From NCBI GenBank assembly GCA_943371055.1, contig CALRTJ020000013.1, positions 33,518 to 97,517 of the forward strand: 64,000 bases of DNA, in the 5' to 3' direction. This DNA comes from Hydrogenophaga intermedia (lineage in GTDB: Bacteria > Pseudomonadota > Gammaproteobacteria > Burkholderiales > Burkholderiaceae_C). A program made the translations under genes and the position numbers. Positions 1-64,000 of the stretch are shown here, piece after piece; within the stretch, counting starts at the first letter, position 1; every line of letters starts with the position of its first letter. A model generated the notes under the pieces. The model saw nothing but the letters and a program-made list of their open reading frames with translations, made no database searches and was not told the DNA's origin.

Positions 1-2067
1 AACGGATCGATGAAGAGTTCGCTGGCCAGCACCTTCCAAGACATCGCCGACGGCAAAGCATCTCGGGACCGGATCTTCCCGAACCGCGCCACCGTGCGTG
101 TGGTTCAGGATGAGAACAGTGCCAACATTGTTGCCGCCAATGTGCTGGTGCTCAGGCCTTTTGAGGAGTTTGCCAGCAAAGGAGACGCCACTGCGACCCT
201 CCTGGTGAATGCCGCACTCCGGCAGGAGTATGAAGCGTTGCACACGGACGTCACTGCTGCGAGGGTAGCCCTGATAACCGCAGTCAAGGCCACTGCAAAA
301 ACCAAAAGACCGATCGAGCGCGAGGTCTTGTCGGCGTTTGCACCTACTAGCGGGGATTTCGATGCGACGCTCGCCGACTTGAAAGAGGAACTAGCCAAGG
401 ACTGGGAGCCTGTCTTCAAGGACGTGTCGTACGACGTCTTCAACGACGAGCGGGTCGTCGCGTTCTTGGCACAAGGTGATTTCCGCACGGCTATCAATGA
501 CTACACGAGGAAGTACAACGAGCTGCTCGCGGCTTCGAAGTACTTTAAGAAAGGCGGATTCAACTACTACGCGGCCACCAACGTGGCCAGGGAGCTGAAG
601 GCCAGCGGTTTTTTCAAGGCCAAGCATTCCGTGAGCCTCAATGGCGAAGACAGAAGGGAGATTAACTCTGAGGCCGAGCTCCAAGCCCTTGTTGATGCGG
701 AGCGCGCCAAGATATCTGAGGATGCCGCGCTGCGCCGAAAGTATGAGGAGCTCGAGAAGCAGATCCAGAGGAACGCGCAGCTCCGCGAGTTCGAGTCGTA
801 CCTGCAAGGGCATGAAGAACTGCTGCCGGAGCTCGCCGACCCGGCTGCGTTCAACAAGAAGCTCTGGATGTCGTACCTCAAGGCGAATTACGCTCTGTAC
901 GTAGACCTGATCAACAAGGTCGAGCAGGCTGCCGTGCGATCAGCCGAGATCGAGGCGCAGGCTGGCCAGGAACACACGCAATGGCAAGAGGTCATTGACA
1001 TGTTCAATAGCCGCTTCATCGTCCCGTTCCATCTTGAAGTGGCCAACAAAGCTCAGGTGATCTTAGGCAAGGAAACGGCACCGCGCCTGGGCTTCGTGTT
1101 CAAGGATGGCAACGACTACGCGCCAGTCGAGCGGGATGCCCTGCTGCAGACACTCAGCACCGGCGAGAAGAGGGCGTTCCACGTCCTGAATATGCTGTTC
1201 GACATCGAGGTGCGTCGTGTGGCTGGTCAACAGACACTTCTGGTCGTCGACGACATCGCGGACTCCTTCGACTACAAGAACAAGTACGCCATCGTTCAGT
1301 ACCTCTCCGACTTGGCCGAGGATCAGCACTTCAAGATGCTCATCTTGACTCACAACTTCGATTTCTACCGAACCATCGAGAGCCGCCGCCTCGTTCAGCG
1401 GAAGAACTGCTTCATGGTGTCAAAGACGATTGCCGGCGTCACACTCGAGGCGGCACAAGGCGTGCGCAACGTCTTTATCAATGCTTGGAAACCAGCGTTC
1501 TTCATTGACGACCGCAAGAAGATCTGCTGCGTGCCCTTCATGCGCAACCTCATCGAGTACACGAAGGGCGAAGCCGACCCTGATTACCTGCTTCTCACTT
1601 CGTTGCTCCACTGGAAGGTCGCCACGGAGCAGATTACCGTGGCGGATCTTGATGGCATCTATACCAGGCTGTTTGGTGCCGCCGGACAGTCGGGTAACCC
1701 TGCGGCCCGCGTCGTTGATCTTCTTGCCGCAGAGGTCACTTCTTGTCTGCAGGCACCTGATGGCATTAACTTTGAGAACAAGGTCGTGTTGGCGATCTCC
1801 ACCCGCCTGCAGGCTGAACGGTTCATGGCCGCCAAGATCAACGACGCGGTCTGGTTGGCCGGCATTTCCGCCAATCAGACCCCCGCTCTCCTCAAGCGCT
1901 ACCGAGTCGACTTCCCTGCGGAGGTCGCCAACGTTGCCGTCATCCAGCGCGTCCTGCTCATGACGCCGGAGAACATCCATCTGAACTCGTTCATGTACGA
2001 ACCGATCTTGGACATGTCCGATCAGCACCTACGCCGCCTCCACGCGGAAGTCGTTGCCTTGAACTAG
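1..2067 (+). CDS. AAA_13/SMC-like ABC-type ATPase, 5-prime truncated by the window edge, with a C-terminal extension reminiscent of PrrC/RloC anticodon nucleases
   Basis: The frame is open to base 1 and the 685 aa present contain no Walker A, so the N-terminus lies upstream. The middle is a long E/K/Q/L-rich coiled-coil-like segment. ABC signature LSTGEKR, Walker B LLVVDDIADSFD and the LILTHNFDF region follow. About 200 aa remain after the ATPase core and contain MRNLIEY...LLHW. Confidence 0.7.
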   Translation, partial: NGSMKSSLASTFQDIADGKASRDRIFPNRATVRVVQDENSANIVAANVLVLRPFEEFASKGDATATLLVNAALRQEYEALHTDVTAARVALITAVKATAKTKRPIEREVLSAFAPTSGDFDATLADLKEELAKDWEPVFKDVSYDVFNDERVVAFLAQGDFRTAINDYTRKYNELLAASKYFKKGGFNYYAATNVARELKASGFFKAKHSVSLNGEDRREINSEAELQALVDAERAKISEDAALRRKYEELEKQIQRNAQLREFESYLQGHEELLPELADPAAFNKKLWMSYLKANYALYVDLINKVEQAAVRSAEIEAQAGQEHTQWQEVIDMFNSRFIVPFHLEVANKAQVILGKETAPRLGFVFKDGNDYAPVERDALLQTLSTGEKRAFHVLNMLFDIEVRRVAGQQTLLVVDDIADSFDYKNKYAIVQYLSDLAEDQHFKMLILTHNFDFYRTIESRRLVQRKNCFMVSKTIAGVTLEAAQGVRNVFINAWKPAFFIDDRKKICCVPFMRNLIEYTKGEADPDYLLLTSLLHWKVATEQITVADLDGIYTRLFGAAGQSGNPAARVVDLLAAEVTSCLQAPDGINFENKVVLAISTRLQAERFMAAKINDAVWLAGISANQTPALLKRYRVDFPAEVANVAVIQRVLLMTPENIHLNSFMYEPILDMSDQHLRRLHAEVVALN

Positions 2068-2321
2068 CAGCGGCACGCGATACTCACTGGAGGCAGCTCG
2101 TTCAAGCGTTGACGACTGCGGGTCATCGTCGACGGCATGTTTACCGGCGAGTCGATGACGGCTTCCGGTCCTGAAGCGTGAGCCGGGCTCCACGTTGCGG
2201 AAGACGGCAACCGCTGCCATTGGGACGCAGGCCAGGCTGTGCGTGGTGGGTCCCGGTCAGTCGATGGACAAAGAAAATTCACCGATGTGACCAGACAGGA
2301 ACCTCCCGGTCCCCGTCTGGC

Positions 2322-2600
2322 CTATCGCTTCTTCAGGCAGGTCAGGGTGACCTTGGCCATGTCCCGCTTCCATTCCGGAGACGGCTGTTCTTGGCTGGTG
2401 GCTGCATCTGCGATTTCAAAGGCCATGTGGTCGTTGCGCAGCTCTTCGAACATGCACTCGCACAAGGCTTTGTCTCTGAGTCCTGGATAGCACTGCGCAA
2501 CGAAGGTTCGCCGGGCGTCGGAGACCTCGTCGCTGCAACCCGCAAGGGCCATCAGCATCAGGACCGCCGCAGGGGCAAGCCGGTGAGCACGCCAGGTCAT
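2322..2600 (-). CDS. small lipoprotein (hypothetical)
   Basis: The N-terminus MTWRAHRLAPAAVLMLMALAGC has a signal peptide with an LAGC lipobox. Its start overlaps the stop of the upstream membrane-protein gene (ATGA at 2597-2600). Confidence 0.55.
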   Translation of the reverse strand: MTWRAHRLAPAAVLMLMALAGCSDEVSDARRTFVAQCYPGLRDKALCECMFEELRNDHMAFEIADAATSQEQPSPEWKRDMAKVTLTCLKKR

Positions 2601-2935
2601 TTCAGCACCAGCGTCTCACCGAGCGCGACGCCGGCGACCAGGCCGATGAGTTGCGGCCCGACCTGCCAGAACAGCTTGGATCCGATCAGGCTGAAAAGCC
2701 CGCCGTTGGTCACGATCATGTCCGGGCGCGCATAGCGCCGGATGCCGTCGCCCAGGAGGGCAAGGACGGTGCCCAATGCCGTTCCGGCCAGGACGGCAAA
2801 TGTCTTGGTCATGAAGCTCGCCCGCAGCACCAGCGGCGAGTTGTTGAGCGTGCAGAACACGATGGCCACGACCAGGGCGGCGACGCCCCAGAGTACGGCG
2901 TTGACCTTGGCAGGGCTGGGTTGTTCGGTGGTCAT
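2597..2935 (-). CDS. small integral membrane protein (hypothetical)
   Basis: Three hydrophobic helix-length segments are present. An AAGGAG RBS lies just upstream of the ATG at 2935. It is translationally coupled to the lipoprotein gene. Confidence 0.6.
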   Translation of the reverse strand: MTTEQPSPAKVNAVLWGVAALVVAIVFCTLNNSPLVLRASFMTKTFAVLAGTALGTVLALLGDGIRRYARPDMIVTNGGLFSLIGSKLFWQVGPQLIGLVAGVALGETLVLK

Positions 2936-3139
2936 AGTTCACTCCTTGGGTTTGATGTCTTGGGAACGGTCCAGTGATGAGGCCCACTGGTCAGGCCGGA
3001 ACTGAGGTAATGAGGTGTTTGAGGCTCTATTTATGGCGAGCGCGCACCGGCTCATTCATGGTCAGTGCGGCTCACAGGAGCTGTCTTGGATGATAAGGGG
3101 TACTAAACACCGTGGATTCAAACGCGTCGTTTATCGAGC

Positions 3140-3478
3140 ATGCCAAGCATGTCGGGAAGCGCACGTTCGAAGGAGAAGGCACAGCCGTTGCGGCTGGTGT
3201 TTGCCAGGAACGTCCGCCTGGCGCGCATCCATCAGGGCATGTCGCAGGAGCGCATGGCCAGTGAAGCCGGGCTTGACCGGGCCTTCGTGGGCACGTTGGA
3301 GCGAGGCCAGCGCAACATCTCGATCGACAACATCGAGTTGATCGCCAAGGCCGTTGGCGTGGCGGCCAGCGACCTGCTGGATCCCGGATTGCCGGAGCGC
3401 GCCGGCTTCGATGCGACCCTCACCCGGGCACCGCGGACGGCACGGCTCTACACGCCCGGCAAGCGCAGCGGCAGCTGA
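3140..3478 (+). CDS. XRE-family helix-turn-helix transcriptional regulator
   Basis: HTH_3-type core: LRLVFARNVRLARIHQGMSQERMASEAGLDRAFVGTLERGQRNISIDNIELIAKAVGV. The exact start among several Met codons is uncertain. Confidence 0.8.
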   Translation: MPSMSGSARSKEKAQPLRLVFARNVRLARIHQGMSQERMASEAGLDRAFVGTLERGQRNISIDNIELIAKAVGVAASDLLDPGLPERAGFDATLTRAPRTARLYTPGKRSGS

Positions 3479-3500
3479 TCACTGCCAGAGCGGCGCGGTA

Positions 3501-4145
3501 TCAGGTCTCGATGACGAAAAGCGCCGGATCCGGCAGCTGAAGCAGCGCATCAGCTTCCTGCACGCTGCCGAACACCCACTGCTCGACCTGGTCATGCTCG
3601 ATGGCGATGACCGAGCGCTTGTCCTGCTCGTCGGGGCCGAGGCGCGGATCAGGCTTGTGCATGTGCTTCATGATCGGGTGCTGGTCCGCGTTGATGGTCA
3701 GCATCGTGAACGACTCGACCAACTCTCCCGTGGACTTGTCGGTCCAGGTGTTCCACAGGCCGGCCAGACCCCAGGGAGCACCGTCGAGGCGCTTGAAGTT
3801 GTGCCAGATACAGCGGCCGGTCTCCCAGCCGGGCTCGTCAAACGACGCCGCCGGGATGATGCATCGCTGCCCTTTGGCCCAGGCCTGTTTGAAGCTCGCT
3901 TTGTTGCTCATCTCCTCGCTTCGGGCGTTCTGGGTTGCATAGGGCAGGTGGGCCTGCTTGGCGAACCAGGGGATGAGGCCAAACTGGCCGATCACCATGT
4001 CCAGCGCGCCAGGCGCCTTGCCGCCCCGCAGGAACAAGCCCGTCTGGCGAGGGAAGACCTTGGCCCCTGACCAGGGTTGGCCTGCACCGATGTGCCACAG
4101 CCGCTCGACCTCAGCGGCCTCGGGGGAGATGTAGCGGGTGCACAT
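3501..4145 (-). CDS. SOS response-associated peptidase (SRAP/YedK, DUF159) family protein
   Basis: It starts MCTRY, with the catalytic Cys2 typical of SRAP. Family-like blocks are present: FGLIPWFAK, NARSEE, SFKQAW, RCIIPAASFDE, FTMLTINA. Confidence 0.9.
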   Translation of the reverse strand: MCTRYISPEAAEVERLWHIGAGQPWSGAKVFPRQTGLFLRGGKAPGALDMVIGQFGLIPWFAKQAHLPYATQNARSEEMSNKASFKQAWAKGQRCIIPAASFDEPGWETGRCIWHNFKRLDGAPWGLAGLWNTWTDKSTGELVESFTMLTINADQHPIMKHMHKPDPRLGPDEQDKRSVIAIEHDQVEQWVFGSVQEADALLQLPDPALFVIET

Positions 4146-4205
4146 CGATCAAGCATAGCCCGCCTGGCTCACCCAGTGGGCCTGCAGAGCTCTAGGCTGG
4201 CCGGC

Positions 4206-4595
4206 ATGAAGATCCGACTCCGACTGATGCGCCGCGACGGCCAGAAGCGTCCCATGGCCGAGGTGCGGGCCGACCCGGGTCACCTGGTGACGCTGACCGT
4301 GCATCGCAGCAGGGATGGTTCGGAAGCCATGGCACACGTGAGTGCCTCGTCCCAGCCGTTTCGGCTTTCCCGCGTCCGACTGACCACGCTGCACGGTGCC
4401 GACTTCGCCCTGCTGGGTGAGGAGCCAGCAGGCCTGATGTACGAGGGGCGAACCCAACCGCAGGCCTGGTGGTGCCAGTTGGCCACGGCGGCCGCAGGGG
4501 AGGCGGGTGGTTGCAGTGACCTGGCTGCTGACGCCGCCCCCTCAGCAACAACCACCCCACCCGTCGTATCGCCCCCGAGCGTCCCCAGCCGGTAG
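4206..4595 (+). CDS. hypothetical protein
   Basis: ATG at 4206 (MKIRLRLMRRDG...). The ORF has mostly G/C-ending codons and a Pro/Thr/Ser-rich tail. I recognise no domain, and competing antisense ORFs exist. Confidence 0.3.
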   Translation: MKIRLRLMRRDGQKRPMAEVRADPGHLVTLTVHRSRDGSEAMAHVSASSQPFRLSRVRLTTLHGADFALLGEEPAGLMYEGRTQPQAWWCQLATAAAGEAGGCSDLAADAAPSATTTPPVVSPPSVPSR

Positions 4596-4644
4596 AAGCC
4601 GCTGGGGGATCCCTGCCAACCAATGGCGCCTGCCAGAGCGGAGG

Positions 4645-5286
4645 TCAGGCCTTCGTATCCAGAGGAACCATGCACAGTGCCCTGAGCGTTGTGCCTTCCT
4701 GGCGTTGACCTTGAAGGCCCCTCGACAGCCAGCCACCGCCCCCTGTCTGCGGCACCAGGCGGGCGTTGTGGGCACTGCACCAAGGGACTCCCCAGCGAGG
4801 ATCGAGCAGCAGTGCGGCCCGCGGGCTCACCGACGCGCGGTCCTGCTCGTAACCGACCAGGAGCGACCAGGAACCTGGTTGCCCCTTCTCCTGCAGGCTG
4901 ACGATCGCCACACCACCGGCCTCCAGAACCTGCTTCAGGATGTCCAAGGCCGGCGCATGCTCGCCAGTGGGCGGCCAGTCGAAACTGGTGACGCAGCACT
5001 GGGGATGCTCCAGCCGAAGCCCATCGAGCACCTGTTGCAGCTCGTCCACCTCTCGCGTTCTGCCGTCACCTACCAAGGCCCGCTCGGGCAGTGAGCCCAA
5101 GCCTGGCAGGCCCAGCACGGCCAGGGCTTGCGACAGGCACAGCGCCAGACCTGTGCGCGTTCCCTGTTCCGAGGGCAAGGGCAGCTTGCGCCACCGGTGC
5201 CCCTGGCGGATCTGCAGCTCGGCGTCAAAGCGCAGGCCCCTCGCAAAGCGGTGCACCAGCCAAGGTGGTCGCTCCGGCTTGCTCAC
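4645..5286 (-). CDS. hypothetical protein, last gene of the MGE recombination operon
   Basis: The GTG start overlaps the stop of the upstream gene (GTGA at 5283-5286). It is on the same strand as the DUF932/YqaJ block. No recognisable domain. Confidence 0.5.
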   Translation of the reverse strand: MSKPERPPWLVHRFARGLRFDAELQIRQGHRWRKLPLPSEQGTRTGLALCLSQALAVLGLPGLGSLPERALVGDGRTREVDELQQVLDGLRLEHPQCCVTSFDWPPTGEHAPALDILKQVLEAGGVAIVSLQEKGQPGSWSLLVGYEQDRASVSPRAALLLDPRWGVPWCSAHNARLVPQTGGGGWLSRGLQGQRQEGTTLRALCMVPLDTKA

Positions 5287-6233
5287 GGCGGATCCTCCTG
5301 GCTTGCACCTGCTGCCTGACGCGCAGACGCCTCTGCTCGGCTGCTCAGCTTGTCCGCCAGGCTCCGCGTGCCTGCACGAGCGGACCTGACGGCTTCGCGG
5401 CCCCCAAGAGGATCACCCTCCGCCGCACCGTCGCTGGGAGGGTAGAACTCCTCGGCGATCGCAGCCCCTTCCTCGACGCTCTCCTCAAAGGCGCCGTGGG
5501 CCAGGCCCTCCCGGGCCACCGCATCGAGCGCCGCTTGCCGAAACCCCGCCACTTCACGGATCTCCCAGTCCGAGTGGGCCGTGGTGATGGTGTCGGCCAA
5601 GGTGCTGCCGCTGCGCACGGTCAGATCGACGTAGTAGATTGGGGCGCGATGCGACAGCGTGGTCGACTTGCCCCGCAGGCGGAGCTCCAGCGGCATCGTC
5701 GACAGCCGCCCTCCCGCCACGGCGTGGAAGTAGCGCAGCCGTGTCGCCAGCGTGCGGATGCTGTTGAAGCCCGTGGTGCGGAAGACAAACGAGCCCAGTT
5801 CATCGTCCTCGCCGATGCGCACGTTCAGGCGGCCAAAGGGCTTGCAGCCCCCCGCTGAGAAGTCGCAGCCATCCGGCGACGGGCAGAGCATGGTCTGCAC
5901 GCCATCCGCCGTCGCACGGCGGCAGTTCTCGCCATCGCCCACGCAGACTGGCCGGCCCGACTTGCGGTCGAACAGGCTGTAGGACGCCCGCAGGTTCAGC
6001 TCCGGATCGTCGAACAGCAGCCGCACGGGGATGGCGCGCAGCTTGGCGCCGGCGGTGCCGGAGCGTAGCGTCTCATCGACCGGGTGAGCCACCCAGCCGT
6101 CCTTGCCTTGCACCTGGCTGGTGATGGTGAACTCGTCGTCCTTCTCCGGCAGACGCTTGCCGCCGCGTTCGATGACGCGGCCGATCGAGATCCGCCCGAT
6201 GATGGGCGGGGTGAGGGCCAGGCCCTTGAGCAT
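5283..6233 (-). CDS. conserved MGE protein with a Cys cluster (putative metal-binding; function unknown)
   Basis: AAGGAGA RBS before the ATG at 6233 (MLKGLALTPPIIGRISIGRV...). Cys cluster: CVGDGENC...CPSPDGCDFSAGGC. It lies immediately downstream of the YqaJ exonuclease gene. Confidence 0.65.
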   Translation of the reverse strand: MLKGLALTPPIIGRISIGRVIERGGKRLPEKDDEFTITSQVQGKDGWVAHPVDETLRSGTAGAKLRAIPVRLLFDDPELNLRASYSLFDRKSGRPVCVGDGENCRRATADGVQTMLCPSPDGCDFSAGGCKPFGRLNVRIGEDDELGSFVFRTTGFNSIRTLATRLRYFHAVAGGRLSTMPLELRLRGKSTTLSHRAPIYYVDLTVRSGSTLADTITTAHSDWEIREVAGFRQAALDAVAREGLAHGAFEESVEEGAAIAEEFYPPSDGAAEGDPLGGREAVRSARAGTRSLADKLSSRAEASARQAAGASQEDPP

Positions 6234-6289
6234 GGTGTTCTCCTTGGAGGGCCCCCCCATTTGGGGGGTGAAGTGTTGGTGCAGGGCGC

Positions 6290-7291
6290 TCAGCCCTGGA
6301 TCAGGAAGCGCCGCGAGCCAGGTTTGGCCTTGGCGTAGGTCGTGGCCAGTTCCGGGTGCTCCTTGAGCAGCCGATTCAGGTCGACGCTGGTGCTGTCCTT
6401 GCTGCGCTTCCAGCTGATCTCGCCGGTCTCGAAGACGGCCCGGGTCGCATCGCCCATGCGCTGCTGGATGCGCTGCTTGAGCTTGGCCTCCTGCTCGCCC
6501 AAGCTGCCGAGTTGCTGCCTGACCGCCAACAGGTCCGAGAAGGCCGAGGCCATCTCGAAGTCGCTGCTCAATTCCAGCGTGTGACCCAGGTCCTGCGGGT
6601 ACAGGGCACGCAAGGCCTGGTCGGCCGAGTCCGAACCGTCGGCAGGCGGCTGCTCGTCGCGCTGCACCAGGTCCCAGAAGCGCTGCTCCAGATCCACCAG
6701 CTGGCGGATCATGGTCTCGTCGCGCTCGATGCGATGCACCTGCAGGTCCTGGCCGCAGATCAGCACGGCCACGTCAGCGGCCTGCTTGCCGGTGACGGCC
6801 AGTTGGTGCATCACCTGCAGCTGAACGTACTCGGGCACACCGTCGCGCCACAGCCGGGCACCGTTGAGGCCGGCGGTCTTGCATTCCAGGATCTGCACAT
6901 CGGCAGCGCCGACCACCTCGCGGTCGAGGTTGGCCAGCATCCAGGCGTGCTCCGGGTGCTGCAGGACGGCGTTCACCTTGCGGACCCGGTTGCCGGTGCG
7001 CTTGGTGTAGAGCGCTGCCACGATGGGCTCCAGCAGCGTCCCCCAGAAGAGGGGAGTGCCGTCATCGTTCGGATCGTCCTTGGGCAGGTTGCCGTCGCGC
7101 TGCGTCTTCTCCATCCACAGCTCCAGCTGGGACTTGTAGGGGTTCAGGCCGACCGCGGCGGCGGCGTCCGAGCCGCCGATGCCAGTCTTTCGGAAATCGA
7201 GCCAGTCGTCCCGGCTCAGGGCCTGGGTCTTGACCAGGCGCAGCGCCGGACGGTTGCGTGCTTGGCGTTGGGCCGGAAGGGGTGCATTCAT
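6290..7291 (-). CDS. YqaJ-like viral recombinase / lambda-exonuclease-family PD-(D/E)XK nuclease
   Basis: YqaJ-domain features: GIGGSDAAAAVGLNPYKSQLELW, GTLLEPIV, then D...ILECKT (the D/ExK motif). A coiled-coil-like C-terminal region follows. Confidence 0.9.
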   Translation of the reverse strand: MNAPLPAQRQARNRPALRLVKTQALSRDDWLDFRKTGIGGSDAAAAVGLNPYKSQLELWMEKTQRDGNLPKDDPNDDGTPLFWGTLLEPIVAALYTKRTGNRVRKVNAVLQHPEHAWMLANLDREVVGAADVQILECKTAGLNGARLWRDGVPEYVQLQVMHQLAVTGKQAADVAVLICGQDLQVHRIERDETMIRQLVDLEQRFWDLVQRDEQPPADGSDSADQALRALYPQDLGHTLELSSDFEMASAFSDLLAVRQQLGSLGEQEAKLKQRIQQRMGDATRAVFETGEISWKRSKDSTSVDLNRLLKEHPELATTYAKAKPGSRRFLIQG

Positions 7292-7426
7292 CAGGGTTCT
7301 CCTTTCCCCCGAAAAGGGGTGATCGAAGCCACCAGCACAAAGCCCCCGCTCAGCCGAAGAGGCTGAGCGGGGGCTTATGCCGGTGAGGAGCGGCGTGACG
7401 CCGCGGGAGAGTTGGGCTCGGGTGGC

Positions 7427-8395
7427 TCAGGCCACCAGTTGCAGGGCGTGGTCCAGTGCACGCTGCTTGAGGTTGGCGCCCTGGCCGAACCAGGCGCTGT
7501 CCAAGCGGTACTCCTGGCTGCGGGCGCGGCGCTCGTGGTCGACGTACTCGGTGACCGCGTTCAGCAGGCCCCAGGCGGTGCCCTGGGCCGATGCCAGGTC
7601 CGAGCCCTTGCCGGCACCCTCGTAGAGCGCTTGGACGCGCTTGAGGGCCCGTTCGTTGGTCAGGCCCATGGCCGGGTCGGTGTGGCCATCGCTCTGGCAG
7701 AGCACCTTCAGGAAGTAGTTCAGCGACTCGTGGGTCTTCACTTTGCGCTCGGACAGGGTCTTCATGCGGTACATGAAGCTGTCCCACTGGGTGACTGCCA
7801 CGCCGAGTTGCTTCTTCACCGCCAGCGGATCGAAGCTGGTGTTGTGCGGCACCTTGATGGCGCTGCTGGCACCGCTGAGCGCCACCGTCAGCGTGTTGTT
7901 GCAGACCACTCGAACCGTGGTGGGCGTGGCCGTGGTGGCCAGCGTGCCATCACAGGAGGTGGCCAACAGCAGGTAGCCGTTGACGGTGTCGCAGCCCTTG
8001 ATCGAGGTGGACTTGCCGGTGCGGGCCAGCGCCCAGAACTTGCGACCCTCCTTGAGGACGCCGGCGGTCTCCAACTCGAAGCCCGAGACCTCGGTCAGGT
8101 CGCGGTAGAACTCCAGCACCTCTCGGGGCTGGACGATCTGGTAGCGGTTGCCGACCACGGACAGCGGCGTCTTCGTATCGCTGCGGTAGAGCACCTTCTG
8201 GTCATCGAAGGTCATGATCGCACCCAGTGCACCGGCCTGGTCAGCCAGGTAGCGGACAGGGGACTCGCAGATCGACCAGTTCATGCCGGCCTTCTCGGCC
8301 CAGACATCGATCGATTGCTTCGCGGGGAGTTCATTGCCCAGGCCGTGCCACGGGGTGGCGCCGACGTAGGCCATTTGTTGGACGAGGTGAGCCAT
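7427..8395 (-). CDS. DUF932 domain-containing protein (phage/plasmid-like)
   Basis: AAGGAGA RBS before the ATG at 8395. MAHLVQQMAYVGATPWHGLGN is a typical DUF932 N-terminus. The length of about 320 aa fits the family. Confidence 0.85.
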   Translation of the reverse strand: MAHLVQQMAYVGATPWHGLGNELPAKQSIDVWAEKAGMNWSICESPVRYLADQAGALGAIMTFDDQKVLYRSDTKTPLSVVGNRYQIVQPREVLEFYRDLTEVSGFELETAGVLKEGRKFWALARTGKSTSIKGCDTVNGYLLLATSCDGTLATTATPTTVRVVCNNTLTVALSGASSAIKVPHNTSFDPLAVKKQLGVAVTQWDSFMYRMKTLSERKVKTHESLNYFLKVLCQSDGHTDPAMGLTNERALKRVQALYEGAGKGSDLASAQGTAWGLLNAVTEYVDHERRARSQEYRLDSAWFGQGANLKQRALDHALQLVA

Positions 8396-8493
8396 GGGGA
8401 TCTCCTTCAAGAGAGGGGGAAATAGAGCGCGCATGCGGCAGCCCGGCCAGGTGCCGATGGGCTGTTTGGGGGGATGAGGACCGGCAGAGCCGG

Positions 8494-8742
8494 TCAGGCA
8501 GGGGGCTTGAAGCCGCAGGCCTGGCAGCGGAAGCGGCAGACGACGTTCTCGTCGATGGCCTCACCAATGGAGGCCCCGAGCGAGAGCCCGCTGAGCGTGG
8601 CCGCCACGATGCTCTTCACGCCGCGGCCGGCCCGGTAAGCCAAGGCCAGCCCTGTGGCACAGCCAAGCGCCGAGGTGATGCGCCTGACCAGCGGAACAGG
8701 GGCCAAGGCCACGGCACCGCAGTGGGGGCACGGCCTCGTCAT
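8494..8742 (-). CDS. small Cys-rich (zinc-ribbon-like) hypothetical protein
   Basis: 82 aa with an N-terminal CPHC and a C-terminal CRFRCQAC flanking a hydrophobic segment. It is on the same strand as, and upstream of, DUF932. No clear RBS. Confidence 0.35.
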   Translation of the reverse strand: MTRPCPHCGAVALAPVPLVRRITSALGCATGLALAYRAGRGVKSIVAATLSGLSLGASIGEAIDENVVCRFRCQACGFKPPA

Positions 8743-9108
8743 CTGATGCAGCACCACAGGAACGGCGGCACGCGGCCCCAACGCATCACGCCCAGGAGCA
8801 GTGCGGTGCAGGAGCAGCCCAGGCAGAACGCGATGACGAACGCCCAGAGGTAGGCGCCAGGGGAAGGGTAGGGTGGCAAGTGGACCTCCTAGTCCGGTGG
8901 ATGGGCCAGACCGCATAAACGCCAGGGGATCGCTCCGCCTGGCCCTGGTTCTGGTGACAGCGCATGGGGCTGTCGAGGAGGTCATATGGGACTGAAAACT
9001 TCTGCAGCACAGTGGCGTAGCCGCTACTGCCGGTGGGTGACACTGGGTAAAGTCGCGGCACAGAGCCCGGAAGCGAGGCCAGAACTGTGGCCCACGTAGA
9101 AAACCAAG

Positions 9109-12100
9109 ATGAAGACCATTCAAGACCTACTCGACCACTATCGCGTTACGGCCCAAACCGAACGTGAGAAGGGGGCGTACTTTGAAGAGTTGATCCTGTG
9201 CTACCTGCGTCACGAAGCCAGCTATCGGGATCTCTACGACAAGGTTTGGACTTACTCAGACTGGGCGGCCGAGAACGGCTTGGACAGGCGCGACACAGGT
9301 ATCGATCTGGTCGCTCGCGCTTCTGGCACCGGCGAGTTCCACGCCATCCAGTGCAAGCTGTACGACCCGACCTACCGGCTCCAGAAGGCGGACATCGACA
9401 GCTTCTTCACCGCCTCCGGCAAGAAGCCGTTCACCCACCGGGTGATCGTCAGCACGACCAACCTGTGGAGCGAGCACGCTGAGGATGCGCTGCGCGATCA
9501 GCAGCCCCCGGTCAGCAAGATCGATCTGCACGACCTGGAAAACAGCCAGATCGACTGGTCGGCCTACCAGCCCAAGGCCCCGCCGAAGCTCAAGGACCGC
9601 AAGCAACTCCGGCCGCATCAGGAGCTGGCGGTTGAAAAGGTGGTGGCCGGCCTGGCCGACAACGATCGCGGCAAGCTGATCATGGCCTGCGGCACCGGCA
9701 AGACCTTCACCAGCCTGAAGGTGGCCGAACAGCTGGCCGGGGCAGGCAAGCGGGTGCTGTTCCTGGTGCCCAGCCTGGCGCTGCTGTCGCAATCGCTGAC
9801 AGAGTGGACCCAAGAGAGCGCCGTTCCACTGCACAGCTTTGCGGTGTGCTCGGACGGCGACGTCGGCAAGAAGCGCACCAAAGATGACGACGTGGTGCAG
9901 ACGTTCATGCACGAGCTGCGCTACCCAGCGACGACGAGCCCCCAGCGCCTGGCCGCGGAGATGGCAAGGCGGCACGACGCTGCGCACATGAGCGTCGTCT
10001 TCAGCACCTACCACTCGATCGACGTGATCAGCCAGGCCCAGAAGGCGGGCCTGGCCGACTTCGATTTGGTCATCTGCGACGAGGCGCACCGCACCACGGG
10101 CGCCACATTCGACGGTGAGGAAGAGAGCAACTTCGTCCGGGTTCATGACGCGGGCTTCATCCACGCCGCGAAACGGCTGTACATGACGGCCACCCCCCGC
10201 ATCTTTGGCGAGCACGCCAAGGCCAGTGCGGAGAAGGACAACGTCGCGCTGTGTAGCATGGACGACCCCGCGCTGTACGGGCCTGAGCTGCACGTCATCA
10301 CCTTCTCCGAGGCGGTGAAGCGCGGCCTGCTGGTGGACTACAAAGTGATCGTGCTGGCCGTCGAGGAGAAGCATGTCAACCGCCGGCTGCAAAAACTGCT
10401 GTCCGACGAGAACAACCAGGTCAAGGTGGACGATGCGGCCAAGATCGTCGGCTGCTGGAAGGCACTTTCGAAGCAGGGCCTGGCTGAGAGCCTGACCGGC
10501 GATGAGCGGCCGATGCAGCGCGCCGTGGCGTTCTGCCAGGTGATCGAGGTTGCCAAGGGCGCCAAGACCCACAAGACCAGCTCTAAGAACATCGCGGGCA
10601 TGTTCCAGGCGGTGGTCGAGGCCTACAAGGAGAGCGTGGCCGACGACGAGGAGTCGCGCGAGGAAGCTTCGATCAAGCTCGCCTGCGAGGCCGAGCACGT
10701 GGACGGCGGCATGAATGCCAGCGCCAAGGAAGCCAAGCTGGCCTGGCTCAAGTCCGAGCCGCCCGAGGAGACCTGCCGCATCCTGAGCAACGTGCGCTGC
10801 CTGTCCGAAGGCGTGGACGTGCCGGCGCTGGACGCCGTGCTGTTCCTCACCCCCCGTAACTCCCAGGTGGACGTGGTTCAGTCGGTGGGGCGCGTGATGC
10901 GCACGGTCAAGGACCCGGTGACGGGTGAAGACAAGAAGAAGCGCGGCTACATCGTGCTTCCCGTCGTCATCCCTGCAGGTGTCGAGGCCCACGAGGCCCT
11001 GAACGACAACAAGACCTACAAGGTGGTCTGGCAGGTGCTGCAGGCCCTGCGCTCGCACGACGATCGTTTCGACGCGATGGTCAATAAGCTCGACCTGATC
11101 GGCAAGGACACCTCCAAAATGGAGGTCATTGCCGTCACGGACAAGATCCAGCGCAAGGCCAAGAAGACCCCTGGCGAGGACAAGGAGAAGACCAAGCGCA
11201 AGAAGCTAGCGAAGAAGGCCAAAGGCGGCAACAGCATCGGCACTGCGACGGGCGGCCAGGGTGAGCAGACCCAGGAGAGCTTCGAGTTCGAGATCGGCGA
11301 GATCGAGAAGGCCATGTACGCCAAGCTGGTGGAGAAGGTGGGCAACCGCCATCACTGGGAGGACTGGGCCAACGACATCGCCAAGATCGCCCGCACCCAC
11401 ATCGACCGCATCGAAGCCCTGCTGGAGAACCCGGCTAACACCAAGGAGCGCGAGGCCTTTGCCAGCTTCGCGGCCGAGCTGCGCGACGATCTGAACGACA
11501 GCATCACCGACGGCGAGATCGTCGAGATGCTGGCCCAGCACTTGATCACCAAGCCGGTGTTCGACGCGCTCTTTGAGGGCTACAGCTTCGCTAGCAAGAA
11601 CCCCATGAGTCAGGCCATGCAGGGCGTGCTGGACGCTTTGCAGGAGCACCACCTGGACAAGGAGGCCGACACGCTGCAGGCGTTCTACGACAGCGTGAAG
11701 CTTCGTGCCTCAGGCATCGACAACGCGGACGGCAAGCAGAAAATCGTTGTCGAGCTATACAACAACTTCTTCTCCAAAGCGTTCCCACTTCTGCGCGACA
11801 AACTTGGAATCGTCTACACGCCAGTCGAGGTAGTGGACTTCATCATCCACAGCGTCAACGACGTGCTGCAGTCAGAGTTCGACCAGACGCTGGGCAGCAA
11901 GGGCGTGCACATCATCGACCCGTTCACCGGCACGGGCACTTTCATCACGCGCCTGCTGCAGAGCGGCCTGATCACGCCCGAGCAGCTGCGCGACAAGTAC
12001 AAGCACGAGATCCACGCGAACGAGATCGTTCTGCTGGCCTACTACATCGCGGCCATCAACATCGAGGCGGTCTACCACAGCCTGGCGGGTGGTGAGTACG

Positions 12101-14106
12101 AGCCTTTCGAGGGCATCTGCCTGACTGACACGTTCCAGATGTACGAAAAGGACGATCTGGTCAGCGACGTGCTGGTCGACAACGGCACGCGGCGCAAGCG
12201 GCAGAAGAAGCTGGACATCCGAGTGATCATCGGTAACCCGCCGTACTCGGTGGGACAGAAGAGCGAGAACGACAACAACGACAACGTCACGTACCCACAC
12301 CTGGACCGCCGGATCCGGGAGACCTATGCCGCCCGGTCGGACGCCGTGCTGGCCAAGGGCCTGTACGACAGCTACATCCGTGCCATCCGCTGGGCCAGCG
12401 ACCGTGTCGGCGAGAGTGGTGTGATCGGTTTCGTGACCAACGCGGGCTTCCTGGAAGCCAACACGGCGGACGGGCTTCGCAGGTGCTTGGTCGACGAGTT
12501 CAGCAGCCTCTACGTCTTCCATCTGCGTGGCAACCAGCGAACAGCCGGCGAACTGTCGCGCAAGGAGGGCGGAAAGATCTTCGGCAGTGGCAGCCGCGCC
12601 CCGATCGCCATCACTGTGCTGGTGAAGAACCCGGACGCAGCACAGATGGGCCGGATTTTCTTCCACGACATTGGCGACTACCTCAGCCGCGAGGACAAGC
12701 TAGAGAAGATCAGCGACTACCGCAGCGTGGTCGGCATCACCGAGACGCAGGGCTGGCAGGCGATCACGCCAGACGAACACGGCGACTGGCTCAAGCAACG
12801 GGATGACAGCTTCTCGGACTACATCGTGCTGGGTGACAAGAAGGGCTCTGGGCCGAAACTGTTCGATAACTTCTCTTTGGGCGTGGTCACCAACCGAGAT
12901 GCCTGGTGCTACAACTCATCCAAGATGGCCGTGTCCGCCAACATGACGCGGATGATTGGCTTCTACAACCAGGAAGCCAAGCGCTTCGACACGGCTCACC
13001 CTGGCCTGGACAAGAGGCAGCGCGAAGACCTGTTGGATGATTTCATTGATGCTGACGCAGCGAAGATCGCCTGGACCCGATCGCTGAAGCAGGAACTGGC
13101 CAAGGACCGCCGGTTTGCATTCGACGAAGGCTGCTTAGTGCCTGGCCTCTACAGGCCATTCATGAAGCAGTGGTTGTACTTCAACCGCCGCTTCAATGAG
13201 ATGGTCTACCAGATGCCGAAGTTCTTTCCGGACGCGAAGTCGGAAAACCTCGTGATCGGCGTATCGGCCTCGGATTCCCGGAGCGCCTATTCGGTGTTCA
13301 TCAGCGACCATGTCGCCAGCCTTCACGCCGTGGACATGGTGGGATCGCAGTACTTTCCCCTGTACCTGTACGACGATCCGGAAGACGACGCGCCGACCAA
13401 TGAATCAACGCAACGGCCCATGTTTGACGAAGCTGCGGCACCCGCCAAGTTGCCCACCCGCAAGCGCCGGGACGCCATCACCGCTGAAGGCCTAGCCCAT
13501 TTCCAAGCCGCCTACCCCGGCGAGGACATCAGCCGCGAGGATGTCTTCTACTACGTCTATGGCCTGCTTCACTCGCCGGACTACCGCGAGCGTTTCGCCG
13601 ACAACCTGGGTAAGGAACTGCCGCGCATCCCGTGCGTGACCAGCGCGACCGACTTTCGTGCCTTCAGCACGGCAGGGCGCCATTTGGCGAAACTGCACCT
13701 GAAGTACGAAGAGGTGCCAATGTTTGCCGCTCGCGTCGACGGCGACGACATGTCCAAACCGCCCAAGCTGGACGCAGCCGACTACCGCGTCGAAAAGATG
13801 AAGTTTGGCAAGACCGGCAAGGACAAGGATCAGACCACCATCCACTACAACCACAAGATCGTGGTCAAGGGCATTCCTCTTGAAGCGTACGAGTACGTCG
13901 TCAACGGCAAGCCGGCAATCGAGTGGGTGATGGACCGCCAGGTCGTCAAGCCCGACAAGGCCAGCGGCATCGTCAACGACGCTAACGACTGGGCGGTGGA
14001 AACGATGGGCAACCCGCGCTACCCGCTGGAACTGCTGCTGCGCGTGGTCACGGTCAGCGTCGAGACGATGAAGATCGTCAACGCGCTACCCAAGCTGGCG
14101 ATCTAA
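9109..14106 (+). CDS. Type ISP restriction-modification enzyme (Mrr-like nuclease, SF2 helicase-like ATPase, N6-adenine methyltransferase and target-recognition domain in one chain; LlaGI/LlaBIII-like)
   Basis: The N-terminal Mrr/PD-(D/E)xK region is DLVAR...EFHAIQCK. Walker A is MACGTGKT (nt 9685-9705) and DEAH lies at nt 10078-10089. MTase motif I is DPFTGTGTF (about nt 11917). Motif IV GNPPY lies at nt 12232-12246. A C-terminal region of about 500 aa follows. Total length 1665 aa. Confidence 0.9.
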   Translation: MKTIQDLLDHYRVTAQTEREKGAYFEELILCYLRHEASYRDLYDKVWTYSDWAAENGLDRRDTGIDLVARASGTGEFHAIQCKLYDPTYRLQKADIDSFFTASGKKPFTHRVIVSTTNLWSEHAEDALRDQQPPVSKIDLHDLENSQIDWSAYQPKAPPKLKDRKQLRPHQELAVEKVVAGLADNDRGKLIMACGTGKTFTSLKVAEQLAGAGKRVLFLVPSLALLSQSLTEWTQESAVPLHSFAVCSDGDVGKKRTKDDDVVQTFMHELRYPATTSPQRLAAEMARRHDAAHMSVVFSTYHSIDVISQAQKAGLADFDLVICDEAHRTTGATFDGEEESNFVRVHDAGFIHAAKRLYMTATPRIFGEHAKASAEKDNVALCSMDDPALYGPELHVITFSEAVKRGLLVDYKVIVLAVEEKHVNRRLQKLLSDENNQVKVDDAAKIVGCWKALSKQGLAESLTGDERPMQRAVAFCQVIEVAKGAKTHKTSSKNIAGMFQAVVEAYKESVADDEESREEASIKLACEAEHVDGGMNASAKEAKLAWLKSEPPEETCRILSNVRCLSEGVDVPALDAVLFLTPRNSQVDVVQSVGRVMRTVKDPVTGEDKKKRGYIVLPVVIPAGVEAHEALNDNKTYKVVWQVLQALRSHDDRFDAMVNKLDLIGKDTSKMEVIAVTDKIQRKAKKTPGEDKEKTKRKKLAKKAKGGNSIGTATGGQGEQTQESFEFEIGEIEKAMYAKLVEKVGNRHHWEDWANDIAKIARTHIDRIEALLENPANTKEREAFASFAAELRDDLNDSITDGEIVEMLAQHLITKPVFDALFEGYSFASKNPMSQAMQGVLDALQEHHLDKEADTLQAFYDSVKLRASGIDNADGKQKIVVELYNNFFSKAFPLLRDKLGIVYTPVEVVDFIIHSVNDVLQSEFDQTLGSKGVHIIDPFTGTGTFITRLLQSGLITPEQLRDKYKHEIHANEIVLLAYYIAAINIEAVYHSLAGGEYEPFEGICLTDTFQMYEKDDLVSDVLVDNGTRRKRQKKLDIRVIIGNPPYSVGQKSENDNNDNVTYPHLDRRIRETYAARSDAVLAKGLYDSYIRAIRWASDRVGESGVIGFVTNAGFLEANTADGLRRCLVDEFSSLYVFHLRGNQRTAGELSRKEGGKIFGSGSRAPIAITVLVKNPDAAQMGRIFFHDIGDYLSREDKLEKISDYRSVVGITETQGWQAITPDEHGDWLKQRDDSFSDYIVLGDKKGSGPKLFDNFSLGVVTNRDAWCYNSSKMAVSANMTRMIGFYNQEAKRFDTAHPGLDKRQREDLLDDFIDADAAKIAWTRSLKQELAKDRRFAFDEGCLVPGLYRPFMKQWLYFNRRFNEMVYQMPKFFPDAKSENLVIGVSASDSRSAYSVFISDHVASLHAVDMVGSQYFPLYLYDDPEDDAPTNESTQRPMFDEAAAPAKLPTRKRRDAITAEGLAHFQAAYPGEDISREDVFYYVYGLLHSPDYRERFADNLGKELPRIPCVTSATDFRAFSTAGRHLAKLHLKYEEVPMFAARVDGDDMSKPPKLDAADYRVEKMKFGKTGKDKDQTTIHYNHKIVVKGIPLEAYEYVVNGKPAIEWVMDRQVVKPDKASGIVNDANDWAVETMGNPRYPLELLLRVVTVSVETMKIVNALPKLAI

Positions 14107-14126
14107 GCAGTGGGCAGCCCAAGGTG

Positions 14127-14161
14127 CTTCACTGCCTCACTGAAACAGTGAGGCAGTGAAG
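14127..14161. terminator. perfect 16-bp-stem hairpin between convergent genes (bidirectional terminator candidate)
   Basis: cttcactgcctcactg-aaa-cagtgaggcagtgaag lies 20 nt after the type ISP stop codon. There is no clear T-run, so intrinsic termination is not certain. Confidence 0.5.
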
Positions 14162-14238
14162 CGATGAAGCCCCGCGTACCGAGTTGTCTCAAGCAAGGGC
14201 GGTGCGCAGGGCGTAGCCCTGCGACACCTGCACGGTTT

Positions 14239-15348
14239 CTACCGCCCGCCCTCGATCACTTGAAGCACCGGCCGCCTAGGGCGTGACTGAGCCTGGGCGT
14301 CACCCACAAGCGCGGTCAGCGCCAGCCCGAACACCAGTTCGTCAAGCTCGTTCACGTGCACAGCCAACTGAGCGGCAATGTCGCTGCGGGTCAGGCCGTC
14401 TTCGCGCAATGCAGCGAAGACCTTCTGGAAGACTTGCGAAGTTTCCCGAGGGGCGCCGTTCGGCTCCGCCTTTTGGTACCCCCGCTGCGCCATCTCGATG
14501 CACAAGGACCTGTAGTGCCAGTCGTTGACGAGCTTAAGGTCTTTCAGTCTGTAGGCAAGGGCTGCGACCGAGACTGTCCAGAAAACCTTGTGGGCTACCA
14601 ACTGGTCTACGGTGGCCATAACCGGCGCGTTGGCTAGGATGCTCCCTTCCGGCATGAGGAACGCCGATGCGAACTCATTCGCTTGGCGTTCGGCGTCCTT
14701 GACCTTCGGACCTGCGTGACGATGAAGGACCAGGTGACCAAGTTCATGGGCTGCATCGAAGCGGCTGCGCTCGCACGACTTCATCGTGTTCAGGAACACG
14801 AACGGCGTAGTCGCATGCCACATCGAATAGGCATCTACATGCGCTGTGTCCAGTGACAACGAGAACACACGAACGCCACGCGCCTCCAGCAGGTGGACCA
14901 TGTTCTTGATCGGCAACTCACCAAGACCCCAGATACGGCGCAACGCAACCGCTGCTGCTGCAGGGCTGGACTCCTGGCTTAGGTCGGGCAGCTGCGCAGT
15001 TGGCAACTCGAAGCGCTGCTCGATCCATTCATTCAGCATCAGTGCGACAGCGCCGGCCCCTAGGGCGGCATCGCGCTGACCGGCGGTCATCTTCGACATC
15101 GACCTGAAGCTGACGACGTCGGGTGTGACCTCCTGAACATCAGCACCAACAAAAAACTGCACTGGGAAGTGCAGTTGGTCAGCGAGCGCGAGAAGCCTCT
15201 CCCTTTCCGGCTTGTATTCGCCACTCTCATACGCGGTCACCGCTCGAACGTCTGCCCCGATCAGCTCCGCCAATTTCCTCTTGGTTAGACCCCGGCGACG
15301 TCGAGCCAGGCAAAGGCGATTCGGGTTGAACTCTGCACCGTAGCTCAT
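14239..15348 (-). CDS. fused XRE-HTH / ImmA-IrrE (COG2856) zinc metallopeptidase protein
   Basis: The N-terminal HTH is RRGLTKRKLAELIGADVRAVTAYESGEYKP. The metallopeptidase motif HELGH and downstream EFASAFLMP are typical of ImmA/IrrE. A C-terminal domain of about 120 aa follows. Confidence 0.85.
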   Translation of the reverse strand: MSYGAEFNPNRLCLARRRRGLTKRKLAELIGADVRAVTAYESGEYKPERERLLALADQLHFPVQFFVGADVQEVTPDVVSFRSMSKMTAGQRDAALGAGAVALMLNEWIEQRFELPTAQLPDLSQESSPAAAAVALRRIWGLGELPIKNMVHLLEARGVRVFSLSLDTAHVDAYSMWHATTPFVFLNTMKSCERSRFDAAHELGHLVLHRHAGPKVKDAERQANEFASAFLMPEGSILANAPVMATVDQLVAHKVFWTVSVAALAYRLKDLKLVNDWHYRSLCIEMAQRGYQKAEPNGAPRETSQVFQKVFAALREDGLTRSDIAAQLAVHVNELDELVFGLALTALVGDAQAQSRPRRPVLQVIEGGR

Positions 15349-15986
15349 GCCTTCCGCCGGACTGCAACATCGATGTCTGGCTGGACGGGCGGGGTGATCA
15401 CCACCTGTTCGCCGTCGAGCGGTTGGGCGCGCAAGATGATCCGCTCTTGCCAGACGGAGACGCGTCCATCGCTGCCAACGTCTAGCGGCAGCGACAACTC
15501 GGCGCGCAGCTCATTCTTGGCGTGGTGCGCCAGCAAGATCCAGGTCGTGACCTTCTCGTCCTCGTCTCGAAGCGGCACTGGCAACTCCAGGCCAGGCAGG
15601 TACAGCTGCATGCTTCGGTTGATCTCGATGGCGCCTGCTGTGTTCGGGCCTTTCGACGAGGTTGTAGCCGGCTCTGCGTGCGCGATGCCAGTTGCTTCGT
15701 TGCCGGTCGAGACGATGATCGAAATCGCACCATCGGGGCTGACGGTCTTTGGCGAGTTTTGATCGTTGAAACGGGTCCAGCCCTCGGGCTTCAGGACGTC
15801 GCGCAGCGTGCGAACCGCCTCACTCCACGCTGCGATGGGCGGAAAAAGCGGCGGGTGGTTTTCAGTGCAGTTCGACTTGGCGATGTAGCCCGCCATCACC
15901 GCACGCAGCAGCGCGGCTTCGGTCAAGCCGAGCTGCTGCAGGCGCGAGAGGACTGAGGCGGGTTCGGCGTGGAGGATTGCATTCAT
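15345..15986 (-). CDS. hypothetical protein, upstream partner of the HTH-ImmA gene (unknown function)
   Basis: Its stop overlaps the start of the HTH-ImmA gene (ATGA at 15345-15348). I recognise no domain. The start could be at 16028 instead. Confidence 0.55.
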   Translation of the reverse strand: MNAILHAEPASVLSRLQQLGLTEAALLRAVMAGYIAKSNCTENHPPLFPPIAAWSEAVRTLRDVLKPEGWTRFNDQNSPKTVSPDGAISIIVSTGNEATGIAHAEPATTSSKGPNTAGAIEINRSMQLYLPGLELPVPLRDEDEKVTTWILLAHHAKNELRAELSLPLDVGSDGRVSVWQERIILRAQPLDGEQVVITPPVQPDIDVAVRRKA

Positions 15987-16401
15987 GGGATGAGCATCCG
16001 GAAGTTCAGCTTCCTGAAATCGTATCACATTTGCGGTAGAAAAAGAGGAAGTTTGTATGCCTTCTTTATTGATGCCAATGAGGCCTGCGGTCTATAGACC
16101 GGTGACAGCGCGGGAAGCGTGAGAACCGATGGCGGAAGGGGAAGTCCTCTTCCAGTCTTCTGTGGCATTGAGTGGTGGTGAATTCGGTTGGGGCTACCCA
16201 GAATGTTGGGGTGTGACAACGGCATTCGTCGTGCTGTTTGCTCAGCTTGTCAGGGCTGGTGTGACTGCAGCTATGAATTCTGAACCGAATGGGTGGTGCA
16301 AGAACCTTTGCAAGAGCTATGAGGAACGAAATCAAGAATTCCTAGCTTTTATGGGGTCTGGAGGACTTCTTTTGGGGGAGCCCCAGGCCACCAAAATCCA
16401 A

Positions 16402-16433
16402 GCCCCGTGCACCGAAAGGTCACGGGGCTTTTC
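16402..16433 (+). terminator. rho-independent terminator-like hairpin at the island/core junction
   Basis: gccccgtgcacc-gaaa-ggtcacggggc is followed by ttttc. No plus-strand gene ends just upstream. Confidence 0.55.
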
Positions 16434-16475
16434 GCTTGTGGCTCGCACCCTGTGGCGCCGCCCACCGCCTTCCCC

Positions 16476-16871
16476 ATGCGCCCCACCGTCCCCATCGTCG
16501 ACGTCGACCGCCTCGAGACCTGGACCCGCTACCGCAACGGCCTGTGCGGCGATTGCGTGGCCAACTGCTGCCGCATGCCGGTGGAGGTGCGCTTGCCGGA
16601 CCTGGTGGGCCTGGGCCTGGTCGACCCGTTCGAGGCCGAGCACGAGGCCCCCAAGGACATCGCGCGGCGGCTGATGAAGGCGCGGCAGGTGGACCATTTC
16701 AACCACAAGCACGGCATCTTCACGCTGGCGCGGCGGGCCAGCGGGGATTGCGCTCTGCTGGACGCGCGGACGCGGCTGTGCACCGTCTACGAGCGCCGGC
16801 CGGGCACCTGCCGCAAGCACCCTCAGGTCGGGCCGCGGCCGGGTTTCTGCCCCTATCAGCGCCGGGGCTGA
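16476..16871 (+). CDS. YkgJ-family cysteine-cluster protein (UPF0153)
   Basis: CGDCVANCC motif, plus a later C...C...C pattern. First high-GC gene after the island. Confidence 0.8.
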   Translation: MRPTVPIVDVDRLETWTRYRNGLCGDCVANCCRMPVEVRLPDLVGLGLVDPFEAEHEAPKDIARRLMKARQVDHFNHKHGIFTLARRASGDCALLDARTRLCTVYERRPGTCRKHPQVGPRPGFCPYQRRG

Positions 16872-16939
16872 AATCCCTTGCCCGGCGGGCCCGGCCTCGG
16901 TGGAGAATCGGCGGCGCCACACACCTTCCGGGAGCCCGC

Positions 16940-17728
16940 ATGAAGTCCCTGCCGATTGCCTTGTGCCTGTCCCTGCTGGCTGCCCTGGCCGCACCGGCCC
17001 ACGCCGGGCCGGTCCTGGACCGTGTGAAGTCCGCCGGCGCGGTGCGGGTCTGCATCTGGCCGGAGTATTACGGCATCACCTGGCGCAACCCGCGCACGCA
17101 GCAGCTCAGCGGCATCGACATCGAACTCTCGGCCGAGTTCGCCAAGGACCTGGGCGTGAAGCTGCAGTATGTGGAGAGCGCCTTCCCCAAGCTGATCGAC
17201 GACCTGCTGGGCGACCGCTGCGATGTCTCCATGCACGCGGTGGCGGTGTTGCCGGCGCGGACCGAGAAGCTGCGCTTCAGCCAGCCCTACCTGCAGAGCG
17301 ACATCTACGGCATCACCACCCGCAGCCAGCGGGCGATCAAGCGCTGGGAGGACATCGACCAGCCGGGCGTCCAGGTGGCGGTGCAGGCGGGCACCTTCAT
17401 GGAGCCGGTGATGGCCGCGGCCCTCAAGCAGGCCACGATGGTGGTGGTGCGGCCGCCGCAGACGCGAGAGGGCGAGCTCGAGGCCGGACGGGTGGATGTC
17501 TTCATGACCGACTACCCTTACAGCCGGCGCCTGTTGGACAACGCCGACTGGGCGCGCCTGATCACCCCCTCCAAGCCCTTCCATGTGCTGCCCTACGCCT
17601 ATGCGGTCAAGCCCGGTGATGCCGAATGGCTGGGCCAGCTCGACGCCTTCGTGGCCCGGATCAAGAAGGATGGCCGCTTGGCCGCCGCGGCGGGTCGCCA
17701 CGGCCTGACCGAGGTCGTGGTCCGCTGA
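16940..17728 (+). CDS. periplasmic substrate-binding protein (family 3 / amino-acid ABC-type SBP fold)
   Basis: Signal peptide MKSLPIALCLSLLAALAAPAHA, with a GGAG RBS. SBP_bac_3-like blocks: GIDIELSAEFAKDLGVKL, DVSMHAV, DVFMTDYP. Confidence 0.85.
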   Translation: MKSLPIALCLSLLAALAAPAHAGPVLDRVKSAGAVRVCIWPEYYGITWRNPRTQQLSGIDIELSAEFAKDLGVKLQYVESAFPKLIDDLLGDRCDVSMHAVAVLPARTEKLRFSQPYLQSDIYGITTRSQRAIKRWEDIDQPGVQVAVQAGTFMEPVMAAALKQATMVVVRPPQTREGELEAGRVDVFMTDYPYSRRLLDNADWARLITPSKPFHVLPYAYAVKPGDAEWLGQLDAFVARIKKDGRLAAAAGRHGLTEVVVR

Positions 17729-17751
17729 GCGCCGGCCGGCACCCACGGCCC

Positions 17752-19809
17752 ATGGCCACCGCCTCGTTCCGCACCCTGCCGTTCTGGCTGCGCAGCGCCA
17801 CGCTGCCGTGGGCGGGCGCGTTGCTGGCCACGCTGTTGGTGCTGGCCTGCATCGCCTTCGTGCGCTATGAGCGCCACGAGATGGAGGAGGACGCGCAGGA
17901 CCGTGCCCAGCTCTATGCCCGTGTGCTTGAGGACCATGCGAGCCGCACCGTCTCCAGTGCCGACCTGGCGCTGCAGTCACTGGCCCAGGCGCTGGAGCAG
18001 GGCGGCGAGGCCGGCCCGCTGCTGCGGGCCGCGGTCCAGGGGCAGCCCTTCCTGCGCAGCATCAGCCTGGTCGATGCCCGAGGTCGGGTCGAGGCCAGCT
18101 CCAACCCCGCCAACGCCGGGGTGGAGGTCGACCTGTCCGGCTGGCGCATCCACCGCAGCGGCCTCGGCACCGCGCTGCCCGGACGTGACCTGGCCACGAT
18201 CGTGCGTCGCGAGCGCGCGGCCCCAGGCGTGGCGGTGATGCCCCTGACCCGGCCGCTGACGCACGGGGCCCAGCTGGTGGCGCTGTTCAACCTGGACTTC
18301 TTCGCCAACCAGCACGCGCTGGTGCTGGGCGATGCCCCGTTCGACGCCGCGCTGCTGTCCTACGACGGCACGCTGCTGTCGGCCACCGAGCGGCTGCAGG
18401 CCGAGGTGGGCAGCTCGCAGGCGGGGCTGCCGGTGTTCGCCGAGCACCTGCCCCAGCGCGAGGCCGGCGCCTACGCCGGACCCGGCCTGGACGGCGTGGC
18501 CGCGCACCTGGCCTGGCGCGTCGGTCGGCGCCACCCGCTCGTGGTGGTGGTGCAGTCACCGGTCACTCAGGTGGAGCAGCGCGCGGCCTCGCTGGCGCGC
18601 CAGGTGGCCGGGGTGGGCGGCGCGTCGCTCGTGCTGCTCACCGCGCTGACCCTGCTGGCCTGGCGCAGCCTGCGCGGCCATGAGCGGGTCAGCCGAGACC
18701 TGCGCGAGGCCCGCGGCACCCTGGCGGCCAAGGACGCCTTCACCGATCGCCTGTTCCAGGTCAGCCCGGTGCCGATGGCGGTGCAGGATCCCCAGGGTCG
18801 GCTGCGGCGGGTCAACCAGGCGTGGTCCAGCCTGATGGGGCGGCCGGCGGACGGCATGCTGGGCCACACCCTGGAAGAGGCGCTGGGCGTCGCCGTCGCC
18901 GTGGCCCTCACTCCGGTGGTGGCGCACACGGCGCACGGCGCCGAGCAGCACGAGACCCGCCTGCCCGACGCCCACGGCCTGTGGCGCGACGTGATGGTGC
19001 GGCGCATGCCATTTGCCGGCCCGCAAGGCGAGCACGACGGCACCATCCTGTGCGTGCTCGACATCAGCGAGTTCCGCGAGGCCGAGCGCCGCACCCGCGA
19101 GGCCAAGGACGCCGCCGAGCGCGCCAACGCCGCCAAGAGCGAGTTCATCGCCAACGTCAGCCACGAGCTGCGCACCCCGCTGCAGAGCATCCTGGGGTTC
19201 TCCGAACTGGGTGCCGACCGCGCCCCCGAGGGCTCCCGGGTGCGCGACATGTTCCAGGCCGTCCACGCGGGCGGGCAGCGCATGCTGACCCTGGTCGAGA
19301 CCCTGCTGGACCTGTCGCGCATGGACGCCACCATCGGTCGCACCGAGCTGCGCGAGGTGGACCTGCGACCCTTGCTGCAAGAGGTGCTGGTGGAGCTGGG
19401 CCCGCTGGCCGCGCCGCGGCGGGTGCGGCTGCGCGGACCGGCCCCGGGTGAGCCCCTGAGGGCCCAGGCCGACCCGTTCCGGCTGCAGCAGGTGCTGCGC
19501 AACGTGCTGGCCAACGCCCTGCGCTTTGCCCCGCTCGACAGCGAGGTGGTGCTGGAGGCCGACGCCGAGCCGGCCTCCGGCATGCACCTGATCCGCGTGC
19601 GTGACCACGGCCCGGGCATCCCCGAGAGCGAACTGGAATCGATCTTCGAGCCCTTCGTGCAGTCCAGCCGCACCAAGGATGGCTCGGGCGGCACCGGGCT
19701 GGGATTGGCGATCTGCCGCAAGATCATGTCCGCCCACCACGGCAGCATCCGGGCCCGCCATGCCGAAGGCGGTGGCGCGGTGTTCGAGATCCGTCTGCCT
19801 CGGCTGTGA
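17752..19809 (+). CDS. sensor histidine kinase (membrane/periplasmic sensor, PAS, HisKA, HATPase_c)
   Basis: H-box is SHELRTPLQSILGFSEL. The N, G1 and G2 boxes are LRNVLANALRFAP, DHGPGIP and GGTGLGLAICRKI. Two TM segments flank a periplasmic region. No response regulator is adjacent. Confidence 0.85.
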   Translation: MATASFRTLPFWLRSATLPWAGALLATLLVLACIAFVRYERHEMEEDAQDRAQLYARVLEDHASRTVSSADLALQSLAQALEQGGEAGPLLRAAVQGQPFLRSISLVDARGRVEASSNPANAGVEVDLSGWRIHRSGLGTALPGRDLATIVRRERAAPGVAVMPLTRPLTHGAQLVALFNLDFFANQHALVLGDAPFDAALLSYDGTLLSATERLQAEVGSSQAGLPVFAEHLPQREAGAYAGPGLDGVAAHLAWRVGRRHPLVVVVQSPVTQVEQRAASLARQVAGVGGASLVLLTALTLLAWRSLRGHERVSRDLREARGTLAAKDAFTDRLFQVSPVPMAVQDPQGRLRRVNQAWSSLMGRPADGMLGHTLEEALGVAVAVALTPVVAHTAHGAEQHETRLPDAHGLWRDVMVRRMPFAGPQGEHDGTILCVLDISEFREAERRTREAKDAAERANAAKSEFIANVSHELRTPLQSILGFSELGADRAPEGSRVRDMFQAVHAGGQRMLTLVETLLDLSRMDATIGRTELREVDLRPLLQEVLVELGPLAAPRRVRLRGPAPGEPLRAQADPFRLQQVLRNVLANALRFAPLDSEVVLEADAEPASGMHLIRVRDHGPGIPESELESIFEPFVQSSRTKDGSGGTGLGLAICRKIMSAHHGSIRARHAEGGGAVFEIRLPRL

Positions 19810-19813
19810 GCGC

Positions 19814-20731
19814 ATGACCGGCCTGCGCGCCTCCGCCGCCGCCGACTGGCCCTGCCTGGCCCTGGCCCGCCGGTGCGACCCGGCCCGCCGGCTCCCGGTG
19901 CGCCTGGGCGATGCCGCCACCGCCCCGCGCCTGGGCTCGGTCGACCGCGCCGACCTGGACCTGCTGCACCAGGCCCCCGACCTGTGCCGGGTGCGGACCG
20001 ACGCCGTCGTGCTCCTGCCCCCGGACCCCCAGGCGCTCGGGGCCTGCCTGGTCCCGCTGCACCAGGCCTGGCGCGAGGCCGGTCGGATCCGTGCCTGGCG
20101 CGACGAGCCCTACCCCTGGCTGGACGAGCAGGGCACCTTGCGGGCGGTGATCGAGCGCGCCGCGTCGCGCTTCTGGGGCGCGCTGACCTTCGGCGCCCAC
20201 TGCAACGGGCATGTGGTGGACGCGGCGGGCCACCCCACCCACCTGTGGATCGCCCGGCGCTCGCGCCACAAGCCGACCGACCCGGGCCGGCTGGACAACC
20301 TGATCGGCGGCGGCGTGCCGCACGGCCAGACCCCGCGCCAGGCCCTGCTGCGCGAGGCCTGGGAAGAGGCCGGTCTGACCCCCGCCCAGATGGCCGGCCT
20401 GCAGCCCGGCGGTGTGTTCGAGCTGTGCTGCGAGGTGCCCGAGGGCCTGCAGCGCGAGTGGCTCCACGTGTACGACCTGGCCCTGCCGCCCGGTCTGGTG
20501 CCGGTCAACCAGGACGGTGAGGTCGAGGAGCACCGCCTGATGCCGGTGGACGAGGCCCTGGCCCGTGCCGCCGCGGGCGAGTTGACCACCGACGCCGCCC
20601 TGGCCACGCTGGACTTCGCCCTGCGCCACCGGCTGCTGCCCGCGGCGGCGGCCGCGCCGTTGGCCGAGCGCCTCGAGGCCTTGCGCGTGCCAGGGCCGCA
20701 GGCGGCCCGCTTCGATCCGCCGGGCGCCTGA
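19814..20731 (+). CDS. NUDIX-family hydrolase with N-terminal extension
   Basis: Nudix box-like GGGVPHGQTPRQALLREAWEEAGL. ATG at 19814, just after the kinase stop codon. Confidence 0.75.
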   Translation: MTGLRASAAADWPCLALARRCDPARRLPVRLGDAATAPRLGSVDRADLDLLHQAPDLCRVRTDAVVLLPPDPQALGACLVPLHQAWREAGRIRAWRDEPYPWLDEQGTLRAVIERAASRFWGALTFGAHCNGHVVDAAGHPTHLWIARRSRHKPTDPGRLDNLIGGGVPHGQTPRQALLREAWEEAGLTPAQMAGLQPGGVFELCCEVPEGLQREWLHVYDLALPPGLVPVNQDGEVEEHRLMPVDEALARAAAGELTTDAALATLDFALRHRLLPAAAAAPLAERLEALRVPGPQAARFDPPGA

Positions 20732-20827
20732 AGTTCGTTCAAATGCGCTGAAGCCGGTCGTGCATCGGCCTGAAGCGCCGGCGGTGGGGGGGCCGGCACA
20801 CTGGCGACCTTGCACCGGAACACCGCC

Positions 20828-21373
20828 ATGCCCACCACGCCCACCACCTCCAGCCGCTACAGCGGCGTCGCCATCGCCCTGCACTGGCTGCTGGCGCTGA
20901 TGATCGCCGGGGCCTTCGGCGTCGGCCTGTACATGGCCGACCTGGCGCCCTCGCTGGCCAAGCTCAAGCTGTACAACTGGCACAAGTGGGCCGGCGTGAC
21001 CATCCTGGCGCTGTCCGTGCTGCGCCTGGTCTGGCGCATCACCCACCGCCCGCCGGCCGACGTGCCCGCCCCGCGCTGGCAGCAGGTCGCCGCCCACGGC
21101 ACCCACCACCTGCTGTACCTGCTGTTCTTCGCCGTGCCGCTGGCGGGCTGGGCCTATTCCTCGGCCAAGGGCTTCCCGATCGTCTGGTTCGGCGTGCTGC
21201 CGCTGCCCGACTTCGTGCCCAAGGACGAGGCCCTGGCCGAACTGATCAAGCCCTGGCACGAGGCCCTGGCCTGGCTGATGGCCCTGCTGGTGGTGATGCA
21301 TGTCGCCGCCGCGCTCAAGCACCACTTCATCGACCGCGACGGCCTGCTCGACCGCATGCGCCCCGGCCGCTGA
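20828..21373 (+). CDS. cybB: cytochrome b561 family protein
   Basis: Four TM helices carry conserved His residues (IALHWLL, NWHKWAG, HHLLY, MHVAAALKHH). It lies upstream of two yceI genes, the typical arrangement. Confidence 0.85.
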   Translation: MPTTPTTSSRYSGVAIALHWLLALMIAGAFGVGLYMADLAPSLAKLKLYNWHKWAGVTILALSVLRLVWRITHRPPADVPAPRWQQVAAHGTHHLLYLLFFAVPLAGWAYSSAKGFPIVWFGVLPLPDFVPKDEALAELIKPWHEALAWLMALLVVMHVAAALKHHFIDRDGLLDRMRPGR

Positions 21374-21403
21374 ACCGACCCCTGCCCCTTTCCGAGGACC
21401 GAC

Positions 21404-21964
21404 ATGAACCGCCTCCTGATCACGGCCGCCGCCCTGCTGGCCACCGCTCCTGCCTGGGCCGCCGACCCGGTGGTCAACCCCGCCACCAGCGAAATCGCCT
21501 TCACCGCCAAGCAGATGGGCGTGCCGATGGAAGGCCGCTTCAAGCAGTGGACGGCCCAGATGGCCTTCGACCCCAAGAAGCCCGAGACCGGCAAGGTCGC
21601 CTTCACGATCCAGACCGGCAGCGCCGGCTTCGGCGCCAAGGAGACCGACGCCGAGCTGCCCAAGCCCGAGTGGTTCGGCGTGGCCAAGTTCCCCACCGCC
21701 ACCTTCCAGTCCACCACCATCAAGGGCCTGGGCGGCGGCAAGTTCGAGGTCGTCGGCAAGCTGGGCCTGAAGGGCTCGGTCAAGGACGTGACCATCCCGG
21801 TCACCGTCACCCAGGCCGCCGGCGCGTCCACCGCCACCGGCAGCTTCACTATCAAGCGGCTGGATTTCAAGATCGGTGAAGGCGACTGGACCGACACCTC
21901 CATGGTCGCCAACGACGTCACCGTCAAGTTCAAGCTCGCGATCACCGGCATGGGCCCGCTCTGA
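21404..21964 (+). CDS. yceI: YceI-family periplasmic (polyisoprenoid-binding) protein
   Basis: A signal peptide is present. YceI blocks: SEIAFTAKQMGVPMEGRF, AKFPTATFQST, GSFTIKRLDFKIG. Confidence 0.9.
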   Translation: MNRLLITAAALLATAPAWAADPVVNPATSEIAFTAKQMGVPMEGRFKQWTAQMAFDPKKPETGKVAFTIQTGSAGFGAKETDAELPKPEWFGVAKFPTATFQSTTIKGLGGGKFEVVGKLGLKGSVKDVTIPVTVTQAAGASTATGSFTIKRLDFKIGEGDWTDTSMVANDVTVKFKLAITGMGPL

Positions 21965-22023
21965 GCGACGCCCCCGCCAATCCCTTCCGTTCCCCGAACC
22001 CCTTTCCCCACAGGAGCCTCTCG

Positions 22024-22599
22024 ATGACCTTCGCCAAGCTGTTCGCCGCCGCCGCCCTGGCCGCCGCCATCCCCGCCTTCGCCGCCCCGGTGAGCTACAA
22101 CGTCGACCCGACGCACAGCTTCCCGCGCTTCTCGTACAACCACCTGGGCATGTCCACCCAGCTGAGCAAGTTCAACAAGGTCACCGGCACCGTGGTGTTC
22201 GACGCCGCCGCCAAGACCGGCTCGGTGGACGTCACCATCGACATGACCTCGGTGGACACCGGCTCGACCGTGTTCAACGGCCACATCCAGGGCGAGGACT
22301 TCCTGGACACCGCCAAGTTCCCGACCGCCACCTTCAAGTCGACCAAGGTGGTCTTCGAGGGTGACAAGCCCGCCAGCGTCGAGGGCCAACTGACCATCAA
22401 GGGCATCACCAAGCCGGTGACCCTGAAGGTCAGCCACTTCGTGTCCCAGGCCCACCCGATGATGAAGGTCCCGGCCATCGGCGCCGACGCCTCCACCGTC
22501 ATCAAGCGCACCGAGTTCAACGCCGGCAAGTACGCGCCCTACGTCGGCGACGACGTGACCATCACCATCTCGCTGGAAGCCGTCGCGCCGCAGAACTGA
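22024..22599 (+). CDS. yceI: YceI-family periplasmic protein (second paralogue)
   Basis: A signal peptide is present. DPTHSFPRFSYNHLGMST, AKFPTATFKSTKV, LTIKGITKPVTL. Confidence 0.9.
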   Translation: MTFAKLFAAAALAAAIPAFAAPVSYNVDPTHSFPRFSYNHLGMSTQLSKFNKVTGTVVFDAAAKTGSVDVTIDMTSVDTGSTVFNGHIQGEDFLDTAKFPTATFKSTKVVFEGDKPASVEGQLTIKGITKPVTLKVSHFVSQAHPMMKVPAIGADASTVIKRTEFNAGKYAPYVGDDVTITISLEAVAPQN

Positions 22600-22624
22600 T
22601 CCGCGCGCACCGCACCATGCGAAA

Positions 22625-22647
22625 GGGGACCCTCGGGTCCCCTTTTC
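22625..22647. terminator. rho-independent terminator between convergent yceI and ABM genes
   Basis: ggggaccc-tc-gggtcccc is followed by ttttc, and A-rich sequence precedes it, so it may act in both directions. Confidence 0.7.
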
Positions 22648-22671
22648 GCTGCCAGGGCCGCGGCCCGCGGC

Positions 22672-22971
22672 TCAGGACTTGGCCAGCAGCGTGAAGTGCT
22701 CGACCACCGGCGGCTGGGCGAAGAAGGGGCCGACGATGGCGCGCCACTCGGCGAACAGCGGCGACTCGCGGAAGCCGACGGTGTGGTCCTCCAGCGTGGC
22801 CCAGAAGATCTGCAGCACGTAGCGCTCGGGGCTCTCGACGCCCTTGTTGACCTTGAAGCCCTGGAATCCCTGGGCGCGGGCGATCACGGTGGTCAGGCCG
22901 CGCTGGATGGCCTCGTCGAATTCGGCCTGGCGGCCGGGCTGGATGCGGATGTCGGCGATCTCGAGAATCAT
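22672..22971 (-). CDS. antibiotic-biosynthesis-monooxygenase (ABM) domain protein
   Basis: 99 aa, MILEIADIRIQPGRQAEFDEA...FWATLEDH, a typical ABM/ferredoxin-like fold signature. The rest of the 256-aa track ORF is off-frame readthrough. Confidence 0.75.
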   Translation of the reverse strand: MILEIADIRIQPGRQAEFDEAIQRGLTTVIARAQGFQGFKVNKGVESPERYVLQIFWATLEDHTVGFRESPLFAEWRAIVGPFFAQPPVVEHFTLLAKS

Positions 22972-23068
22972 GGGGCTCAGGTCGTGCGGAAGGAGGGGAG
23001 AGCGAGTGTGCCACGCGTGCTGGTTAAGATCGCCGGCTTTGCCACCCGCCCGACCCTGGAGAACGCCC

Positions 23069-24196
23069 GTGACCGCACCCGCCACCCGCCCCGACGACTG
23101 GCAGCACGACCACGAGGCCGGCGGCCTGCCCGCCACCCAGGACATCACCCGCACCGACGACCTGCGCATCCAGGCGGTGCGGCCGCTGATCTCGCCGGCC
23201 CTGCTGCTTGACGAGCTGCCGGTGGACGCCGCCGCGCAGGGGGTGGTCGAGCGCGCCCGCCAGGACATCGCCCGCGTGCTGTCCGGCCAGGACGACCGGC
23301 TGGTGGTGGTGGTCGGCCCCTGCTCGATCCACGACCACGGCCAGGCGATGGAATACGCCCGCCGCCTGCAGCCGCTGGCGGCCGAGTTGGCGGGCGAGCT
23401 GCTGGTCGTGATGCGGGTGTACTTCGAGAAGCCGCGCACCACGGTGGGCTGGAAGGGCTACATCAACGACCCGCGCATCGACGGCAGCTTCCGCATCAAC
23501 GAGGGCCTGCGCCGCGCCCGCGAGCTGCTGCTCGAGGTGGCCCGCCTGGGCCTGCCCGCCGGCACCGAGTTCCTCGACCTGCTGTCGCCGCAGTACATCG
23601 CCGACCTGGTGGCCTGGGGCGCGATCGGCGCCCGCACCACCGAGAGCCAGAGCCACCGCCAGCTCGCCAGCGGCCTGTCCTGCCCGGTGGGCTTCAAGAA
23701 CGGCACCGACGGCGGCGTCAAGGTGGCGGCCGACGCGATCCTGGCCGCGCGCTCGGCCCACGCCTTCATGGGCATGACCAAGATGGGCCAGGCGGCGATC
23801 TTCGAGACCCGCGGCAACACCGACTGCCACGTCATCCTGCGCGGCGGCAAGCAGCCCAACTACTCGGCCGCCGACGTCGATGCCGCCTGCGCGGTGCTGG
23901 CCGCCAACGGCCTGAGCCCGCAGGTCATGATCGACTTCAGCCACGCCAACTCGTCCAAGCAGCACCGCCGCCAGGTCGAGGTGGGTGCCGACGTCGCCGC
24001 GCGCATCGCCGCGGGCGAGCGCCGCATCACCGGCGTGATGGTCGAGAGCCACCTGGAGGAAGGCCGCCAGGACGTGGTCGAGGGCCAGCCGCTGCGCCGC
24101 GGCGTGTCGATCACCGACGCCTGCATCGGCTGGGGCGACACCGAGCCCCTGCTGCGCGCCCTGGCCGCGGCCGTGGCCGCCCGTCGCGCGGGCTGA
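23069..24196 (+). CDS. 3-deoxy-7-phosphoheptulonate (DAHP) synthase, class I (AroF/G/H type)
   Basis: Near-collinear with the E. coli AroG blocks as I remember them: GPCSIHD, MRVYFEKPRTTVGWKG, WGAIGARTTESQSHR, CPVGFKNGTDG, IDFSHANS, ITDACIGW. A GTG start with a GGAGA RBS was chosen; the start is uncertain. Confidence 0.9.
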   Translation: MTAPATRPDDWQHDHEAGGLPATQDITRTDDLRIQAVRPLISPALLLDELPVDAAAQGVVERARQDIARVLSGQDDRLVVVVGPCSIHDHGQAMEYARRLQPLAAELAGELLVVMRVYFEKPRTTVGWKGYINDPRIDGSFRINEGLRRARELLLEVARLGLPAGTEFLDLLSPQYIADLVAWGAIGARTTESQSHRQLASGLSCPVGFKNGTDGGVKVAADAILAARSAHAFMGMTKMGQAAIFETRGNTDCHVILRGGKQPNYSAADVDAACAVLAANGLSPQVMIDFSHANSSKQHRRQVEVGADVAARIAAGERRITGVMVESHLEEGRQDVVEGQPLRRGVSITDACIGWGDTEPLLRALAAAVAARRAG

Positions 24197-24214
24197 GCCC
24201 CTCGGGCCGGCCCC

Positions 24215-26344
24215 TCAGTTGGGAATGATCGGTTCGTAGAGCGAGGGGCGGAACTCCACCGGGTGGGTCTCGCCCTCGCCCAGGGCCCACAGCGAGAGCA
24301 TGTGCGCCGTCATCGGGCGACCGAACAGATAGCCCTGGAACTCGTCACAGTGCAGGGCCAGCAGCAGGTTGCGCTGCTGCTCGGTCTCCACGCCTTCCGC
24401 CACCACCTTCAGGCCCAGCGCGTGGGCCATCTTGATCATCGCGTCCACCACCGCCAGCGCGTCGCTGCTCTCGTGGATGTCGGTGAACAGGCTGCGGTCG
24501 ATCTTGAGCTGCTTGGCCGGCAGTTTGCGCAGTGCCGCGAAGTTGGAATAGGCGGTGCCGAAGTCATCGATCGACAGTGACACGCCCACGCCCGCCAGTG
24601 CCGCGAAGGCGCGCATGGTGTCGTCCTCCATCGCCACCGATTCGGTGATCTCGAAGGTCAGCAGCGAGGGGTCGATGCGGTGCTTCTCGAGCGCGGCCCG
24701 GATGCGTGGCACCAGGTCGTCCTGACGCAGCTGCTGCATGCTCAGGTTGACCGCCACCCGCATGCGCAGGCCCTGTTCCAGCCAGTCGCGCACCTGCCGG
24801 CAGGCTTCCTCGATGACCCAGTAGCCCAGCGGGCTGATCAGGCCGAAGCGCTCGGCCACCGGGATGAACACCACCGGCGAGATCATCCCGCGGGTCGGGT
24901 GGTTCCAGCGCACCAGGGCCTCGGCGCCGGTGATCTGGCCCGACAGCGCATGCACCTTGGGCTGGTAGTACAGCTCCAGTTCGTGGCGGTCGATCGCGGT
25001 GCGCAGGTCGGTCTGCAGCTCGAGCTGAAGCCGGGCGTCCTGGTCCATGCTGGGGGCGAACAGCGCGAAGGACGAACCGCCGGCACGCTTGGCCGCGTAC
25101 ATCGCGGCGTCGGCGTTGGCGATCAGCTTGCTGCCCGGGCCATGGGCCGGGTAGGTGACGATGCCGATCGAGCAGGACAGGTTGACCTCGACGCCGTTGG
25201 GCAGGCGGCAGGGCCGGCCGATGGACTTGAGCACGGCCTGCGCCACGCGCACCGCGCGCTCGGGGTCGCGCCGCAGGTCCAGCAGGAGCAGGAACTCGTC
25301 ACCGCCCACCCGGGCGACCAGCTCGTCGCCTTCGGCGGGGATGACCTGGCGCAGGCGCTCGCCGATCTCGGCCAGCACCGCGTCGCCGGCGGCGTGGCCG
25401 AAGGAGTCGTTGACCGGCTTGAAGCCGTCCAGGTCGACGAACAGCACCGCCAGCGATTCGGCGTCCTGCGGGTGGATCGGGTCGAGCTGCTGCGACAGCC
25501 GCTCCTCGAACAGGGCGCGGTTGGGCAGCCGGGTCAGCGGGTCGGACAGGGCTTGGGCGCGCAGTCGCGCGTGGGCCACGTCCAGCGAGGCGCTGAGCGA
25601 GGCCTGGCGCCGGCGCGAGCGGGTGTCGGAGAACAGGCCGAACAGGCCCCGCACCCGCAGCAGCGAGGCCGCGCCGCTGAGCAGCCAGACCACGTGGGCA
25701 TCGGCCCCGCCATCGGCCGCACCCGGCAGCCGGGTCAGGAAGCGCAGGCCCTGGGTGGTGTGCTCGAGCGCCGCACCGGTCAGCACGCCGAAGGGCAGGG
25801 CGCCCAGCCACAGGCGCAACTCGTTCGGGCCCAGCGCCCGGGCCCCTGGCCACAGGCCCAGCCACAGGCCCAGCGCCGCCCCGGCGGCGGTGGCCGCCAG
25901 TTGCACCGCCAGGCCGGCCCCGGTGTGCTCCGGTGGCGTGGCCAGGCTGTGCTGGGCCACCGCGGCCACGCCCTGCCACCACAGCGCCAGCGCGAGGGCC
26001 AGGACCGCCACGCGCAGGCCCAGGCCGGGCCAACGCACCCGCGCCAGTGCCAGCCAGGCGGCCGCGCCCAGCACCGACGCCCCCCAGGCGAGCGTCAGCC
26101 AGACGGGGTCGAAGCGGGGCTCCCAGGGCAGGACCAGCCCGGACAGCGTGGCGAAGTGCAGGGCCCACAGCCCGCTGCCACCGGCCAGCCCCAGGGTCGC
26201 CCACCAGCCCAGCGAGGCCACCCAGCGGTCGCTGCGCAGGCGCTCGTGTCCCTGCGCCAGCAGGGCGAACAGCAGCGCGGCCAGCAGGGACGATGACAGA
26301 CTGGCGTACCCGTTCAGGGCGGGCGTGAGGGCGATGGGATCCAT
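24215..26344 (-). CDS. MHYT-domain / GGDEF / EAL cyclic-di-GMP signalling protein
   Basis: The N-terminus is multi-TM with MHYT-like repeats. GGDEF is at RVGGDEFLLL. EAL-domain blocks: EALVRW, QLKIDRSLF, VAEGVET. Confidence 0.85.
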   Translation of the reverse strand: MDPIALTPALNGYASLSSSLLAALLFALLAQGHERLRSDRWVASLGWWATLGLAGGSGLWALHFATLSGLVLPWEPRFDPVWLTLAWGASVLGAAAWLALARVRWPGLGLRVAVLALALALWWQGVAAVAQHSLATPPEHTGAGLAVQLAATAAGAALGLWLGLWPGARALGPNELRLWLGALPFGVLTGAALEHTTQGLRFLTRLPGAADGGADAHVVWLLSGAASLLRVRGLFGLFSDTRSRRRQASLSASLDVAHARLRAQALSDPLTRLPNRALFEERLSQQLDPIHPQDAESLAVLFVDLDGFKPVNDSFGHAAGDAVLAEIGERLRQVIPAEGDELVARVGGDEFLLLLDLRRDPERAVRVAQAVLKSIGRPCRLPNGVEVNLSCSIGIVTYPAHGPGSKLIANADAAMYAAKRAGGSSFALFAPSMDQDARLQLELQTDLRTAIDRHELELYYQPKVHALSGQITGAEALVRWNHPTRGMISPVVFIPVAERFGLISPLGYWVIEEACRQVRDWLEQGLRMRVAVNLSMQQLRQDDLVPRIRAALEKHRIDPSLLTFEITESVAMEDDTMRAFAALAGVGVSLSIDDFGTAYSNFAALRKLPAKQLKIDRSLFTDIHESSDALAVVDAMIKMAHALGLKVVAEGVETEQQRNLLLALHCDEFQGYLFGRPMTAHMLSLWALGEGETHPVEFRPSLYEPIIPN

Positions 26345-26464
26345 GGGCACGTCGGCTTTATCCCTCGCTATCGGCGGATTCGCAAGGAAATGAAACCCGC
26401 CTTCGTGAAGCCCGGCACCGGCGGGCGGGGTCGCGTGGCGCCGATGCCGCAAGGGCCGGCGGCC

Positions 26465-28759
26465 TCAGTGCCCGAAGCCGATCGGCCGGCGTTGGCGCAC
26501 GCCCGGCTTGATCCGGTGCTCGCCTTCGAGCTGGGACAGGAATTCGTCGGGCGTGAAGGCCTGTCCCAGCAGGTCCACCTGGCGTGCCACCGCGGCGAAA
26601 TCGCCGGGCGTCAGGTCCTCCAGCGCGTCCAGGCGGGCGCCCATGCCAGGGTCCAGCGTGCCGGGGTCGCCGCCCAGGGCCTCGGCCACGAACATCGACC
26701 GGCGCTGCGCCGGCGTCAGCGGCTTGAAGCGGAACTTGAAGGTGAAGCGCCGCAGCGCGGCCTCGTCCAGCTCCTCGAAGAGGTTGGTGGTGCAGACGAA
26801 GATGCCGCCGAAGCGCTCCATGCCCTGCAGCATCTCGTTGACCTCGGTGACCTCGTAGGTGCGCTCGGCCAGCCGGCGGCTGCGCAGGAAGCTGTCGGCC
26901 TCGTCGAGCAGCAGCACCGCTTCCTCGGCCTGCGCCTCCTCGAACATGCGGGCCATCGCGGCCTCGGTCTCGCCGACGAACTTGCTGACCAGGTCGCTGG
27001 CCTGGCGCACCATCAGCGGCCGGCCCAGGGCCTGGGCGATGTGCTCGGCCAGGGCGGTCTTGCCGGTGCCGGGCGGGCCGTGGAAACACAGGGTGCCGTG
27101 GCCGCGGCGGCGCAGGGCCTCGACCACGGCCTCGACCGCGAAGCGGCTGTCCAGGTTCAGCAGCGACAGGTCCCAGCGGGTGACCACGCGGCGTTCAGGA
27201 TGGCGGCGCTCGCGCGTCCCCAGGGCCTTGTCGGCGTGGGCCAGCTGGCGCTCGATCAGGGCCTCGGCGCGGTGCGGCTCGCCCGCCAGCGCCGCGAACC
27301 GCACCGCGGTGCGGATCTGTGCCGGGGTCAGGGCCTTGCGGCTGCTGAGGCGAGAGACGAAGTCTGCGCTCACCTCGACCTCCGCCAGGGCGCGCCGCAC
27401 CAGGGCCTCGCGGGCGCCCGGCGGCGGGGCGGTGAGCTCCAGGTGGTACTGGAAGCGGCGGCGGAAGGCGGGGTCGATCTGGTCGATGCGGTTGGTCACC
27501 CACAGCACCGGCACCGGGTTGCTCTCGAGGATCTGGTTGACCCAGGCCTTGCCGTGCACGCTGGTGGGCCCGCCTTCTCCGCCCTCGAGCCGGGCCATCA
27601 GCTGGGCGGTGTCGGTGGGCAGGGAGGGAAAGACGTCCTCGACCTCGTCGAACAGCAGCGCCACCTGCGGGCTGCCGCTGAGGAAGACCTGGCTGATCTG
27701 CAGCGAGCGGTAGCGGTCGCGCCCGCCCAGGGCATGGCCCTCGCGGTCGGCGTACTCGACCTCGTAGAGCTCCAGCCCCACGCTCTGGGCGGCCACCCGT
27801 GCCAGCTCGGTCTTGCCGGTGCCGGGGGGGCCGTAGAGCAGGATGTTGACGCCTTTTTCGCGCCGGGCCACCGCGTTCTTCAGCAGGGTGGCGATCACGC
27901 CCAGGTCCTCGGCCACGTAAGCGAAGTCGGCCGGCGACAGGGGGCTGCGCTCGGCCGGGCGGGTGAACACCGCCATCAGCTCGGCCGGGCCCTGGTACTC
28001 GCGCATCAGCACCGGCGGCAACTGGTCCGAGACCTTCATCAGGTCGGCCAGGTCGGTGATGTTGTGCTCGGAAATCAGGTTCTCGACCATGCCGATGCGC
28101 TCCAGGCGCGAGCCTGCGCGCAGCGCGTCGGCGACTTCGCGCTCGTCCACGCCGGCCACCGCGGCCAGCATGGCGTGGGCCTCCTGGGCGCTGCTGACCT
28201 TGAACTCCACCAGCAGTCCCCGCAGCTCGCGCTGGTAGCGCGCCAGCGTGCCGTAAAGCAGCAGTGCGCGCTCGGCCGGGTTGAGCTGCAGCAGACCGGC
28301 CAGGGCGTCGATGTTGCGCTGCACCAGCGCGTGCTCGCGCTGCAGCGAGCGGCCCAGCCAGTCGCCGGTGGCGCGCAGCACCGTCAGCAGGTCCTTGGGC
28401 TCGTCCTTGAGGAAGTCGTCGAGGTAGAAGAACAGCGAGCCGTCCTCGTAGGGGCCGCGCCAGACGCCGTGGCGCTCGAGGAAGGCGGCGTCGGACAGGG
28501 TGTCATGGCCGCGCCAGGCGCTGTTGCGCGGGCAGCGCCGCGCCAGAAAGGCCCGCAGCCGCGCCAGCACCGCCGGCGGCCAGACCAGGTGCCGCCCCAC
28601 CAGCGCCAGCACGCTGCCCCAGTCGCGCCGCAGCGCGGCGCGCGGGCCCTGGGCCAGGGTGAGGGTGATCACGAAGTGGCTGCACAGACGGTCCAGCACC
28701 GGGGCGTCGGCCAGCCCCGGGGACTGCAGCAGCTTGGGGTCGCTGGCGCGCCGGACCAT
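26465..28759 (-). CDS. tandem AAA+ ATPase with an uncharacterised N-terminal domain of about 300 aa
   Basis: Two Walker A motifs (LLYGPPGTGKTELA and FHGPPGTGKTALA). Two Walker B motifs (LLFDEVED and LLLDEADSF). ATG chosen at 28759. Confidence 0.8.
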   Translation of the reverse strand: MVRRASDPKLLQSPGLADAPVLDRLCSHFVITLTLAQGPRAALRRDWGSVLALVGRHLVWPPAVLARLRAFLARRCPRNSAWRGHDTLSDAAFLERHGVWRGPYEDGSLFFYLDDFLKDEPKDLLTVLRATGDWLGRSLQREHALVQRNIDALAGLLQLNPAERALLLYGTLARYQRELRGLLVEFKVSSAQEAHAMLAAVAGVDEREVADALRAGSRLERIGMVENLISEHNITDLADLMKVSDQLPPVLMREYQGPAELMAVFTRPAERSPLSPADFAYVAEDLGVIATLLKNAVARREKGVNILLYGPPGTGKTELARVAAQSVGLELYEVEYADREGHALGGRDRYRSLQISQVFLSGSPQVALLFDEVEDVFPSLPTDTAQLMARLEGGEGGPTSVHGKAWVNQILESNPVPVLWVTNRIDQIDPAFRRRFQYHLELTAPPPGAREALVRRALAEVEVSADFVSRLSSRKALTPAQIRTAVRFAALAGEPHRAEALIERQLAHADKALGTRERRHPERRVVTRWDLSLLNLDSRFAVEAVVEALRRRGHGTLCFHGPPGTGKTALAEHIAQALGRPLMVRQASDLVSKFVGETEAAMARMFEEAQAEEAVLLLDEADSFLRSRRLAERTYEVTEVNEMLQGMERFGGIFVCTTNLFEELDEAALRRFTFKFRFKPLTPAQRRSMFVAEALGGDPGTLDPGMGARLDALEDLTPGDFAAVARQVDLLGQAFTPDEFLSQLEGEHRIKPGVRQRRPIGFGH

Positions 28760-28875
28760 CGTCGACACCTCCGGGAGCGGGGGCGGCCGGGTTGGCCGCG
28801 TCGCGCCGATCTTGGCAAAGCGCGTCGCCGGGGGCAAGTCCCGCCCCTGCCCGAGGGCGGGACTCGTTCACGGGC

Positions 28876-29139
28876 TCAGTGCAGGACCTGGGGCTGCCAG
28901 CCCTCGCCGGTGTAGCGGGCCAGGTGGGCGTCGATGTCGGCGGCGTCGACCTCGTCCTCTTCGGCCAGGGCCTGCACCTGCTCGGTGAACAGCCGGGCCA
29001 GCTCGCCCTCGAGGAAGATGCCGCGGCGCGCCGACTTGTCGACGATCTCGACCCCGTGCAGCGCATCGGCCCGGCCGGGTTCGGCGGGCAGGTCGACCTG
29101 CAGCACGGCGAAGCTGTCGGAGTTGTAGAGCACGTTCAT
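28876..29139 (-). CDS. DUF3567-family small protein
   Basis: AGGAGA RBS. MNVLYNSDSFAVLQV...EIVDKSARRGIFLEG...PQVLH matches my memory of the Burkholderiales DUF3567 pattern. It is only the last 87 aa of a 470-aa track ORF. Confidence 0.7.
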   Translation of the reverse strand: MNVLYNSDSFAVLQVDLPAEPGRADALHGVEIVDKSARRGIFLEGELARLFTEQVQALAEEDEVDAADIDAHLARYTGEGWQPQVLH

Positions 29140-29195
29140 GGCGATCTCCTGGGGGCTGGGCAGATGGGCCGCAGGTGGTGCGGGGCGGGGCGATT

Positions 29196-30281
29196 TCAAG
29201 GGCGTTCGTCCTCGGGGTCGGTCCGGGTCCAGAGCACCGGCTCGCCCCCCGGCACGCGCTGCCAGCGCCAGGCGCGTGGCCAGTGCGGTGGGTGGGGGTC
29301 CAGCCACAACTCGATGCGGTGATCGTAAGGCCGATCGGGCTCGCGCACCCAATGCCAGGCGGGATGGCCCTGCCAGGGGCGGGTGTCTTCGAGTCGCCAG
29401 TCCCAGGGCGCGAGCTCGCCATCGGCCCGCGCCACCGCCAGGCGCAGGGTGTCGCCCGCGGTCCAGCCGGGGCGCGCGGCCAGCACCGCCAGCAGCTGCG
29501 GCAGCCAGCTCAGGCCGTCCTGCGTGGCCGGCCACAGGGCCCAGGCCCGGCGGCTGCCCGAAAAGCTCACCAGGGCCCGCTCGCGCTGGAAATTGACGGC
29601 CCGGGCCGAGCGCCCACGGCCGCGCTCGAGCAGGCGCTCGGGCGCCAGGCCATCGGCGTCCAGGGCGCCTTCGCTGGACTGGTCCAGCAGGGAGCGCCCG
29701 TCCAGCGTGGCCAGCAAACGGCTGCGGTAGCGGCCGTCGGCCACCGACCAGTCCCACACGCCTTCGCCGGTCGCACCGCCGCGCTGCACCGTGAAGCGCC
29801 AGCGCGCCGGCGGGGGCACTCGGGTGGGGTAGCGCGGCGGGGCGGTGCGGGCGCCGTCCTCGTCCGCCGCCAGGGGCGCCGTGGCGGCGGAGGCTTCGGT
29901 GGCGGCGCCGGCGGGTGGGGGCGGCGTGTCGTCCTGGTGGCCGGCGGCGTCGGGCCGGGCCAGGGGGGGGCGCGGTGGCGACCGGGTGGGGGGCGGGCGG
30001 GTCGGCTCGGACCGGGGCGGTGGCGTCGGGCGGCGGGTGTCGGGCGTGGGGTTCGGATCCGTCACTGGCGTGGGCTCGGGCGTGGGCGCGGGTGGGGCCA
30101 GCAGCCGCCAGGCGGGGGCCGTGGGCGGGGCGTCCGGCCGGGTGCGGGTGCGCTGCAGGCCCGCCTGCCAGGCCCCGATCAGGCCCTGGTGCGCGGTCCA
30201 CACCGCCAGCAGCAGCGCGCCGCGCGCCAGGGCCCGCCGGGACGGGCGGGGCCAGGGGCGGTGGAGGACGGTCGCGGCCAT
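29196..30281 (-). CDS. hypothetical protein with N-terminal TM anchor, long Pro-rich linker and C-terminal globular domain (possibly DUF3108-like)
   Basis: The hydrophobic N-terminus is ALARGALLLAVW. About 120 aa of P/T/R/A-rich linker follow. The C-terminal domain of about 200 aa has W/R/D-rich conserved-looking blocks. The family call is from memory only. Confidence 0.5.
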   Translation of the reverse strand: MAATVLHRPWPRPSRRALARGALLLAVWTAHQGLIGAWQAGLQRTRTRPDAPPTAPAWRLLAPPAPTPEPTPVTDPNPTPDTRRPTPPPRSEPTRPPPTRSPPRPPLARPDAAGHQDDTPPPPAGAATEASAATAPLAADEDGARTAPPRYPTRVPPPARWRFTVQRGGATGEGVWDWSVADGRYRSRLLATLDGRSLLDQSSEGALDADGLAPERLLERGRGRSARAVNFQRERALVSFSGSRRAWALWPATQDGLSWLPQLLAVLAARPGWTAGDTLRLAVARADGELAPWDWRLEDTRPWQGHPAWHWVREPDRPYDHRIELWLDPHPPHWPRAWRWQRVPGGEPVLWTRTDPEDERP

Positions 30282-30340
30282 TGGACAATCGTGCCCGCCG
30301 GGCGCGGCCGGCGCCTCCCCACCTTCAGGTCTTTCCGCCC

Positions 30341-31192
30341 ATGAAACTCGCCACCTACAAGGACGGCTCGCGCGACGGCCAGCTGGTCGTCGTCTCGCGC
30401 GACCTCTCCACCGCCCACTACGCCACCGGCATCGCCACCCGCTTGCAGCAGGTGCTCGACGACTGGAACTTCCTGTCGCCCCAGCTCGAGGACCTGGCCA
30501 CCACGCTCAACCACGGCAAGGCGCGCCACACCTTCGCCTTCGACCCGGCGATGTGCATGGCGCCGCTGCCGCGGGTCCACACCCGCCTGGTGGCCGACCC
30601 GGCGGCCCGCGGCACCCCGCGCCTGCGCGCCGCAGCCGGCGCCGGCCTGCTGGGTGCGCGCGACGACTTCTGGCTGCCCGACCCGGCCGAGGGCGCCGAG
30701 CCCGCCCCGGGCCTGGCGGTGCTGACCGGTGACATCGCCGCCGGCGCGCCCCCGGCCCAGGCCCTGGAGGGCGTGCGCCTGCTGCTGCTGGCGGTCGAGT
30801 GGTCGCTGCCGGCCCGTGCCGAGGCGGCCGAGGTCGAGGCCTGGCCCACCGCCGGCTTCGGCGCGGTGGCCGTCACCCCGGACGAGCTGGGCGCCGACTG
30901 GTCGGGGGGGCGCGCACGGCTGACCCTGCAGCAGCGCCGCTCGGGCGGCCCGGTCCAGTCGGTGAGCGCCGCCGAGGGCCTGCACTTCCACTTCGGCCAG
31001 CTGCTGGCCGCCGCGGCGCGCACCCGACCCCTCGCCGCCGGCACCCTGCTGGGCAGTGGCGGCCTGTACCCGGCCGAGCTGCTGCCCGGCGCCGGCCTGC
31101 CCGCTGGCGGCGTGCTGCGCCTGGACGCCAAGGGCGCCGACGGCCACAGCGTCTTCGGCGTGCTGGAGCAGGGCGTCACCGAACCCCAATGA
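30341..31192 (+). CDS. fumarylacetoacetate hydrolase (FAH)-family protein, divergent or degenerate
   Basis: The N-terminus MKLATYKDGSRDGQLVVVSRDL and blocks AVTPDELG and FHFGQL are FAH-family-like. The central segment is low-complexity and lacks an obvious E-x-E metal motif. Confidence 0.65.
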   Translation: MKLATYKDGSRDGQLVVVSRDLSTAHYATGIATRLQQVLDDWNFLSPQLEDLATTLNHGKARHTFAFDPAMCMAPLPRVHTRLVADPAARGTPRLRAAAGAGLLGARDDFWLPDPAEGAEPAPGLAVLTGDIAAGAPPAQALEGVRLLLLAVEWSLPARAEAAEVEAWPTAGFGAVAVTPDELGADWSGGRARLTLQQRRSGGPVQSVSAAEGLHFHFGQLLAAAARTRPLAAGTLLGSGGLYPAELLPGAGLPAGGVLRLDAKGADGHSVFGVLEQGVTEPQ

Positions 31193-32160
31193 ACGCCGCC
31201 CTGCGACGCGCCGCGCGGGCGCTGCTGCTGACCGGCCTGGTCCTGCTGGGGCCGGCGCCGCGGGCCGCGCCCGCCTGCCCGCCCGAGGTCCGCGCACCCG
31301 CCGCGACCGCCACCACCCCGGCCCCCGACCGCGGCCTGCTGTGGTCCTACGAGAAGGACGGCCGCCGCGGCTGGCTGTTCGGCACCCTGCACGTGGCGCG
31401 GCCCGACTGGAGCCGCCCCGGCCCGGCCCTGAGCCGCGCGATGGCCCAGGCCGACCGCCTGGCGCTCGAGGTCGACCTGACCGACCCCGCGGTGGCCGCC
31501 GCCTGGGCCGCCCCGCAGCCGCCCGCGCCGGCCCTGCGGCCCGCCCTGGCCGCCCGGCTGGCGGCGCAGCGCCGCGCGGCCTGCGTGGACGAAGCCCTGG
31601 CCGACCAGCCCCCGGCGCTGCAGCTGGCCGCGCTGCTGACCCTGTCGGCCCGCCACGAGGGGCTGGACCCGGCCTGGGGCCTGGACCTGGTGCTGGCCCA
31701 GGCCTTCCATGGCGCCGGGCGGCCGGTGCTGTCGCTCGAGCGCGCCAGCGACCAGCTCGACCTGCTGCGCGAGGACAGCGACCCCGCCGCGCTCGAGACC
31801 GACCTGCGCGGCCTGGAGAACGGCCAGGCCCGGGCCACCCTGCGCCGCCTGGCCGAGGCCTGGGCCCGGGCCGACCGCCCGTTGCTCGAGGACTACCCCC
31901 GCTGGTGCCGCTGCGCCGACACCCCGGCCGACCGCGCCCGCCTGCAGCGCCTGCTGCAGGACCGCAACGCCGCCATGGCCGCCCGCCTGCAGGCCCTGCA
32001 CGCCGAAGGCGCCCAGCCCCTGGTGGCGGTGGGCGCGCTGCACCTGGTCGGCCCGCAGGGCCTGCCCGCGCTGCTGCAGGCGGCGGGCTTCACGGTGCAG
32101 GCGGTGGTGCCGGCGCCGCGGGCCGCTGCAGCGGGCGCACAATCGCCCCATTCCAAGTGA
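31189..32160 (+). CDS. TraB/GumN-family protein (periplasmic)
   Basis: A signal peptide is present. Blocks LLWSYEKDGRRGWLFGTLH and VAVGALHLVGPQGL are typical of TraB/GumN. The start overlaps the FAH stop codon (ATGA). Confidence 0.75.
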   Translation: MNAALRRAARALLLTGLVLLGPAPRAAPACPPEVRAPAATATTPAPDRGLLWSYEKDGRRGWLFGTLHVARPDWSRPGPALSRAMAQADRLALEVDLTDPAVAAAWAAPQPPAPALRPALAARLAAQRRAACVDEALADQPPALQLAALLTLSARHEGLDPAWGLDLVLAQAFHGAGRPVLSLERASDQLDLLREDSDPAALETDLRGLENGQARATLRRLAEAWARADRPLLEDYPRWCRCADTPADRARLQRLLQDRNAAMAARLQALHAEGAQPLVAVGALHLVGPQGLPALLQAAGFTVQAVVPAPRAAAAGAQSPHSK

Positions 32161-32176
32161 ACGCGAGGAGACGCGC

Positions 32177-32917
32177 ATGGCCAGTGCCACCGATTTCGCC
32201 AAGATGGTGCCCGGGTTCGAGTTCCTGCAGGGGCTGGTGAAGAACGCCGGCTCGGCGCTGCCGGGCATCGGACAGTGGGTGGCCCCGACGCTGAACCCCG
32301 AGGAGCTGGAAAAGCGCATCGAGGAGCTGCGCACCGTGCAGTTCTGGCTGGAGCAGAACGCCCGCATGCTCGGCGCCACCATCCAGGCGATGGAGGTCCA
32401 GAAGATGACCCTGTCGACCCTCAAGACCATGAACGTGTCGATGGGCGACCTGCGCGAGGCCATGGTGCTGAAGATGCCCGAGGCCGCGCTGCCCCCCGAG
32501 GACGAGGACGAGGACGAAGAGGACGAAGCCCCGCCCGCCGCCGCACCCAAGGCCAAGGCCGCGCCGCGCCGCAAGGCCGCCGCCGCAGCCCCCGAAGCCC
32601 CGCCCGCCGGCGTGGTGGACCCGATGCAGTGGTGGGGCGCGCTGACCAAGCAGTTCACCGAGCTGGCCGCCAACGCCATGAAGGACAGCGCCACCGACGC
32701 TGCCAAGAACCTGGCCGGGGCGATGGTCAAGCAGGGCATGGACGTGGCCGGCGAGACGATCAAGAAGGCCGTGGCCATGCCCGCCACCGTGGCCAAGACG
32801 GCCGCCAACGCCGCCGCGGGCGTGACGGCGGCGGCGGTCGGGGCGGCCACCGCGCCGGCCCGCAAGGCCGCGCCGCGCAAGGCCCCCGCGGCCGCCAAGA
32901 AGACCACGCGCCGCTGA
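32177..32917 (+). CDS. phaM: PhaM-family PHA-granule-associated regulatory protein
   Basis: The N-terminal FAKMVPGFEFLQ...WVAPTLNPEELEKRIEELRTVQFWLEQN pattern is PhaM-like. An acidic stretch follows, then an Ala/Lys/Pro-rich basic tail (histone-H1-like). Confidence 0.7.
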   Translation: MASATDFAKMVPGFEFLQGLVKNAGSALPGIGQWVAPTLNPEELEKRIEELRTVQFWLEQNARMLGATIQAMEVQKMTLSTLKTMNVSMGDLREAMVLKMPEAALPPEDEDEDEEDEAPPAAAPKAKAAPRRKAAAAAPEAPPAGVVDPMQWWGALTKQFTELAANAMKDSATDAAKNLAGAMVKQGMDVAGETIKKAVAMPATVAKTAANAAAGVTAAAVGAATAPARKAAPRKAPAAAKKTTRR

Positions 32918-32921
32918 GCCC

Positions 32922-34097
32922 ATGTCCCCCCCCGGCGCATTCCTGGCCGGCCATGCCGCCCACCCCGACCCGCACATGGCGCTGGCGCTGGCCGCCGCCC
33001 AGGTCGAGGCCCAGCGCGCCGCCCGGCCCGGCTGGGCCCCCACGCTGGGCCTGCTCTACCTGAGCGAGGACCACGCCAGCCAGGCCCCCGCCGTGCTGGC
33101 CGAAGCCGGCGAGCGCTGGCCTGGCGTGCACTGGGCCGGTTGCAGCGCCTGGGGCCTGGCCGCCGACGCCGCCGAATACCTGGACGAGCCCGCCCTGGTG
33201 CTGTGGCTGTCCGACCTGCCCGCCGCGCAGTGGCGCGGCTTTGACGGCCGCCACCCCCTGAACGACGACGCCGCGCGCTGCGCCCTGGTCCACGCCGACC
33301 CCGAAACCCCCGAGCTGGGCGAGCTGCTGCACGAGCTGGCCGGCCGCACCTCGGCGCAGTACCTGTTCGGCGGGCTGGTCAGCGCGCGGACCCGGCGCCT
33401 GCACTGGTCGGGCCGGACGGCGCTCGAAGGCGGGCTCTCGGGCGTGGCCTTCGGGCCCGGCATCGAGCTGTTCTCTCGCGTGACCCAGGGCTGCCAGCCG
33501 GTGGGGCCCACCCGCACCGTCACCGGCGCCGAGCGCCACGTGGTCACCCAGCTGGATGGCCAGCCCGCGCTGCCGCTGCTGCTGGACGACCTGGGCCTGT
33601 CGCTGGACCGCCCGCAGCAGGCCATGGCCGTGCTCGGCCAGACCCTGGTCGGCCTGACCGACGCCGGCGACGACGCGCTGGACCGGGGCGGTCAGTTCGG
33701 TGCCGACACCCGGGTGCGCCACCTGGTCGGCCTGGACCCGCGGCGCGAGGCCGTGGCCGTGGGCGCCGAGGTCCAGCCCGGCATGGCCCTGGCCTTCTGC
33801 GCCCGCCACGCCGAGGCCGCGCGGCGCGACCTGGTGCGCATCTGCGCCGAGCTGCGCGACGAGGTCGAGGGCGACGGCAGCGCGCCGCCGCGCCGCATCC
33901 TCGGGGCCCACTACGTCAGCTGCACCGGCCGCGGCGGCCCCCACTTCGGCGGTGACTCCGAAGAGCTGCGCATCATCCGCCACGCCCTGGGCGAGGTCCC
34001 GCTGGCCGGCTTCTATGCCGCCGGCGAGATCGCCCACCACCACCTCTACGGCTACACCGGCGTGCTCACCGTCTTCGTCGGCGAGGCCACCGCATGA
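32922..34097 (+). CDS. FIST N/C-domain signal-transduction protein
   Basis: The C-terminal GFYAAGEIAHHHLYGYTGVLTVF is a typical FIST_C ending. Length is about 390 aa. Confidence 0.8.
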   Translation: MSPPGAFLAGHAAHPDPHMALALAAAQVEAQRAARPGWAPTLGLLYLSEDHASQAPAVLAEAGERWPGVHWAGCSAWGLAADAAEYLDEPALVLWLSDLPAAQWRGFDGRHPLNDDAARCALVHADPETPELGELLHELAGRTSAQYLFGGLVSARTRRLHWSGRTALEGGLSGVAFGPGIELFSRVTQGCQPVGPTRTVTGAERHVVTQLDGQPALPLLLDDLGLSLDRPQQAMAVLGQTLVGLTDAGDDALDRGGQFGADTRVRHLVGLDPRREAVAVGAEVQPGMALAFCARHAEAARRDLVRICAELRDEVEGDGSAPPRRILGAHYVSCTGRGGPHFGGDSEELRIIRHALGEVPLAGFYAAGEIAHHHLYGYTGVLTVFVGEATA

Positions 34098-34117
34098 GTC
34101 CGGTGATCGTGGTCCAC

Positions 34118-34270
34118 GCCGCCCCAAGCCGGCCCGCGATCCCCCCGGGGGATCGGCGGCGGCACTGCGCCGACGAGGGGTTCACACGCCAGCGGGCCGA
34201 GCGCCGGGCCGCCCCAAGCCGGCCCGCGATCCCCTCGGGGGATCGGCGGCGGTACTCCGCCGACGAGGGG
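34118..34270. repeat. two direct copies of a 63-bp palindrome-containing intergenic repeat (REP-like)
   Basis: Copy 1 is 34118-34180 and copy 2 is 34208-34270, with 3 mismatches. Each contains cccgcgatcccc-N-cgggggatcggcgg. Confidence 0.85.
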
Positions 34271-34281
34271 CACCATCCATC

Positions 34282-35163
34282 ATGAGCAGAATCCCGCCGA
34301 TCCAGTGTCTGCAGGCCTTCGAGGCCCTGGCCCGCCTGCGCAGCGTGACCCAGGCCGCCGAGGAGCTGAGCGTCACCCCCAGCGCGGTCAGCCACCGCAT
34401 CCGCCAGCTCGAGGGGCAGGTGGGGTGCAAGCTGTTCAACCGCGACTTCGGCCTGACCACCGAGGGCCAGGCCTACCTGGGGCCGGTGCGCGTCGGCCTG
34501 GACGCGCTGGCCCAGCTGCCGGGCCAGCCCGGTGGCGAGCCCGGTGGCGTGCGCCTGCGCCTGGCGGTCACGCCCACGTTCTCGCGCCAGGTGCTGCTGC
34601 CGCGGCTCTCGCACTTCCGCCACGCCTACCCCGAGATCGAGCTGATCCTGCAGGTGGCGATCCCGCTGGCCGACATGAAGGCCGAGGAGGCCGACCTCGA
34701 GATCCGCTACGGCACCGGCCCCTATCCCGGCGTCGAGCAGATGCGGATCCTCAGCGACGAGGTCACGCCGGTCTGCAGCCCCGAGTACCTGCACGAGGCC
34801 GGCCCTTTCGGTGACTTCAGCTCCATCGCCGACATCCGCCGCGCCCGCCTGATCCGCAGCCCGCTGGACCCCTGGAGCACCTGGTTCCGCGCCCACGACA
34901 TCGCGCTGCCCGAGCCCCGGGTGGGGGCGCAGTTCAACGACGTCGGCCTGGTGCTGGACGCCGCGGCCGCCGGCTTCGGCGTCGCGCTGATGCGCCTGAA
35001 GCTGGGTACCACCTGGATCGACAGCGGCCGCCTGGTGCGGCTGTCGCCGCGCAGCGTGGCCTCGCCCCTCCACCATCACCTGTGCTGGCGGCCCGGGGCG
35101 ATGGAGCGCTGGGAGTGCGCCGCCTTCGCCGAGTGGCTGCGGGCCTCGCTGGTCCAGCCCTGA
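34282..35163 (+). CDS. LysR-family transcriptional regulator (GcvA-like)
   Basis: The N-terminal HTH is LQAFEALARLRSVTQAAEELSVTPSAVSHRIRQLE. A LysR substrate-binding domain follows. Confidence 0.9.
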   Translation: MSRIPPIQCLQAFEALARLRSVTQAAEELSVTPSAVSHRIRQLEGQVGCKLFNRDFGLTTEGQAYLGPVRVGLDALAQLPGQPGGEPGGVRLRLAVTPTFSRQVLLPRLSHFRHAYPEIELILQVAIPLADMKAEEADLEIRYGTGPYPGVEQMRILSDEVTPVCSPEYLHEAGPFGDFSSIADIRRARLIRSPLDPWSTWFRAHDIALPEPRVGAQFNDVGLVLDAAAAGFGVALMRLKLGTTWIDSGRLVRLSPRSVASPLHHHLCWRPGAMERWECAAFAEWLRASLVQP

Positions 35164-35207
35164 GCGCGCGGCGGCGACAGCGGGGCTGCGCCGGCGCCGC
35201 CCTCGGC

Positions 35208-35573
35208 TCAGCCGCCGATCTGCACATGCCGCCCGCGCGGCTCGTCGGGCGTGCCCTCCAGCGGCGATTCCGGTGCGGGGCGCCAGCACAGCACCTGCTC
35301 CAACAGGGCGGCCAGCGCGAAGTCCTTCTGGGTCAGGCCGCCGGCGCTGTGCGTGTGCAGCCGGATCTCCAGCCAGTCGAAGCCCAGGCGCAGCTCGGGG
35401 TGGTGCCAGGCGGCCTCGGCCAGATGGCCCGCCGCGTTGGCGGCCAGCAGTGTGGATTTCCAGCCGCTGGTGGCCAGGCGGCGGCACAGCCAGCCGTCGT
35501 GCACCTGCCAGTGCGGCAACTCGGTGGCGGCGCGGCGCGCGGCGTCGTCGGAGGTGATCAGGTCATCGGACAT
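35208..35573 (-). CDS. 4a-hydroxytetrahydrobiopterin dehydratase (pterin-4-alpha-carbinolamine dehydratase)-family protein
   Basis: 121 aa with the HHPE...W...L.THS pattern (AAWHHPELRLGFDWLEIRLHTHS) characteristic of PCD. Confidence 0.8.
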   Translation of the reverse strand: MSDDLITSDDAARRAATELPHWQVHDGWLCRRLATSGWKSTLLAANAAGHLAEAAWHHPELRLGFDWLEIRLHTHSAGGLTQKDFALAALLEQVLCWRPAPESPLEGTPDEPRGRHVQIGG

Positions 35574-35791
35574 GGGCGCGTTCCTGCTGTTGCGGCGGCC
35601 CGATCCTAGGGCGCCGGGCCCGCCCGCGAGGGGCTCAGGGGCAAGCCAGGGTTTACCCTGTTTTTGAAAAACCCTCATGTGGCGGCGCGGCAAGTTTCAG
35701 CCCGCGCCCGGGTCGGGGTCCCTACATTGCCCCTCCATTCGCGGCCCCTGCGGGGGCCGGTTCTCTTTCAAACACTCGGATGGAGACTCCC

Positions 35792-37453
<1,662 letters not shown>

Positions 37454-37625
37454 AGTCAATGCGGCTGTGACCGCCGTGCAGGCAAAGCCTGCGCCGCGGC
37501 GGCGTACAGTCCGATGCGAACGCCCCACCCGGGGCGTTCACCCGCTTTCGGCGGGTCACCCCAGCCCATGCGCGACGCCGCCGTGGCCTGGGGTGACCAG
37601 CCCCCTGACGGGGCCCAGGTGGACC

Positions 37626-39125
37626 ATGAACGCGACCCAAGATCCCACGCCCAGCCCGGCCGAACGTTCGGCCCGTCAATCCGAGGTGGTGGCCGCGCTG
37701 TCGGCGGCGCTGCCGGCGCACGCCCTGCTGTGGCAGTCCGAGGACACCACGCCCTACGAGTGCGACGGCCTGACCGCCTACCGCCAGCGCCCGCTGGTGG
37801 TGGCCCTGCCCGAGACCGAGGCCCAGGTGGCCGCCGTGCTACGCGCCTGCCATGCGCTGGGTGTGCCGGTGGTGGCGCGCGGCGCCGGCACCGGCCTGTC
37901 CGGCGGCGCCATGCCTCACGCCATGGGCGTGACCCTTGGCCTGGCCAAGTTCAACCGCATCGTGCAGGTCGACCCGTACAGCCGCACCGCGGTCGTGCAG
38001 TGCGGGGTGCGCAACCTGGCCATCTCCGAGGCCGCGGCCCCGCACGGCCTGTATTACGCGCCCGACCCCTCCAGCCAGATCGCCTGCACCATCGGCGGCA
38101 ACATCGCCGAGAACTCCGGCGGCGTGCACTGCTTGAAGTACGGCCTGACGGTGCACAACGTGCTGAAAGTGCGCGGCTTCACCGCCGAGGGCGACCCGAT
38201 CGAGTTCGGCGGCGACGCCCTGGACTCGCCGGGGCTGGACCTGCTGGCCGCCGTCATCGGCAGCGAGGGCATGCTGGCCGTGGTCACCGAGGTCACGGTC
38301 AAGCTCACGCCCAAGCCGCAGCTGGCGCGCTGCGTGATGGCCAGCTTCGACGACGTGCGCAAGGCCGGTGACGCGGTCGCCGCGGTGATCGCCGCCGGCA
38401 TCATCCCGGCCGGCCTCGAGATGATGGACAAGCCCATGACCGCCGCGGTCGAGGACTTCGTCCACGCCGGCTACGACCTCGACGCCGAGGCCATCCTGCT
38501 GTGCGAGTCCGACGGCACGCCGGAAGAGGTCGAGGAAGAGATCGGCCGCATGACCGCGGTGCTGCAGGGCTGCGGCGCCACCCGCATCGAGGTCAGCCAG
38601 GACGAGGCCCAGCGCCTGCGCTTCTGGTCCGGCCGCAAGAACGCCTTCCCGGCCTCGGGGCGCATCAGCCCCGACTACATGTGCATGGACAGCACGATCC
38701 CGCGCAAGCGCCTGGCCGACATCCTGATCGCCATCGCCGAGATGGAGAAGAAGTACCGGCTGCGCTGCTGCAACGTCTTCCACGCCGGCGACGGCAACCT
38801 GCACCCGCTGATCCTGTTCGATGCCAACGACCCGGACCAGATGCACCGCTGCGAGCTGTTCGGTGCCGACATCCTGGAGACCAGCGTCGCCATGGGCGGC
38901 ACCGTCACCGGCGAGCACGGCGTGGGCGTCGAGAAGCTGGCCAGCATGTGCGTGCAGTTCAGCCCCGAGGAGCGCGAGCAGATGCACGCGCTCAAGCACG
39001 CCTTCGACCCGCAGGGCCTGCTCAACCCGGGCAAGGTCATCCCCACCCTGCACCGCTGTGCCGAGTACGGAAAGATGCACGTCAAGAAGGGGCTGCTGCC
39101 CTTCCCCGAACTGGAGCGTTTCTGA
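37626..39125 (+). CDS. glcD: glycolate oxidase subunit GlcD (FAD-linked oxidase)
   Basis: 499 aa. FAD_binding_4 blocks: PVVARGAGTGLSGGA. C-terminal blocks HAGDGNLHP and TGEHGVG. Confidence 0.9.
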   Translation: MNATQDPTPSPAERSARQSEVVAALSAALPAHALLWQSEDTTPYECDGLTAYRQRPLVVALPETEAQVAAVLRACHALGVPVVARGAGTGLSGGAMPHAMGVTLGLAKFNRIVQVDPYSRTAVVQCGVRNLAISEAAAPHGLYYAPDPSSQIACTIGGNIAENSGGVHCLKYGLTVHNVLKVRGFTAEGDPIEFGGDALDSPGLDLLAAVIGSEGMLAVVTEVTVKLTPKPQLARCVMASFDDVRKAGDAVAAVIAAGIIPAGLEMMDKPMTAAVEDFVHAGYDLDAEAILLCESDGTPEEVEEEIGRMTAVLQGCGATRIEVSQDEAQRLRFWSGRKNAFPASGRISPDYMCMDSTIPRKRLADILIAIAEMEKKYRLRCCNVFHAGDGNLHPLILFDANDPDQMHRCELFGADILETSVAMGGTVTGEHGVGVEKLASMCVQFSPEEREQMHALKHAFDPQGLLNPGKVIPTLHRCAEYGKMHVKKGLLPFPELERF

Positions 39126-40255
39126 TGTCCGGCGCGACCGATTCCATGACCCTCGACCCGGTGCTGCAGGCCCTGCAGGACCAGGTGCGGGACGCCGCCG
39201 CCCGCGGCCACGCGCTGTGCATCCGCGGCGCCGGCACCAAGGACTTCCTGGGCGGCCCGCTGGTGGGCGAGCCCCTGGACGTGCGCGCGCTGCGCGGCAT
39301 CTCGTCCTACGAGCCCACCGAGCTGGTGGTCACCGTGCGCGCCGGCACCCCGCTGGCCGAGCTCGAGGCCGCGTTGGCGGCCCAGGGCCAATGCCTGGCC
39401 TTCGAACCGCCGCGCCTGGGCGACCCGGCGCTGGGCGGCGGCACCGTCGGCGGCATGGTGGCGGCCGGCCTGGCCGGGCCCTCGCGCGCCGCGGTGGGTG
39501 GTGTGCGCGACTACGTGCTGGGCGCCACGCTGCTCAACGGCCGCGCCGAGGTGCTGAGCTTTGGCGGCCAGGTGATGAAGAACGTCGCCGGCTACGACGT
39601 CTCGCGCGTGCTGGCCGGCGCCATGGGCGTGCTGGGCGTGCTGTGCGAGGTCTCGCTGAAGGTGCTGCCGCTGGCGCCGGCCACGGCCACGCTCCGTTTC
39701 GACCTTGACCAGACCGCCGCGCTGCGGCGCGTCAACGAGTGGTCGGGCCAGCCCCTGCCGATCAACGCCAGCGCCTGGTGGGACGGCGCTCTGGTGCTGC
39801 GCCTGCGCGGCGCGCAGGCCGCGGTGGCCTCGGCCACCCGCCGCCTGGGCGGCGAGCCGGTGCCCGAGCCCATGGCCAGCGCCTTCTGGGACGGCCTGCG
39901 CGACCAGCGCGACGAGTTCTTCGGCCTGGCCGCGCAGGCCGTGGCCCAGGGGGCCACGCTGTGGCGCTGTTCGGTGGCCGCCACCGCGCCGCGGCTGGCG
40001 CTGCCGCCCGAGGACGCCCAGCTGATCGAGTGGGGCGGGGCGCTGCGCTGGGTGGTGTCGCGCCTGCCGGCCGAGCAGGTCCACGCGCTGGCCGCCGACG
40101 CCCGCGGCCACGCCCAGGCCTGGCGCGGCGCGGCCGAGGGGGCCGCCCGGGTGGCGCCGCTGCCCGAGGCCTCGCTGCGCATCCACCGCGCCCTCAAGCG
40201 CGCCTTCGACCCCGCCGGGGTCTTCAACCGCGACCGGCTGCTGCCGGGGCTCTGA
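39125..40255 (+). CDS. glcE: glycolate oxidase FAD-binding subunit GlcE
   Basis: The start overlaps the glcD stop codon. Blocks RGAGTKDFLG, MKNVAGYDVSR and a C-terminal AFDPAGVFN are present. Confidence 0.85.
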   Translation: MSGATDSMTLDPVLQALQDQVRDAAARGHALCIRGAGTKDFLGGPLVGEPLDVRALRGISSYEPTELVVTVRAGTPLAELEAALAAQGQCLAFEPPRLGDPALGGGTVGGMVAAGLAGPSRAAVGGVRDYVLGATLLNGRAEVLSFGGQVMKNVAGYDVSRVLAGAMGVLGVLCEVSLKVLPLAPATATLRFDLDQTAALRRVNEWSGQPLPINASAWWDGALVLRLRGAQAAVASATRRLGGEPVPEPMASAFWDGLRDQRDEFFGLAAQAVAQGATLWRCSVAATAPRLALPPEDAQLIEWGGALRWVVSRLPAEQVHALAADARGHAQAWRGAAEGAARVAPLPEASLRIHRALKRAFDPAGVFNRDRLLPGL

Positions 40256-40268
40256 GGCCGGCACCCCC

Positions 40269-40631
40269 ATGCCGCTGCTGCAAGGCTTCGCCCTGCTGCT
40301 GCTGTGCCAGTCGGCCGGCGAGGCCCTGCTGCGCCTGTTGGGCCTGTCGCTGCCCGCGCCGGTGATCGGCGCGGTGCTGCTGCTGGTGCTGCTGCGCTGG
40401 CGGCCGCTGCAGGCACCGGTGGGCGTGGCGGCCGAGGGCCTGCTGGCCCACCTGTCGCTGCTGTTCGTGCCGGTGGGCGTGGGCGTGATCACCCACCTGG
40501 GCCTGCTGGGCACCCACGGCCTGCGCATGCTGGTGGCCATCGTGCTGTCGACCTGGCTGGGCCTGGCGGTGACGGCGCTGGTGCTGCGCGCGCTGTGGCC
40601 GGTCGAGGCCGCGGGGGCGGACGCGACATGA
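40269..40631 (+). CDS. lrgA: CidA/LrgA-family membrane protein
   Basis: 120 aa with four TM segments. Begins LLLCQSAGEAL...LPAPVIGAVLL, typical of LrgA. Confidence 0.8.
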   Translation: MPLLQGFALLLLCQSAGEALLRLLGLSLPAPVIGAVLLLVLLRWRPLQAPVGVAAEGLLAHLSLLFVPVGVGVITHLGLLGTHGLRMLVAIVLSTWLGLAVTALVLRALWPVEAAGADAT

Positions 40632-41344
40632 GCGCCTTCGTCGAGCTCTGGGTCTACCTGTCGGCCACGCCGCTGTTCGGCCTGACCGCCACCCTCACCG
40701 TCTACGTCCTGGCCCTGATGGTCAGCCAGCGCCTGGGCCACCCGCCGCTGGCCAACCCGGTGCTGTGGTCGGTGCTGGCGCTGTCGGCCCTGCTGCTGGC
40801 CACCGGCACCGCCTACCCGGTGTTTTTCTCCGGGGCGCAGTTCATCCACTTCCTGCTCGGCCCCGCCGTGGTGGCGCTGGCCTGGCCGATGTGGCAGCGC
40901 CGGGCGCAGCTGCGCGCCCGCTGGCTGCCGCTGCTGGTGGCCGCGCTGGCCGGCGGCGCCGCGGCCGGGCTGGGCGCGGTGGCCATCGGCCATGCGCTGG
41001 GCCTGCCGCCCGAGATCCTCGCCTCGCTGGCCCCCAAGTCGGTCACCGCCCCGGTGGCCATGGGCATCGCCGAGCGCCTGCACGGCATCCCGGCGCTGGC
41101 CGCGGTGGCGGTGCTGCTGACCGGCCTGACCGGCGCCCTCAGCGGGCGCTACCTCTTCGACTGGCTGGGCGTGCGCGCGCCCGAGTGGCGCAGCTTCGCG
41201 CTGGGCACCGCCGCCCACGGCATCGGCGCGGCCCGGGCGATGCAGGTGCACCCCGATGCCGGCGCCTACGCCGGCCTGGCCCTGGGCCTGCAGGCCCTGC
41301 TGGCGGCGCTGCTGCTGCCGCTGCTGGCCGGCTGGTTTTCCTGA
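40628..41344 (+). CDS. lrgB: LrgB-family membrane protein
   Basis: ATGA overlap with lrgA. The LAPKSVTAPVAMGIAE block is typical of LrgB. About 238 aa, multi-TM. Confidence 0.85.
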   Translation: MSAFVELWVYLSATPLFGLTATLTVYVLALMVSQRLGHPPLANPVLWSVLALSALLLATGTAYPVFFSGAQFIHFLLGPAVVALAWPMWQRRAQLRARWLPLLVAALAGGAAAGLGAVAIGHALGLPPEILASLAPKSVTAPVAMGIAERLHGIPALAAVAVLLTGLTGALSGRYLFDWLGVRAPEWRSFALGTAAHGIGAARAMQVHPDAGAYAGLALGLQALLAALLLPLLAGWFS

Positions 41345-41369
41345 TCCGACGACCCGAACGACGACTGAC

Positions 41370-42650
41370 ATGCAAACCCATCTCGCCCCCGAATTCGTCG
41401 GCACCCCCGAAGGCGAGGCCGCCGAGGCCATCCTGCGCAAGTGCGTGCACTGCGGCTTCTGCACCGCCACCTGTCCCACCTACCAGCTGCTGGGCGACGA
41501 GCTCGACGGCCCGCGCGGCCGCAGCTACCTGATGAAGCAGGTGCTCGAAGGCGCCGAGGTCACCCGCGCCACCCAGCAGCACCTGGACCGCTGCCTGACC
41601 TGCCGCAACTGCGAGAGCACCTGCCCTAGCGGCGTGCAGTACGGCCGCCTGGTCGACATCGGCCGCCGCCTGGTCGAGAACAAGGTCGAACGCCCGCGCG
41701 GCGAGCGCGTGATGCGCTGGCTGCTCAAGGAGGGCCTGACCTCGCCCGCCTTCGCCCCCGCACTCAAGCTGGGCCAGGCCGTCAGGCCGCTGCTGCCCGC
41801 CTCGATCCAGCGCAAGCTGCCCGAGAAGGCCCCGGCCGGCGCCCACCGCTGGCCCACCCGCACCCATGCCCGCAAGGTCCTGCTGCTGCAGGGCTGCGTG
41901 CAGCCGGCGATGATGCCCAACATCAACTCGGCCACCGCGCGGGTGCTGGACGCCGCCGGCGTGCAGACCCTGGTGGCCGACGGCGCCGGCTGCTGCGGCG
42001 CGATCCGCGAGCACCTGAACGACCACCACGGCGCCATGGCCGACGCCCGCCGCAACATCGACGCCTGGTGGCCGCTGGTCGAGGGCCTGACCGCCGCCGG
42101 CACGGTCGAGGCCATCGTCACCAACGCCAGCGGCTGCGGCGTGGCGGTCAAGGACTACGGCCACCTGCTGGCCGCCGACCCGGCCTATGCCGACAAGGCC
42201 GCCCGCGTGTCGGCCCTGGCCCGCGACCTCAGCGAGCTGCTGCCCAGCCTGGTGGCGCCGCTGCAGCAGGTGCTGGCGGCGCAGCGCACCCGCGACGAGG
42301 CCGAAGGCTTCGAGCCGGTGCCGCTGGCCTGGCACCCGCCCTGCACCCTGCAGCACGGCCAGAAGCTGCGCGGCGGCGTCGAGACCCACCTGCGGGCCCT
42401 GGGCTTCCAGCTGACCGCGCCCTGCGACAGCCACCTGTGCTGCGGCTCGGCCGGCACCTACTCGGTGCTGATGCCCGAGCTGTCGATGCAGCTGCGCGAC
42501 CGCAAGCTCAAGGCCCTGTCGGCGGTCGAGGGCGAGGCCATCGTGTCGGCCAACATCGGCTGCATCCAGCACCTGCAGTCGGGCAGCGAGCGCCCGGTGC
42601 GGCACTGGGTCGAGGCCCTGGACGACGCGCTGCGCCCGGCGCTGGCCTGA
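41370..42650 (+). CDS. glcF: glycolate oxidase iron-sulfur subunit GlcF
   Basis: Two 4Fe-4S motifs (CVHCGFCTATCP and CLTCRNCESTCP). C-terminal CCG domains are present. Confidence 0.9.
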   Translation: MQTHLAPEFVGTPEGEAAEAILRKCVHCGFCTATCPTYQLLGDELDGPRGRSYLMKQVLEGAEVTRATQQHLDRCLTCRNCESTCPSGVQYGRLVDIGRRLVENKVERPRGERVMRWLLKEGLTSPAFAPALKLGQAVRPLLPASIQRKLPEKAPAGAHRWPTRTHARKVLLLQGCVQPAMMPNINSATARVLDAAGVQTLVADGAGCCGAIREHLNDHHGAMADARRNIDAWWPLVEGLTAAGTVEAIVTNASGCGVAVKDYGHLLAADPAYADKAARVSALARDLSELLPSLVAPLQQVLAAQRTRDEAEGFEPVPLAWHPPCTLQHGQKLRGGVETHLRALGFQLTAPCDSHLCCGSAGTYSVLMPELSMQLRDRKLKALSAVEGEAIVSANIGCIQHLQSGSERPVRHWVEALDDALRPALA

Positions 42651-42758
42651 GCCCCGCGACGGCCCTGCGCGGGGCCGGGTGGCGGACATTTGGGACAATC
42701 GCGGCTTCCCCCACTTTTCCCGGGCGCCGCCTGTTTCGCGGCCCACCCGGCTCATGCC

Positions 42759-43397
42759 ATGACCTACAGCGTCAAGGAGGTCTTCCTCACCCTGCAGGGC
42801 GAGGGCGGCCAGGCCGGCCGTGCCGCGGTGTTCTGCCGCTTCGCCGGCTGCAACCTCTGGAGCGGCCGTGAGGCCGACCGCGACAGCGCCAGCACCGTCT
42901 GCCGTTTCTGCGACACCGATTTCGTCGGCACCGACGGCAGCGGGGGCGGCAAGTTCGAACACGCCGACGCGCTGGCCGACCACATCGCCTCGCACTGGCC
43001 TGTCGGCCGCCCGAACGCGATGGTGGTGCTCACCGGCGGCGAGCCCCTGCTGCAGGTCGACACCGCGCTGATCGACGCGCTGCACGCCCGCGGCCTGCGC
43101 ATCGCGGTGGAGAGCAACGGCACCGTGGTGGCCCCCGAGGGCATCGACTGGCTGTGCATCAGCCCCAAGGCCGGCGCGCCGCTGCTGCAGCGCCAGGGCC
43201 AGGAGCTGAAGGTGGTGGTGCCCCAGGCGGGCCTGGACCTGGACGCGCTGGCGGCGCTGCCCTTCGAGCAGCATTTCCTGCAGGCCATGGACGGCCCGGC
43301 CCGCCAGGCCAACACCGCCTGGGCGGTGCAGCGCTGTCTGGACGACCCGCGCTGGCGCTTGTCGGTGCAGACCCACAAGCACCTGGGCATCCGCTGA
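42759..43397 (+). CDS. queE: 7-carboxy-7-deazaguanine synthase (radical SAM)
   Basis: EVFLTLQGEGGQAGRAAVFCRFAGCNLWSG...C..CDT is the QueE-specific radical SAM motif. The ending SVQTHKHLGIR fits the family. Confidence 0.9.
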   Translation: MTYSVKEVFLTLQGEGGQAGRAAVFCRFAGCNLWSGREADRDSASTVCRFCDTDFVGTDGSGGGKFEHADALADHIASHWPVGRPNAMVVLTGGEPLLQVDTALIDALHARGLRIAVESNGTVVAPEGIDWLCISPKAGAPLLQRQGQELKVVVPQAGLDLDALAALPFEQHFLQAMDGPARQANTAWAVQRCLDDPRWRLSVQTHKHLGIR

Positions 43398-43414
43398 ACC
43401 CGCCGAGCCGCACC

Positions 43415-43780
43415 ATGCTGTACGAACTGAGCCAGACCTTCTACTTCGAGGCCGCGCACACCCTGCGCCGCCAGATCGACGCCGAACCCAGCCGCCGGAT
43501 CCACGGCCACACCTACATCGCCGAGATCACCCTGGCCGGCACGCCCGACCCCGCCAGCGGCATGCTGGTGGACCTGGCCTTCCTGCGCCGCCAGATCGCC
43601 ACCCTGCGCGAGCAACTGGACCACCGCTTCCTCGACGAGGTCGAGGGCATCGGCCCGGCCACACTGGAAAACCTGTGCGCCTACATCTGGCGCGCCATGG
43701 CGGCCCACCACCCCGATACCCTGTCCTGCGTCGAGGTCCGCCGCGAGGCCAGCGGCGACGCCTGCCGGCTGCGGCGCTGA
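43415..43780 (+). CDS. queD: 6-carboxy-5,6,7,8-tetrahydropterin synthase
   Basis: 121 aa. FEAAH...HGHTY...DLAFL is the PTPS/QueD signature. Confidence 0.9.
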   Translation: MLYELSQTFYFEAAHTLRRQIDAEPSRRIHGHTYIAEITLAGTPDPASGMLVDLAFLRRQIATLREQLDHRFLDEVEGIGPATLENLCAYIWRAMAAHHPDTLSCVEVRREASGDACRLRR

Positions 43781-43826
43781 GCTGGGCGTTCGTTCACGGG
43801 TGATCCTGCCGGGGTGGGTGGCGTGG

Positions 43827-44067
43827 CGCCGGCCGCGGGGCAGCGGGCCGGGCGCACGAGGGGCGGTCGGCACTGCGTGCCGACTCCCCTGCGGTGCGCG
43901 CCGCCTGGGGTGGGCTCGGAACTCCCGCCGCTCGCCTGCGGCTCGCTGTGGTCGAACAGCCGAGCCCAAGTCAGTTCACGAAGCCTGACCTGCGGTCAGG
44001 CCCCCAGGCGGCTGTGCTCCTCGGCGCCCCTCGCATTGCGCCCGGCCCGCTGCCCCGCGGCCGGCGC
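43827..44067. repeat. 241-bp element bounded by perfect 31-bp terminal inverted repeats (MITE-like or long structured RNA)
   Basis: The left arm is gcgccggccgcggggcagcgggccgggcgca at 43827-43857. Its exact reverse complement lies at 44037-44067. Pairing extends 9 bp further inward across a 3-nt bulge. The interior holds further hairpins (gtcggcac-tgc-gtgccgac; gcctgacc-tgc-ggtcaggc). Confidence 0.75.
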
Positions 44068-44123
44068 CAGTTCAACCCGGTGTGCACGGCTCGCGTTTGC
44101 AGGCAACGGTCGGTGGCTGGCGC

Positions 44124-44207
44124 GGAGGGGGGCTTTGGCCCCGAACGAAGTGAAGAAGGAGGCTGCAGGCCGGGTGACATGAGAGAGGGGCCAAAGCCCC
44201 CCTCCGG
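44124..44207. repeat. perfect 20-bp inverted repeat with a 44-nt loop
   Basis: cggaggggggctttggcccc (44124-44143) pairs with ggggccaaagcccccctccg (44188-44207). Confidence 0.75.
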
Positions 44208-44257
44208 GCCGTGCGCCAAGCTCCGCCAGAGGGCCCGCTCGCGAAGGGCGGCGCAGT

Positions 44258-44899
44258 TCAGTCCTTCAGCAGCCGCCAGCCAAACCCGATCAGGAACACC
44301 CCCGCCAGCCGCTCCAGCCAGCGGGCCAGCGAGCGGTGCGCCCTCACCTGCTGGGCGACGGCCTGGGCGAAGGCGCACAGGGCCAGGCAGTAGACCGCGG
44401 TGATCGCGGCGATGGTGGCCGCCATGGTGGCGAAGGTGGGCAGGCCGCGGTGCTGGGCGGGGTCGATGAAGAGCGGGAAGAAGGCCATGTAGAACACGAT
44501 GGCCTTGGGGTTGAGCAGGGTGATCAGCAGGCTCTGGCGGAAGTAGTGGTGCGGCTCGATCCGCACCGGGCTGGCCGACTCGCCGTCCTTGGCGGTCAGC
44601 AGCTTCAAGCCGATCCAGGCCAGGTAGGCGGCGCCGGCCCAGCGCACGGCGCTGAACAGCGCGGGGTACGCGGCCATCAGCGCGGCCACGCCGGCCACCG
44701 CCAGCCACAGCAGGACCTGGTCGCCCACGATGATGCCGGCGGTGGCCGCGGCTCCGGCCCGGAAGCCGCCCTTGGCGGTGCTGGTGAGCAGGGCGAAGGT
44801 GCCGGGCCCTGGCAAGGCCAGGAACAACACGATGGCGGCGCAGAAGGCCGGGTAGTCGGCGATGCCCATGAACGGGCCCAGCAGGGTCAGGTGCTCCAT
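44258..44899 (-). CDS. LysE/RhtB-family amino-acid exporter
   Basis: 213 aa with six TM segments. The PGPGTFALL motif near the N-terminus is typical of the LysE family. Confidence 0.85.
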   Translation of the reverse strand: MEHLTLLGPFMGIADYPAFCAAIVLFLALPGPGTFALLTSTAKGGFRAGAAATAGIIVGDQVLLWLAVAGVAALMAAYPALFSAVRWAGAAYLAWIGLKLLTAKDGESASPVRIEPHHYFRQSLLITLLNPKAIVFYMAFFPLFIDPAQHRGLPTFATMAATIAAITAVYCLALCAFAQAVAQQVRAHRSLARWLERLAGVFLIGFGWRLLKD

Positions 44900-44927
44900 C
44901 GTTTCAGGATAGCGCAGCGCCCTGCCC

Positions 44928-44993
44928 TGTGGACAAGTCTGTGGATCAGCCCGGGAACAAGGGGTGGATGCCTTGTGGAGGGGGTGTGGACGG
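44928..44993 (+). promoter_or_regulatory. array of five same-orientation (T/G)GTGGA motifs (DnaA-box-like), spaced 11-12 bp or about twice that
   Basis: TGTGGACAA at 44928, TGTGGATCA at 44940, GGTGGATGC at 44963, TGTGGAGGG at 44974, TGTGGACGG at 44985. The complement of the DnaA-box consensus is TGTGGATAA. The array fills the 94-bp gap between the rsmG stop and the lysE-family start. Confidence 0.3.
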
Positions 44994-45653
44994 TCAGGCG
45001 GCGGGGCGCATCCAGACGATGCAGCGCTCGGCGTCCAGTCCGGGCACCTGCAAAGGTTCCACGTGGAACAGTGACACGTCTGCGGGCACGGCGCCCCGCT
45101 CTTCCGGGGTGAGTTTGGCCTTCATGGCGGCCCAGGTGCCGCCGGGGGCCAGGCGCTCGCGGGTCAGGTCGATGAAGTCCACCAGGGACGCGAAGGCGCG
45201 CGAGGTGATCATCTGGAACGGCGGCTCCTTCATGGCCTCGACCCGGGCGTGCACGGCCTGCAGGTTCTTCAGGCCGAGTTCGGCCGCGGCCTGGCGGATG
45301 AAGGTGGCCTTCTTCGCGACGGTGTCCACGCAGGTGATCGACCAGCCGGGGTTGGCGATGGCCAGCACCACGCCGGGCAGGCCAGCGCCGCTGCCGACAT
45401 CCAGCAGGCGGAGGTCGTCGGCGTGGCCCTGGGTGGCGGCCTGGGTGCGCAGGGGCGCCACCACGGTCAGGCAGTCCAGCAGGTGTTGGGCCAACATCTG
45501 CTGCGGGTCGCGGATGGCGGTCAGGTTGTAGACCTTGTTCCAGCGGCCGATCAGGTCCAGGTAGTCCAGCAGTTGCTGCGGGGCTTGGGGCGGCAGGGTC
45601 AGGCCGAGGGTCTCGATGCCTTGGGCCAGGGCGGCGGCTTGCGGGTGGGTCAT
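44994..45653 (-). CDS. rsmG: 16S rRNA (guanine527-N7)-methyltransferase RsmG (GidB)
   Basis: SAM motif [12 protein letters not shown] and the family block ITSRAFA. ATGA overlap with the mnmG stop codon. Confidence 0.9.
45055..45070. promoter_or_regulatory. parS-like ParB binding site (15/16 palindromic) inside rsmG
   Basis: GGTTCCACGTGGAACA compared with consensus TGTTNCACGTGAAACA. It encodes LFHVEP of RsmG. Confidence 0.6.
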
Positions 45654-47662
45654 TCGGCGCCCTCCTCTGCCGTGGCGGCGGCCCTGCCCTCGAAGCCCTT
45701 GAAGCGCTTCTTCTTCAGGTGCACCAGCAGCAGCGAGATCGCGGCCGGGGTCACGCCCGAGATGCGCGAGGCCTGGCCCAGGGTCTCGGGACGCTGGCGG
45801 GCCAGCTTCTGGCGCACCTCGTGGCTGAGGGCGCTGACCTGGCTGTAGTCCAGTTCGGGGGGCAGTTTCAGGTGTTCGTAGGCCTGGGCCCGGCTCACCT
45901 CCTCCACCTGCTTGTCGATGTAGCCGGCGTACTTGATGCCGATCTCCACTTGTTCGATCACGTCGCGGGCCAGGGTGCTGCCCAGTTGGGTGCTCAGTGT
46001 TTCACGTGAAACACCGGCCTCGGGGCGGGCGTGGGCGGCCAGGGCGGCGACCTTGTCGAAGTCGATGCCCGGGCGGCGCAGCAGGTCGGCCAGGTTGTAT
46101 TCGCGCTCGATGGTCTTGCCCAGCAGGGGCTCGGCCACCTCGGCCGGCAGGATGCCGGGGTGGACCCAGGTACTCTTCAGGCGCTCTGTTTCACGTGAAA
46201 CAGCGTCCCGCTTGCGGTTGAAGGCGTCCCAGCGGGCGTCGTCCACCAGGCCCAGGCCGCGGCCGATCTCGGTCAGGCGGGCATCGGCGTTGTCCTCGCG
46301 CAGCTGCAGCCGGAACTCGGCGCGGCTGGTGAACATGCGGTAGGGCTCGGACACGCCCTTGCCCACCAGGTCGTCCACCAGCACGCCCAGGTAGGCCTGG
46401 TCGCGGCGCAGGCTGAGGGCCGGGCGGCCCAGCACCTGGGCGGCGGCGTTGGCGCCCGCGAACAGGCCCTGGGCGGCGGCCTCTTCGTAGCCGGTGGTGC
46501 CGTTGATCTGACCGGCGAAGAACAGGCCGCGGATGGCCCGGGTCTCGAACAGCGGGCTCAGCTCGCGCGGGTCGAAGTAGTCGTACTCGATCGCGTAACC
46601 GGGGCGCAGGATGTGCGCCTGCTCCAGGCCCACCATCGAGCGCACCGCAGCGAGCTGGATGTCGAAGGGCAGCGAGGTGGAGATGCCGTTGGGGTAGAAC
46701 TCGTGGGTGGTCAGGCCCTCGGGCTCCAGGAAGATCTGGTGGCTGTCCTTGTCGGCGAAGCGGTTGATCTTGTCCTCGATGCTGGGGCAATAGCGCGGGC
46801 CCACGCCTTCGATGATGCCGGTGAACATCGGGCTGCGGTCGAAGCCGGAGCGGATGATCTCGTGCGTGCGCTCGTTGGTGTGGGTGATCCAGCAAGGCAG
46901 CTGGCGCGGGTGCATCCCGGCGTGGCCCAGGAAGCTGAACACCGGCACGTCGGGGCCGCTGGCGGCCGACTCGCCGTAGCGGCCCACCAGGGGCACGCCA
47001 TCGCCGGGCTGCTCGGTCAGGCGGGCGAAGTCGATGGTGCGGCCGTCCAGGCGCGGCGGGGTACCGGTCTTCAGGCGGCCCTGGGGCAGCTTCAGTTCTT
47101 TCAGCCGGGCCGACAGGCGCACGGCCGGCAGGTCACCGGCGCGGCCACCGGCGTGGTTCGCCAGGCCGACGTGGATCTTGCCATCCAGGAAGGTGCCGGC
47201 GGTCAGCACCACGCTGTGGCCCTTGAAGGTGATGCCCAGCTGGGTGACGGCGCCGGTCACGCGGTCGCCCTCGACCACCAGGTCGTCCACCGCCTGCTGG
47301 AAGATCGTCAGGTTCGGCTGGTTCTCCAGGCGCTGGCGGATCGCGGCCTTGTACAGCAGCCGGTCGGCCTGGGCGCGGGTGGCGCGCACGGCCGGGCCCT
47401 TGCTGGAGTTGAGGATGCGGAACTGGATGCCGCCCTCGTCGGTGGCCAGGCCCATGGCGCCGCCCAGGGCGTCCACCTCCTTGACCAGGTGGCCCTTGCC
47501 GATCCCGCCGATGGACGGGTTGCAGCTCATCTGACCCAGGGTCTCGATGTTGTGGGTGAGCAGCAGCGTGGCGGCGCCCATGCGGGCGGCGGCCAGGGCG
47601 GCCTCGGTGCCGGCGTGGCCGCCACCGACGACGATGACGTCGAATTCCTGGGGGTAGATCAT
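45650..47662 (-). CDS. mnmG: tRNA uridine-5-carboxymethylaminomethyl(34) synthesis enzyme MnmG (GidA)
   Basis: [29 protein letters not shown] is the FAD motif. The sequence is collinear with MnmG throughout as I recall it ([38 protein letters not shown]). Confidence 0.95.
45998..46013. promoter_or_regulatory. perfect palindromic parS site inside mnmG
   Basis: TGTTTCACGTGAAACA, an exact match to the parS consensus. It encodes VSRET. Confidence 0.85.
46187..46202. promoter_or_regulatory. perfect palindromic parS site inside mnmG (second copy)
   Basis: An identical TGTTTCACGTGAAACA lies 189 bp from the first copy. It encodes a second VSRET. Confidence 0.85.
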
Positions 47663-47789
47663 GGGCGAGCGCGGGAGCGCCGCGGCCTCGCGCGCGCGGT
47701 GCATCAACCAGATGGGGAAGCCGCAATTTTAGGCGGCGGCGGCCCCGCGCGCACGGGCCGGGCCGCCATGCCGCGGGGACAATCACCGC

Positions 47790-48050
47790 ATGGAGTGCCG
47801 TTCTCGTTGCGCCGCCTGCTGCACGGCGCCGTCCATCAGCAGCCCGATCCCCGGCATGCCCCAGGGCAAGCCGGCGGGGGTGCGCTGCATCCAGCTCGAC
47901 GACGAGGACCGCTGCCGGCTGTTCGGCGACCCGCGGCGCCCGGCGGTGTGCGGCTCGCTGCAGCCCTCCGAGGACATGTGCGGCGACAGCCGCGAGCAGG
48001 CGATGCGCTGGCTCAGTGGGCTGGAATCGCTGACGCGTCCGGGCTGCTGA
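47790..48050 (+). CDS. small YkgJ-family cysteine-cluster protein
   Basis: 86 aa. CRSRCAACC...C...C...C pattern. It is a second paralogue of the gene at 16476. Confidence 0.7.
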
Positions 48051-48255
48051 ACGCGGGACCGGACGGCGTGGCGGAGGCGCCCCGCCCGTCCACCCAACGG
48101 GCCCAGCCCTTGTCGAAGAAGTAGTGGGCGACGGTGTTGACCACCGGCTCCACCAGGGTCATGGCCCCGGCGATGGCCAGGCTGCCGGTCAGCGCGTAGC
48201 CCACGCCGAACGAGGTGGCGATGTGCACGAGACCGAAGGCGGCGGACTTGGCCAT
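48013..48255 (-). CDS. DUF2061-family membrane protein
   Basis: 80 aa with two TM helices. The pattern [38 protein letters not shown] resembles DUF2061. It has a 38-nt convergent overlap with the ykgJ-like gene. Confidence 0.65.
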
Positions 48256-48295
48256 GGGGGGCTCCTGGTGGAAGAGAGAATGGTTCGCATTGTGA

Positions 48296-48330
48296 TTGAA
48301 CTATCAGTAACTGTGTTTTGATAGTTTCAA
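48296..48330. promoter_or_regulatory. imperfect palindrome in an AT-rich divergent promoter region (candidate Crp/Fnr-family operator)
   Basis: ttgaactatca-N12-tgatagtttcaa. An overlapping TGTGA-N6-TATCA lies at 48291-48306. The site sits between the divergent DUF2061 and Crp/Fnr genes. Confidence 0.35.
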
Positions 48331-48372
48331 TCCGCGCCATAGCCCGCCCCTCCCCCGCCCTACACTGCGCCG

Positions 48373-49047
48373 ATGGACGACCCCTCCCGCCTCGAGGCCC
48401 GGCTGGGCCCGCTCTACCCCGCGGTCGCGGCCCTGCCGCCCGGGCTGCGCCAGCGTGTGCTGGCCACCCAAGCGATGCACCTGCAGGTGCCTGCCGGGGC
48501 GCCGCTGTTCGAGGAGGGCTCACCCTGCCAGGGCTTTCCGATGCTGCTCTCGGGAGAGGTCCGGGTGGCGCGCGGCTCGCAGGGCGGGCGCTCGCTGGAG
48601 CTCTACCGCGTCACCCCCGGCGAGCTGTGCGTGGCCTCCACCGCCGGCCTGTTCGGTGACCACCCGCTGGCGGCCCACGGCGTGAGCACCCAGCCCACCG
48701 AACTGGTGGTGCTGACCCCGGCGGGCTTCGAGGCCTGGGCAGCCGATCCAGGGTTTCGCCGCTTCGTCTTCGGTGTCTTCGGCGACCGACTGGCCGACCT
48801 GATGGGCCTGGCCGAGGCCGTGGCCTTCCAGCGCCTGGACCAGCGCCTGGCGGGCGCTCTGCTGGGCCACGGCAGCCCCTTGCTGACCACCCACCAGGCC
48901 CTGGCCGACGAGCTGGGCACGGTGCGCGAGATCGTCACCCGGCTGCTCAAGCGCTTCGAGCGGGCGGGCTGGCTGGCGCTGGGGCGCGAGCGCATCGAGC
49001 TGCTGGACCCCGCCGCACTGCGTCAGCTCGCCGGCGGCGCTGGGTGA
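48373..49047 (+). CDS. Crp/Fnr-family transcriptional regulator
   Basis: The N-terminus is a cNMP-binding-like domain. The C-terminal HTH is THQALADELGTVREIVTRLLKRFERAGW. Confidence 0.85.
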   Translation: MDDPSRLEARLGPLYPAVAALPPGLRQRVLATQAMHLQVPAGAPLFEEGSPCQGFPMLLSGEVRVARGSQGGRSLELYRVTPGELCVASTAGLFGDHPLAAHGVSTQPTELVVLTPAGFEAWAADPGFRRFVFGVFGDRLADLMGLAEAVAFQRLDQRLAGALLGHGSPLLTTHQALADELGTVREIVTRLLKRFERAGWLALGRERIELLDPAALRQLAGGAG

Positions 49048-49123
49048 CCACGGTCACAGACGCCCTGCCCGACCGCCGGCACCATGGGGGCACTCGAATC
49101 AACACCCCCGGAAGGAGCACCCC

Positions 49124-49318
49124 ATGAAAGCCAACGTCGGCGGCATCGACCGCATCGCCCGCATCGTCCTCGGTCTGGTCCTGATCGGCCTGGCCGCCAC
49201 TGGCACGGTGGGTGCCTGGGGCTGGATCGGCCTGGTGCCCCTGGCCACCGGCCTGACCCGCTTCTGCCCGCTCTACCCGATGCTGGGCATGAGCACCTGC
49301 CCGATGCAGAAGCCCTGA
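49124..49318 (+). CDS. DUF2892 (YgaP-like) small membrane protein
   Basis: 64 aa. NVGGIDRIARIVLGLVLI...TRFCPLY is the DUF2892 signature. Confidence 0.85.
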   Translation: MKANVGGIDRIARIVLGLVLIGLAATGTVGAWGWIGLVPLATGLTRFCPLYPMLGMSTCPMQKP

Positions 49319-49336
49319 GCCTGAGGGCTCATGGAG

Positions 49337-49375
49337 AAGGCCCGGCACGCCATGAGGCGTGGCCGGGCCTTTTGT
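49337..49375. terminator. hairpin terminator between the convergent DUF2892 gene and the repeat-peptide gene
   Basis: aaggcccggcacgcc-atga-ggcgtggccgggcctt is followed by tttg. Confidence 0.65.
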
Positions 49376-49417
49376 CTGGAAGGCCACCGGGGGTGGCGTT
49401 CGCTCCCCTACTCAGGC

Positions 49418-49585
49418 TCACCAACCGCCCGTGCGCGGCAGCTCGGTGCTGATCCAGCCGCCCGTGCGGGGCAGTTCCGTGGAGGACACCCAGCCCCCCG
49501 TGCGCGGCAGGTCCGTGGTGGACATCCAGCCACCGGTGCGGGGCAGTTCGGTGGAGGCCTGGGCGATGACAGCGTTCGTTTGCAT
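49418..49585 (-). CDS. 55-aa tandem-repeat peptide: MQTNAVIAQAST followed by four (S/T-rich linker + [E/D]LPRTGGW) units; candidate multi-core peptide precursor
   Basis: AGGAG lies 6 nt upstream of the ATG. The stop codon directly follows the last Trp, and a terminator lies just downstream. Within the octapeptide core the repeat units differ only at codon third positions. The strand assignment rests on the RBS, stop and terminator, because the opposite-strand frame shares the same third positions. Confidence 0.55.
   Translation of the reverse strand: MQTNAVIAQASTELPRTGGWMSTTDLPRTGGWVSSTELPRTGGWISTELPRTGGW
49421..49552. repeat. four tandem 33-36-nt DNA repeats
   Basis: The units begin at 49421, 49454, 49490 and 49526. 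Each contains cca-Ncc-Ncc-Ngt-gcg-Ngg-cag-Ntc. Confidence 0.9.
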
Positions 49586-49693
49586 GATGTGCTCCTGGGT
49601 CAAGGGGTTCATTCGTGGTCCGAATGAATCCATTGCACCAGTCGCACCCGCTGTCCGACAGCTACATGGCAGGGCAGGTTGACAGCCGCGGCC

Positions 49694-50428
49694 TCATCGC
49701 CTAGGCGCTTCGATCAAGCCCAGTCGCATCGCTTTGGCAGCGGCCGAATGCTTGGTCGCGCAGCCCAGCTTTCTCATGGCGTTCTTCAGGTGGAACGCCA
49801 CCGTGTGTTCGCTGATGTGCAACAACTGCCCCACGACCCAGGCGCTCTTGTCCTGCGCGGTCCAGCTGAGCACATCCTGCTCACGCATCGTCAGCTGAAC
49901 GGCAGGCTCCTCGGGGTCGGGCAGCTGGATCAGGCGCATCGCGGCGTTCTGGCTGCACAGTGCCATCAGCTGCAGCTCCTGCAGCAATGCGCCCCGGGTG
50001 TCCGCGTTGCGTGGCAGTGGATCCGGGCCGTTGACACCCAGCAGGTAATGCCGACCCGGGAAGGGGCGCATCGCAAGCCCCATGCCCTCACAGAATCCAT
50101 GGGGGGCCTGCTCCTCCCACAGGTCCTCGGCCTCGGCCTGCTGGTAGGTGTGGCGGTTCCAGACCACGGGCACCGTCTGGCACTTCAAGGCCTTGAGCAC
50201 CGGGTCTCGCCGCGAGTTGTCGGGGTCCTTGTGGGCCTTGTAGTAGGCCTCGGGGATGTTCCCGACGGAGAGGAACTGGGCTGCGCCTTCGGGTCGGTCC
50301 ACCACCATGGCTGCACTGACGGTGGCGAAATCGCGCTGGTGGGCAAAGCGCACCAGTGCGGACTGCAGGTCCTGCAGGGTGGCCGCGTTGGCCGCCTCCA
50401 GAAACTCGACCGGAATCGTCGCCAGCAT
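49694..50428 (-). CDS. LuxR-family regulator with autoinducer-binding-type N-domain (LuxR solo; no luxI in the window)
   Basis: The C-terminal HTH is LTMREQDVLSWTAQDKSAWVVGQLLHISEHTVAFHLKNAMRKLG. The N-terminal domain of about 160 aa has the size and pattern of an autoinducer-binding domain. Confidence 0.85.
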   Translation of the reverse strand: MLATIPVEFLEAANAATLQDLQSALVRFAHQRDFATVSAAMVVDRPEGAAQFLSVGNIPEAYYKAHKDPDNSRRDPVLKALKCQTVPVVWNRHTYQQAEAEDLWEEQAPHGFCEGMGLAMRPFPGRHYLLGVNGPDPLPRNADTRGALLQELQLMALCSQNAAMRLIQLPDPEEPAVQLTMREQDVLSWTAQDKSAWVVGQLLHISEHTVAFHLKNAMRKLGCATKHSAAAKAMRLGLIEAPRR

Positions 50429-50553
50429 CAAGGCCGGGCCTCCGTCGCGGCCGCGGGCCGACCTACCCACCCTGGCAGGTTGACCCGGGCGAGGCCCGCT
50501 TCACAATGGTGACGCGTCCACTTCATCCGGTCGGTCGATCGGCAAGCCCCGCC

Positions 50554-50976
50554 ATGCAACGCTGGAACACCCAAGCCCTGCCGCTCGTCGACTGGCCCCG
50601 CCTCCCGACAGTGCCCACGCGCTTCCGGCACCTCCACACCTGTGTGGAGGATTCGCCAGAACCGCAGATGCTGGAGGTCGGCTACACCGCCTGGCAATCG
50701 TTCGATGACGGACCGCCGATCCGGCTGGGGTGGGACTGGGCGCTGATCGAGGGGGGCGTGCTGGTCGTCGCCGACCCGTTCGGCATCGACACCAACCTGC
50801 GCCTGCCCCCTCGCGAGGAGTTGCCCGCGCCCATGGCCGCCGCGGCACTTCATGCGATGGTCCGCTCCCTGCCCTGGCAGTCCAGGATCCTGATGGTCCT
50901 GGAGCAGAGCAAGGCCGAGCGCGACGGCGCCGTGCACCGGCGTCGTCGTCGAGACGATCCCCCGCTGCCGGGTTGA
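50554..50976 (+). CDS. hypothetical protein divergent from the LuxR gene
   Basis: 140-aa ORF with strongly G/C-ending codons. I recognise no domain, and the start is uncertain. Confidence 0.35.
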   Translation: MQRWNTQALPLVDWPRLPTVPTRFRHLHTCVEDSPEPQMLEVGYTAWQSFDDGPPIRLGWDWALIEGGVLVVADPFGIDTNLRLPPREELPAPMAAAALHAMVRSLPWQSRILMVLEQSKAERDGAVHRRRRRDDPPLPG

Positions 50977-51221
50977 CCCGATCTTCGGAGGCGTCCTGCC
51001 GCGGTGCGGCTTCCCAACGTTCAGGCGTCCCGTCATGGTCAGACGCCCGTCATCCATCGCATATCGCGTACCCCTTGTGCGCACGCGTGATCCCCGCCCG
51101 CGGCTCTGAAGTCCGATCGTCCGGGGCTCCCTGAAACCGCCACTTTATACCGTGATCAGGGCCCGTCGGGTCACTCTGGTGGCTCCGCGAGTCGCCCGCG
51201 CGACGCCGGTTGGCGACGCCC

Positions 51222-52385
51222 TCAGCGCGCCACCACCCGCCCCAGCTGCCGCGCCACCACCGCCAGCACCGCGGCGGTCAACAGCACGCAGACCAGCGCC
51301 GGGAGCGCCAGGTCGCCCGCGGTGATGGCCTCGGCCTTGAGGACCCGGGTCATCAGGGTGCTCTGGGCGACCACCGGCAGCCACAACTGCCAGGGCTTTT
51401 CGCCGGTCTGGTTGAGCATGGACACCACCGGCAGCAGGCTGACCACCAGCACCAGCAGCGTGGAACTCGCCTGGGCCTCCTTGACGCTGCGGCAGCGGAT
51501 GGCCAGGGCCATCATGGCCGCGGCCAGCAGGCCGGCCAGGGGCAGCAGCAGCAGCACGAAGGCGCCGGCCTCTTGCCAGCCGAAGCGGAACATCGCGGCC
51601 AGCTGGTCGCTGCGCAGCAGCCACTGACCCGGCAGGAAGCTCAGGCAGGACAGCACGGCGATGGCCATGCCGACCAGGGCCACCGCGGCCCACTTGCCGG
51701 CCACCAGGGCGCCGCGCGGGGCGGGGTTCATCAGCAGCGGCTCGAGCGAGCCGCGCTCGCGCTCGCCGGCGGTGCTGTCGAGGGCCGCGCCCAGTGCCCC
51801 CGAGACCACCGCCATCAGCACCATGAAGGGCAGCATGGACATCAGGGTGGCGCCGCGGGCGGCGGGGTCGGCCAGGTCCTGCGTGTCCAGCGTGGCGGGC
51901 TGCAGCACGGCGGGCGAGACGCCGCGCAGCACCAGCTCCAGCGTGGCGCGCTCGCGCAGCCAGCCCTGCACCAGGTCCTGCACCCGGCGCTGCGCCTGGC
52001 TGGCGCGGCTGTTGGCGCTGTCGCCCACCAGGGTCAGGCGCGGCATCTCGCCGCGCGCCATCGCCGCCTCGAAGCCTTCGGGCACCCGCAGCACCGGTTC
52101 GCCCTGGCGGTTGGCGCGCAGCTCGGCTTCGAAGCCGGTCGGCGCGTCGCGCACCGTCCAGCCTTGCCGCTCGACGAAGTTGCGCAAGGAGGGCGCATGC
52201 TCCAGTCCCTGCACCCGCAGCTCTCGGGACTCGACATGGCGCTCCATGTCGTCCACCTGCATCGAGATCAGGCCCAGCATCAACGGGCCGGGCAGCACCG
52301 CGCTCAGCAGCACCGCGCGCAGGGTGCGGCGGTCGCGCAGGGCGTCGCGCAGCTCTTTCAGGAAAACCCACCAGGCGTGTCTCAT
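51222..52385 (-). CDS. ABC-2-type exporter permease (NatB-like)
   Basis: One N-terminal TM is followed by a large extracytoplasmic loop, then five C-terminal TMs. ATGA overlap with the upstream ATPase gene. Confidence 0.8.
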   Translation of the reverse strand: MRHAWWVFLKELRDALRDRRTLRAVLLSAVLPGPLMLGLISMQVDDMERHVESRELRVQGLEHAPSLRNFVERQGWTVRDAPTGFEAELRANRQGEPVLRVPEGFEAAMARGEMPRLTLVGDSANSRASQAQRRVQDLVQGWLRERATLELVLRGVSPAVLQPATLDTQDLADPAARGATLMSMLPFMVLMAVVSGALGAALDSTAGERERGSLEPLLMNPAPRGALVAGKWAAVALVGMAIAVLSCLSFLPGQWLLRSDQLAAMFRFGWQEAGAFVLLLLPLAGLLAAAMMALAIRCRSVKEAQASSTLLVLVVSLLPVVSMLNQTGEKPWQLWLPVVAQSTLMTRVLKAEAITAGDLALPALVCVLLTAAVLAVVARQLGRVVAR

Positions 52386-53152
52386 CGGGCCGCTCCTTGC
52401 GCGTCGGCGGGGGTGAAGGCCAGGTCGATGAAGGCCTGTTCGAAGTCGTCGCGGCCGGTGCGGGCCAGCAGCTCGGGCACGCTGCCGCGGGCCACGGTGC
52501 GGCCATGGGCCATGACCACGACCTCGTCGCACAGGCGCTCGACCTCCTGCATGATGTGGGTGGAGAAGACGATGCACTTGCCCTGCTCGTCGCGCAGCCG
52601 GCGCAGCGACTCGCGCAGCGCGCGGGTGGCCAGCACGTCCAGGCCGTTGGTGGGCTCGTCGAGCACGATGTTGGCCGGGTCGTGCACCAGGGCCCGGGCC
52701 AGCGCGGTCTTCATGCGCTCGCCCTGACTGAAGCCCTCGGTGCGGCGGTCCAGCAGCGGCCGCAGGTCCAGCTGCTCGGCCAGCACCTCGGCGCGGGCCT
52801 CGGCGGCCCCGGCGTCCAGGCCCTGCAGGCGGCCGTAGTAGACGATGTTCTCGCGCGCGGTCAGGCGCGGGTACAGGCCGCGGGCATCGGACAGCACGCC
52901 CAGCCGGGCCTGGGTCTGGCGCGGCGCGCGGGCCACGTCCAGCCCGTCGACGGTCACCCGGCCCTCGTCGGCCGCGCCCAGACCGGCCACCACCCGCAGC
53001 GTGGTGGTCTTGCCGGCCCCGTTGGGGCCCAGCAGGCCGGTGATGCGGCCGTCGGCGGCGCGCCAGCTGGCGCCCTGCACCGCCTGGACCACCTGGGCCT
53101 TGCGGCCCCAGCCGCTGCGGAAGCGGCAGTGGAGTTGTTCAACCTCGATCAT
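52382..53152 (-). CDS. ABC transporter ATP-binding protein (NatA-like)
   Basis: Walker A GPNGAGKTT, signature FSQGERMK, Walker B IVLDEPTNGLD and the H-loop STH are present. Confidence 0.9.
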   Translation of the reverse strand: MIEVEQLHCRFRSGWGRKAQVVQAVQGASWRAADGRITGLLGPNGAGKTTTLRVVAGLGAADEGRVTVDGLDVARAPRQTQARLGVLSDARGLYPRLTARENIVYYGRLQGLDAGAAEARAEVLAEQLDLRPLLDRRTEGFSQGERMKTALARALVHDPANIVLDEPTNGLDVLATRALRESLRRLRDEQGKCIVFSTHIMQEVERLCDEVVVMAHGRTVARGSVPELLARTGRDDFEQAFIDLAFTPADAQGAAR

Positions 53153-54570
53153 CGGGCGCTCTCCGCCAGGGGTTGGAAGGGCTGCGGGCGCGGCAGTTTG
53201 GCGGCGCAGTCGGCGTCCTCGCGGGCGCGGGCCAGCGCGGCGGCGTCGTCGTCCTGCTCGATGAAGCGCTGCACCGCCTCGCGCACGCAGGCCAGGCCCA
53301 GCAGGCCGTGACCGGCCTGCGGCGCCAGCAGCTGCACCGCCTGCGGGCCCAGGGCCTCGGCCACGCGCCGGGCATGGCGCGGCGGCGTCACCGGGTCCTG
53401 GCCACCGGACAGCAGCAGCACCGGTTGGCGCGCCGGCGGCAGGCGGGCGTGGTCGGCGGGCAGCGGGCGGCGCGGCCAGTCGGCGCAGACCTCGCGGTAC
53501 AGGCGCAGGCTGGCCTGGCCCACCGGGTGGGGCGTGCCGGCATCGGGGGGCAGCGGGTCCTCGGTGCAGACCACCGAGAAGTGCTCGCCCTCGGCCAGCA
53601 TCGGGCGGCTGCCGGCCGACAGGCTGCCGCCCAGGGTCAGCAGCGGGCCGAAGTCGCCGGCGGCGGCGCGGCGGATCGCGGCCGGCAGCGCGGCGGCCAT
53701 GGCTGGCTGGTAGAGCGCGGGACGCACCATCGCGGCCACGGCGTCGCGCTCGAGCCGGACCGTTTCCTCGCGGCCGGTCAGCGGGTGGCGCACGGTGGCG
53801 CGCTGCGGCAGACCGGCGAGCAGGGCCTGCCAGGCGGCGGTGGTGCCGGGCTGGGTGGCCTCGGCGCTGGCCAGCAGGGCGTCGAAGGCGGCCTGGCTGT
53901 CCTCGGCCATCGACTGCGCCAGGCCCATGCCGGGCGGCGCCACGCCGTCGAGCACCACGCGGCGCACGCTGGCCGGGAACTGGCGCTGGTAGTCCAGGGC
54001 CACGCGGGTGCCGTAGGACACGCCCACCACGTTGACCGGGCCCAGGCCCAGGGCCTGGCGCACGGCCTCGGCGTCCTGGCTGGCCAGGTCGGTGGTGTAG
54101 AAGCGCAGGTCGCCGTGCGGCAGGGCCTGCAGGCGCTGGCGGCATTCGCGCAGGCGCTGGCGCTCGGCCTCGCCGTCCAGGGCGCGGGCCAGCGGCCGGG
54201 TGGGGTCGGTCTTGTCCTCGCAGGTCAGCGGGGCGCTGCGGCCGGTGCCGCGCTGGTCGATCAGCACCAGGTCACGGCGCGTGGGCAGACGGCCCAGCAG
54301 GGCCTGGACCTGGGGGGCCAGGTCCAGTGCGCTCTGGCCGGGCCCGCCGGCGAAGAACAGCACCGGGTCGGGCTTGGGGTGGCGCGCCAGCGCGGGCAGC
54401 ACGGCCAGGTGCAGCTGCACCTGCGGGCCGTCCGGGCGGGCCGGGTCCAGCGGGCGGTTCAGGGTGGCGCAACGGGCCTCGTGGGCCAGGCCGGGCAGTC
54501 GGCAGGGCTGGGTGGCCAGGGGTGCGGCCAGGGCCAGGGGCGCCCACCCGGTCAGGGCGAGCGCCAGCAT
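53149..54570 (-). CDS. secreted alpha/beta hydrolase (S33 peptidase / TAP-like)
   Basis: A signal peptide is present. Oxyanion region FFAGGPGQS and nucleophile elbow GVSYG. The C-terminal SGGQDPVTP...AGHG is consistent with the Asp/His of the triad. ATGA overlap with the ATPase gene. Confidence 0.8.
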   Translation of the reverse strand: MLALALTGWAPLALAAPLATQPCRLPGLAHEARCATLNRPLDPARPDGPQVQLHLAVLPALARHPKPDPVLFFAGGPGQSALDLAPQVQALLGRLPTRRDLVLIDQRGTGRSAPLTCEDKTDPTRPLARALDGEAERQRLRECRQRLQALPHGDLRFYTTDLASQDAEAVRQALGLGPVNVVGVSYGTRVALDYQRQFPASVRRVVLDGVAPPGMGLAQSMAEDSQAAFDALLASAEATQPGTTAAWQALLAGLPQRATVRHPLTGREETVRLERDAVAAMVRPALYQPAMAAALPAAIRRAAAGDFGPLLTLGGSLSAGSRPMLAEGEHFSVVCTEDPLPPDAGTPHPVGQASLRLYREVCADWPRRPLPADHARLPPARQPVLLLSGGQDPVTPPRHARRVAEALGPQAVQLLAPQAGHGLLGLACVREAVQRFIEQDDDAAALARAREDADCAAKLPRPQPFQPLAESAR

Positions 54571-54736
54571 TGAAGGTCGGATCACCTGGGGGTTCCTCGG
54601 TGGGGCGTTCAACAAAGGGCGCAAGCCTACCCCAGCGCGGGGCGCGAACCGGGCGCCCCCGCGGTCCATGGCGGCCAGCGCGGCGCGGCCGGCTGGGGCA
54701 ACATCGCGGCTTTCCATCCTCGACCCCGGAGTCCCG

Positions 54737-55345
54737 ATGAAGCTCTACTACGCCCCTGGCGCCTGTTCGCTGGCCCCCCACATCGCGCTGCGCGAGGCCG
54801 GTCTGCCCTTCGAGGCGGTGGCGGTCAACCTCAGGACCCGCCAGCTGGCCGACGGCAGCGACTACCTGGCGATCAACCCCAAGGGCCAGGTGCCGATGCT
54901 GGAGCTGGACAACGGCCAGCGCCTGGCCGAGGGCCCGGTGATCCAGCAGTACATCGCCGACCAGGCGCCCGCCAGCGCCCTGGTGCCGCCGGCTGGCAGC
55001 TGGGAGCGCTACCGCGTGCTGGAGTGGCTGAACTTCATCACCAGCGAGCTGCACAAGGGCTTCTCGCCGCTGTTCAACCCGGCGGTGCCGGCCGAGGTCA
55101 AGTCGCTGTTCGCGGCCCGCGTCAAGGAGCGGCTGGCCTGGGTGGACGGCGAGCTGGCCGGCCGCGAGTACCTGACCGGTGCCGCCTTCACCATCGCCGA
55201 CAGCTACCTCTTCGTGGTCAGCAACTGGACCGCGCCCACCGGCATCGACATCAGCGACCTGCCCCACCTGGCCGCTTTCCGCGCCCGCGTGGCCGCCCGG
55301 CCGGCGGTGCAGGCGGCGATGCAGGCCGAGGGCCTGCTGAAGTGA
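54737..55345 (+). CDS. glutathione S-transferase (beta-class, GstA-like)
   Basis: MKLYYAPGACSLAPHIALREAG is a typical beta-class N-terminus with Cys10. 202 aa. Confidence 0.9.
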   Translation: MKLYYAPGACSLAPHIALREAGLPFEAVAVNLRTRQLADGSDYLAINPKGQVPMLELDNGQRLAEGPVIQQYIADQAPASALVPPAGSWERYRVLEWLNFITSELHKGFSPLFNPAVPAEVKSLFAARVKERLAWVDGELAGREYLTGAAFTIADSYLFVVSNWTAPTGIDISDLPHLAAFRARVAARPAVQAAMQAEGLLK

Positions 55346-55360
55346 CCCCGGGGGCCGGTC

Positions 55361-56908
55361 TCAGGCCTTGAGCAGCCCCTCGCAGGTGGCGCGTTGCGGG
55401 TCCGCGGCCGGCAGCGCGGCGCACACCGGGGCGAGCTGGCCGCGCAGCCGCCCCACCACCGCGGCCTGGCGGCCGTCGGCGTTCCAGCGCAGCAGCTGGG
55501 CCGAGACCTTCTGCAGCGCCCGCGCGCTGCGCTCGTGGAAGGCGGCGCCCTGGCCGGCGGCTTCGCGCAGCACCGCGCTGGCGGCGGCCTCGATGCGCGC
55601 CGCGTCCTGCGGCGCCAGCGCCACCAGCGCCTCGACATAGGTGGCGCCCCACTGCAGCCGGGTGGCGCCGCCGCTGGCGCGCTCGAAGGCCTGGCCGTAC
55701 CAGTCCAGTGCCTCGGCCGGGCGGCCCTGGCGGCGGGCGTTGCCGCCGAGCTGGCTCATCAGGTAGTGGGGCGAGTGGCTCTTGGCCAGGTTGGCCTTCA
55801 GCAGCGCGTCGCTCTCGGCCCACAGACCGGCGCGTGACAGGCCCCAGGCGGCGGCGGTGATGACCGCCTGGCGCTCGTTGCCGTCGCGCAGCTCGCGGTC
55901 GTGGCGGGCGGCGTCCTCGCGCACCTCCCGCTGCAGCGCGGCCGGCAGCGTGGGGTGCAGGGTGTCGGCGGGCTGGCCCAGGCGTTGCAGCTCGACGCGG
56001 GCGATCAGCGCGGCCAGCCGGTCGGCGCGCGAGAGCGAGGCGTCGGCCTGCAGGCGCTGGAGTGCGCGACCGTAGGCGTCGGACAGGGCGCGGCGGGCCG
56101 GGCCCTCGGCGGGGGCGGCGGTGCCCACCACCTCGGCCGGCGCGTTGACCAGCACGTCCATCAGGGCCCGGCTGGCGGCGGCGTCGGCCAGCACGGCCTG
56201 CAGGCGCTGGCGGGTGCCGTCGTCGGCCTTCAGGCCCGGGCCCTCGCCGCTGGCGGCCAGGGCCTTGAGCAGCAGGCGGTCGGCGCTGGCGCGCTCGCCG
56301 CGCGGGCAGCGTGCCGCCAGCTCGGCCAGCAGGGCCGGGCGCTGGGCGGCGGGCACCAGGCGGTCCTCGTCGGTGTCCCAGCCGTAGAAGGCCAGCAGCT
56401 GCCACTCGGCCGGGCGCAGCGCGCGGCCGGCGCGGGCGTCGGCCAGCACCGCGGCCACCGGGCGCCCGCCGGACAGGCCCAGCTGCAGCACCCGCATCAC
56501 CTGCGGCGCGTCGACCTCGCCGGGCAGGCGGGTGATCTCCTGGCCCTGCTCGCCCAGCAGGACCATGGTGGGGTAGCCGCGCACCTTGAAGCGGGCCGCC
56601 AGGCGCTGCGCCCCGGGGGCGTCGCCGTCCAGGTAGAGCGGCAGCACGGCCTGGCTGCGGGCGATGAAATCCTGGCGGTTGAACAGCGTGGCCTTGAGCT
56701 GGTTGCAGGGCGGGCACCAGACCGCGCCCCAGTACAGCAGCAGCGGCTTGTGCTGCTCGCGGGCCTGGGCGAAGGCGCGCTCGATGTCGGCCTCGTCCTG
56801 CACCGCCTGCCAGGCCACGCCGGGCGGCATCTGGCCGGGCAAGGCGTGCAGCGCGGGGGCGGTGGCGGTCAGCAGGGTGGCCAGCAGCAGGGGACGCAGG
56901 GGCTTCAT
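55361..56908 (-). CDS. periplasmic thioredoxin-fold protein with a long helical (TPR-like) C-terminal domain
   Basis: A signal peptide is present. The thioredoxin-like domain carries WCPPC, and about 370 aa of helical region follow. Confidence 0.7.
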   Translation of the reverse strand: MKPLRPLLLATLLTATAPALHALPGQMPPGVAWQAVQDEADIERAFAQAREQHKPLLLYWGAVWCPPCNQLKATLFNRQDFIARSQAVLPLYLDGDAPGAQRLAARFKVRGYPTMVLLGEQGQEITRLPGEVDAPQVMRVLQLGLSGGRPVAAVLADARAGRALRPAEWQLLAFYGWDTDEDRLVPAAQRPALLAELAARCPRGERASADRLLLKALAASGEGPGLKADDGTRQRLQAVLADAAASRALMDVLVNAPAEVVGTAAPAEGPARRALSDAYGRALQRLQADASLSRADRLAALIARVELQRLGQPADTLHPTLPAALQREVREDAARHDRELRDGNERQAVITAAAWGLSRAGLWAESDALLKANLAKSHSPHYLMSQLGGNARRQGRPAEALDWYGQAFERASGGATRLQWGATYVEALVALAPQDAARIEAAASAVLREAAGQGAAFHERSARALQKVSAQLLRWNADGRQAAVVGRLRGQLAPVCAALPAADPQRATCEGLLKA

Positions 56909-57702
56909 CGGGGGGGCTCCGGGGGATCGGGCGATTCTGGGGTGGCGGGCGCGGCCGTGCCATCGGGGGCGGCCTCGGGATCGCCCAGCGCGGCCTGCGC
57001 CGGCTCGTCGGGTGGCGGCTCGGCGTGGGCGCGGGCCAGGGCCATCCACAGGGCCAGGGTCAGCGTGAACGGGCGCTGCGGCGCCGGGCGCAGCACCTCC
57101 AGCGCGCCGCCGGCGGTCGCCTGCATCACGCCGAAGGGCTCGGGGATCTCGTCGGCGTGGCCGATGCCGGCGGCCAGCACGTACCAGCACTCGCCGGCCA
57201 GGGCGAGGTAGGCCTCGCCCTTGGCGGGGCGGCGCAGGTCGGCCAACAGGTCGGCGCGGTGCACCTTGACCTCGTGCGCGATCGGCCGCACCAGGTCTTC
57301 GCGGGTGGTGTGGCGGATCGAATAGACGTCGGGCATGGCCATCGCCCAGCGGGTGCGGGACTGGCCGTCGGCGCCCGCCTCGACCCGCGGGGCGCGCAGC
57401 GACAGGCCGCGCCAGGCCAGGCGGCCGGCGCGCTGCATCTCGGTCACCACCCGCGCCACCAGGGCCTCGTGGCCGTCGCGGGCGCGCTGGTGGCCGCGGC
57501 GGGCGGCGGCCAGCACGGCCACGCCGGCGTCGGTCAGGCGCAGGGTCTCGTGGCCACCGGGGCCCTGCCGGCGCTCCACCCAGCCGGCGGCCAGCAGCTC
57601 CAGCTCGACCCCGTCGTGGTGGGGCCAGCCGGCCGAGCGCCACAGCGCCAGCAGGCGGCGGCGCTGGGGCAGGCTGGGCACGATGGATGACGCACCGGAC
57701 AT
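56905..57702 (-). CDS. MmcB-like PD-(D/E)XK-fold protein (putative DNA repair nuclease family, DUF1052-like)
   Basis: MPDVYSIR...HEVKVHRADLLADL...GECWYVL resembles the D...E-x-K core and layout of MmcB-family proteins, from memory. Its stop overlaps the start of the thioredoxin-fold gene. Confidence 0.5.
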   Translation of the reverse strand: MSGASSIVPSLPQRRRLLALWRSAGWPHHDGVELELLAAGWVERRQGPGGHETLRLTDAGVAVLAAARRGHQRARDGHEALVARVVTEMQRAGRLAWRGLSLRAPRVEAGADGQSRTRWAMAMPDVYSIRHTTREDLVRPIAHEVKVHRADLLADLRRPAKGEAYLALAGECWYVLAAGIGHADEIPEPFGVMQATAGGALEVLRPAPQRPFTLTLALWMALARAHAEPPPDEPAQAALGDPEAAPDGTAAPATPESPDPPEPPR

Positions 57703-57725
57703 GCGGACATGCTAGCCTGGGGCGC

Positions 57726-58826
57726 ATGGGGCAGGATCCGCACGACCCGGCCGCAGCCGCCGCGCTGCACCGGGCTTTCCAGCACTACCAGGCGGGCGAT
57801 TTCGGCGCGGCCGCGGCGCGGCTGCAGGCCCTGCTGACGCGCGAGCCCGATCACCCCGAAGCCCGGCTGCGCCTGGCGATCTGCCTGCAACGCCTGGACC
57901 GGCACGCCGAGGTGCTGGCCCTGGCCGACGCGCTGCTGGCCCAAGACCCGGCCCGCCCGGTGCTGCTGGACCTGCGCGCCAAGTCGCTGTGGCGGCTGGG
58001 CCGCCTGGACGAGGCCGCCGCCGCCGGCACCGCCGCGCTGCGCGCCAAGGACGCCGCCCAGCCCGATCCGCAGCCGCCCTGGCCGCGGCCCGCCGGACCG
58101 CTGCCGCCCGGGCGTGGCGTGGTGTCGATGTCGCTGTGGGGCGCACAGCCGCGCCACCTGCGCGGCGCGCTGCGCAACGCCCTGCTGATGCCCGACCTCT
58201 ACCCTGGCTGGGGCCTGCGGGTGCACGCCGACGACAGCGTGCCCGCGCCCTTCCTGGAGGCCCTGCGCGCCCTGCAGGTGGACCTGCGCCTTCAGCCCGC
58301 CGGCCAGACCCTGCGCCAGCGCCAATGCTGGCGCTTCACGGTGGCGGACGATCCGGCGGTGGGCCGCTACCTGGTGCGTGACGCCGACGCGGTGATCAGC
58401 CCGCGCGAGGCCGCGCTGGTCGAGGCCTGGGTCGGCTCGGGCCGCCCGTTTCACGTCATCCGCGACTGGTGGACCCACACCGAGCCGATGCTGGCCGGCC
58501 TGTGGGGCGGCGTGGTCGGTGCCCTGCCGCCGATGGCCGAGGCCCTGGCCCGCAGCGACCCCGGCCACGACGAGGACCCCGGCGCCGACCAGACCTTCCT
58601 GCGCACCCAGGTCTGGCCGCGGGTGCGCCGCCACGTGCTGGTGCACGACCGCTGCTTCTCGATGCCCGGCAGCCTGCGGGTGCCGGCGCCGATGGGCGCT
58701 TTCCACATCGGCCAGGACGAGCACGCCGCCCACCCGCGGCGCCAGCGCGCGCTGCTGGCGGCCTGGATCGAGCGCCTGCCCTGCCTGCAAGACCCGGCCG
58801 ACGACGCGCCCGGGCCCGGCGCGTAG
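57726..58826 (+). CDS. TPR-repeat protein with an uncharacterised C-terminal domain
   Basis: The N-terminus has TPR-like helices (YQAGDFGAAAARLQALLTREPDHPEARLRLAICL). The C-terminal 240 aa are unrecognised. Confidence 0.6.
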   Translation: MGQDPHDPAAAAALHRAFQHYQAGDFGAAAARLQALLTREPDHPEARLRLAICLQRLDRHAEVLALADALLAQDPARPVLLDLRAKSLWRLGRLDEAAAAGTAALRAKDAAQPDPQPPWPRPAGPLPPGRGVVSMSLWGAQPRHLRGALRNALLMPDLYPGWGLRVHADDSVPAPFLEALRALQVDLRLQPAGQTLRQRQCWRFTVADDPAVGRYLVRDADAVISPREAALVEAWVGSGRPFHVIRDWWTHTEPMLAGLWGGVVGALPPMAEALARSDPGHDEDPGADQTFLRTQVWPRVRRHVLVHDRCFSMPGSLRVPAPMGAFHIGQDEHAAHPRRQRALLAAWIERLPCLQDPADDAPGPGA

Positions 58827-58836
58827 CATCGCGCCC

Positions 58837-59700
58837 ATGGACACCCTCACCTCACCGCGGCCCGTCGAGGCCCTGGTCATCGGCCGCCCCACGCGCGACG
58901 GCGCCGGCGTGCGCCTGACCCGCGTGCTCACCAGCGACCTGCAGCACCGGCTGGACCCCTTCCTGATGCTCGACGCCTTCGGCTCGGACGAGGCGGCCGA
59001 CTACATCGCCGGCTTTCCCGACCACCCGCACCGCGGCGTCGAGACGGTGACCTACATGATCGCCGGGCGCATGCGCCACCGCGACTCGGCCGGCCACGAG
59101 GGCCTGCTGGAGAACGGCGGCGTGCAGTGGATGACGGCCGGGCGCGGCGTGATCCACAGCGAACTGCCCGAGCAGGAAGAAGGTCGGATGGAGGGCTTCC
59201 AGCTGTGGCTGAACCTGCCGGCGCGCGACAAGCTGTGCGCGCCCTGGTACCAGGACTTCCAGGCGGCCCAGGTGCCCGAGGTGCGCCATCCCGGCGCCAC
59301 CGTGCGGGTGATCGCCGGCCAGCACGCCGGGGTCGATGGCGCGGTGCGCCGCGAGGCCACCGAGCCGCTCTACCTGGACATCGAACTGGCGCCCGGTGCG
59401 GTGCTGGAGCAGGCCCTGCCCGATCGGCACAACGCCTTCGTCTACGTCTACCGCGGCGCCCTGCAGGTGGGCCCGGGCGAGGGCGAGGCGGTGGCGCTGC
59501 AGCGCATGGCCCTGCTGGCCAACAGGCCCGGCAGCGATGGCGTGCGCCTGCGCAATGCCGGCGCCGAGCCGGCGCGGGCCCTGCTGATCGCCGGCCGCCC
59601 GCTGGACGAGCCGATCGTCCAGTACGGCCCCTTCGTGATGAACACGGTGGAGCAGATCCACCAGGCGGTCGACGACTTCCGCAGCGGCCGCCTGGCCTGA
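58837..59700 (+). CDS. pirin-family protein
   Basis: FPDHPHRGVETVTYM and GGVQWMTAGRGVIHSE are pirin cupin motifs. Confidence 0.9.
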   Translation: MDTLTSPRPVEALVIGRPTRDGAGVRLTRVLTSDLQHRLDPFLMLDAFGSDEAADYIAGFPDHPHRGVETVTYMIAGRMRHRDSAGHEGLLENGGVQWMTAGRGVIHSELPEQEEGRMEGFQLWLNLPARDKLCAPWYQDFQAAQVPEVRHPGATVRVIAGQHAGVDGAVRREATEPLYLDIELAPGAVLEQALPDRHNAFVYVYRGALQVGPGEGEAVALQRMALLANRPGSDGVRLRNAGAEPARALLIAGRPLDEPIVQYGPFVMNTVEQIHQAVDDFRSGRLA

Positions 59701-59735
59701 TCCGCCGCTCCGGGCCGGGCCCGGGGCATGGCCCG

Positions 59736-61040
59736 TCAGCGCTCCTTGCGCAGCGCGCCGGAGGCGTCGGCGCCGGTGCCGAACATGAACACGGTGTAGA
59801 CGCCCTGGGCGTCCAGCGTGGTGTCGGTCAGGCTCAGCAGCGGGGTGCTCGACAGGGCCGAGCTCACCTCCACCGTGGCGGCGCTGCTCGAGGCCAGGGC
59901 CTTGGGCGTGGACACGGTGCCCACCGCCACGTCGGTGGCCACGGCGGCGTAGTCCACGGTCAGCGCCAGCGGGTAGTCGTCCATGCCGTTCATCGCGTTG
60001 AGCAGGCGCAGCTTGAGCTTGGTGCTGGTGGTGGGCAGGCGGTTGTCGTCGTCGATCAGCACCATCGACGGGCTGGCGGCGTCGCCGTAGACCAGCACGG
60101 TGTAGTCGCTGCCGGCGGTCAGGGTGCTGGTCAGGCTGCTCATGGCCACGCCCGCGGCGGTGCCGCTGAAGGTCACGCTGCCGGCGTCCACCAGCGCGTA
60201 GCTGGAGATGGTGGGCGAGGGGGCGTTGGAGATCAGGCTCTGGCTGCCCGCGGCCACGGCCACCCGGCCGTTGCCCGACACGCCGCCGACCACGCGCACG
60301 CGGGCCTGGGTGTTGAGCAGCGGGGTGACCGCGCCGCCCTCGACCAGCTGCAGGCCGTGCACCAGCACGCCCGAGGGACCGGGCGTCAGCACCAGCATCA
60401 CCACGGTGGTGCTGGTGAGCACCACGCCCGAGACGTCCAGCCGCAGGTCGTCGACCTCGTCGTTGCCGGTGACGCGCAGGCGCCAGGTGCCGGCGGTGAC
60501 GGTGGCGGCACTGGACTGCGAGCCGGCACCGACCGCGCTGGCGATCGGGGTGGCCGACGACAGCTCGTCGTCCTCGGCGGTCAGGTAGACGTCCAGGGTG
60601 CCGGCGTCGGAGGCGGTGTTGAGCACCGTGACGGTGGTCTTGCCGCTGTCGGCCGCGTCGGTGTCGTCGGTGAAGATGGCGGACTTCAGCGCGCCTTCCC
60701 AGCCGTAGGCGACGATGGTGTATTCACTGCCGGCCGACAGGCTGCGGCTTTGGGTGAGCAGGTAGGTGGACGAGCCGTGGCTGGTCAGCGAGACGTCCAC
60801 GGTGTCGGCGCTGAGGTCCTTGTAGCCGCTGGTGCTGCCGAACTCGACGGCCGAGATCTTGAGCGTGTCGTCCACGTAGGCATCGATCGAGGCATAGCCT
60901 GCGCTGGCGTTGACCAGGCGCACCGAGGCGTCGTTGCCGCCGCCGCCGCAGCCCACCAGGGTGCCCAGCGGGGCTGCCGCCATCAGGCCCAGGAAATGGC
61001 GTTTGGTGATCGGGGCTTGGGGCACGGGCTTCTCCTGCAT
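59736..61040 (-). CDS. DUF4397 repeat lipoprotein
   Basis: The LVGC lipobox follows a hydrophobic signal. Repeated modules match the DUF4397 pattern (VRLVNASAG..IDAYVD, VTVLNTASDAGTLDVYL, LRLLNAMNG). The start could be further upstream. Confidence 0.7.
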   Translation of the reverse strand: MQEKPVPQAPITKRHFLGLMAAAPLGTLVGCGGGGNDASVRLVNASAGYASIDAYVDDTLKISAVEFGSTSGYKDLSADTVDVSLTSHGSSTYLLTQSRSLSAGSEYTIVAYGWEGALKSAIFTDDTDAADSGKTTVTVLNTASDAGTLDVYLTAEDDELSSATPIASAVGAGSQSSAATVTAGTWRLRVTGNDEVDDLRLDVSGVVLTSTTVVMLVLTPGPSGVLVHGLQLVEGGAVTPLLNTQARVRVVGGVSGNGRVAVAAGSQSLISNAPSPTISSYALVDAGSVTFSGTAAGVAMSSLTSTLTAGSDYTVLVYGDAASPSMVLIDDDNRLPTTSTKLKLRLLNAMNGMDDYPLALTVDYAAVATDVAVGTVSTPKALASSSAATVEVSSALSSTPLLSLTDTTLDAQGVYTVFMFGTGADASGALRKER

Positions 61041-61274
61041 CGGTTCTGGATCGGTTGGAGCGCCGATTGTGCGCCGCCGCATGTTGCCGCCGTGTTGCCC
61101 GGGCGTGGCCCGGCGGTGAACGCCCGGGCCAGGGTGATCCGAGAATAACCGCACCCTTCCGGGGTTCATTTTTCGCGGACGCCGCCGATCAAGGGAGGCA
61201 CATTGAACGTCGGGCGCCTGTCCGCGCGCGCCGCCTCAACGTTCACGTCCACGAACTGCCCGCTCCGCTGTCCC

Positions 61275-62693
61275 ATGAACCCTCCATCACGAACCCTCTC
61301 CACCCGCCTGTCCCTGAAGGCGGACCGCCTCATGCTCGCGGCCCTGGTGGCCTCGACCCTGCTGGCGGCCGCGCTCGGGGTGCACTACGACCAGCTCGGC
61401 CTGGCGCTGGCCGTCGGGTTGCCGTTGTGCGCGCTGGGCGCGGCGGGGGTGTTCGCGGCGCCGGGCCAGGTGCTGACCCGCCTGCTGCTGGGGGCCACCC
61501 TGATGGCCAGCGTGGGCCTGCACATCCAGCTCGCCCGTGGCCAGTACGAGACCCACTTCGGCGTCTTCGTGGTGCTGGCCTTCATGCTGATCTACCGCGA
61601 CTGGCGCCCGGTGGTCGCCGCAGCGGCCGTGGCGGCGGTGCACCACGTGCTGTTCGACCGCCTGCAGGCCGCGGGCCTGGGCACCTACTGCCTGACCGAA
61701 CCTGATTTCCTGCGGGTGATGGTCCACGCCGGCTACGTGGTGGTGCAGACCGGCTTCGAGGTCTACATGGCCCTGCTGATGCGCCAGGCCGCCGACCAGG
61801 GCACCGAGCTCAGCCTGCTGGTCGAGCATGTGCAGGGCAGTGGCCGCGTCGCATTGGACGTGCACGACCTGTCCGCCGACAGCCGCGCCGGGCGCGAGCT
61901 CAAGACCGCGCTGATGTCCCTGCACGAGACCCTGAACACCGTGCGCCGCAGCATCGGCAGCATCCAGGTCGCCTCCTCCGAGATCGCCAGCGGCAGCCTG
62001 GACCTGAGCGGCCGCACCGAGCAGACCGCCGGCCACCTGCAGCAGACCGCCTCGTCGATGGTGCAGCTCAGCGGCACCGTCCAGCAGACCGCCGACTCGG
62101 CCCGCAACGCCAGCGCGCTGGCCGGCTCCGCCGCCGAAGTGGCGCAGCGCGGCGGCCAGGTGGTGGCCCAGGTGGTCAACACCATGGGCGAGATCCACGG
62201 CGCTTCGCAAAAGATCGCCGACATCATCGGCGTGATCGACGGGATCGCCTTCCAGACCAACATCCTGGCGCTCAACGCGGCGGTGGAAGCCGCCCGCGCC
62301 GGTGAGCAGGGCCGCGGCTTTGCCGTGGTGGCCGGCGAGGTGCGCAGCCTGGCCGGCCGCTCGGCCGAGGCCGCGCGCGAGATCAAGACCCTGATCAGCG
62401 CCAGCGTCGAGCGCGTGGACGCGGGCACCCGCCTGGTCGAGGACGCCGGCAGCACCATGCAGGAGATCGTCTCTTCGGTGCAGCGCGTGGCCGACATCAT
62501 CCGCGAGATCACCGACGCCACCCAGGCCCAGAGCCAGGGCATCGCCCAGGTCAGCGGCGCGGTGCACCAGCTCGACGCCGCCACCCAGCAGAACGCCGCC
62601 CTGGTCGAGCAGAGCTCGGCGGCGGCCGACAGCCTCAAGCACCAGGCCCAGCAGCTGGCCGAGGCCCTGGACGGCATCCGCCTGCGCGGCTGA
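61275..62693 (+). CDS. methyl-accepting chemotaxis protein with a multi-TM N-terminal domain
   Basis: The highly conserved MCP signalling hairpin is present: [37 protein letters not shown]. Confidence 0.85.
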
Positions 62694-62755
62694 GCCCCGG
62701 CGCCGGGGCGCGCCTAAGATCGGGGGGCCATGGGCCCCCTGTTCCGTTTCCGCTG

Positions 62756-63460
62756 ATGTGCGGCCGATACGTCGTCGCCTTCGACCCCGCCACGCTGGTG
62801 CAGGGCTTCAGCCTGACGCGGGTCACGCCCTTTGCGCGCCGCCACAACATCGCGCCCACCAGCGAGGTGCCGGTGGTGTGGGAGACCCGAGAGGGCGAAC
62901 GCGTGGCCGAGCCCATGCGCTGGGGCCTGGTGCCGCACTGGGCGCGCGACCCGTCCATCGGTGCCCGCCTCAACAACGCCCGCCTCGAGGGCGTCGGCGA
63001 CAAGCCCTCGTTCCGCCAGGCCTGGGGCCGCCGCCGCTGCATCCTGCCGGCCAGCGGCTTCTACGAGTGGCAGCCGCGGCGCGGCCCCGACGGCAAGGTC
63101 CACAAGCAGCCCTGGTTCTTCAGCGCCGCCGACGGCGGCCTGCTGGCCATGGCCGGCCTGTTCGAGGCCTGGCGCCCGAACGAGGACGCGCCGTGGCTGC
63201 TGAGCTGCTGCATCCTCACCCGCGAGGCCAACGCCACCATGGCGCCGGTGCACGACCGCATGCCGGTGCTGCTGCGGCCCGACCAGTTCGCGGCCTGGCT
63301 GGACCGGGGCCAGCGCCACGGTGACGCCCTGCGCCCCCTGCTGACCCCCACGCCCCCCGAGGCCCTGCAGGCCTGGCCGGTGGACCGTGCGGTGGGCCAC
63401 GCCGCCCGCGAGGGCGAGCAGCTGATGGCCCCCATCGCGCTCGCGCCCGAGCCGCCCTGA
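62756..63460 (+). CDS. SOS response-associated peptidase (SRAP/YedK) family protein, chromosomal paralogue
   Basis: It starts MCGRY (Cys2). Blocks WGLVPHWA, NARLE, SFRQAW, RCILPASGFYEW and CCILT are present. Confidence 0.9.
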   Translation: MCGRYVVAFDPATLVQGFSLTRVTPFARRHNIAPTSEVPVVWETREGERVAEPMRWGLVPHWARDPSIGARLNNARLEGVGDKPSFRQAWGRRRCILPASGFYEWQPRRGPDGKVHKQPWFFSAADGGLLAMAGLFEAWRPNEDAPWLLSCCILTREANATMAPVHDRMPVLLRPDQFAAWLDRGQRHGDALRPLLTPTPPEALQAWPVDRAVGHAAREGEQLMAPIALAPEPP

Positions 63461-63528
63461 CCCCGCCGCGCCTTCAAGTTCGGCGTCCGGCGCTCCGATA
63501 TGGCCCACATGGAGCCTGGAGAGCCGTC

Positions 63529-63735
63529 ATGCACCTGAACCGTCACGCCCCCCGCACCGCGCCCCTGCCGCCGCTGGACCCCGACTTCAGCAGCGGCTGG
63601 GCCGACACCCAGCCGATGTCGCTGGAGGAAGAGGCCCAGGGCGGGCCGTTCCGCCACACGCTGGGCAGCGGCCTGCTGGTGCGCGAACTCAGCGACGAGC
63701 TGCTGTTCCGGCGCTACTTCGGCAGCCTGTCCTGA
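63529..63735 (+). CDS. hypothetical small protein
   Basis: 68-aa ORF with G/C-ending codons. I recognise no domain. Confidence 0.3.
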   Translation: MHLNRHAPRTAPLPPLDPDFSSGWADTQPMSLEEEAQGGPFRHTLGSGLLVRELSDELLFRRYFGSLS

Positions 63736-63748
63736 GGCCCCGGCCGGC

Positions 63749-64000
63749 TCAGTCCGGCCCGGCGATGTAGACCAGGCCCAGCACCAGGCCGGCGCCGGTG
63801 CGCTGCACCGTCAGCGGGCTGTCGGCCGCGCCGCCCAGCAGGTGCTGCACGCTCAGCGTGCCGCCCACCCGCCAATGGCGGTGCAGGCGCCAGGTCAGGC
63901 CGGTGCTGGCGTGCAGGTCCAGCAGGCCGCCGCCGGGCTGCCACACCGGCAGCGGGCTGGCGCTGCCGGCCGGCACGCCGTGGTGGCTGCGCAGGTAGGT
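63749..64000 (-). CDS. outer-membrane MipA/OmpV-like protein, C-terminal part only (continues beyond the window)
   Basis: The frame is open to base 64000. It has an alternating beta-strand-like pattern and a DSPLT block, as in the MipA family. This is a weak call. Confidence 0.4.
   Translation of the reverse strand, partial: TYLRSHHGVPAGSASPLPVWQPGGGLLDLHASTGLTWRLHRHWRVGGTLSVQHLLGGAADSPLTVQRTGAGLVLGLVYIAGPD

Follow-up and report, generated by a model that had tools for sequence, protein, structure and literature searches.

The locus lies within a window of 64 kb, by which we mean the whole stretch of DNA that was analysed, and comprises a micro-ORF, the gene of a LuxR-family regulator, a divergent RsaM-family gene and an accessory operon (Table 1). 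The translation of the micro-ORF reads MQTNAVIAQAST-ELPRTGGW-MSTT-DLPRTGGW-VSST-ELPRTGGW-IST-ELPRTGGW-stop, i.e., a leader followed by four octapeptide cores which are joined by linkers of three to four residues each. An earlier note on this DNA had described the same minus-strand frame; the sequence with its four cores, the spacing between AGGAG and the ATG and the TGA after the last TGG were all confirmed. The four 24-nt cores do indeed differ in exactly five columns, all of them third codon positions, with E/D as the sole amino-acid change. The note had also stated that a Sec-type signal peptide is absent, in agreement with the lack of any visible signal-peptide-like N-terminus in the product. 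Tandem Repeats Finder reported the array with a period of 36 (score 152) and a period of 72 (score 191).

The micro-ORF was predicted by a gene caller on an identical Logan contig; three of the five variants retrieved via LuxR orthologues were missed by gene callers. A 71-aa form starting from the upstream in-frame ATG at 49633 was rejected, since this codon is located inside the conserved -10-like element, has no Shine-Dalgarno sequence and is missing in orthologues.

Hairpins were found on both sides of the micro-ORF. For the one in the 5'-UTR, covariation support at the equivalent site of orthologues is weak. The G+C-rich hairpin on the 3' side is conserved in L010, L048 and L006. It had been read as a strong terminator of the micro-gene; the hairpin itself is real, but its T-run sits on the plus-strand side, so that it mainly terminates the convergent YgaP-like gene and could at most serve both genes as a bidirectional terminator. 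The consensus terminator scan of the window did not call a hairpin at 49337-49371.

Table 1 Annotated features of the micro-gene locus, with positions counted from the first nucleotide of the window
Feature	Position	Strand	Remarks
G+C-rich hairpin	49337..49371	.	Common to the convergent YgaP-like gene (49124-49318, +); 15-bp stem, z = -4.3 vs shuffles
Micro-ORF	49418..49585	-	55 codons + TGA; 12-residue leader, four [E/D]LPRTGGW cores, three linkers
Core 4, ELPRTGGW	49421..49444	-	Followed directly by TGA (49418-49420)
Core 3, ELPRTGGW	49454..49477	-	
Core 2, DLPRTGGW	49490..49513	-	
Core 1, ELPRTGGW	49526..49549	-	
Leader, MQTNAVIAQAST	49550..49585	-	M-x-x-x-A-V-[IT] portion kept within clade 1
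Shine-Dalgarno sequence, AGGAG	49592..49596	-	6 nt 5' of ATG (49585)
5'-UTR hairpin	49608..49628	-	8-bp stem, 5-nt loop, z = -5.3
Extended -10-like element, TGGTGCAAT	49632..49640	-	22 nt 3' of lux box; all clade 1 loci
Lux-box-like palindrome, ACCTGCCCTGCCATGTAGCT (CT-N12-AG)	49660..49679	-	Centre 84.5 nt 5' of micro-ORF ATG
LuxR-family regulator (Autoind_bind + GerE HTH)	49694..50428	-	Pfam; non-canonical ligand pocket: LasR Y56 to I, W60 to Y/F, Y64 to H
Second lux-box-like palindrome, ACCTGCCAGGGTGGGTAGGT	50461..50480	.	rsaM-luxR intergenic; conserved at all clade 1 and clade 2 loci
CACAAT, -10-like hexamer of rsaM-like gene	50502..50507	+	21 nt past box; promoter scan match 50480-50507
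RsaM-family (DUF4902) gene	50554..50976	+	Divergent from luxR
Accessory operon	51222..54570	-	Some lineages only
ABC-2 permease	51222-52385	-	Accessory operon
ABC ATPase, 256 aa	52382-53152	-	Accessory operon; separate ABC-2 permease, no C39 domain
Secreted S33-type alpha/beta hydrolase	53149-54570	-	Accessory operon

Relatives of the micro-gene and selection on its core

Orthologous micro-ORFs were identified at 13 loci in two clades. Wherever the locus of an orthologue of the neighbouring LuxR gene could be retrieved, those of Ideonella alba and I. aquatica among them, a micro-ORF occupies the equivalent site: it lies directly 3' of luxR in all six close LuxR clusters (62-94% identity), in the two Ideonella genomes and likewise in the distant clade (LuxR identity 37%, RsaM identity 27-33%). 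The neighbours are conserved as well, with luxR always directly 5' of the micro-gene and the divergent rsaM-like gene beyond. The Shine-Dalgarno sequence, the ATG and the immediate TGA have been retained at the 13 loci while the flanks became unalignable; (A/G)GGAG is present 6-8 nt 5' of the ATG at every locus of clades 1 and 2.

In all orthologous micro-ORFs the stop codon directly follows a hydrophobic-P-R-x-G-G(W) core. Across the relatives the layout is precursor-like, with a leader of 11-15 residues followed by one to four cores. Core copy number differs even between close relatives (1, 2, 3 or 4); it is 1 or 4 at the loci retrieved via LuxR orthologues, and 2 or 3 in relatives found by sequence alone. 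The micro-genes span 18-56 codons, the single-copy forms encoding products of 18-21 residues. Leaders of clade 1 are very short and polar, and the peptides of clade 2 (MELFNLILEIFGIPRFGG and similar) are short and hydrophobic.

The micro-gene family is rare and new. An exhaustive phmmer search with the peptide returned 68 matches, among which only four clusters were true relatives; the remainder were translated CRISPR arrays (VAPRTGAWIET, VSLPRLGGWRA) or unrelated S/T-rich repeat proteins. The genome-wide scan with a DNA pattern gave 27 matches, 25 of them by chance, and four pattern matches in Acidobacteriota were found to lie antisense within a PhzF-like gene. There was no match in the word-indexed protein search with the peptide, no family for the window peptide in Pfam and NCBIfam, and nothing in Rfam beyond one sub-threshold eukaryotic snoRNA. 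The LuxR query had no match among plasmids, and the 123-141-aa ORF located 3' of the clade 2 peptide had no informative match in Pfam or PDB. Literature searches retrieved no relevant paper on the peptide.

The earlier note had claimed that the octapeptide is kept while the underlying DNA drifts, and the comparison of orthologues bears this out: cores are conserved, leader and linkers drift. Among 15 core units compared, six of seven synonymously variable third positions vary, as do three of 16 first or second positions, all of these conservatively; the core residues that change in the sense frame do so conservatively, namely L/F/I, T/V and D/E. Between L010 and L048 there are ten nucleotide differences and no amino-acid difference in 32 core codons, and six amino-acid differences in 24 leader and linker codons. 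All changes within the P0068 cluster fall outside the cores, and among the relatives linkers vary freely in both length and sequence. The conserved cores, the variable copy number and the drifting leader and linkers support a genuine protein-coding gene under purifying selection, with the repeated core as its functional unit. The truly invariant portion of the core is hydrophobic-P-R-x-G-G. Cleavage after each Trp, as proposed earlier, is not favoured as a rule, since the peptides of the sister clade (clade 2) end in ...PRxGG-stop and have no Trp.

The third-position argument holds in part. The excess of synonymous changes is there (15 synonymous and 6 non-synonymous in the sense frame), but it does not fix the strand, because the phase-matched antisense frame (HQPPVRG...) shows an equal excess (16 and 6, respectively). 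The choice of the minus strand is nevertheless settled, because the Shine-Dalgarno sequence with the ATG and the immediate TGA are conserved in the 13 related loci, the orientation of promoter and lux box matches, and the antisense ORFs of related loci possess no conserved start, stop or Shine-Dalgarno sequence.

LuxR and RsaM-like proteins and their putative operators

Both domains of the LuxR family were detected in the window protein (PF03472, E = 5e-15; PF00196, E = 2e-14), of which a 244-aa form is on record; its best matches among solved structures are QscR, LasR, SdiA and RhlR. The ligand pocket deserves special mention. The set of AHL-pocket residues tested consisted of TraR W57, Y61, D70, P71, W85 and G113. 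In LuxRs paired with a micro-gene, the W57 equivalent is Y/F/H, the Y61 equivalent H/A and the Y53 equivalent I/F/T, which in LasR numbering reads I/F/T at 56, Y/F/H at 60 and H/A at 64; clade 1 retains the equivalents of D70, P71 and W85. The luxI-paired LuxRs (P0009-P0011) keep all tested AHL-pocket residues and retain Y56, W60, Y64 and W88 of LasR. Judging from these alignments, the micro-gene-paired LuxRs have lost three AHL-contact residues. Y88 (LasR numbering) occurs in the LuxRs of the clade whose peptide lacks Trp. The pocket residues thus divide cleanly between luxI-paired and micro-gene-paired LuxRs, although the covariation of peptide and pocket comes from very few independent lineages.

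A tblastn search with two LuxI proteins found nothing credible in the 64-kb window or at any clade 1 or clade 2 locus, and Pfam scans of the window and related loci gave no match to the Autoind_synth domain (PF00765). In the nearest LuxR relatives outside both clades (P0009-P0011), luxI occupies the position of the micro-gene, and in P0009 its start is preceded by a similar lux box. The connection with the LuxR gene, hinted at in the earlier note, has become much stronger: the micro-gene always follows luxR directly, with a lux-box-like site before it, and fills the slot that belongs to luxI in canonical relatives.

The RsaM-like protein of the window scored 21.1 bits against DUF4902, below the Pfam cut-off of 25, and its Ideonella alba orthologue 28.8 bits, above the cut-off; a profile built from six orthologues matched only RsaM BCAM1869, PDB 4o2h (E = 2e-7). 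At all loci rsaM and luxR are 92-128 nt apart, and at none is luxI adjoining. In canonical systems RsaM regulates signal production, and it is a dominant quorum-sensing regulator. The family is described as known only beside luxI and/or luxR (PMC10710839).

Each locus carries two lux-box-like palindromes, which resemble each other within a clade but differ from one clade to the next. The ACCTGCCCTGCCATGTAGCT box of the micro-ORF is conserved in position and sequence at all clade 1 loci, and its clade-specific equivalent in clade 2 is ACCTGGAAGGATTGCTAGGT. The intergenic ACCTGCCAGGGTGGGTAGGT box is centred 83.5 nt 5' of the rsaM-like ATG and ends 33 nt 5' of the luxR ATG; the hexamer [CG]ACAAT is conserved in orthologous loci. 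The architecture of the rsaM-like promoter matches that of the micro-ORF, i.e., a box and, 21-22 nt further on, a -10-like hexamer, and TGGTGCAAT probably serves as a promoter element of the micro-ORF. The lux-box pattern had four matches in the window against 2.5 expected, which is not statistically unusual on its own; the boxes draw their weight only from their conservation.

The window, L010 and L006 carry the accessory operon with its S33 hydrolase and ABC-2 transporter, which is missing from L003 and the two Ideonella genomes; the search for lux boxes revealed none in front of this operon. In L003 and Ideonella, the minimal cassette is flanked by GST and YgaP/Crp/mnmG, among housekeeping genes, and contains no dedicated exporter, protease or importer.

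A proposed peptide ligand encoded in the luxI slot, and rival readings

The conservation described above indicates that the micro-ORF is a real translated gene and the third member of a conserved cassette, found in Ideonella and related Burkholderiales, in which an rsaM-like gene diverges from luxR and the micro-gene follows luxR. Placed in the luxI slot of a LuxR/RsaM cassette, it may therefore encode a peptide signal. Since, in addition, the adjacent LuxR has lost AHL-holding residues, we propose a gene-encoded ligand in place of luxI: as the best explanation, still a tentative one and short of an even chance, a peptide gene would have taken over from luxI, its core serving as the ligand or signal of the LuxR protein. 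The regulator would bind two similar CT-N12-AG boxes, one driving the micro-gene, which takes the slot held by luxI in canonical relatives, and the other driving the divergent RsaM-family gene. The precursor would yield one to four hydrophobic-P-R-x-G-G(W) cores, and the core, processed or intact, exported or not, would bind the adjacent LuxR as its cognate signal. Positive feedback might operate via the lux box of the micro-gene and negative feedback via RsaM, and tandem amplification from one to four copies could let each transcript yield more peptide, as multi-copy pheromone precursors do.

That the receptor has switched from an acyl-homoserine lactone to a ribosomal peptide autoinducer, with the micro-gene replacing luxI and the ancestral RsaM brake kept, is possible, if rather doubtful. 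Pockets of the LuxR type have room for ligands of about 200-300 Da; an octapeptide would therefore need trimming or another binding surface. Furthermore, adjacency and the lux box fit a mere LuxR target gene equally well. The missing signal peptide, a minimal cassette devoid of exporter, protease and importer, and the very short, polar leader of clade 1 also speak against the ligand proposal.

It is a serious possibility, though not the preferred one, that the micro-gene is such an output, namely the main target of a LuxR solo that is ligand-independent or senses another molecule. The peptide would then act as an effector (surfactant, toxin, antimicrobial, metal-binding peptide or interspecies signal), and core amplification would serve dosage. 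In staphylococci, AgrA directly controls the PSM and delta-toxin peptides, which offers a parallel. The lux box 5' of the micro-gene is in line with an output role, as are the clade 2 peptides, short and hydrophobic like amphipathic effectors, and the ABC-2 exporter adjoining the cassette in some lineages; LuxR solos often regulate a neighbour, e.g., the pip genes in the case of plant-associated LuxR solos (PMC10134790). An output role leaves unexplained, however, the exact placement in the luxI slot, the retention of an RsaM homologue and the coincidence of AHL-contact residue loss with a peptide gene. Moreover, the product in clade 1 is polar rather than amphipathic, and neither an immunity gene nor a consistent exporter gene is present.

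We consider it unlikely that the product remains uncleaved in the cell and binds RsaM, LuxR or another partner via hydrophobic-P-R-x-G-G, as an anti-activator or anti-repressor, with tandem copies giving multivalency, not more molecules. Free linker variation and changing copy number are more typical of precursors than of scaffolds, and canonical RsaM systems function without such a peptide. Such a micro-protein would nonetheless suit a minimal cassette devoid of signal peptide, processing enzyme and exporter, and the single-copy forms of 18-21 residues would require no processing; a natural RsaM-LuxR fusion is reported (PMC10710839), which suggests protein-protein interplay.

The earlier note proposed a multi-core precursor of a secreted or modified peptide. 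A leader and repeated cores, each with a conserved aromatic and a conserved acidic residue, could belong to a multi-core RiPP precursor with enzymes, protease and transporter encoded elsewhere in the genome and a modified Trp-containing product under LuxR control. This is quite improbable: no RiPP tailoring enzyme, RRE or PCAT was found within the 64-kb window, and no tailoring enzyme in the minimal cassette of relatives, which in L003 and Ideonella sits among housekeeping genes. The only radical SAM gene of the window (42690-43394) was dismissed as a tailoring enzyme, being QueE (TIGR04508, 331 bits). The leader counts only about 11 residues, clade 2 has no Trp, and no NCBIfam or Pfam precursor family was matched. 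The reading of the micro-ORF as a Trp-sensing leader or attenuator peptide was also rejected.

Finally, it is very improbable that the micro-ORF is not a gene but a decayed 5' end of luxI, a neutral tandem repeat in the DNA, an ORF antisense to something else, or an element that acts in cis at the RNA or DNA level: the equal fit of the antisense frame, the uncalled variants (three of five at LuxR-orthologue loci) and the protein database search without a match would agree with this, yet translation signals persist at 13 loci of two clades between unalignable flanks, core changes are conservative in the sense frame, neither start, stop nor Shine-Dalgarno sequence is conserved in the antisense ORFs, Rfam gave no match, and a 33-36-nt period without spacers (only 9-12 nt between cores), together with single-copy orthologues, excludes a translated CRISPR array.

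Comparison with known systems

With the luxI-rsaM-luxR AHL cassettes (e.g., cepI-BCAM1869-cepR of Burkholderia cenocepacia) the locus shares a receptor of the Autoind_bind plus GerE type, a gene of the RsaM/DUF4902 family adjoining luxR, the format of a small three-gene cassette and, at the sequence level, lux-box-type palindromes before the regulated genes. It differs in the absence of a LuxI synthase, the slot being filled by a peptide gene of 18-56 codons, and in a receptor without the equivalents of LasR Y56, W60 and Y64. In the type 6 rsaM-luxR topology, rsaM is likewise divergent from a luxR solo in Burkholderiales with no luxI nearby (PMC10710839); Ideonella is not listed there, the searched passages of the review mention no micro-ORF 3' of luxR, and the word 'peptide' is absent from its text. 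Class C LuxR solos, e.g., PluR for photopyrones and PauR for dialkylresorcinols, serve endogenous non-AHL small-molecule signals, which are made by enzymes (PMC10134790). They resemble the receptors considered here in substituted AHL-pocket residues and in a supposedly self-made non-AHL ligand, whereas the candidate ligand here is a ribosomal peptide encoded beside the receptor.

The likeness to the Rgg/SHP and ComR/XIP systems of streptococci (RRNPP type) is one of architecture only: a tiny ORF adjoins the receptor gene and its C-terminal part is conserved. In these systems, an ORF of ~20 codons is located beside the gene for a cytoplasmic receptor/transcription factor, which itself controls the peptide gene; conservation resides in the C-terminal ~8 residues, with Asp/Glu first, and some SHPs end in Gly-Gly. 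To our knowledge, SHPs have no tandem multi-copy form. The receptor fold here is of LuxR type (Autoind_bind), not TPR, the host is a Gram-negative betaproteobacterium, and no Eep, PptAB or Opp genes are found at the locus. Tandem multi-copy precursors, such as yeast alpha-factor, cyanobactin PatE and the plant lyciumin and orbitide precursors, are comparable in their near-identical conserved cores, short drifting spacers and variable copy number. Unlike them, the micro-gene has a leader of 11-13 residues and encodes neither a signal sequence nor dibasic sites of the Kex2 type, and no protease, macrocyclase or BURP domain is found next to it.

If the core is the ligand of its LuxR, it would be the first peptide ligand for an Autoind_bind domain. 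Quorum sensing in Proteobacteria would then gain a new type, in which the LuxR logic of Gram-negative bacteria and the peptide-pheromone logic of Gram-positive bacteria are naturally combined. The LuxR family is not known to sense anything but small lipid-like molecules, and LuxR solos are among the most abundant orphan receptors of Proteobacteria. The cassette supplies a concrete gene-encoded candidate in the place of luxI; what AHL-blind LuxRs sense therefore becomes directly testable, and two cultured species, Ideonella alba 3Y2 and I. aquatica 4Y11, carry it. The cassette also illustrates how a quorum-sensing cassette may be rewired following synthase loss. Even as a mere output, the micro-genes would be a new rare family of 18-56 codons with copy-number plasticity, overlooked by annotation.

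Known short motifs were compared with the core. A sortase LPXTG signal was discarded, as Thr is replaced by V/F and Leu by F/I in relatives and a stop stands in place of the hydrophobic tail. A double-glycine leader or PCAT substrate was discarded, too, with GG at the C-terminal end and 0-1 residue after it, and with an ABC ATPase lacking a C39 domain. The pattern hydrophobic-P-[R]-x-G-x-W also resembles [V]P[K]FGxW of the plant RIN4 NOI/AvrRpt2 motif PxFGxW (PF05627), a family found only in plants (PMC3661340). The window peptide was not accepted as a member, having Thr for Phe, no match at E <= 10 and no Y/FTxxF. The resemblance is most likely due to convergence of a short motif; one relative, P0079 (3 x ALPRFGGW), passes PF05627 with 24.8 bits against a cut-off of 20.3.

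Architecture and selection of the micro-gene

The micro-gene, a 55-codon ORF, translates as MQTNAVIAQAST-ELPRTGGW-MSTT-DLPRTGGW-VSST-ELPRTGGW-IST-ELPRTGGW-stop. The translation confirmed the tandem cores, the spacing of the Shine-Dalgarno sequence and the position of the stop (TGA abutting the final TGG) described in an earlier note. Tandem Repeats Finder scored the array at 152 for period 36 and 191 for period 72, and alignment of the four 24-nt cores bore out that they differ in five columns, 5/5 being third codon positions. The downstream hairpin, proposed as terminator of the micro-gene, is indeed strong, but its T-tract is on the YgaP-like side and the consensus terminator scan made no call there. 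Neither the region nor the peptide had a match in Rfam, Pfam or NCBIfam. In the 5' UTR, the outer stem of a further hairpin pairs CUGG with CCAG immediately 5' of and overlapping the Shine-Dalgarno sequence; orthologues also hold a hairpin at this position, with weak covariation.

Features of the window, in window coordinates
Feature	Position	Strand	Remarks
Element-like left end	2600-14103		SRAP peptidase, Gp3-like recombination directionality factor, YqaJ recombinase, DUF932 protein, 1665-aa Type ISP restriction-modification enzyme
mnmG, rsmG, LysE/LeuE-type exporter	44258-48255		adjoin the cassette
Hairpin	49337-49371		strong; T-tract faces convergent YgaP-like gene
Micro-gene	49418-49585	-	
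5' UTR of micro-gene	49586-49645	-	folds into a strong hairpin, z = -5.3
Shine-Dalgarno AGGAG	49596-49592	-	6 nt 5' of micro-gene ATG
lux-box-like dyad 1	49660-49679		ACCTGCCCTGCCATGTAGCT; centre 84.5 nt from micro-gene ATG
Extended -10-like element			TGGTGCAAT; 22 nt after dyad 1
LuxR-family regulator	49694-50428	-	5' neighbour of micro-gene; Autoind_bind and GerE domains
lux-box-like dyad 2	50461-50480		ACCTGCCAGGGTGGGTAGGT; centre 83.5 nt from rsaM ATG
RsaM-family gene	50554-50976	+	140 aa; divergent from luxR
Accessory operon	51222-54570	-	secreted S33-type hydrolase, ABC ATPase, ABC-2 permease; beside rsaM

Among 15 core units from the family, six of the seven synonymously changeable third positions vary, against 3/16 first and second positions, where the changes are conservative (L/F/I, T/V, D/E). 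Loci L010 and L048, both relatives with four copies, differ at 10 nucleotides and no amino acids in 32 core codons, and at 17 nucleotides and six amino acids in the 24 leader and linker codons; in the P0068 protein cluster all substitutions fall outside the cores, including the residue 3' of the final Trp (V/A/I). The peptide, above all its core, is under purifying selection. The third-position argument of the earlier note proves that the sequence is constrained to code, yet it leaves the choice of strand undecided, because the phase-matched antisense frame has a like synonymous excess (16/6 vs 15/6 in sense). The sense (minus) strand is indicated by the conserved Shine-Dalgarno-ATG arrangement and immediate stop, by promoter elements oriented alike, by the conservative nature of sense-frame changes and by the antisense ORFs, which have no conserved start or stop.

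Distribution and variants of the family

Relatives of the window LuxR are rare: six protein clusters exceed 60% identity, all of them metagenomic. Contigs were retrieved for five of these, together with one identical copy of the window locus, and a small ORF follows luxR at 5/5 of the cluster loci. L010 (LuxR 74% identical) encodes MQTNAVITFAST and 4 x DFPRTGGW with linkers CSSV, CGQA and CSQT; L048 (72%) a four-copy variant with different linkers; L003 (67%) MQKFAVIAAQLDFPRTGGW; L014 (69%) MNPIAVIASQRDFPRTGGW; and L006-L009 (62%) MNLNAVTTLP[ST]TLDIPRVGGW. In all five, (A/G)GGAG precedes the ATG by 6-8 nt and TGA abuts the Trp codon, even though the DNA on either side cannot be aligned.

A degenerate DNA pattern scan of 185,579 species-representative genomes (GTDB; the window's own genome is not among the representatives matched) returned 27 matches, of which only those in Ideonella alba 3Y2 and I. 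aquatica 4Y11, two Sphaerotilaceae (Burkholderiales), are true. These two genomes have an L014-type peptide and the shared order GST, rsaM-like, luxR, peptide, YgaP, Crp, DUF2061, mnmG, rsmG, LysE, which the genes adjoining the window cassette match. Four further true clusters came from an exhaustive phmmer search of 1.84 billion representative proteins: P0025 (two copies), P0067 (three copies of E/D-[FL]-PRVG(G)-[F/W]), the P0068 cluster (3 x xFPRTGGW) and P0079/P0084 (3 x ALPRFGGW). Across the family the copy number is one to four; at the loci retrieved through LuxR orthologues the start and stop are kept in frame and luxR is the constant neighbour.

Most of the remaining phmmer matches were rejected, being either repeat proteins of no relation or CRISPR arrays read as protein. 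Arrays translated by gene callers (VAPRTGAWIET, VSLPRLGGWRA etc.; P0017, P0021, P0023, P0024 and others) account for most database 'homologues' and are a trap in mining PRxGxW repeats. A 51-codon frame ending DFPR[TI]GGW-stop in four Acidobacteriota MAGs (L021, L022, L030, L031) is a chance occurrence, antisense within a conserved PhzF-like gene. The ALPRFGGW variant of P0079/P0084 scores 24.8 bits (cut-off 20.3) on PF05627, the AvrRpt2-cleavage/plant NOI motif PxFGxW, a family that the window peptide does not match; this is probably short-motif convergence, worth recalling should a C70-type protease appear in those genomes.

At single-copy DFPRTGGW loci (L003 2562-2588; L020 ~1864-1887; L014; L028) a conserved stretch ~95 nt 3' of the peptide stop contains a separate GGAG and a mini-ORF of 7-8 codons, (M)MDATPVR-stop, that shows synonymous differences between loci; a proper T-run terminator comes next. 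The stretch is not present in the window, L010, L048 or L006, and may represent an RNA element or a further micro-peptide.

Beyond these close relatives, including Ideonella (clade 1), the P0007 LuxR (locus L042, 37% identity) is likewise paired with a divergently transcribed homologue of the 140-aa gene upstream of luxR. Six proteins of the 140-aa gene were aligned, and a metagenome scan with this alignment gave six distant loci. At L042 and three of these six (clade 2), an 18-codon ORF lies directly 3' of luxR, encoding MSFHDLICELFGLPRVGG-stop, MIFIDLICEILGLPRVGG-stop, MTFLQIVYELFGLPRFGG-stop and MELFNLILEIFGIPRFGG-stop. Across the whole family, the part that never changes is thus hydrophobic-P-R-x-G-G, to which clade 1 and the four clusters from the phmmer search add a terminal aromatic residue; the earlier idea of a product defined by cleavage after Trp is weakened accordingly, clade 2 peptides being without Trp. 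Less than ~30 nt after the 18-codon gene, clade 2 has a conserved 123-141-aa ORF (L042 1870-2241; L053 2591-3016 (-); L055 2277-2651 (-)) that probably shares a transcript with the peptide. Neither Pfam nor PDB gave an informative match for this ORF, and the window has no counterpart.

The rsaM-luxR cassette and its receptor

The divergent 140-aa gene is, by profile comparison, a member of the RsaM family. On DUF4902, the RsaM domain, the window protein scores 21.1 bits, under the cut-off of 25, and the Ideonella alba orthologue 28.8 bits; for a six-orthologue profile, the sole match among all solved structures is RsaM BCAM1869 (PDB 4o2h, E = 2e-7). Matching passages of an RsaM review (PMC10710839) place rsaM genes invariably beside luxI and/or luxR and mention no micro-ORF, and the word 'peptide' is absent from its text. 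In the nearest LuxRs outside both clades (P0009-P0011, 28-33% identity), a LuxI synthase gene lies directly 3' of luxR, exactly where the window has the micro-gene; tblastn with these LuxI queries gave no credible match, either in the window or at any of the clade 1 and clade 2 loci. The position of the micro-gene is fixed: it occupies luxI's slot of the rsaM-luxR cassette, with no luxI nearby.

The LuxRs were aligned to LasR, QscR and SdiA, and in a comparison of 13 of them the pocket residues (LasR numbering) partition cleanly by downstream gene. Those followed by luxI keep Y56, W60, Y64, D73, P74 and W88. Those followed by the micro-gene keep D73 and P74, have I/F/T at 56, Y/F/H at 60 and H/A at 64, and at 88 carry W in clade 1 and Y in clade 2, the clade with the Trp-less peptide. 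In TraR, W60 and Y64 are W57 and Y61, which belong to the set of six residues defining AHL binders (PMC10134790). Canonical AHL binding by the micro-gene-paired LuxRs is therefore unlikely, and they fall among the solos, either non-AHL-sensing (class C/D) or ligand-free (class E). Co-variation of core and pocket is small (Leu with Y60 in the window, Phe with F60 in DFPR lineages), in too few lineages for a test.

All clade 1 loci carry A[CG]CTGC[CT]-N7-GTAGCT, a lux-box-type CT-N12-AG dyad, ~85 nt 5' of the micro-gene ATG; its clade 2 equivalent is ACCTGGAAGGATTGCTAGGT. Every locus has another dyad of similar sequence between rsaM and luxR (AGCTGGCAGACTTG..AGGT in clade 2); in the window, CACAAT comes 21 nt after it and was detected by the promoter scan. 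Lux-box-type matches in the window number four vs 2.5 expected, a count not unusual by itself, so the weight of this evidence lies in positional conservation and clade-specific co-variation of the two boxes. LuxR may thus drive both the micro-gene and rsaM, a wiring like that of canonical systems, where LuxR-AHL switches on luxI and rsaM.

The S33/ABC operon, at most accessory, separates GST from rsaM in only some lineages (the window, L010 and L006). L003 and the two Ideonella genomes lack it, and there rsaM-luxR-peptide stands alone between GST and YgaP. No lux box was found for it. Its hydrolase is weakly prolyl-aminopeptidase-like, and its permease is similar to the permease portion of NF041647, a family of ABC-permease/CPBP-protease fusions. 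Plant-associated LuxR solos likewise have neighbouring pip genes (PMC10134790).

Candidate roles of the peptide

We tentatively prefer a reading in which the peptide, whole or as a fragment, would be the cognate ligand or signal of the cassette LuxR. Such a pairing would create positive feedback with RsaM as its brake, and tandem amplification of the core would raise the yield, much as multi-copy precursors do for pheromones. That the cassette represents something categorically new, a peptide autoinducer for a LuxR-type receptor, is less likely than not. The main rival, a possible one, takes the peptide as a regulated output only, an effector comparable to the AgrA-controlled PSMs. A role inside the cell as a multivalent modulator acting on RsaM or LuxR is unlikely, and a RiPP made by unlinked enzymes ranks slightly lower. 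The 64 kb encode no RiPP tailoring enzyme, RRE, PCAT, sortase or peptide importer, and the sole radical SAM gene there is QueE. That the ORF, with its selected core, is not a gene is highly improbable.

For the preferred cognate-signal reading, the closest systems in working are Rgg/SHP-type cassettes, in which a tiny ORF adjoins a cytoplasmic receptor and the active C-terminal part opens with Asp or Glu; the present cassette is no member of that family, because its receptor fold differs. The rsaM-luxR solo arrangement is already known; in the protein and family databases and literature searched, neither the micro-gene and its family nor the repeat plasticity and the placing in the luxI slot is described. 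The locus is best classed as a quorum-sensing cassette joined to a multi-copy peptide precursor. Unrelated to the micro-gene, the left end of the window has the look of an integrated or mobile element.
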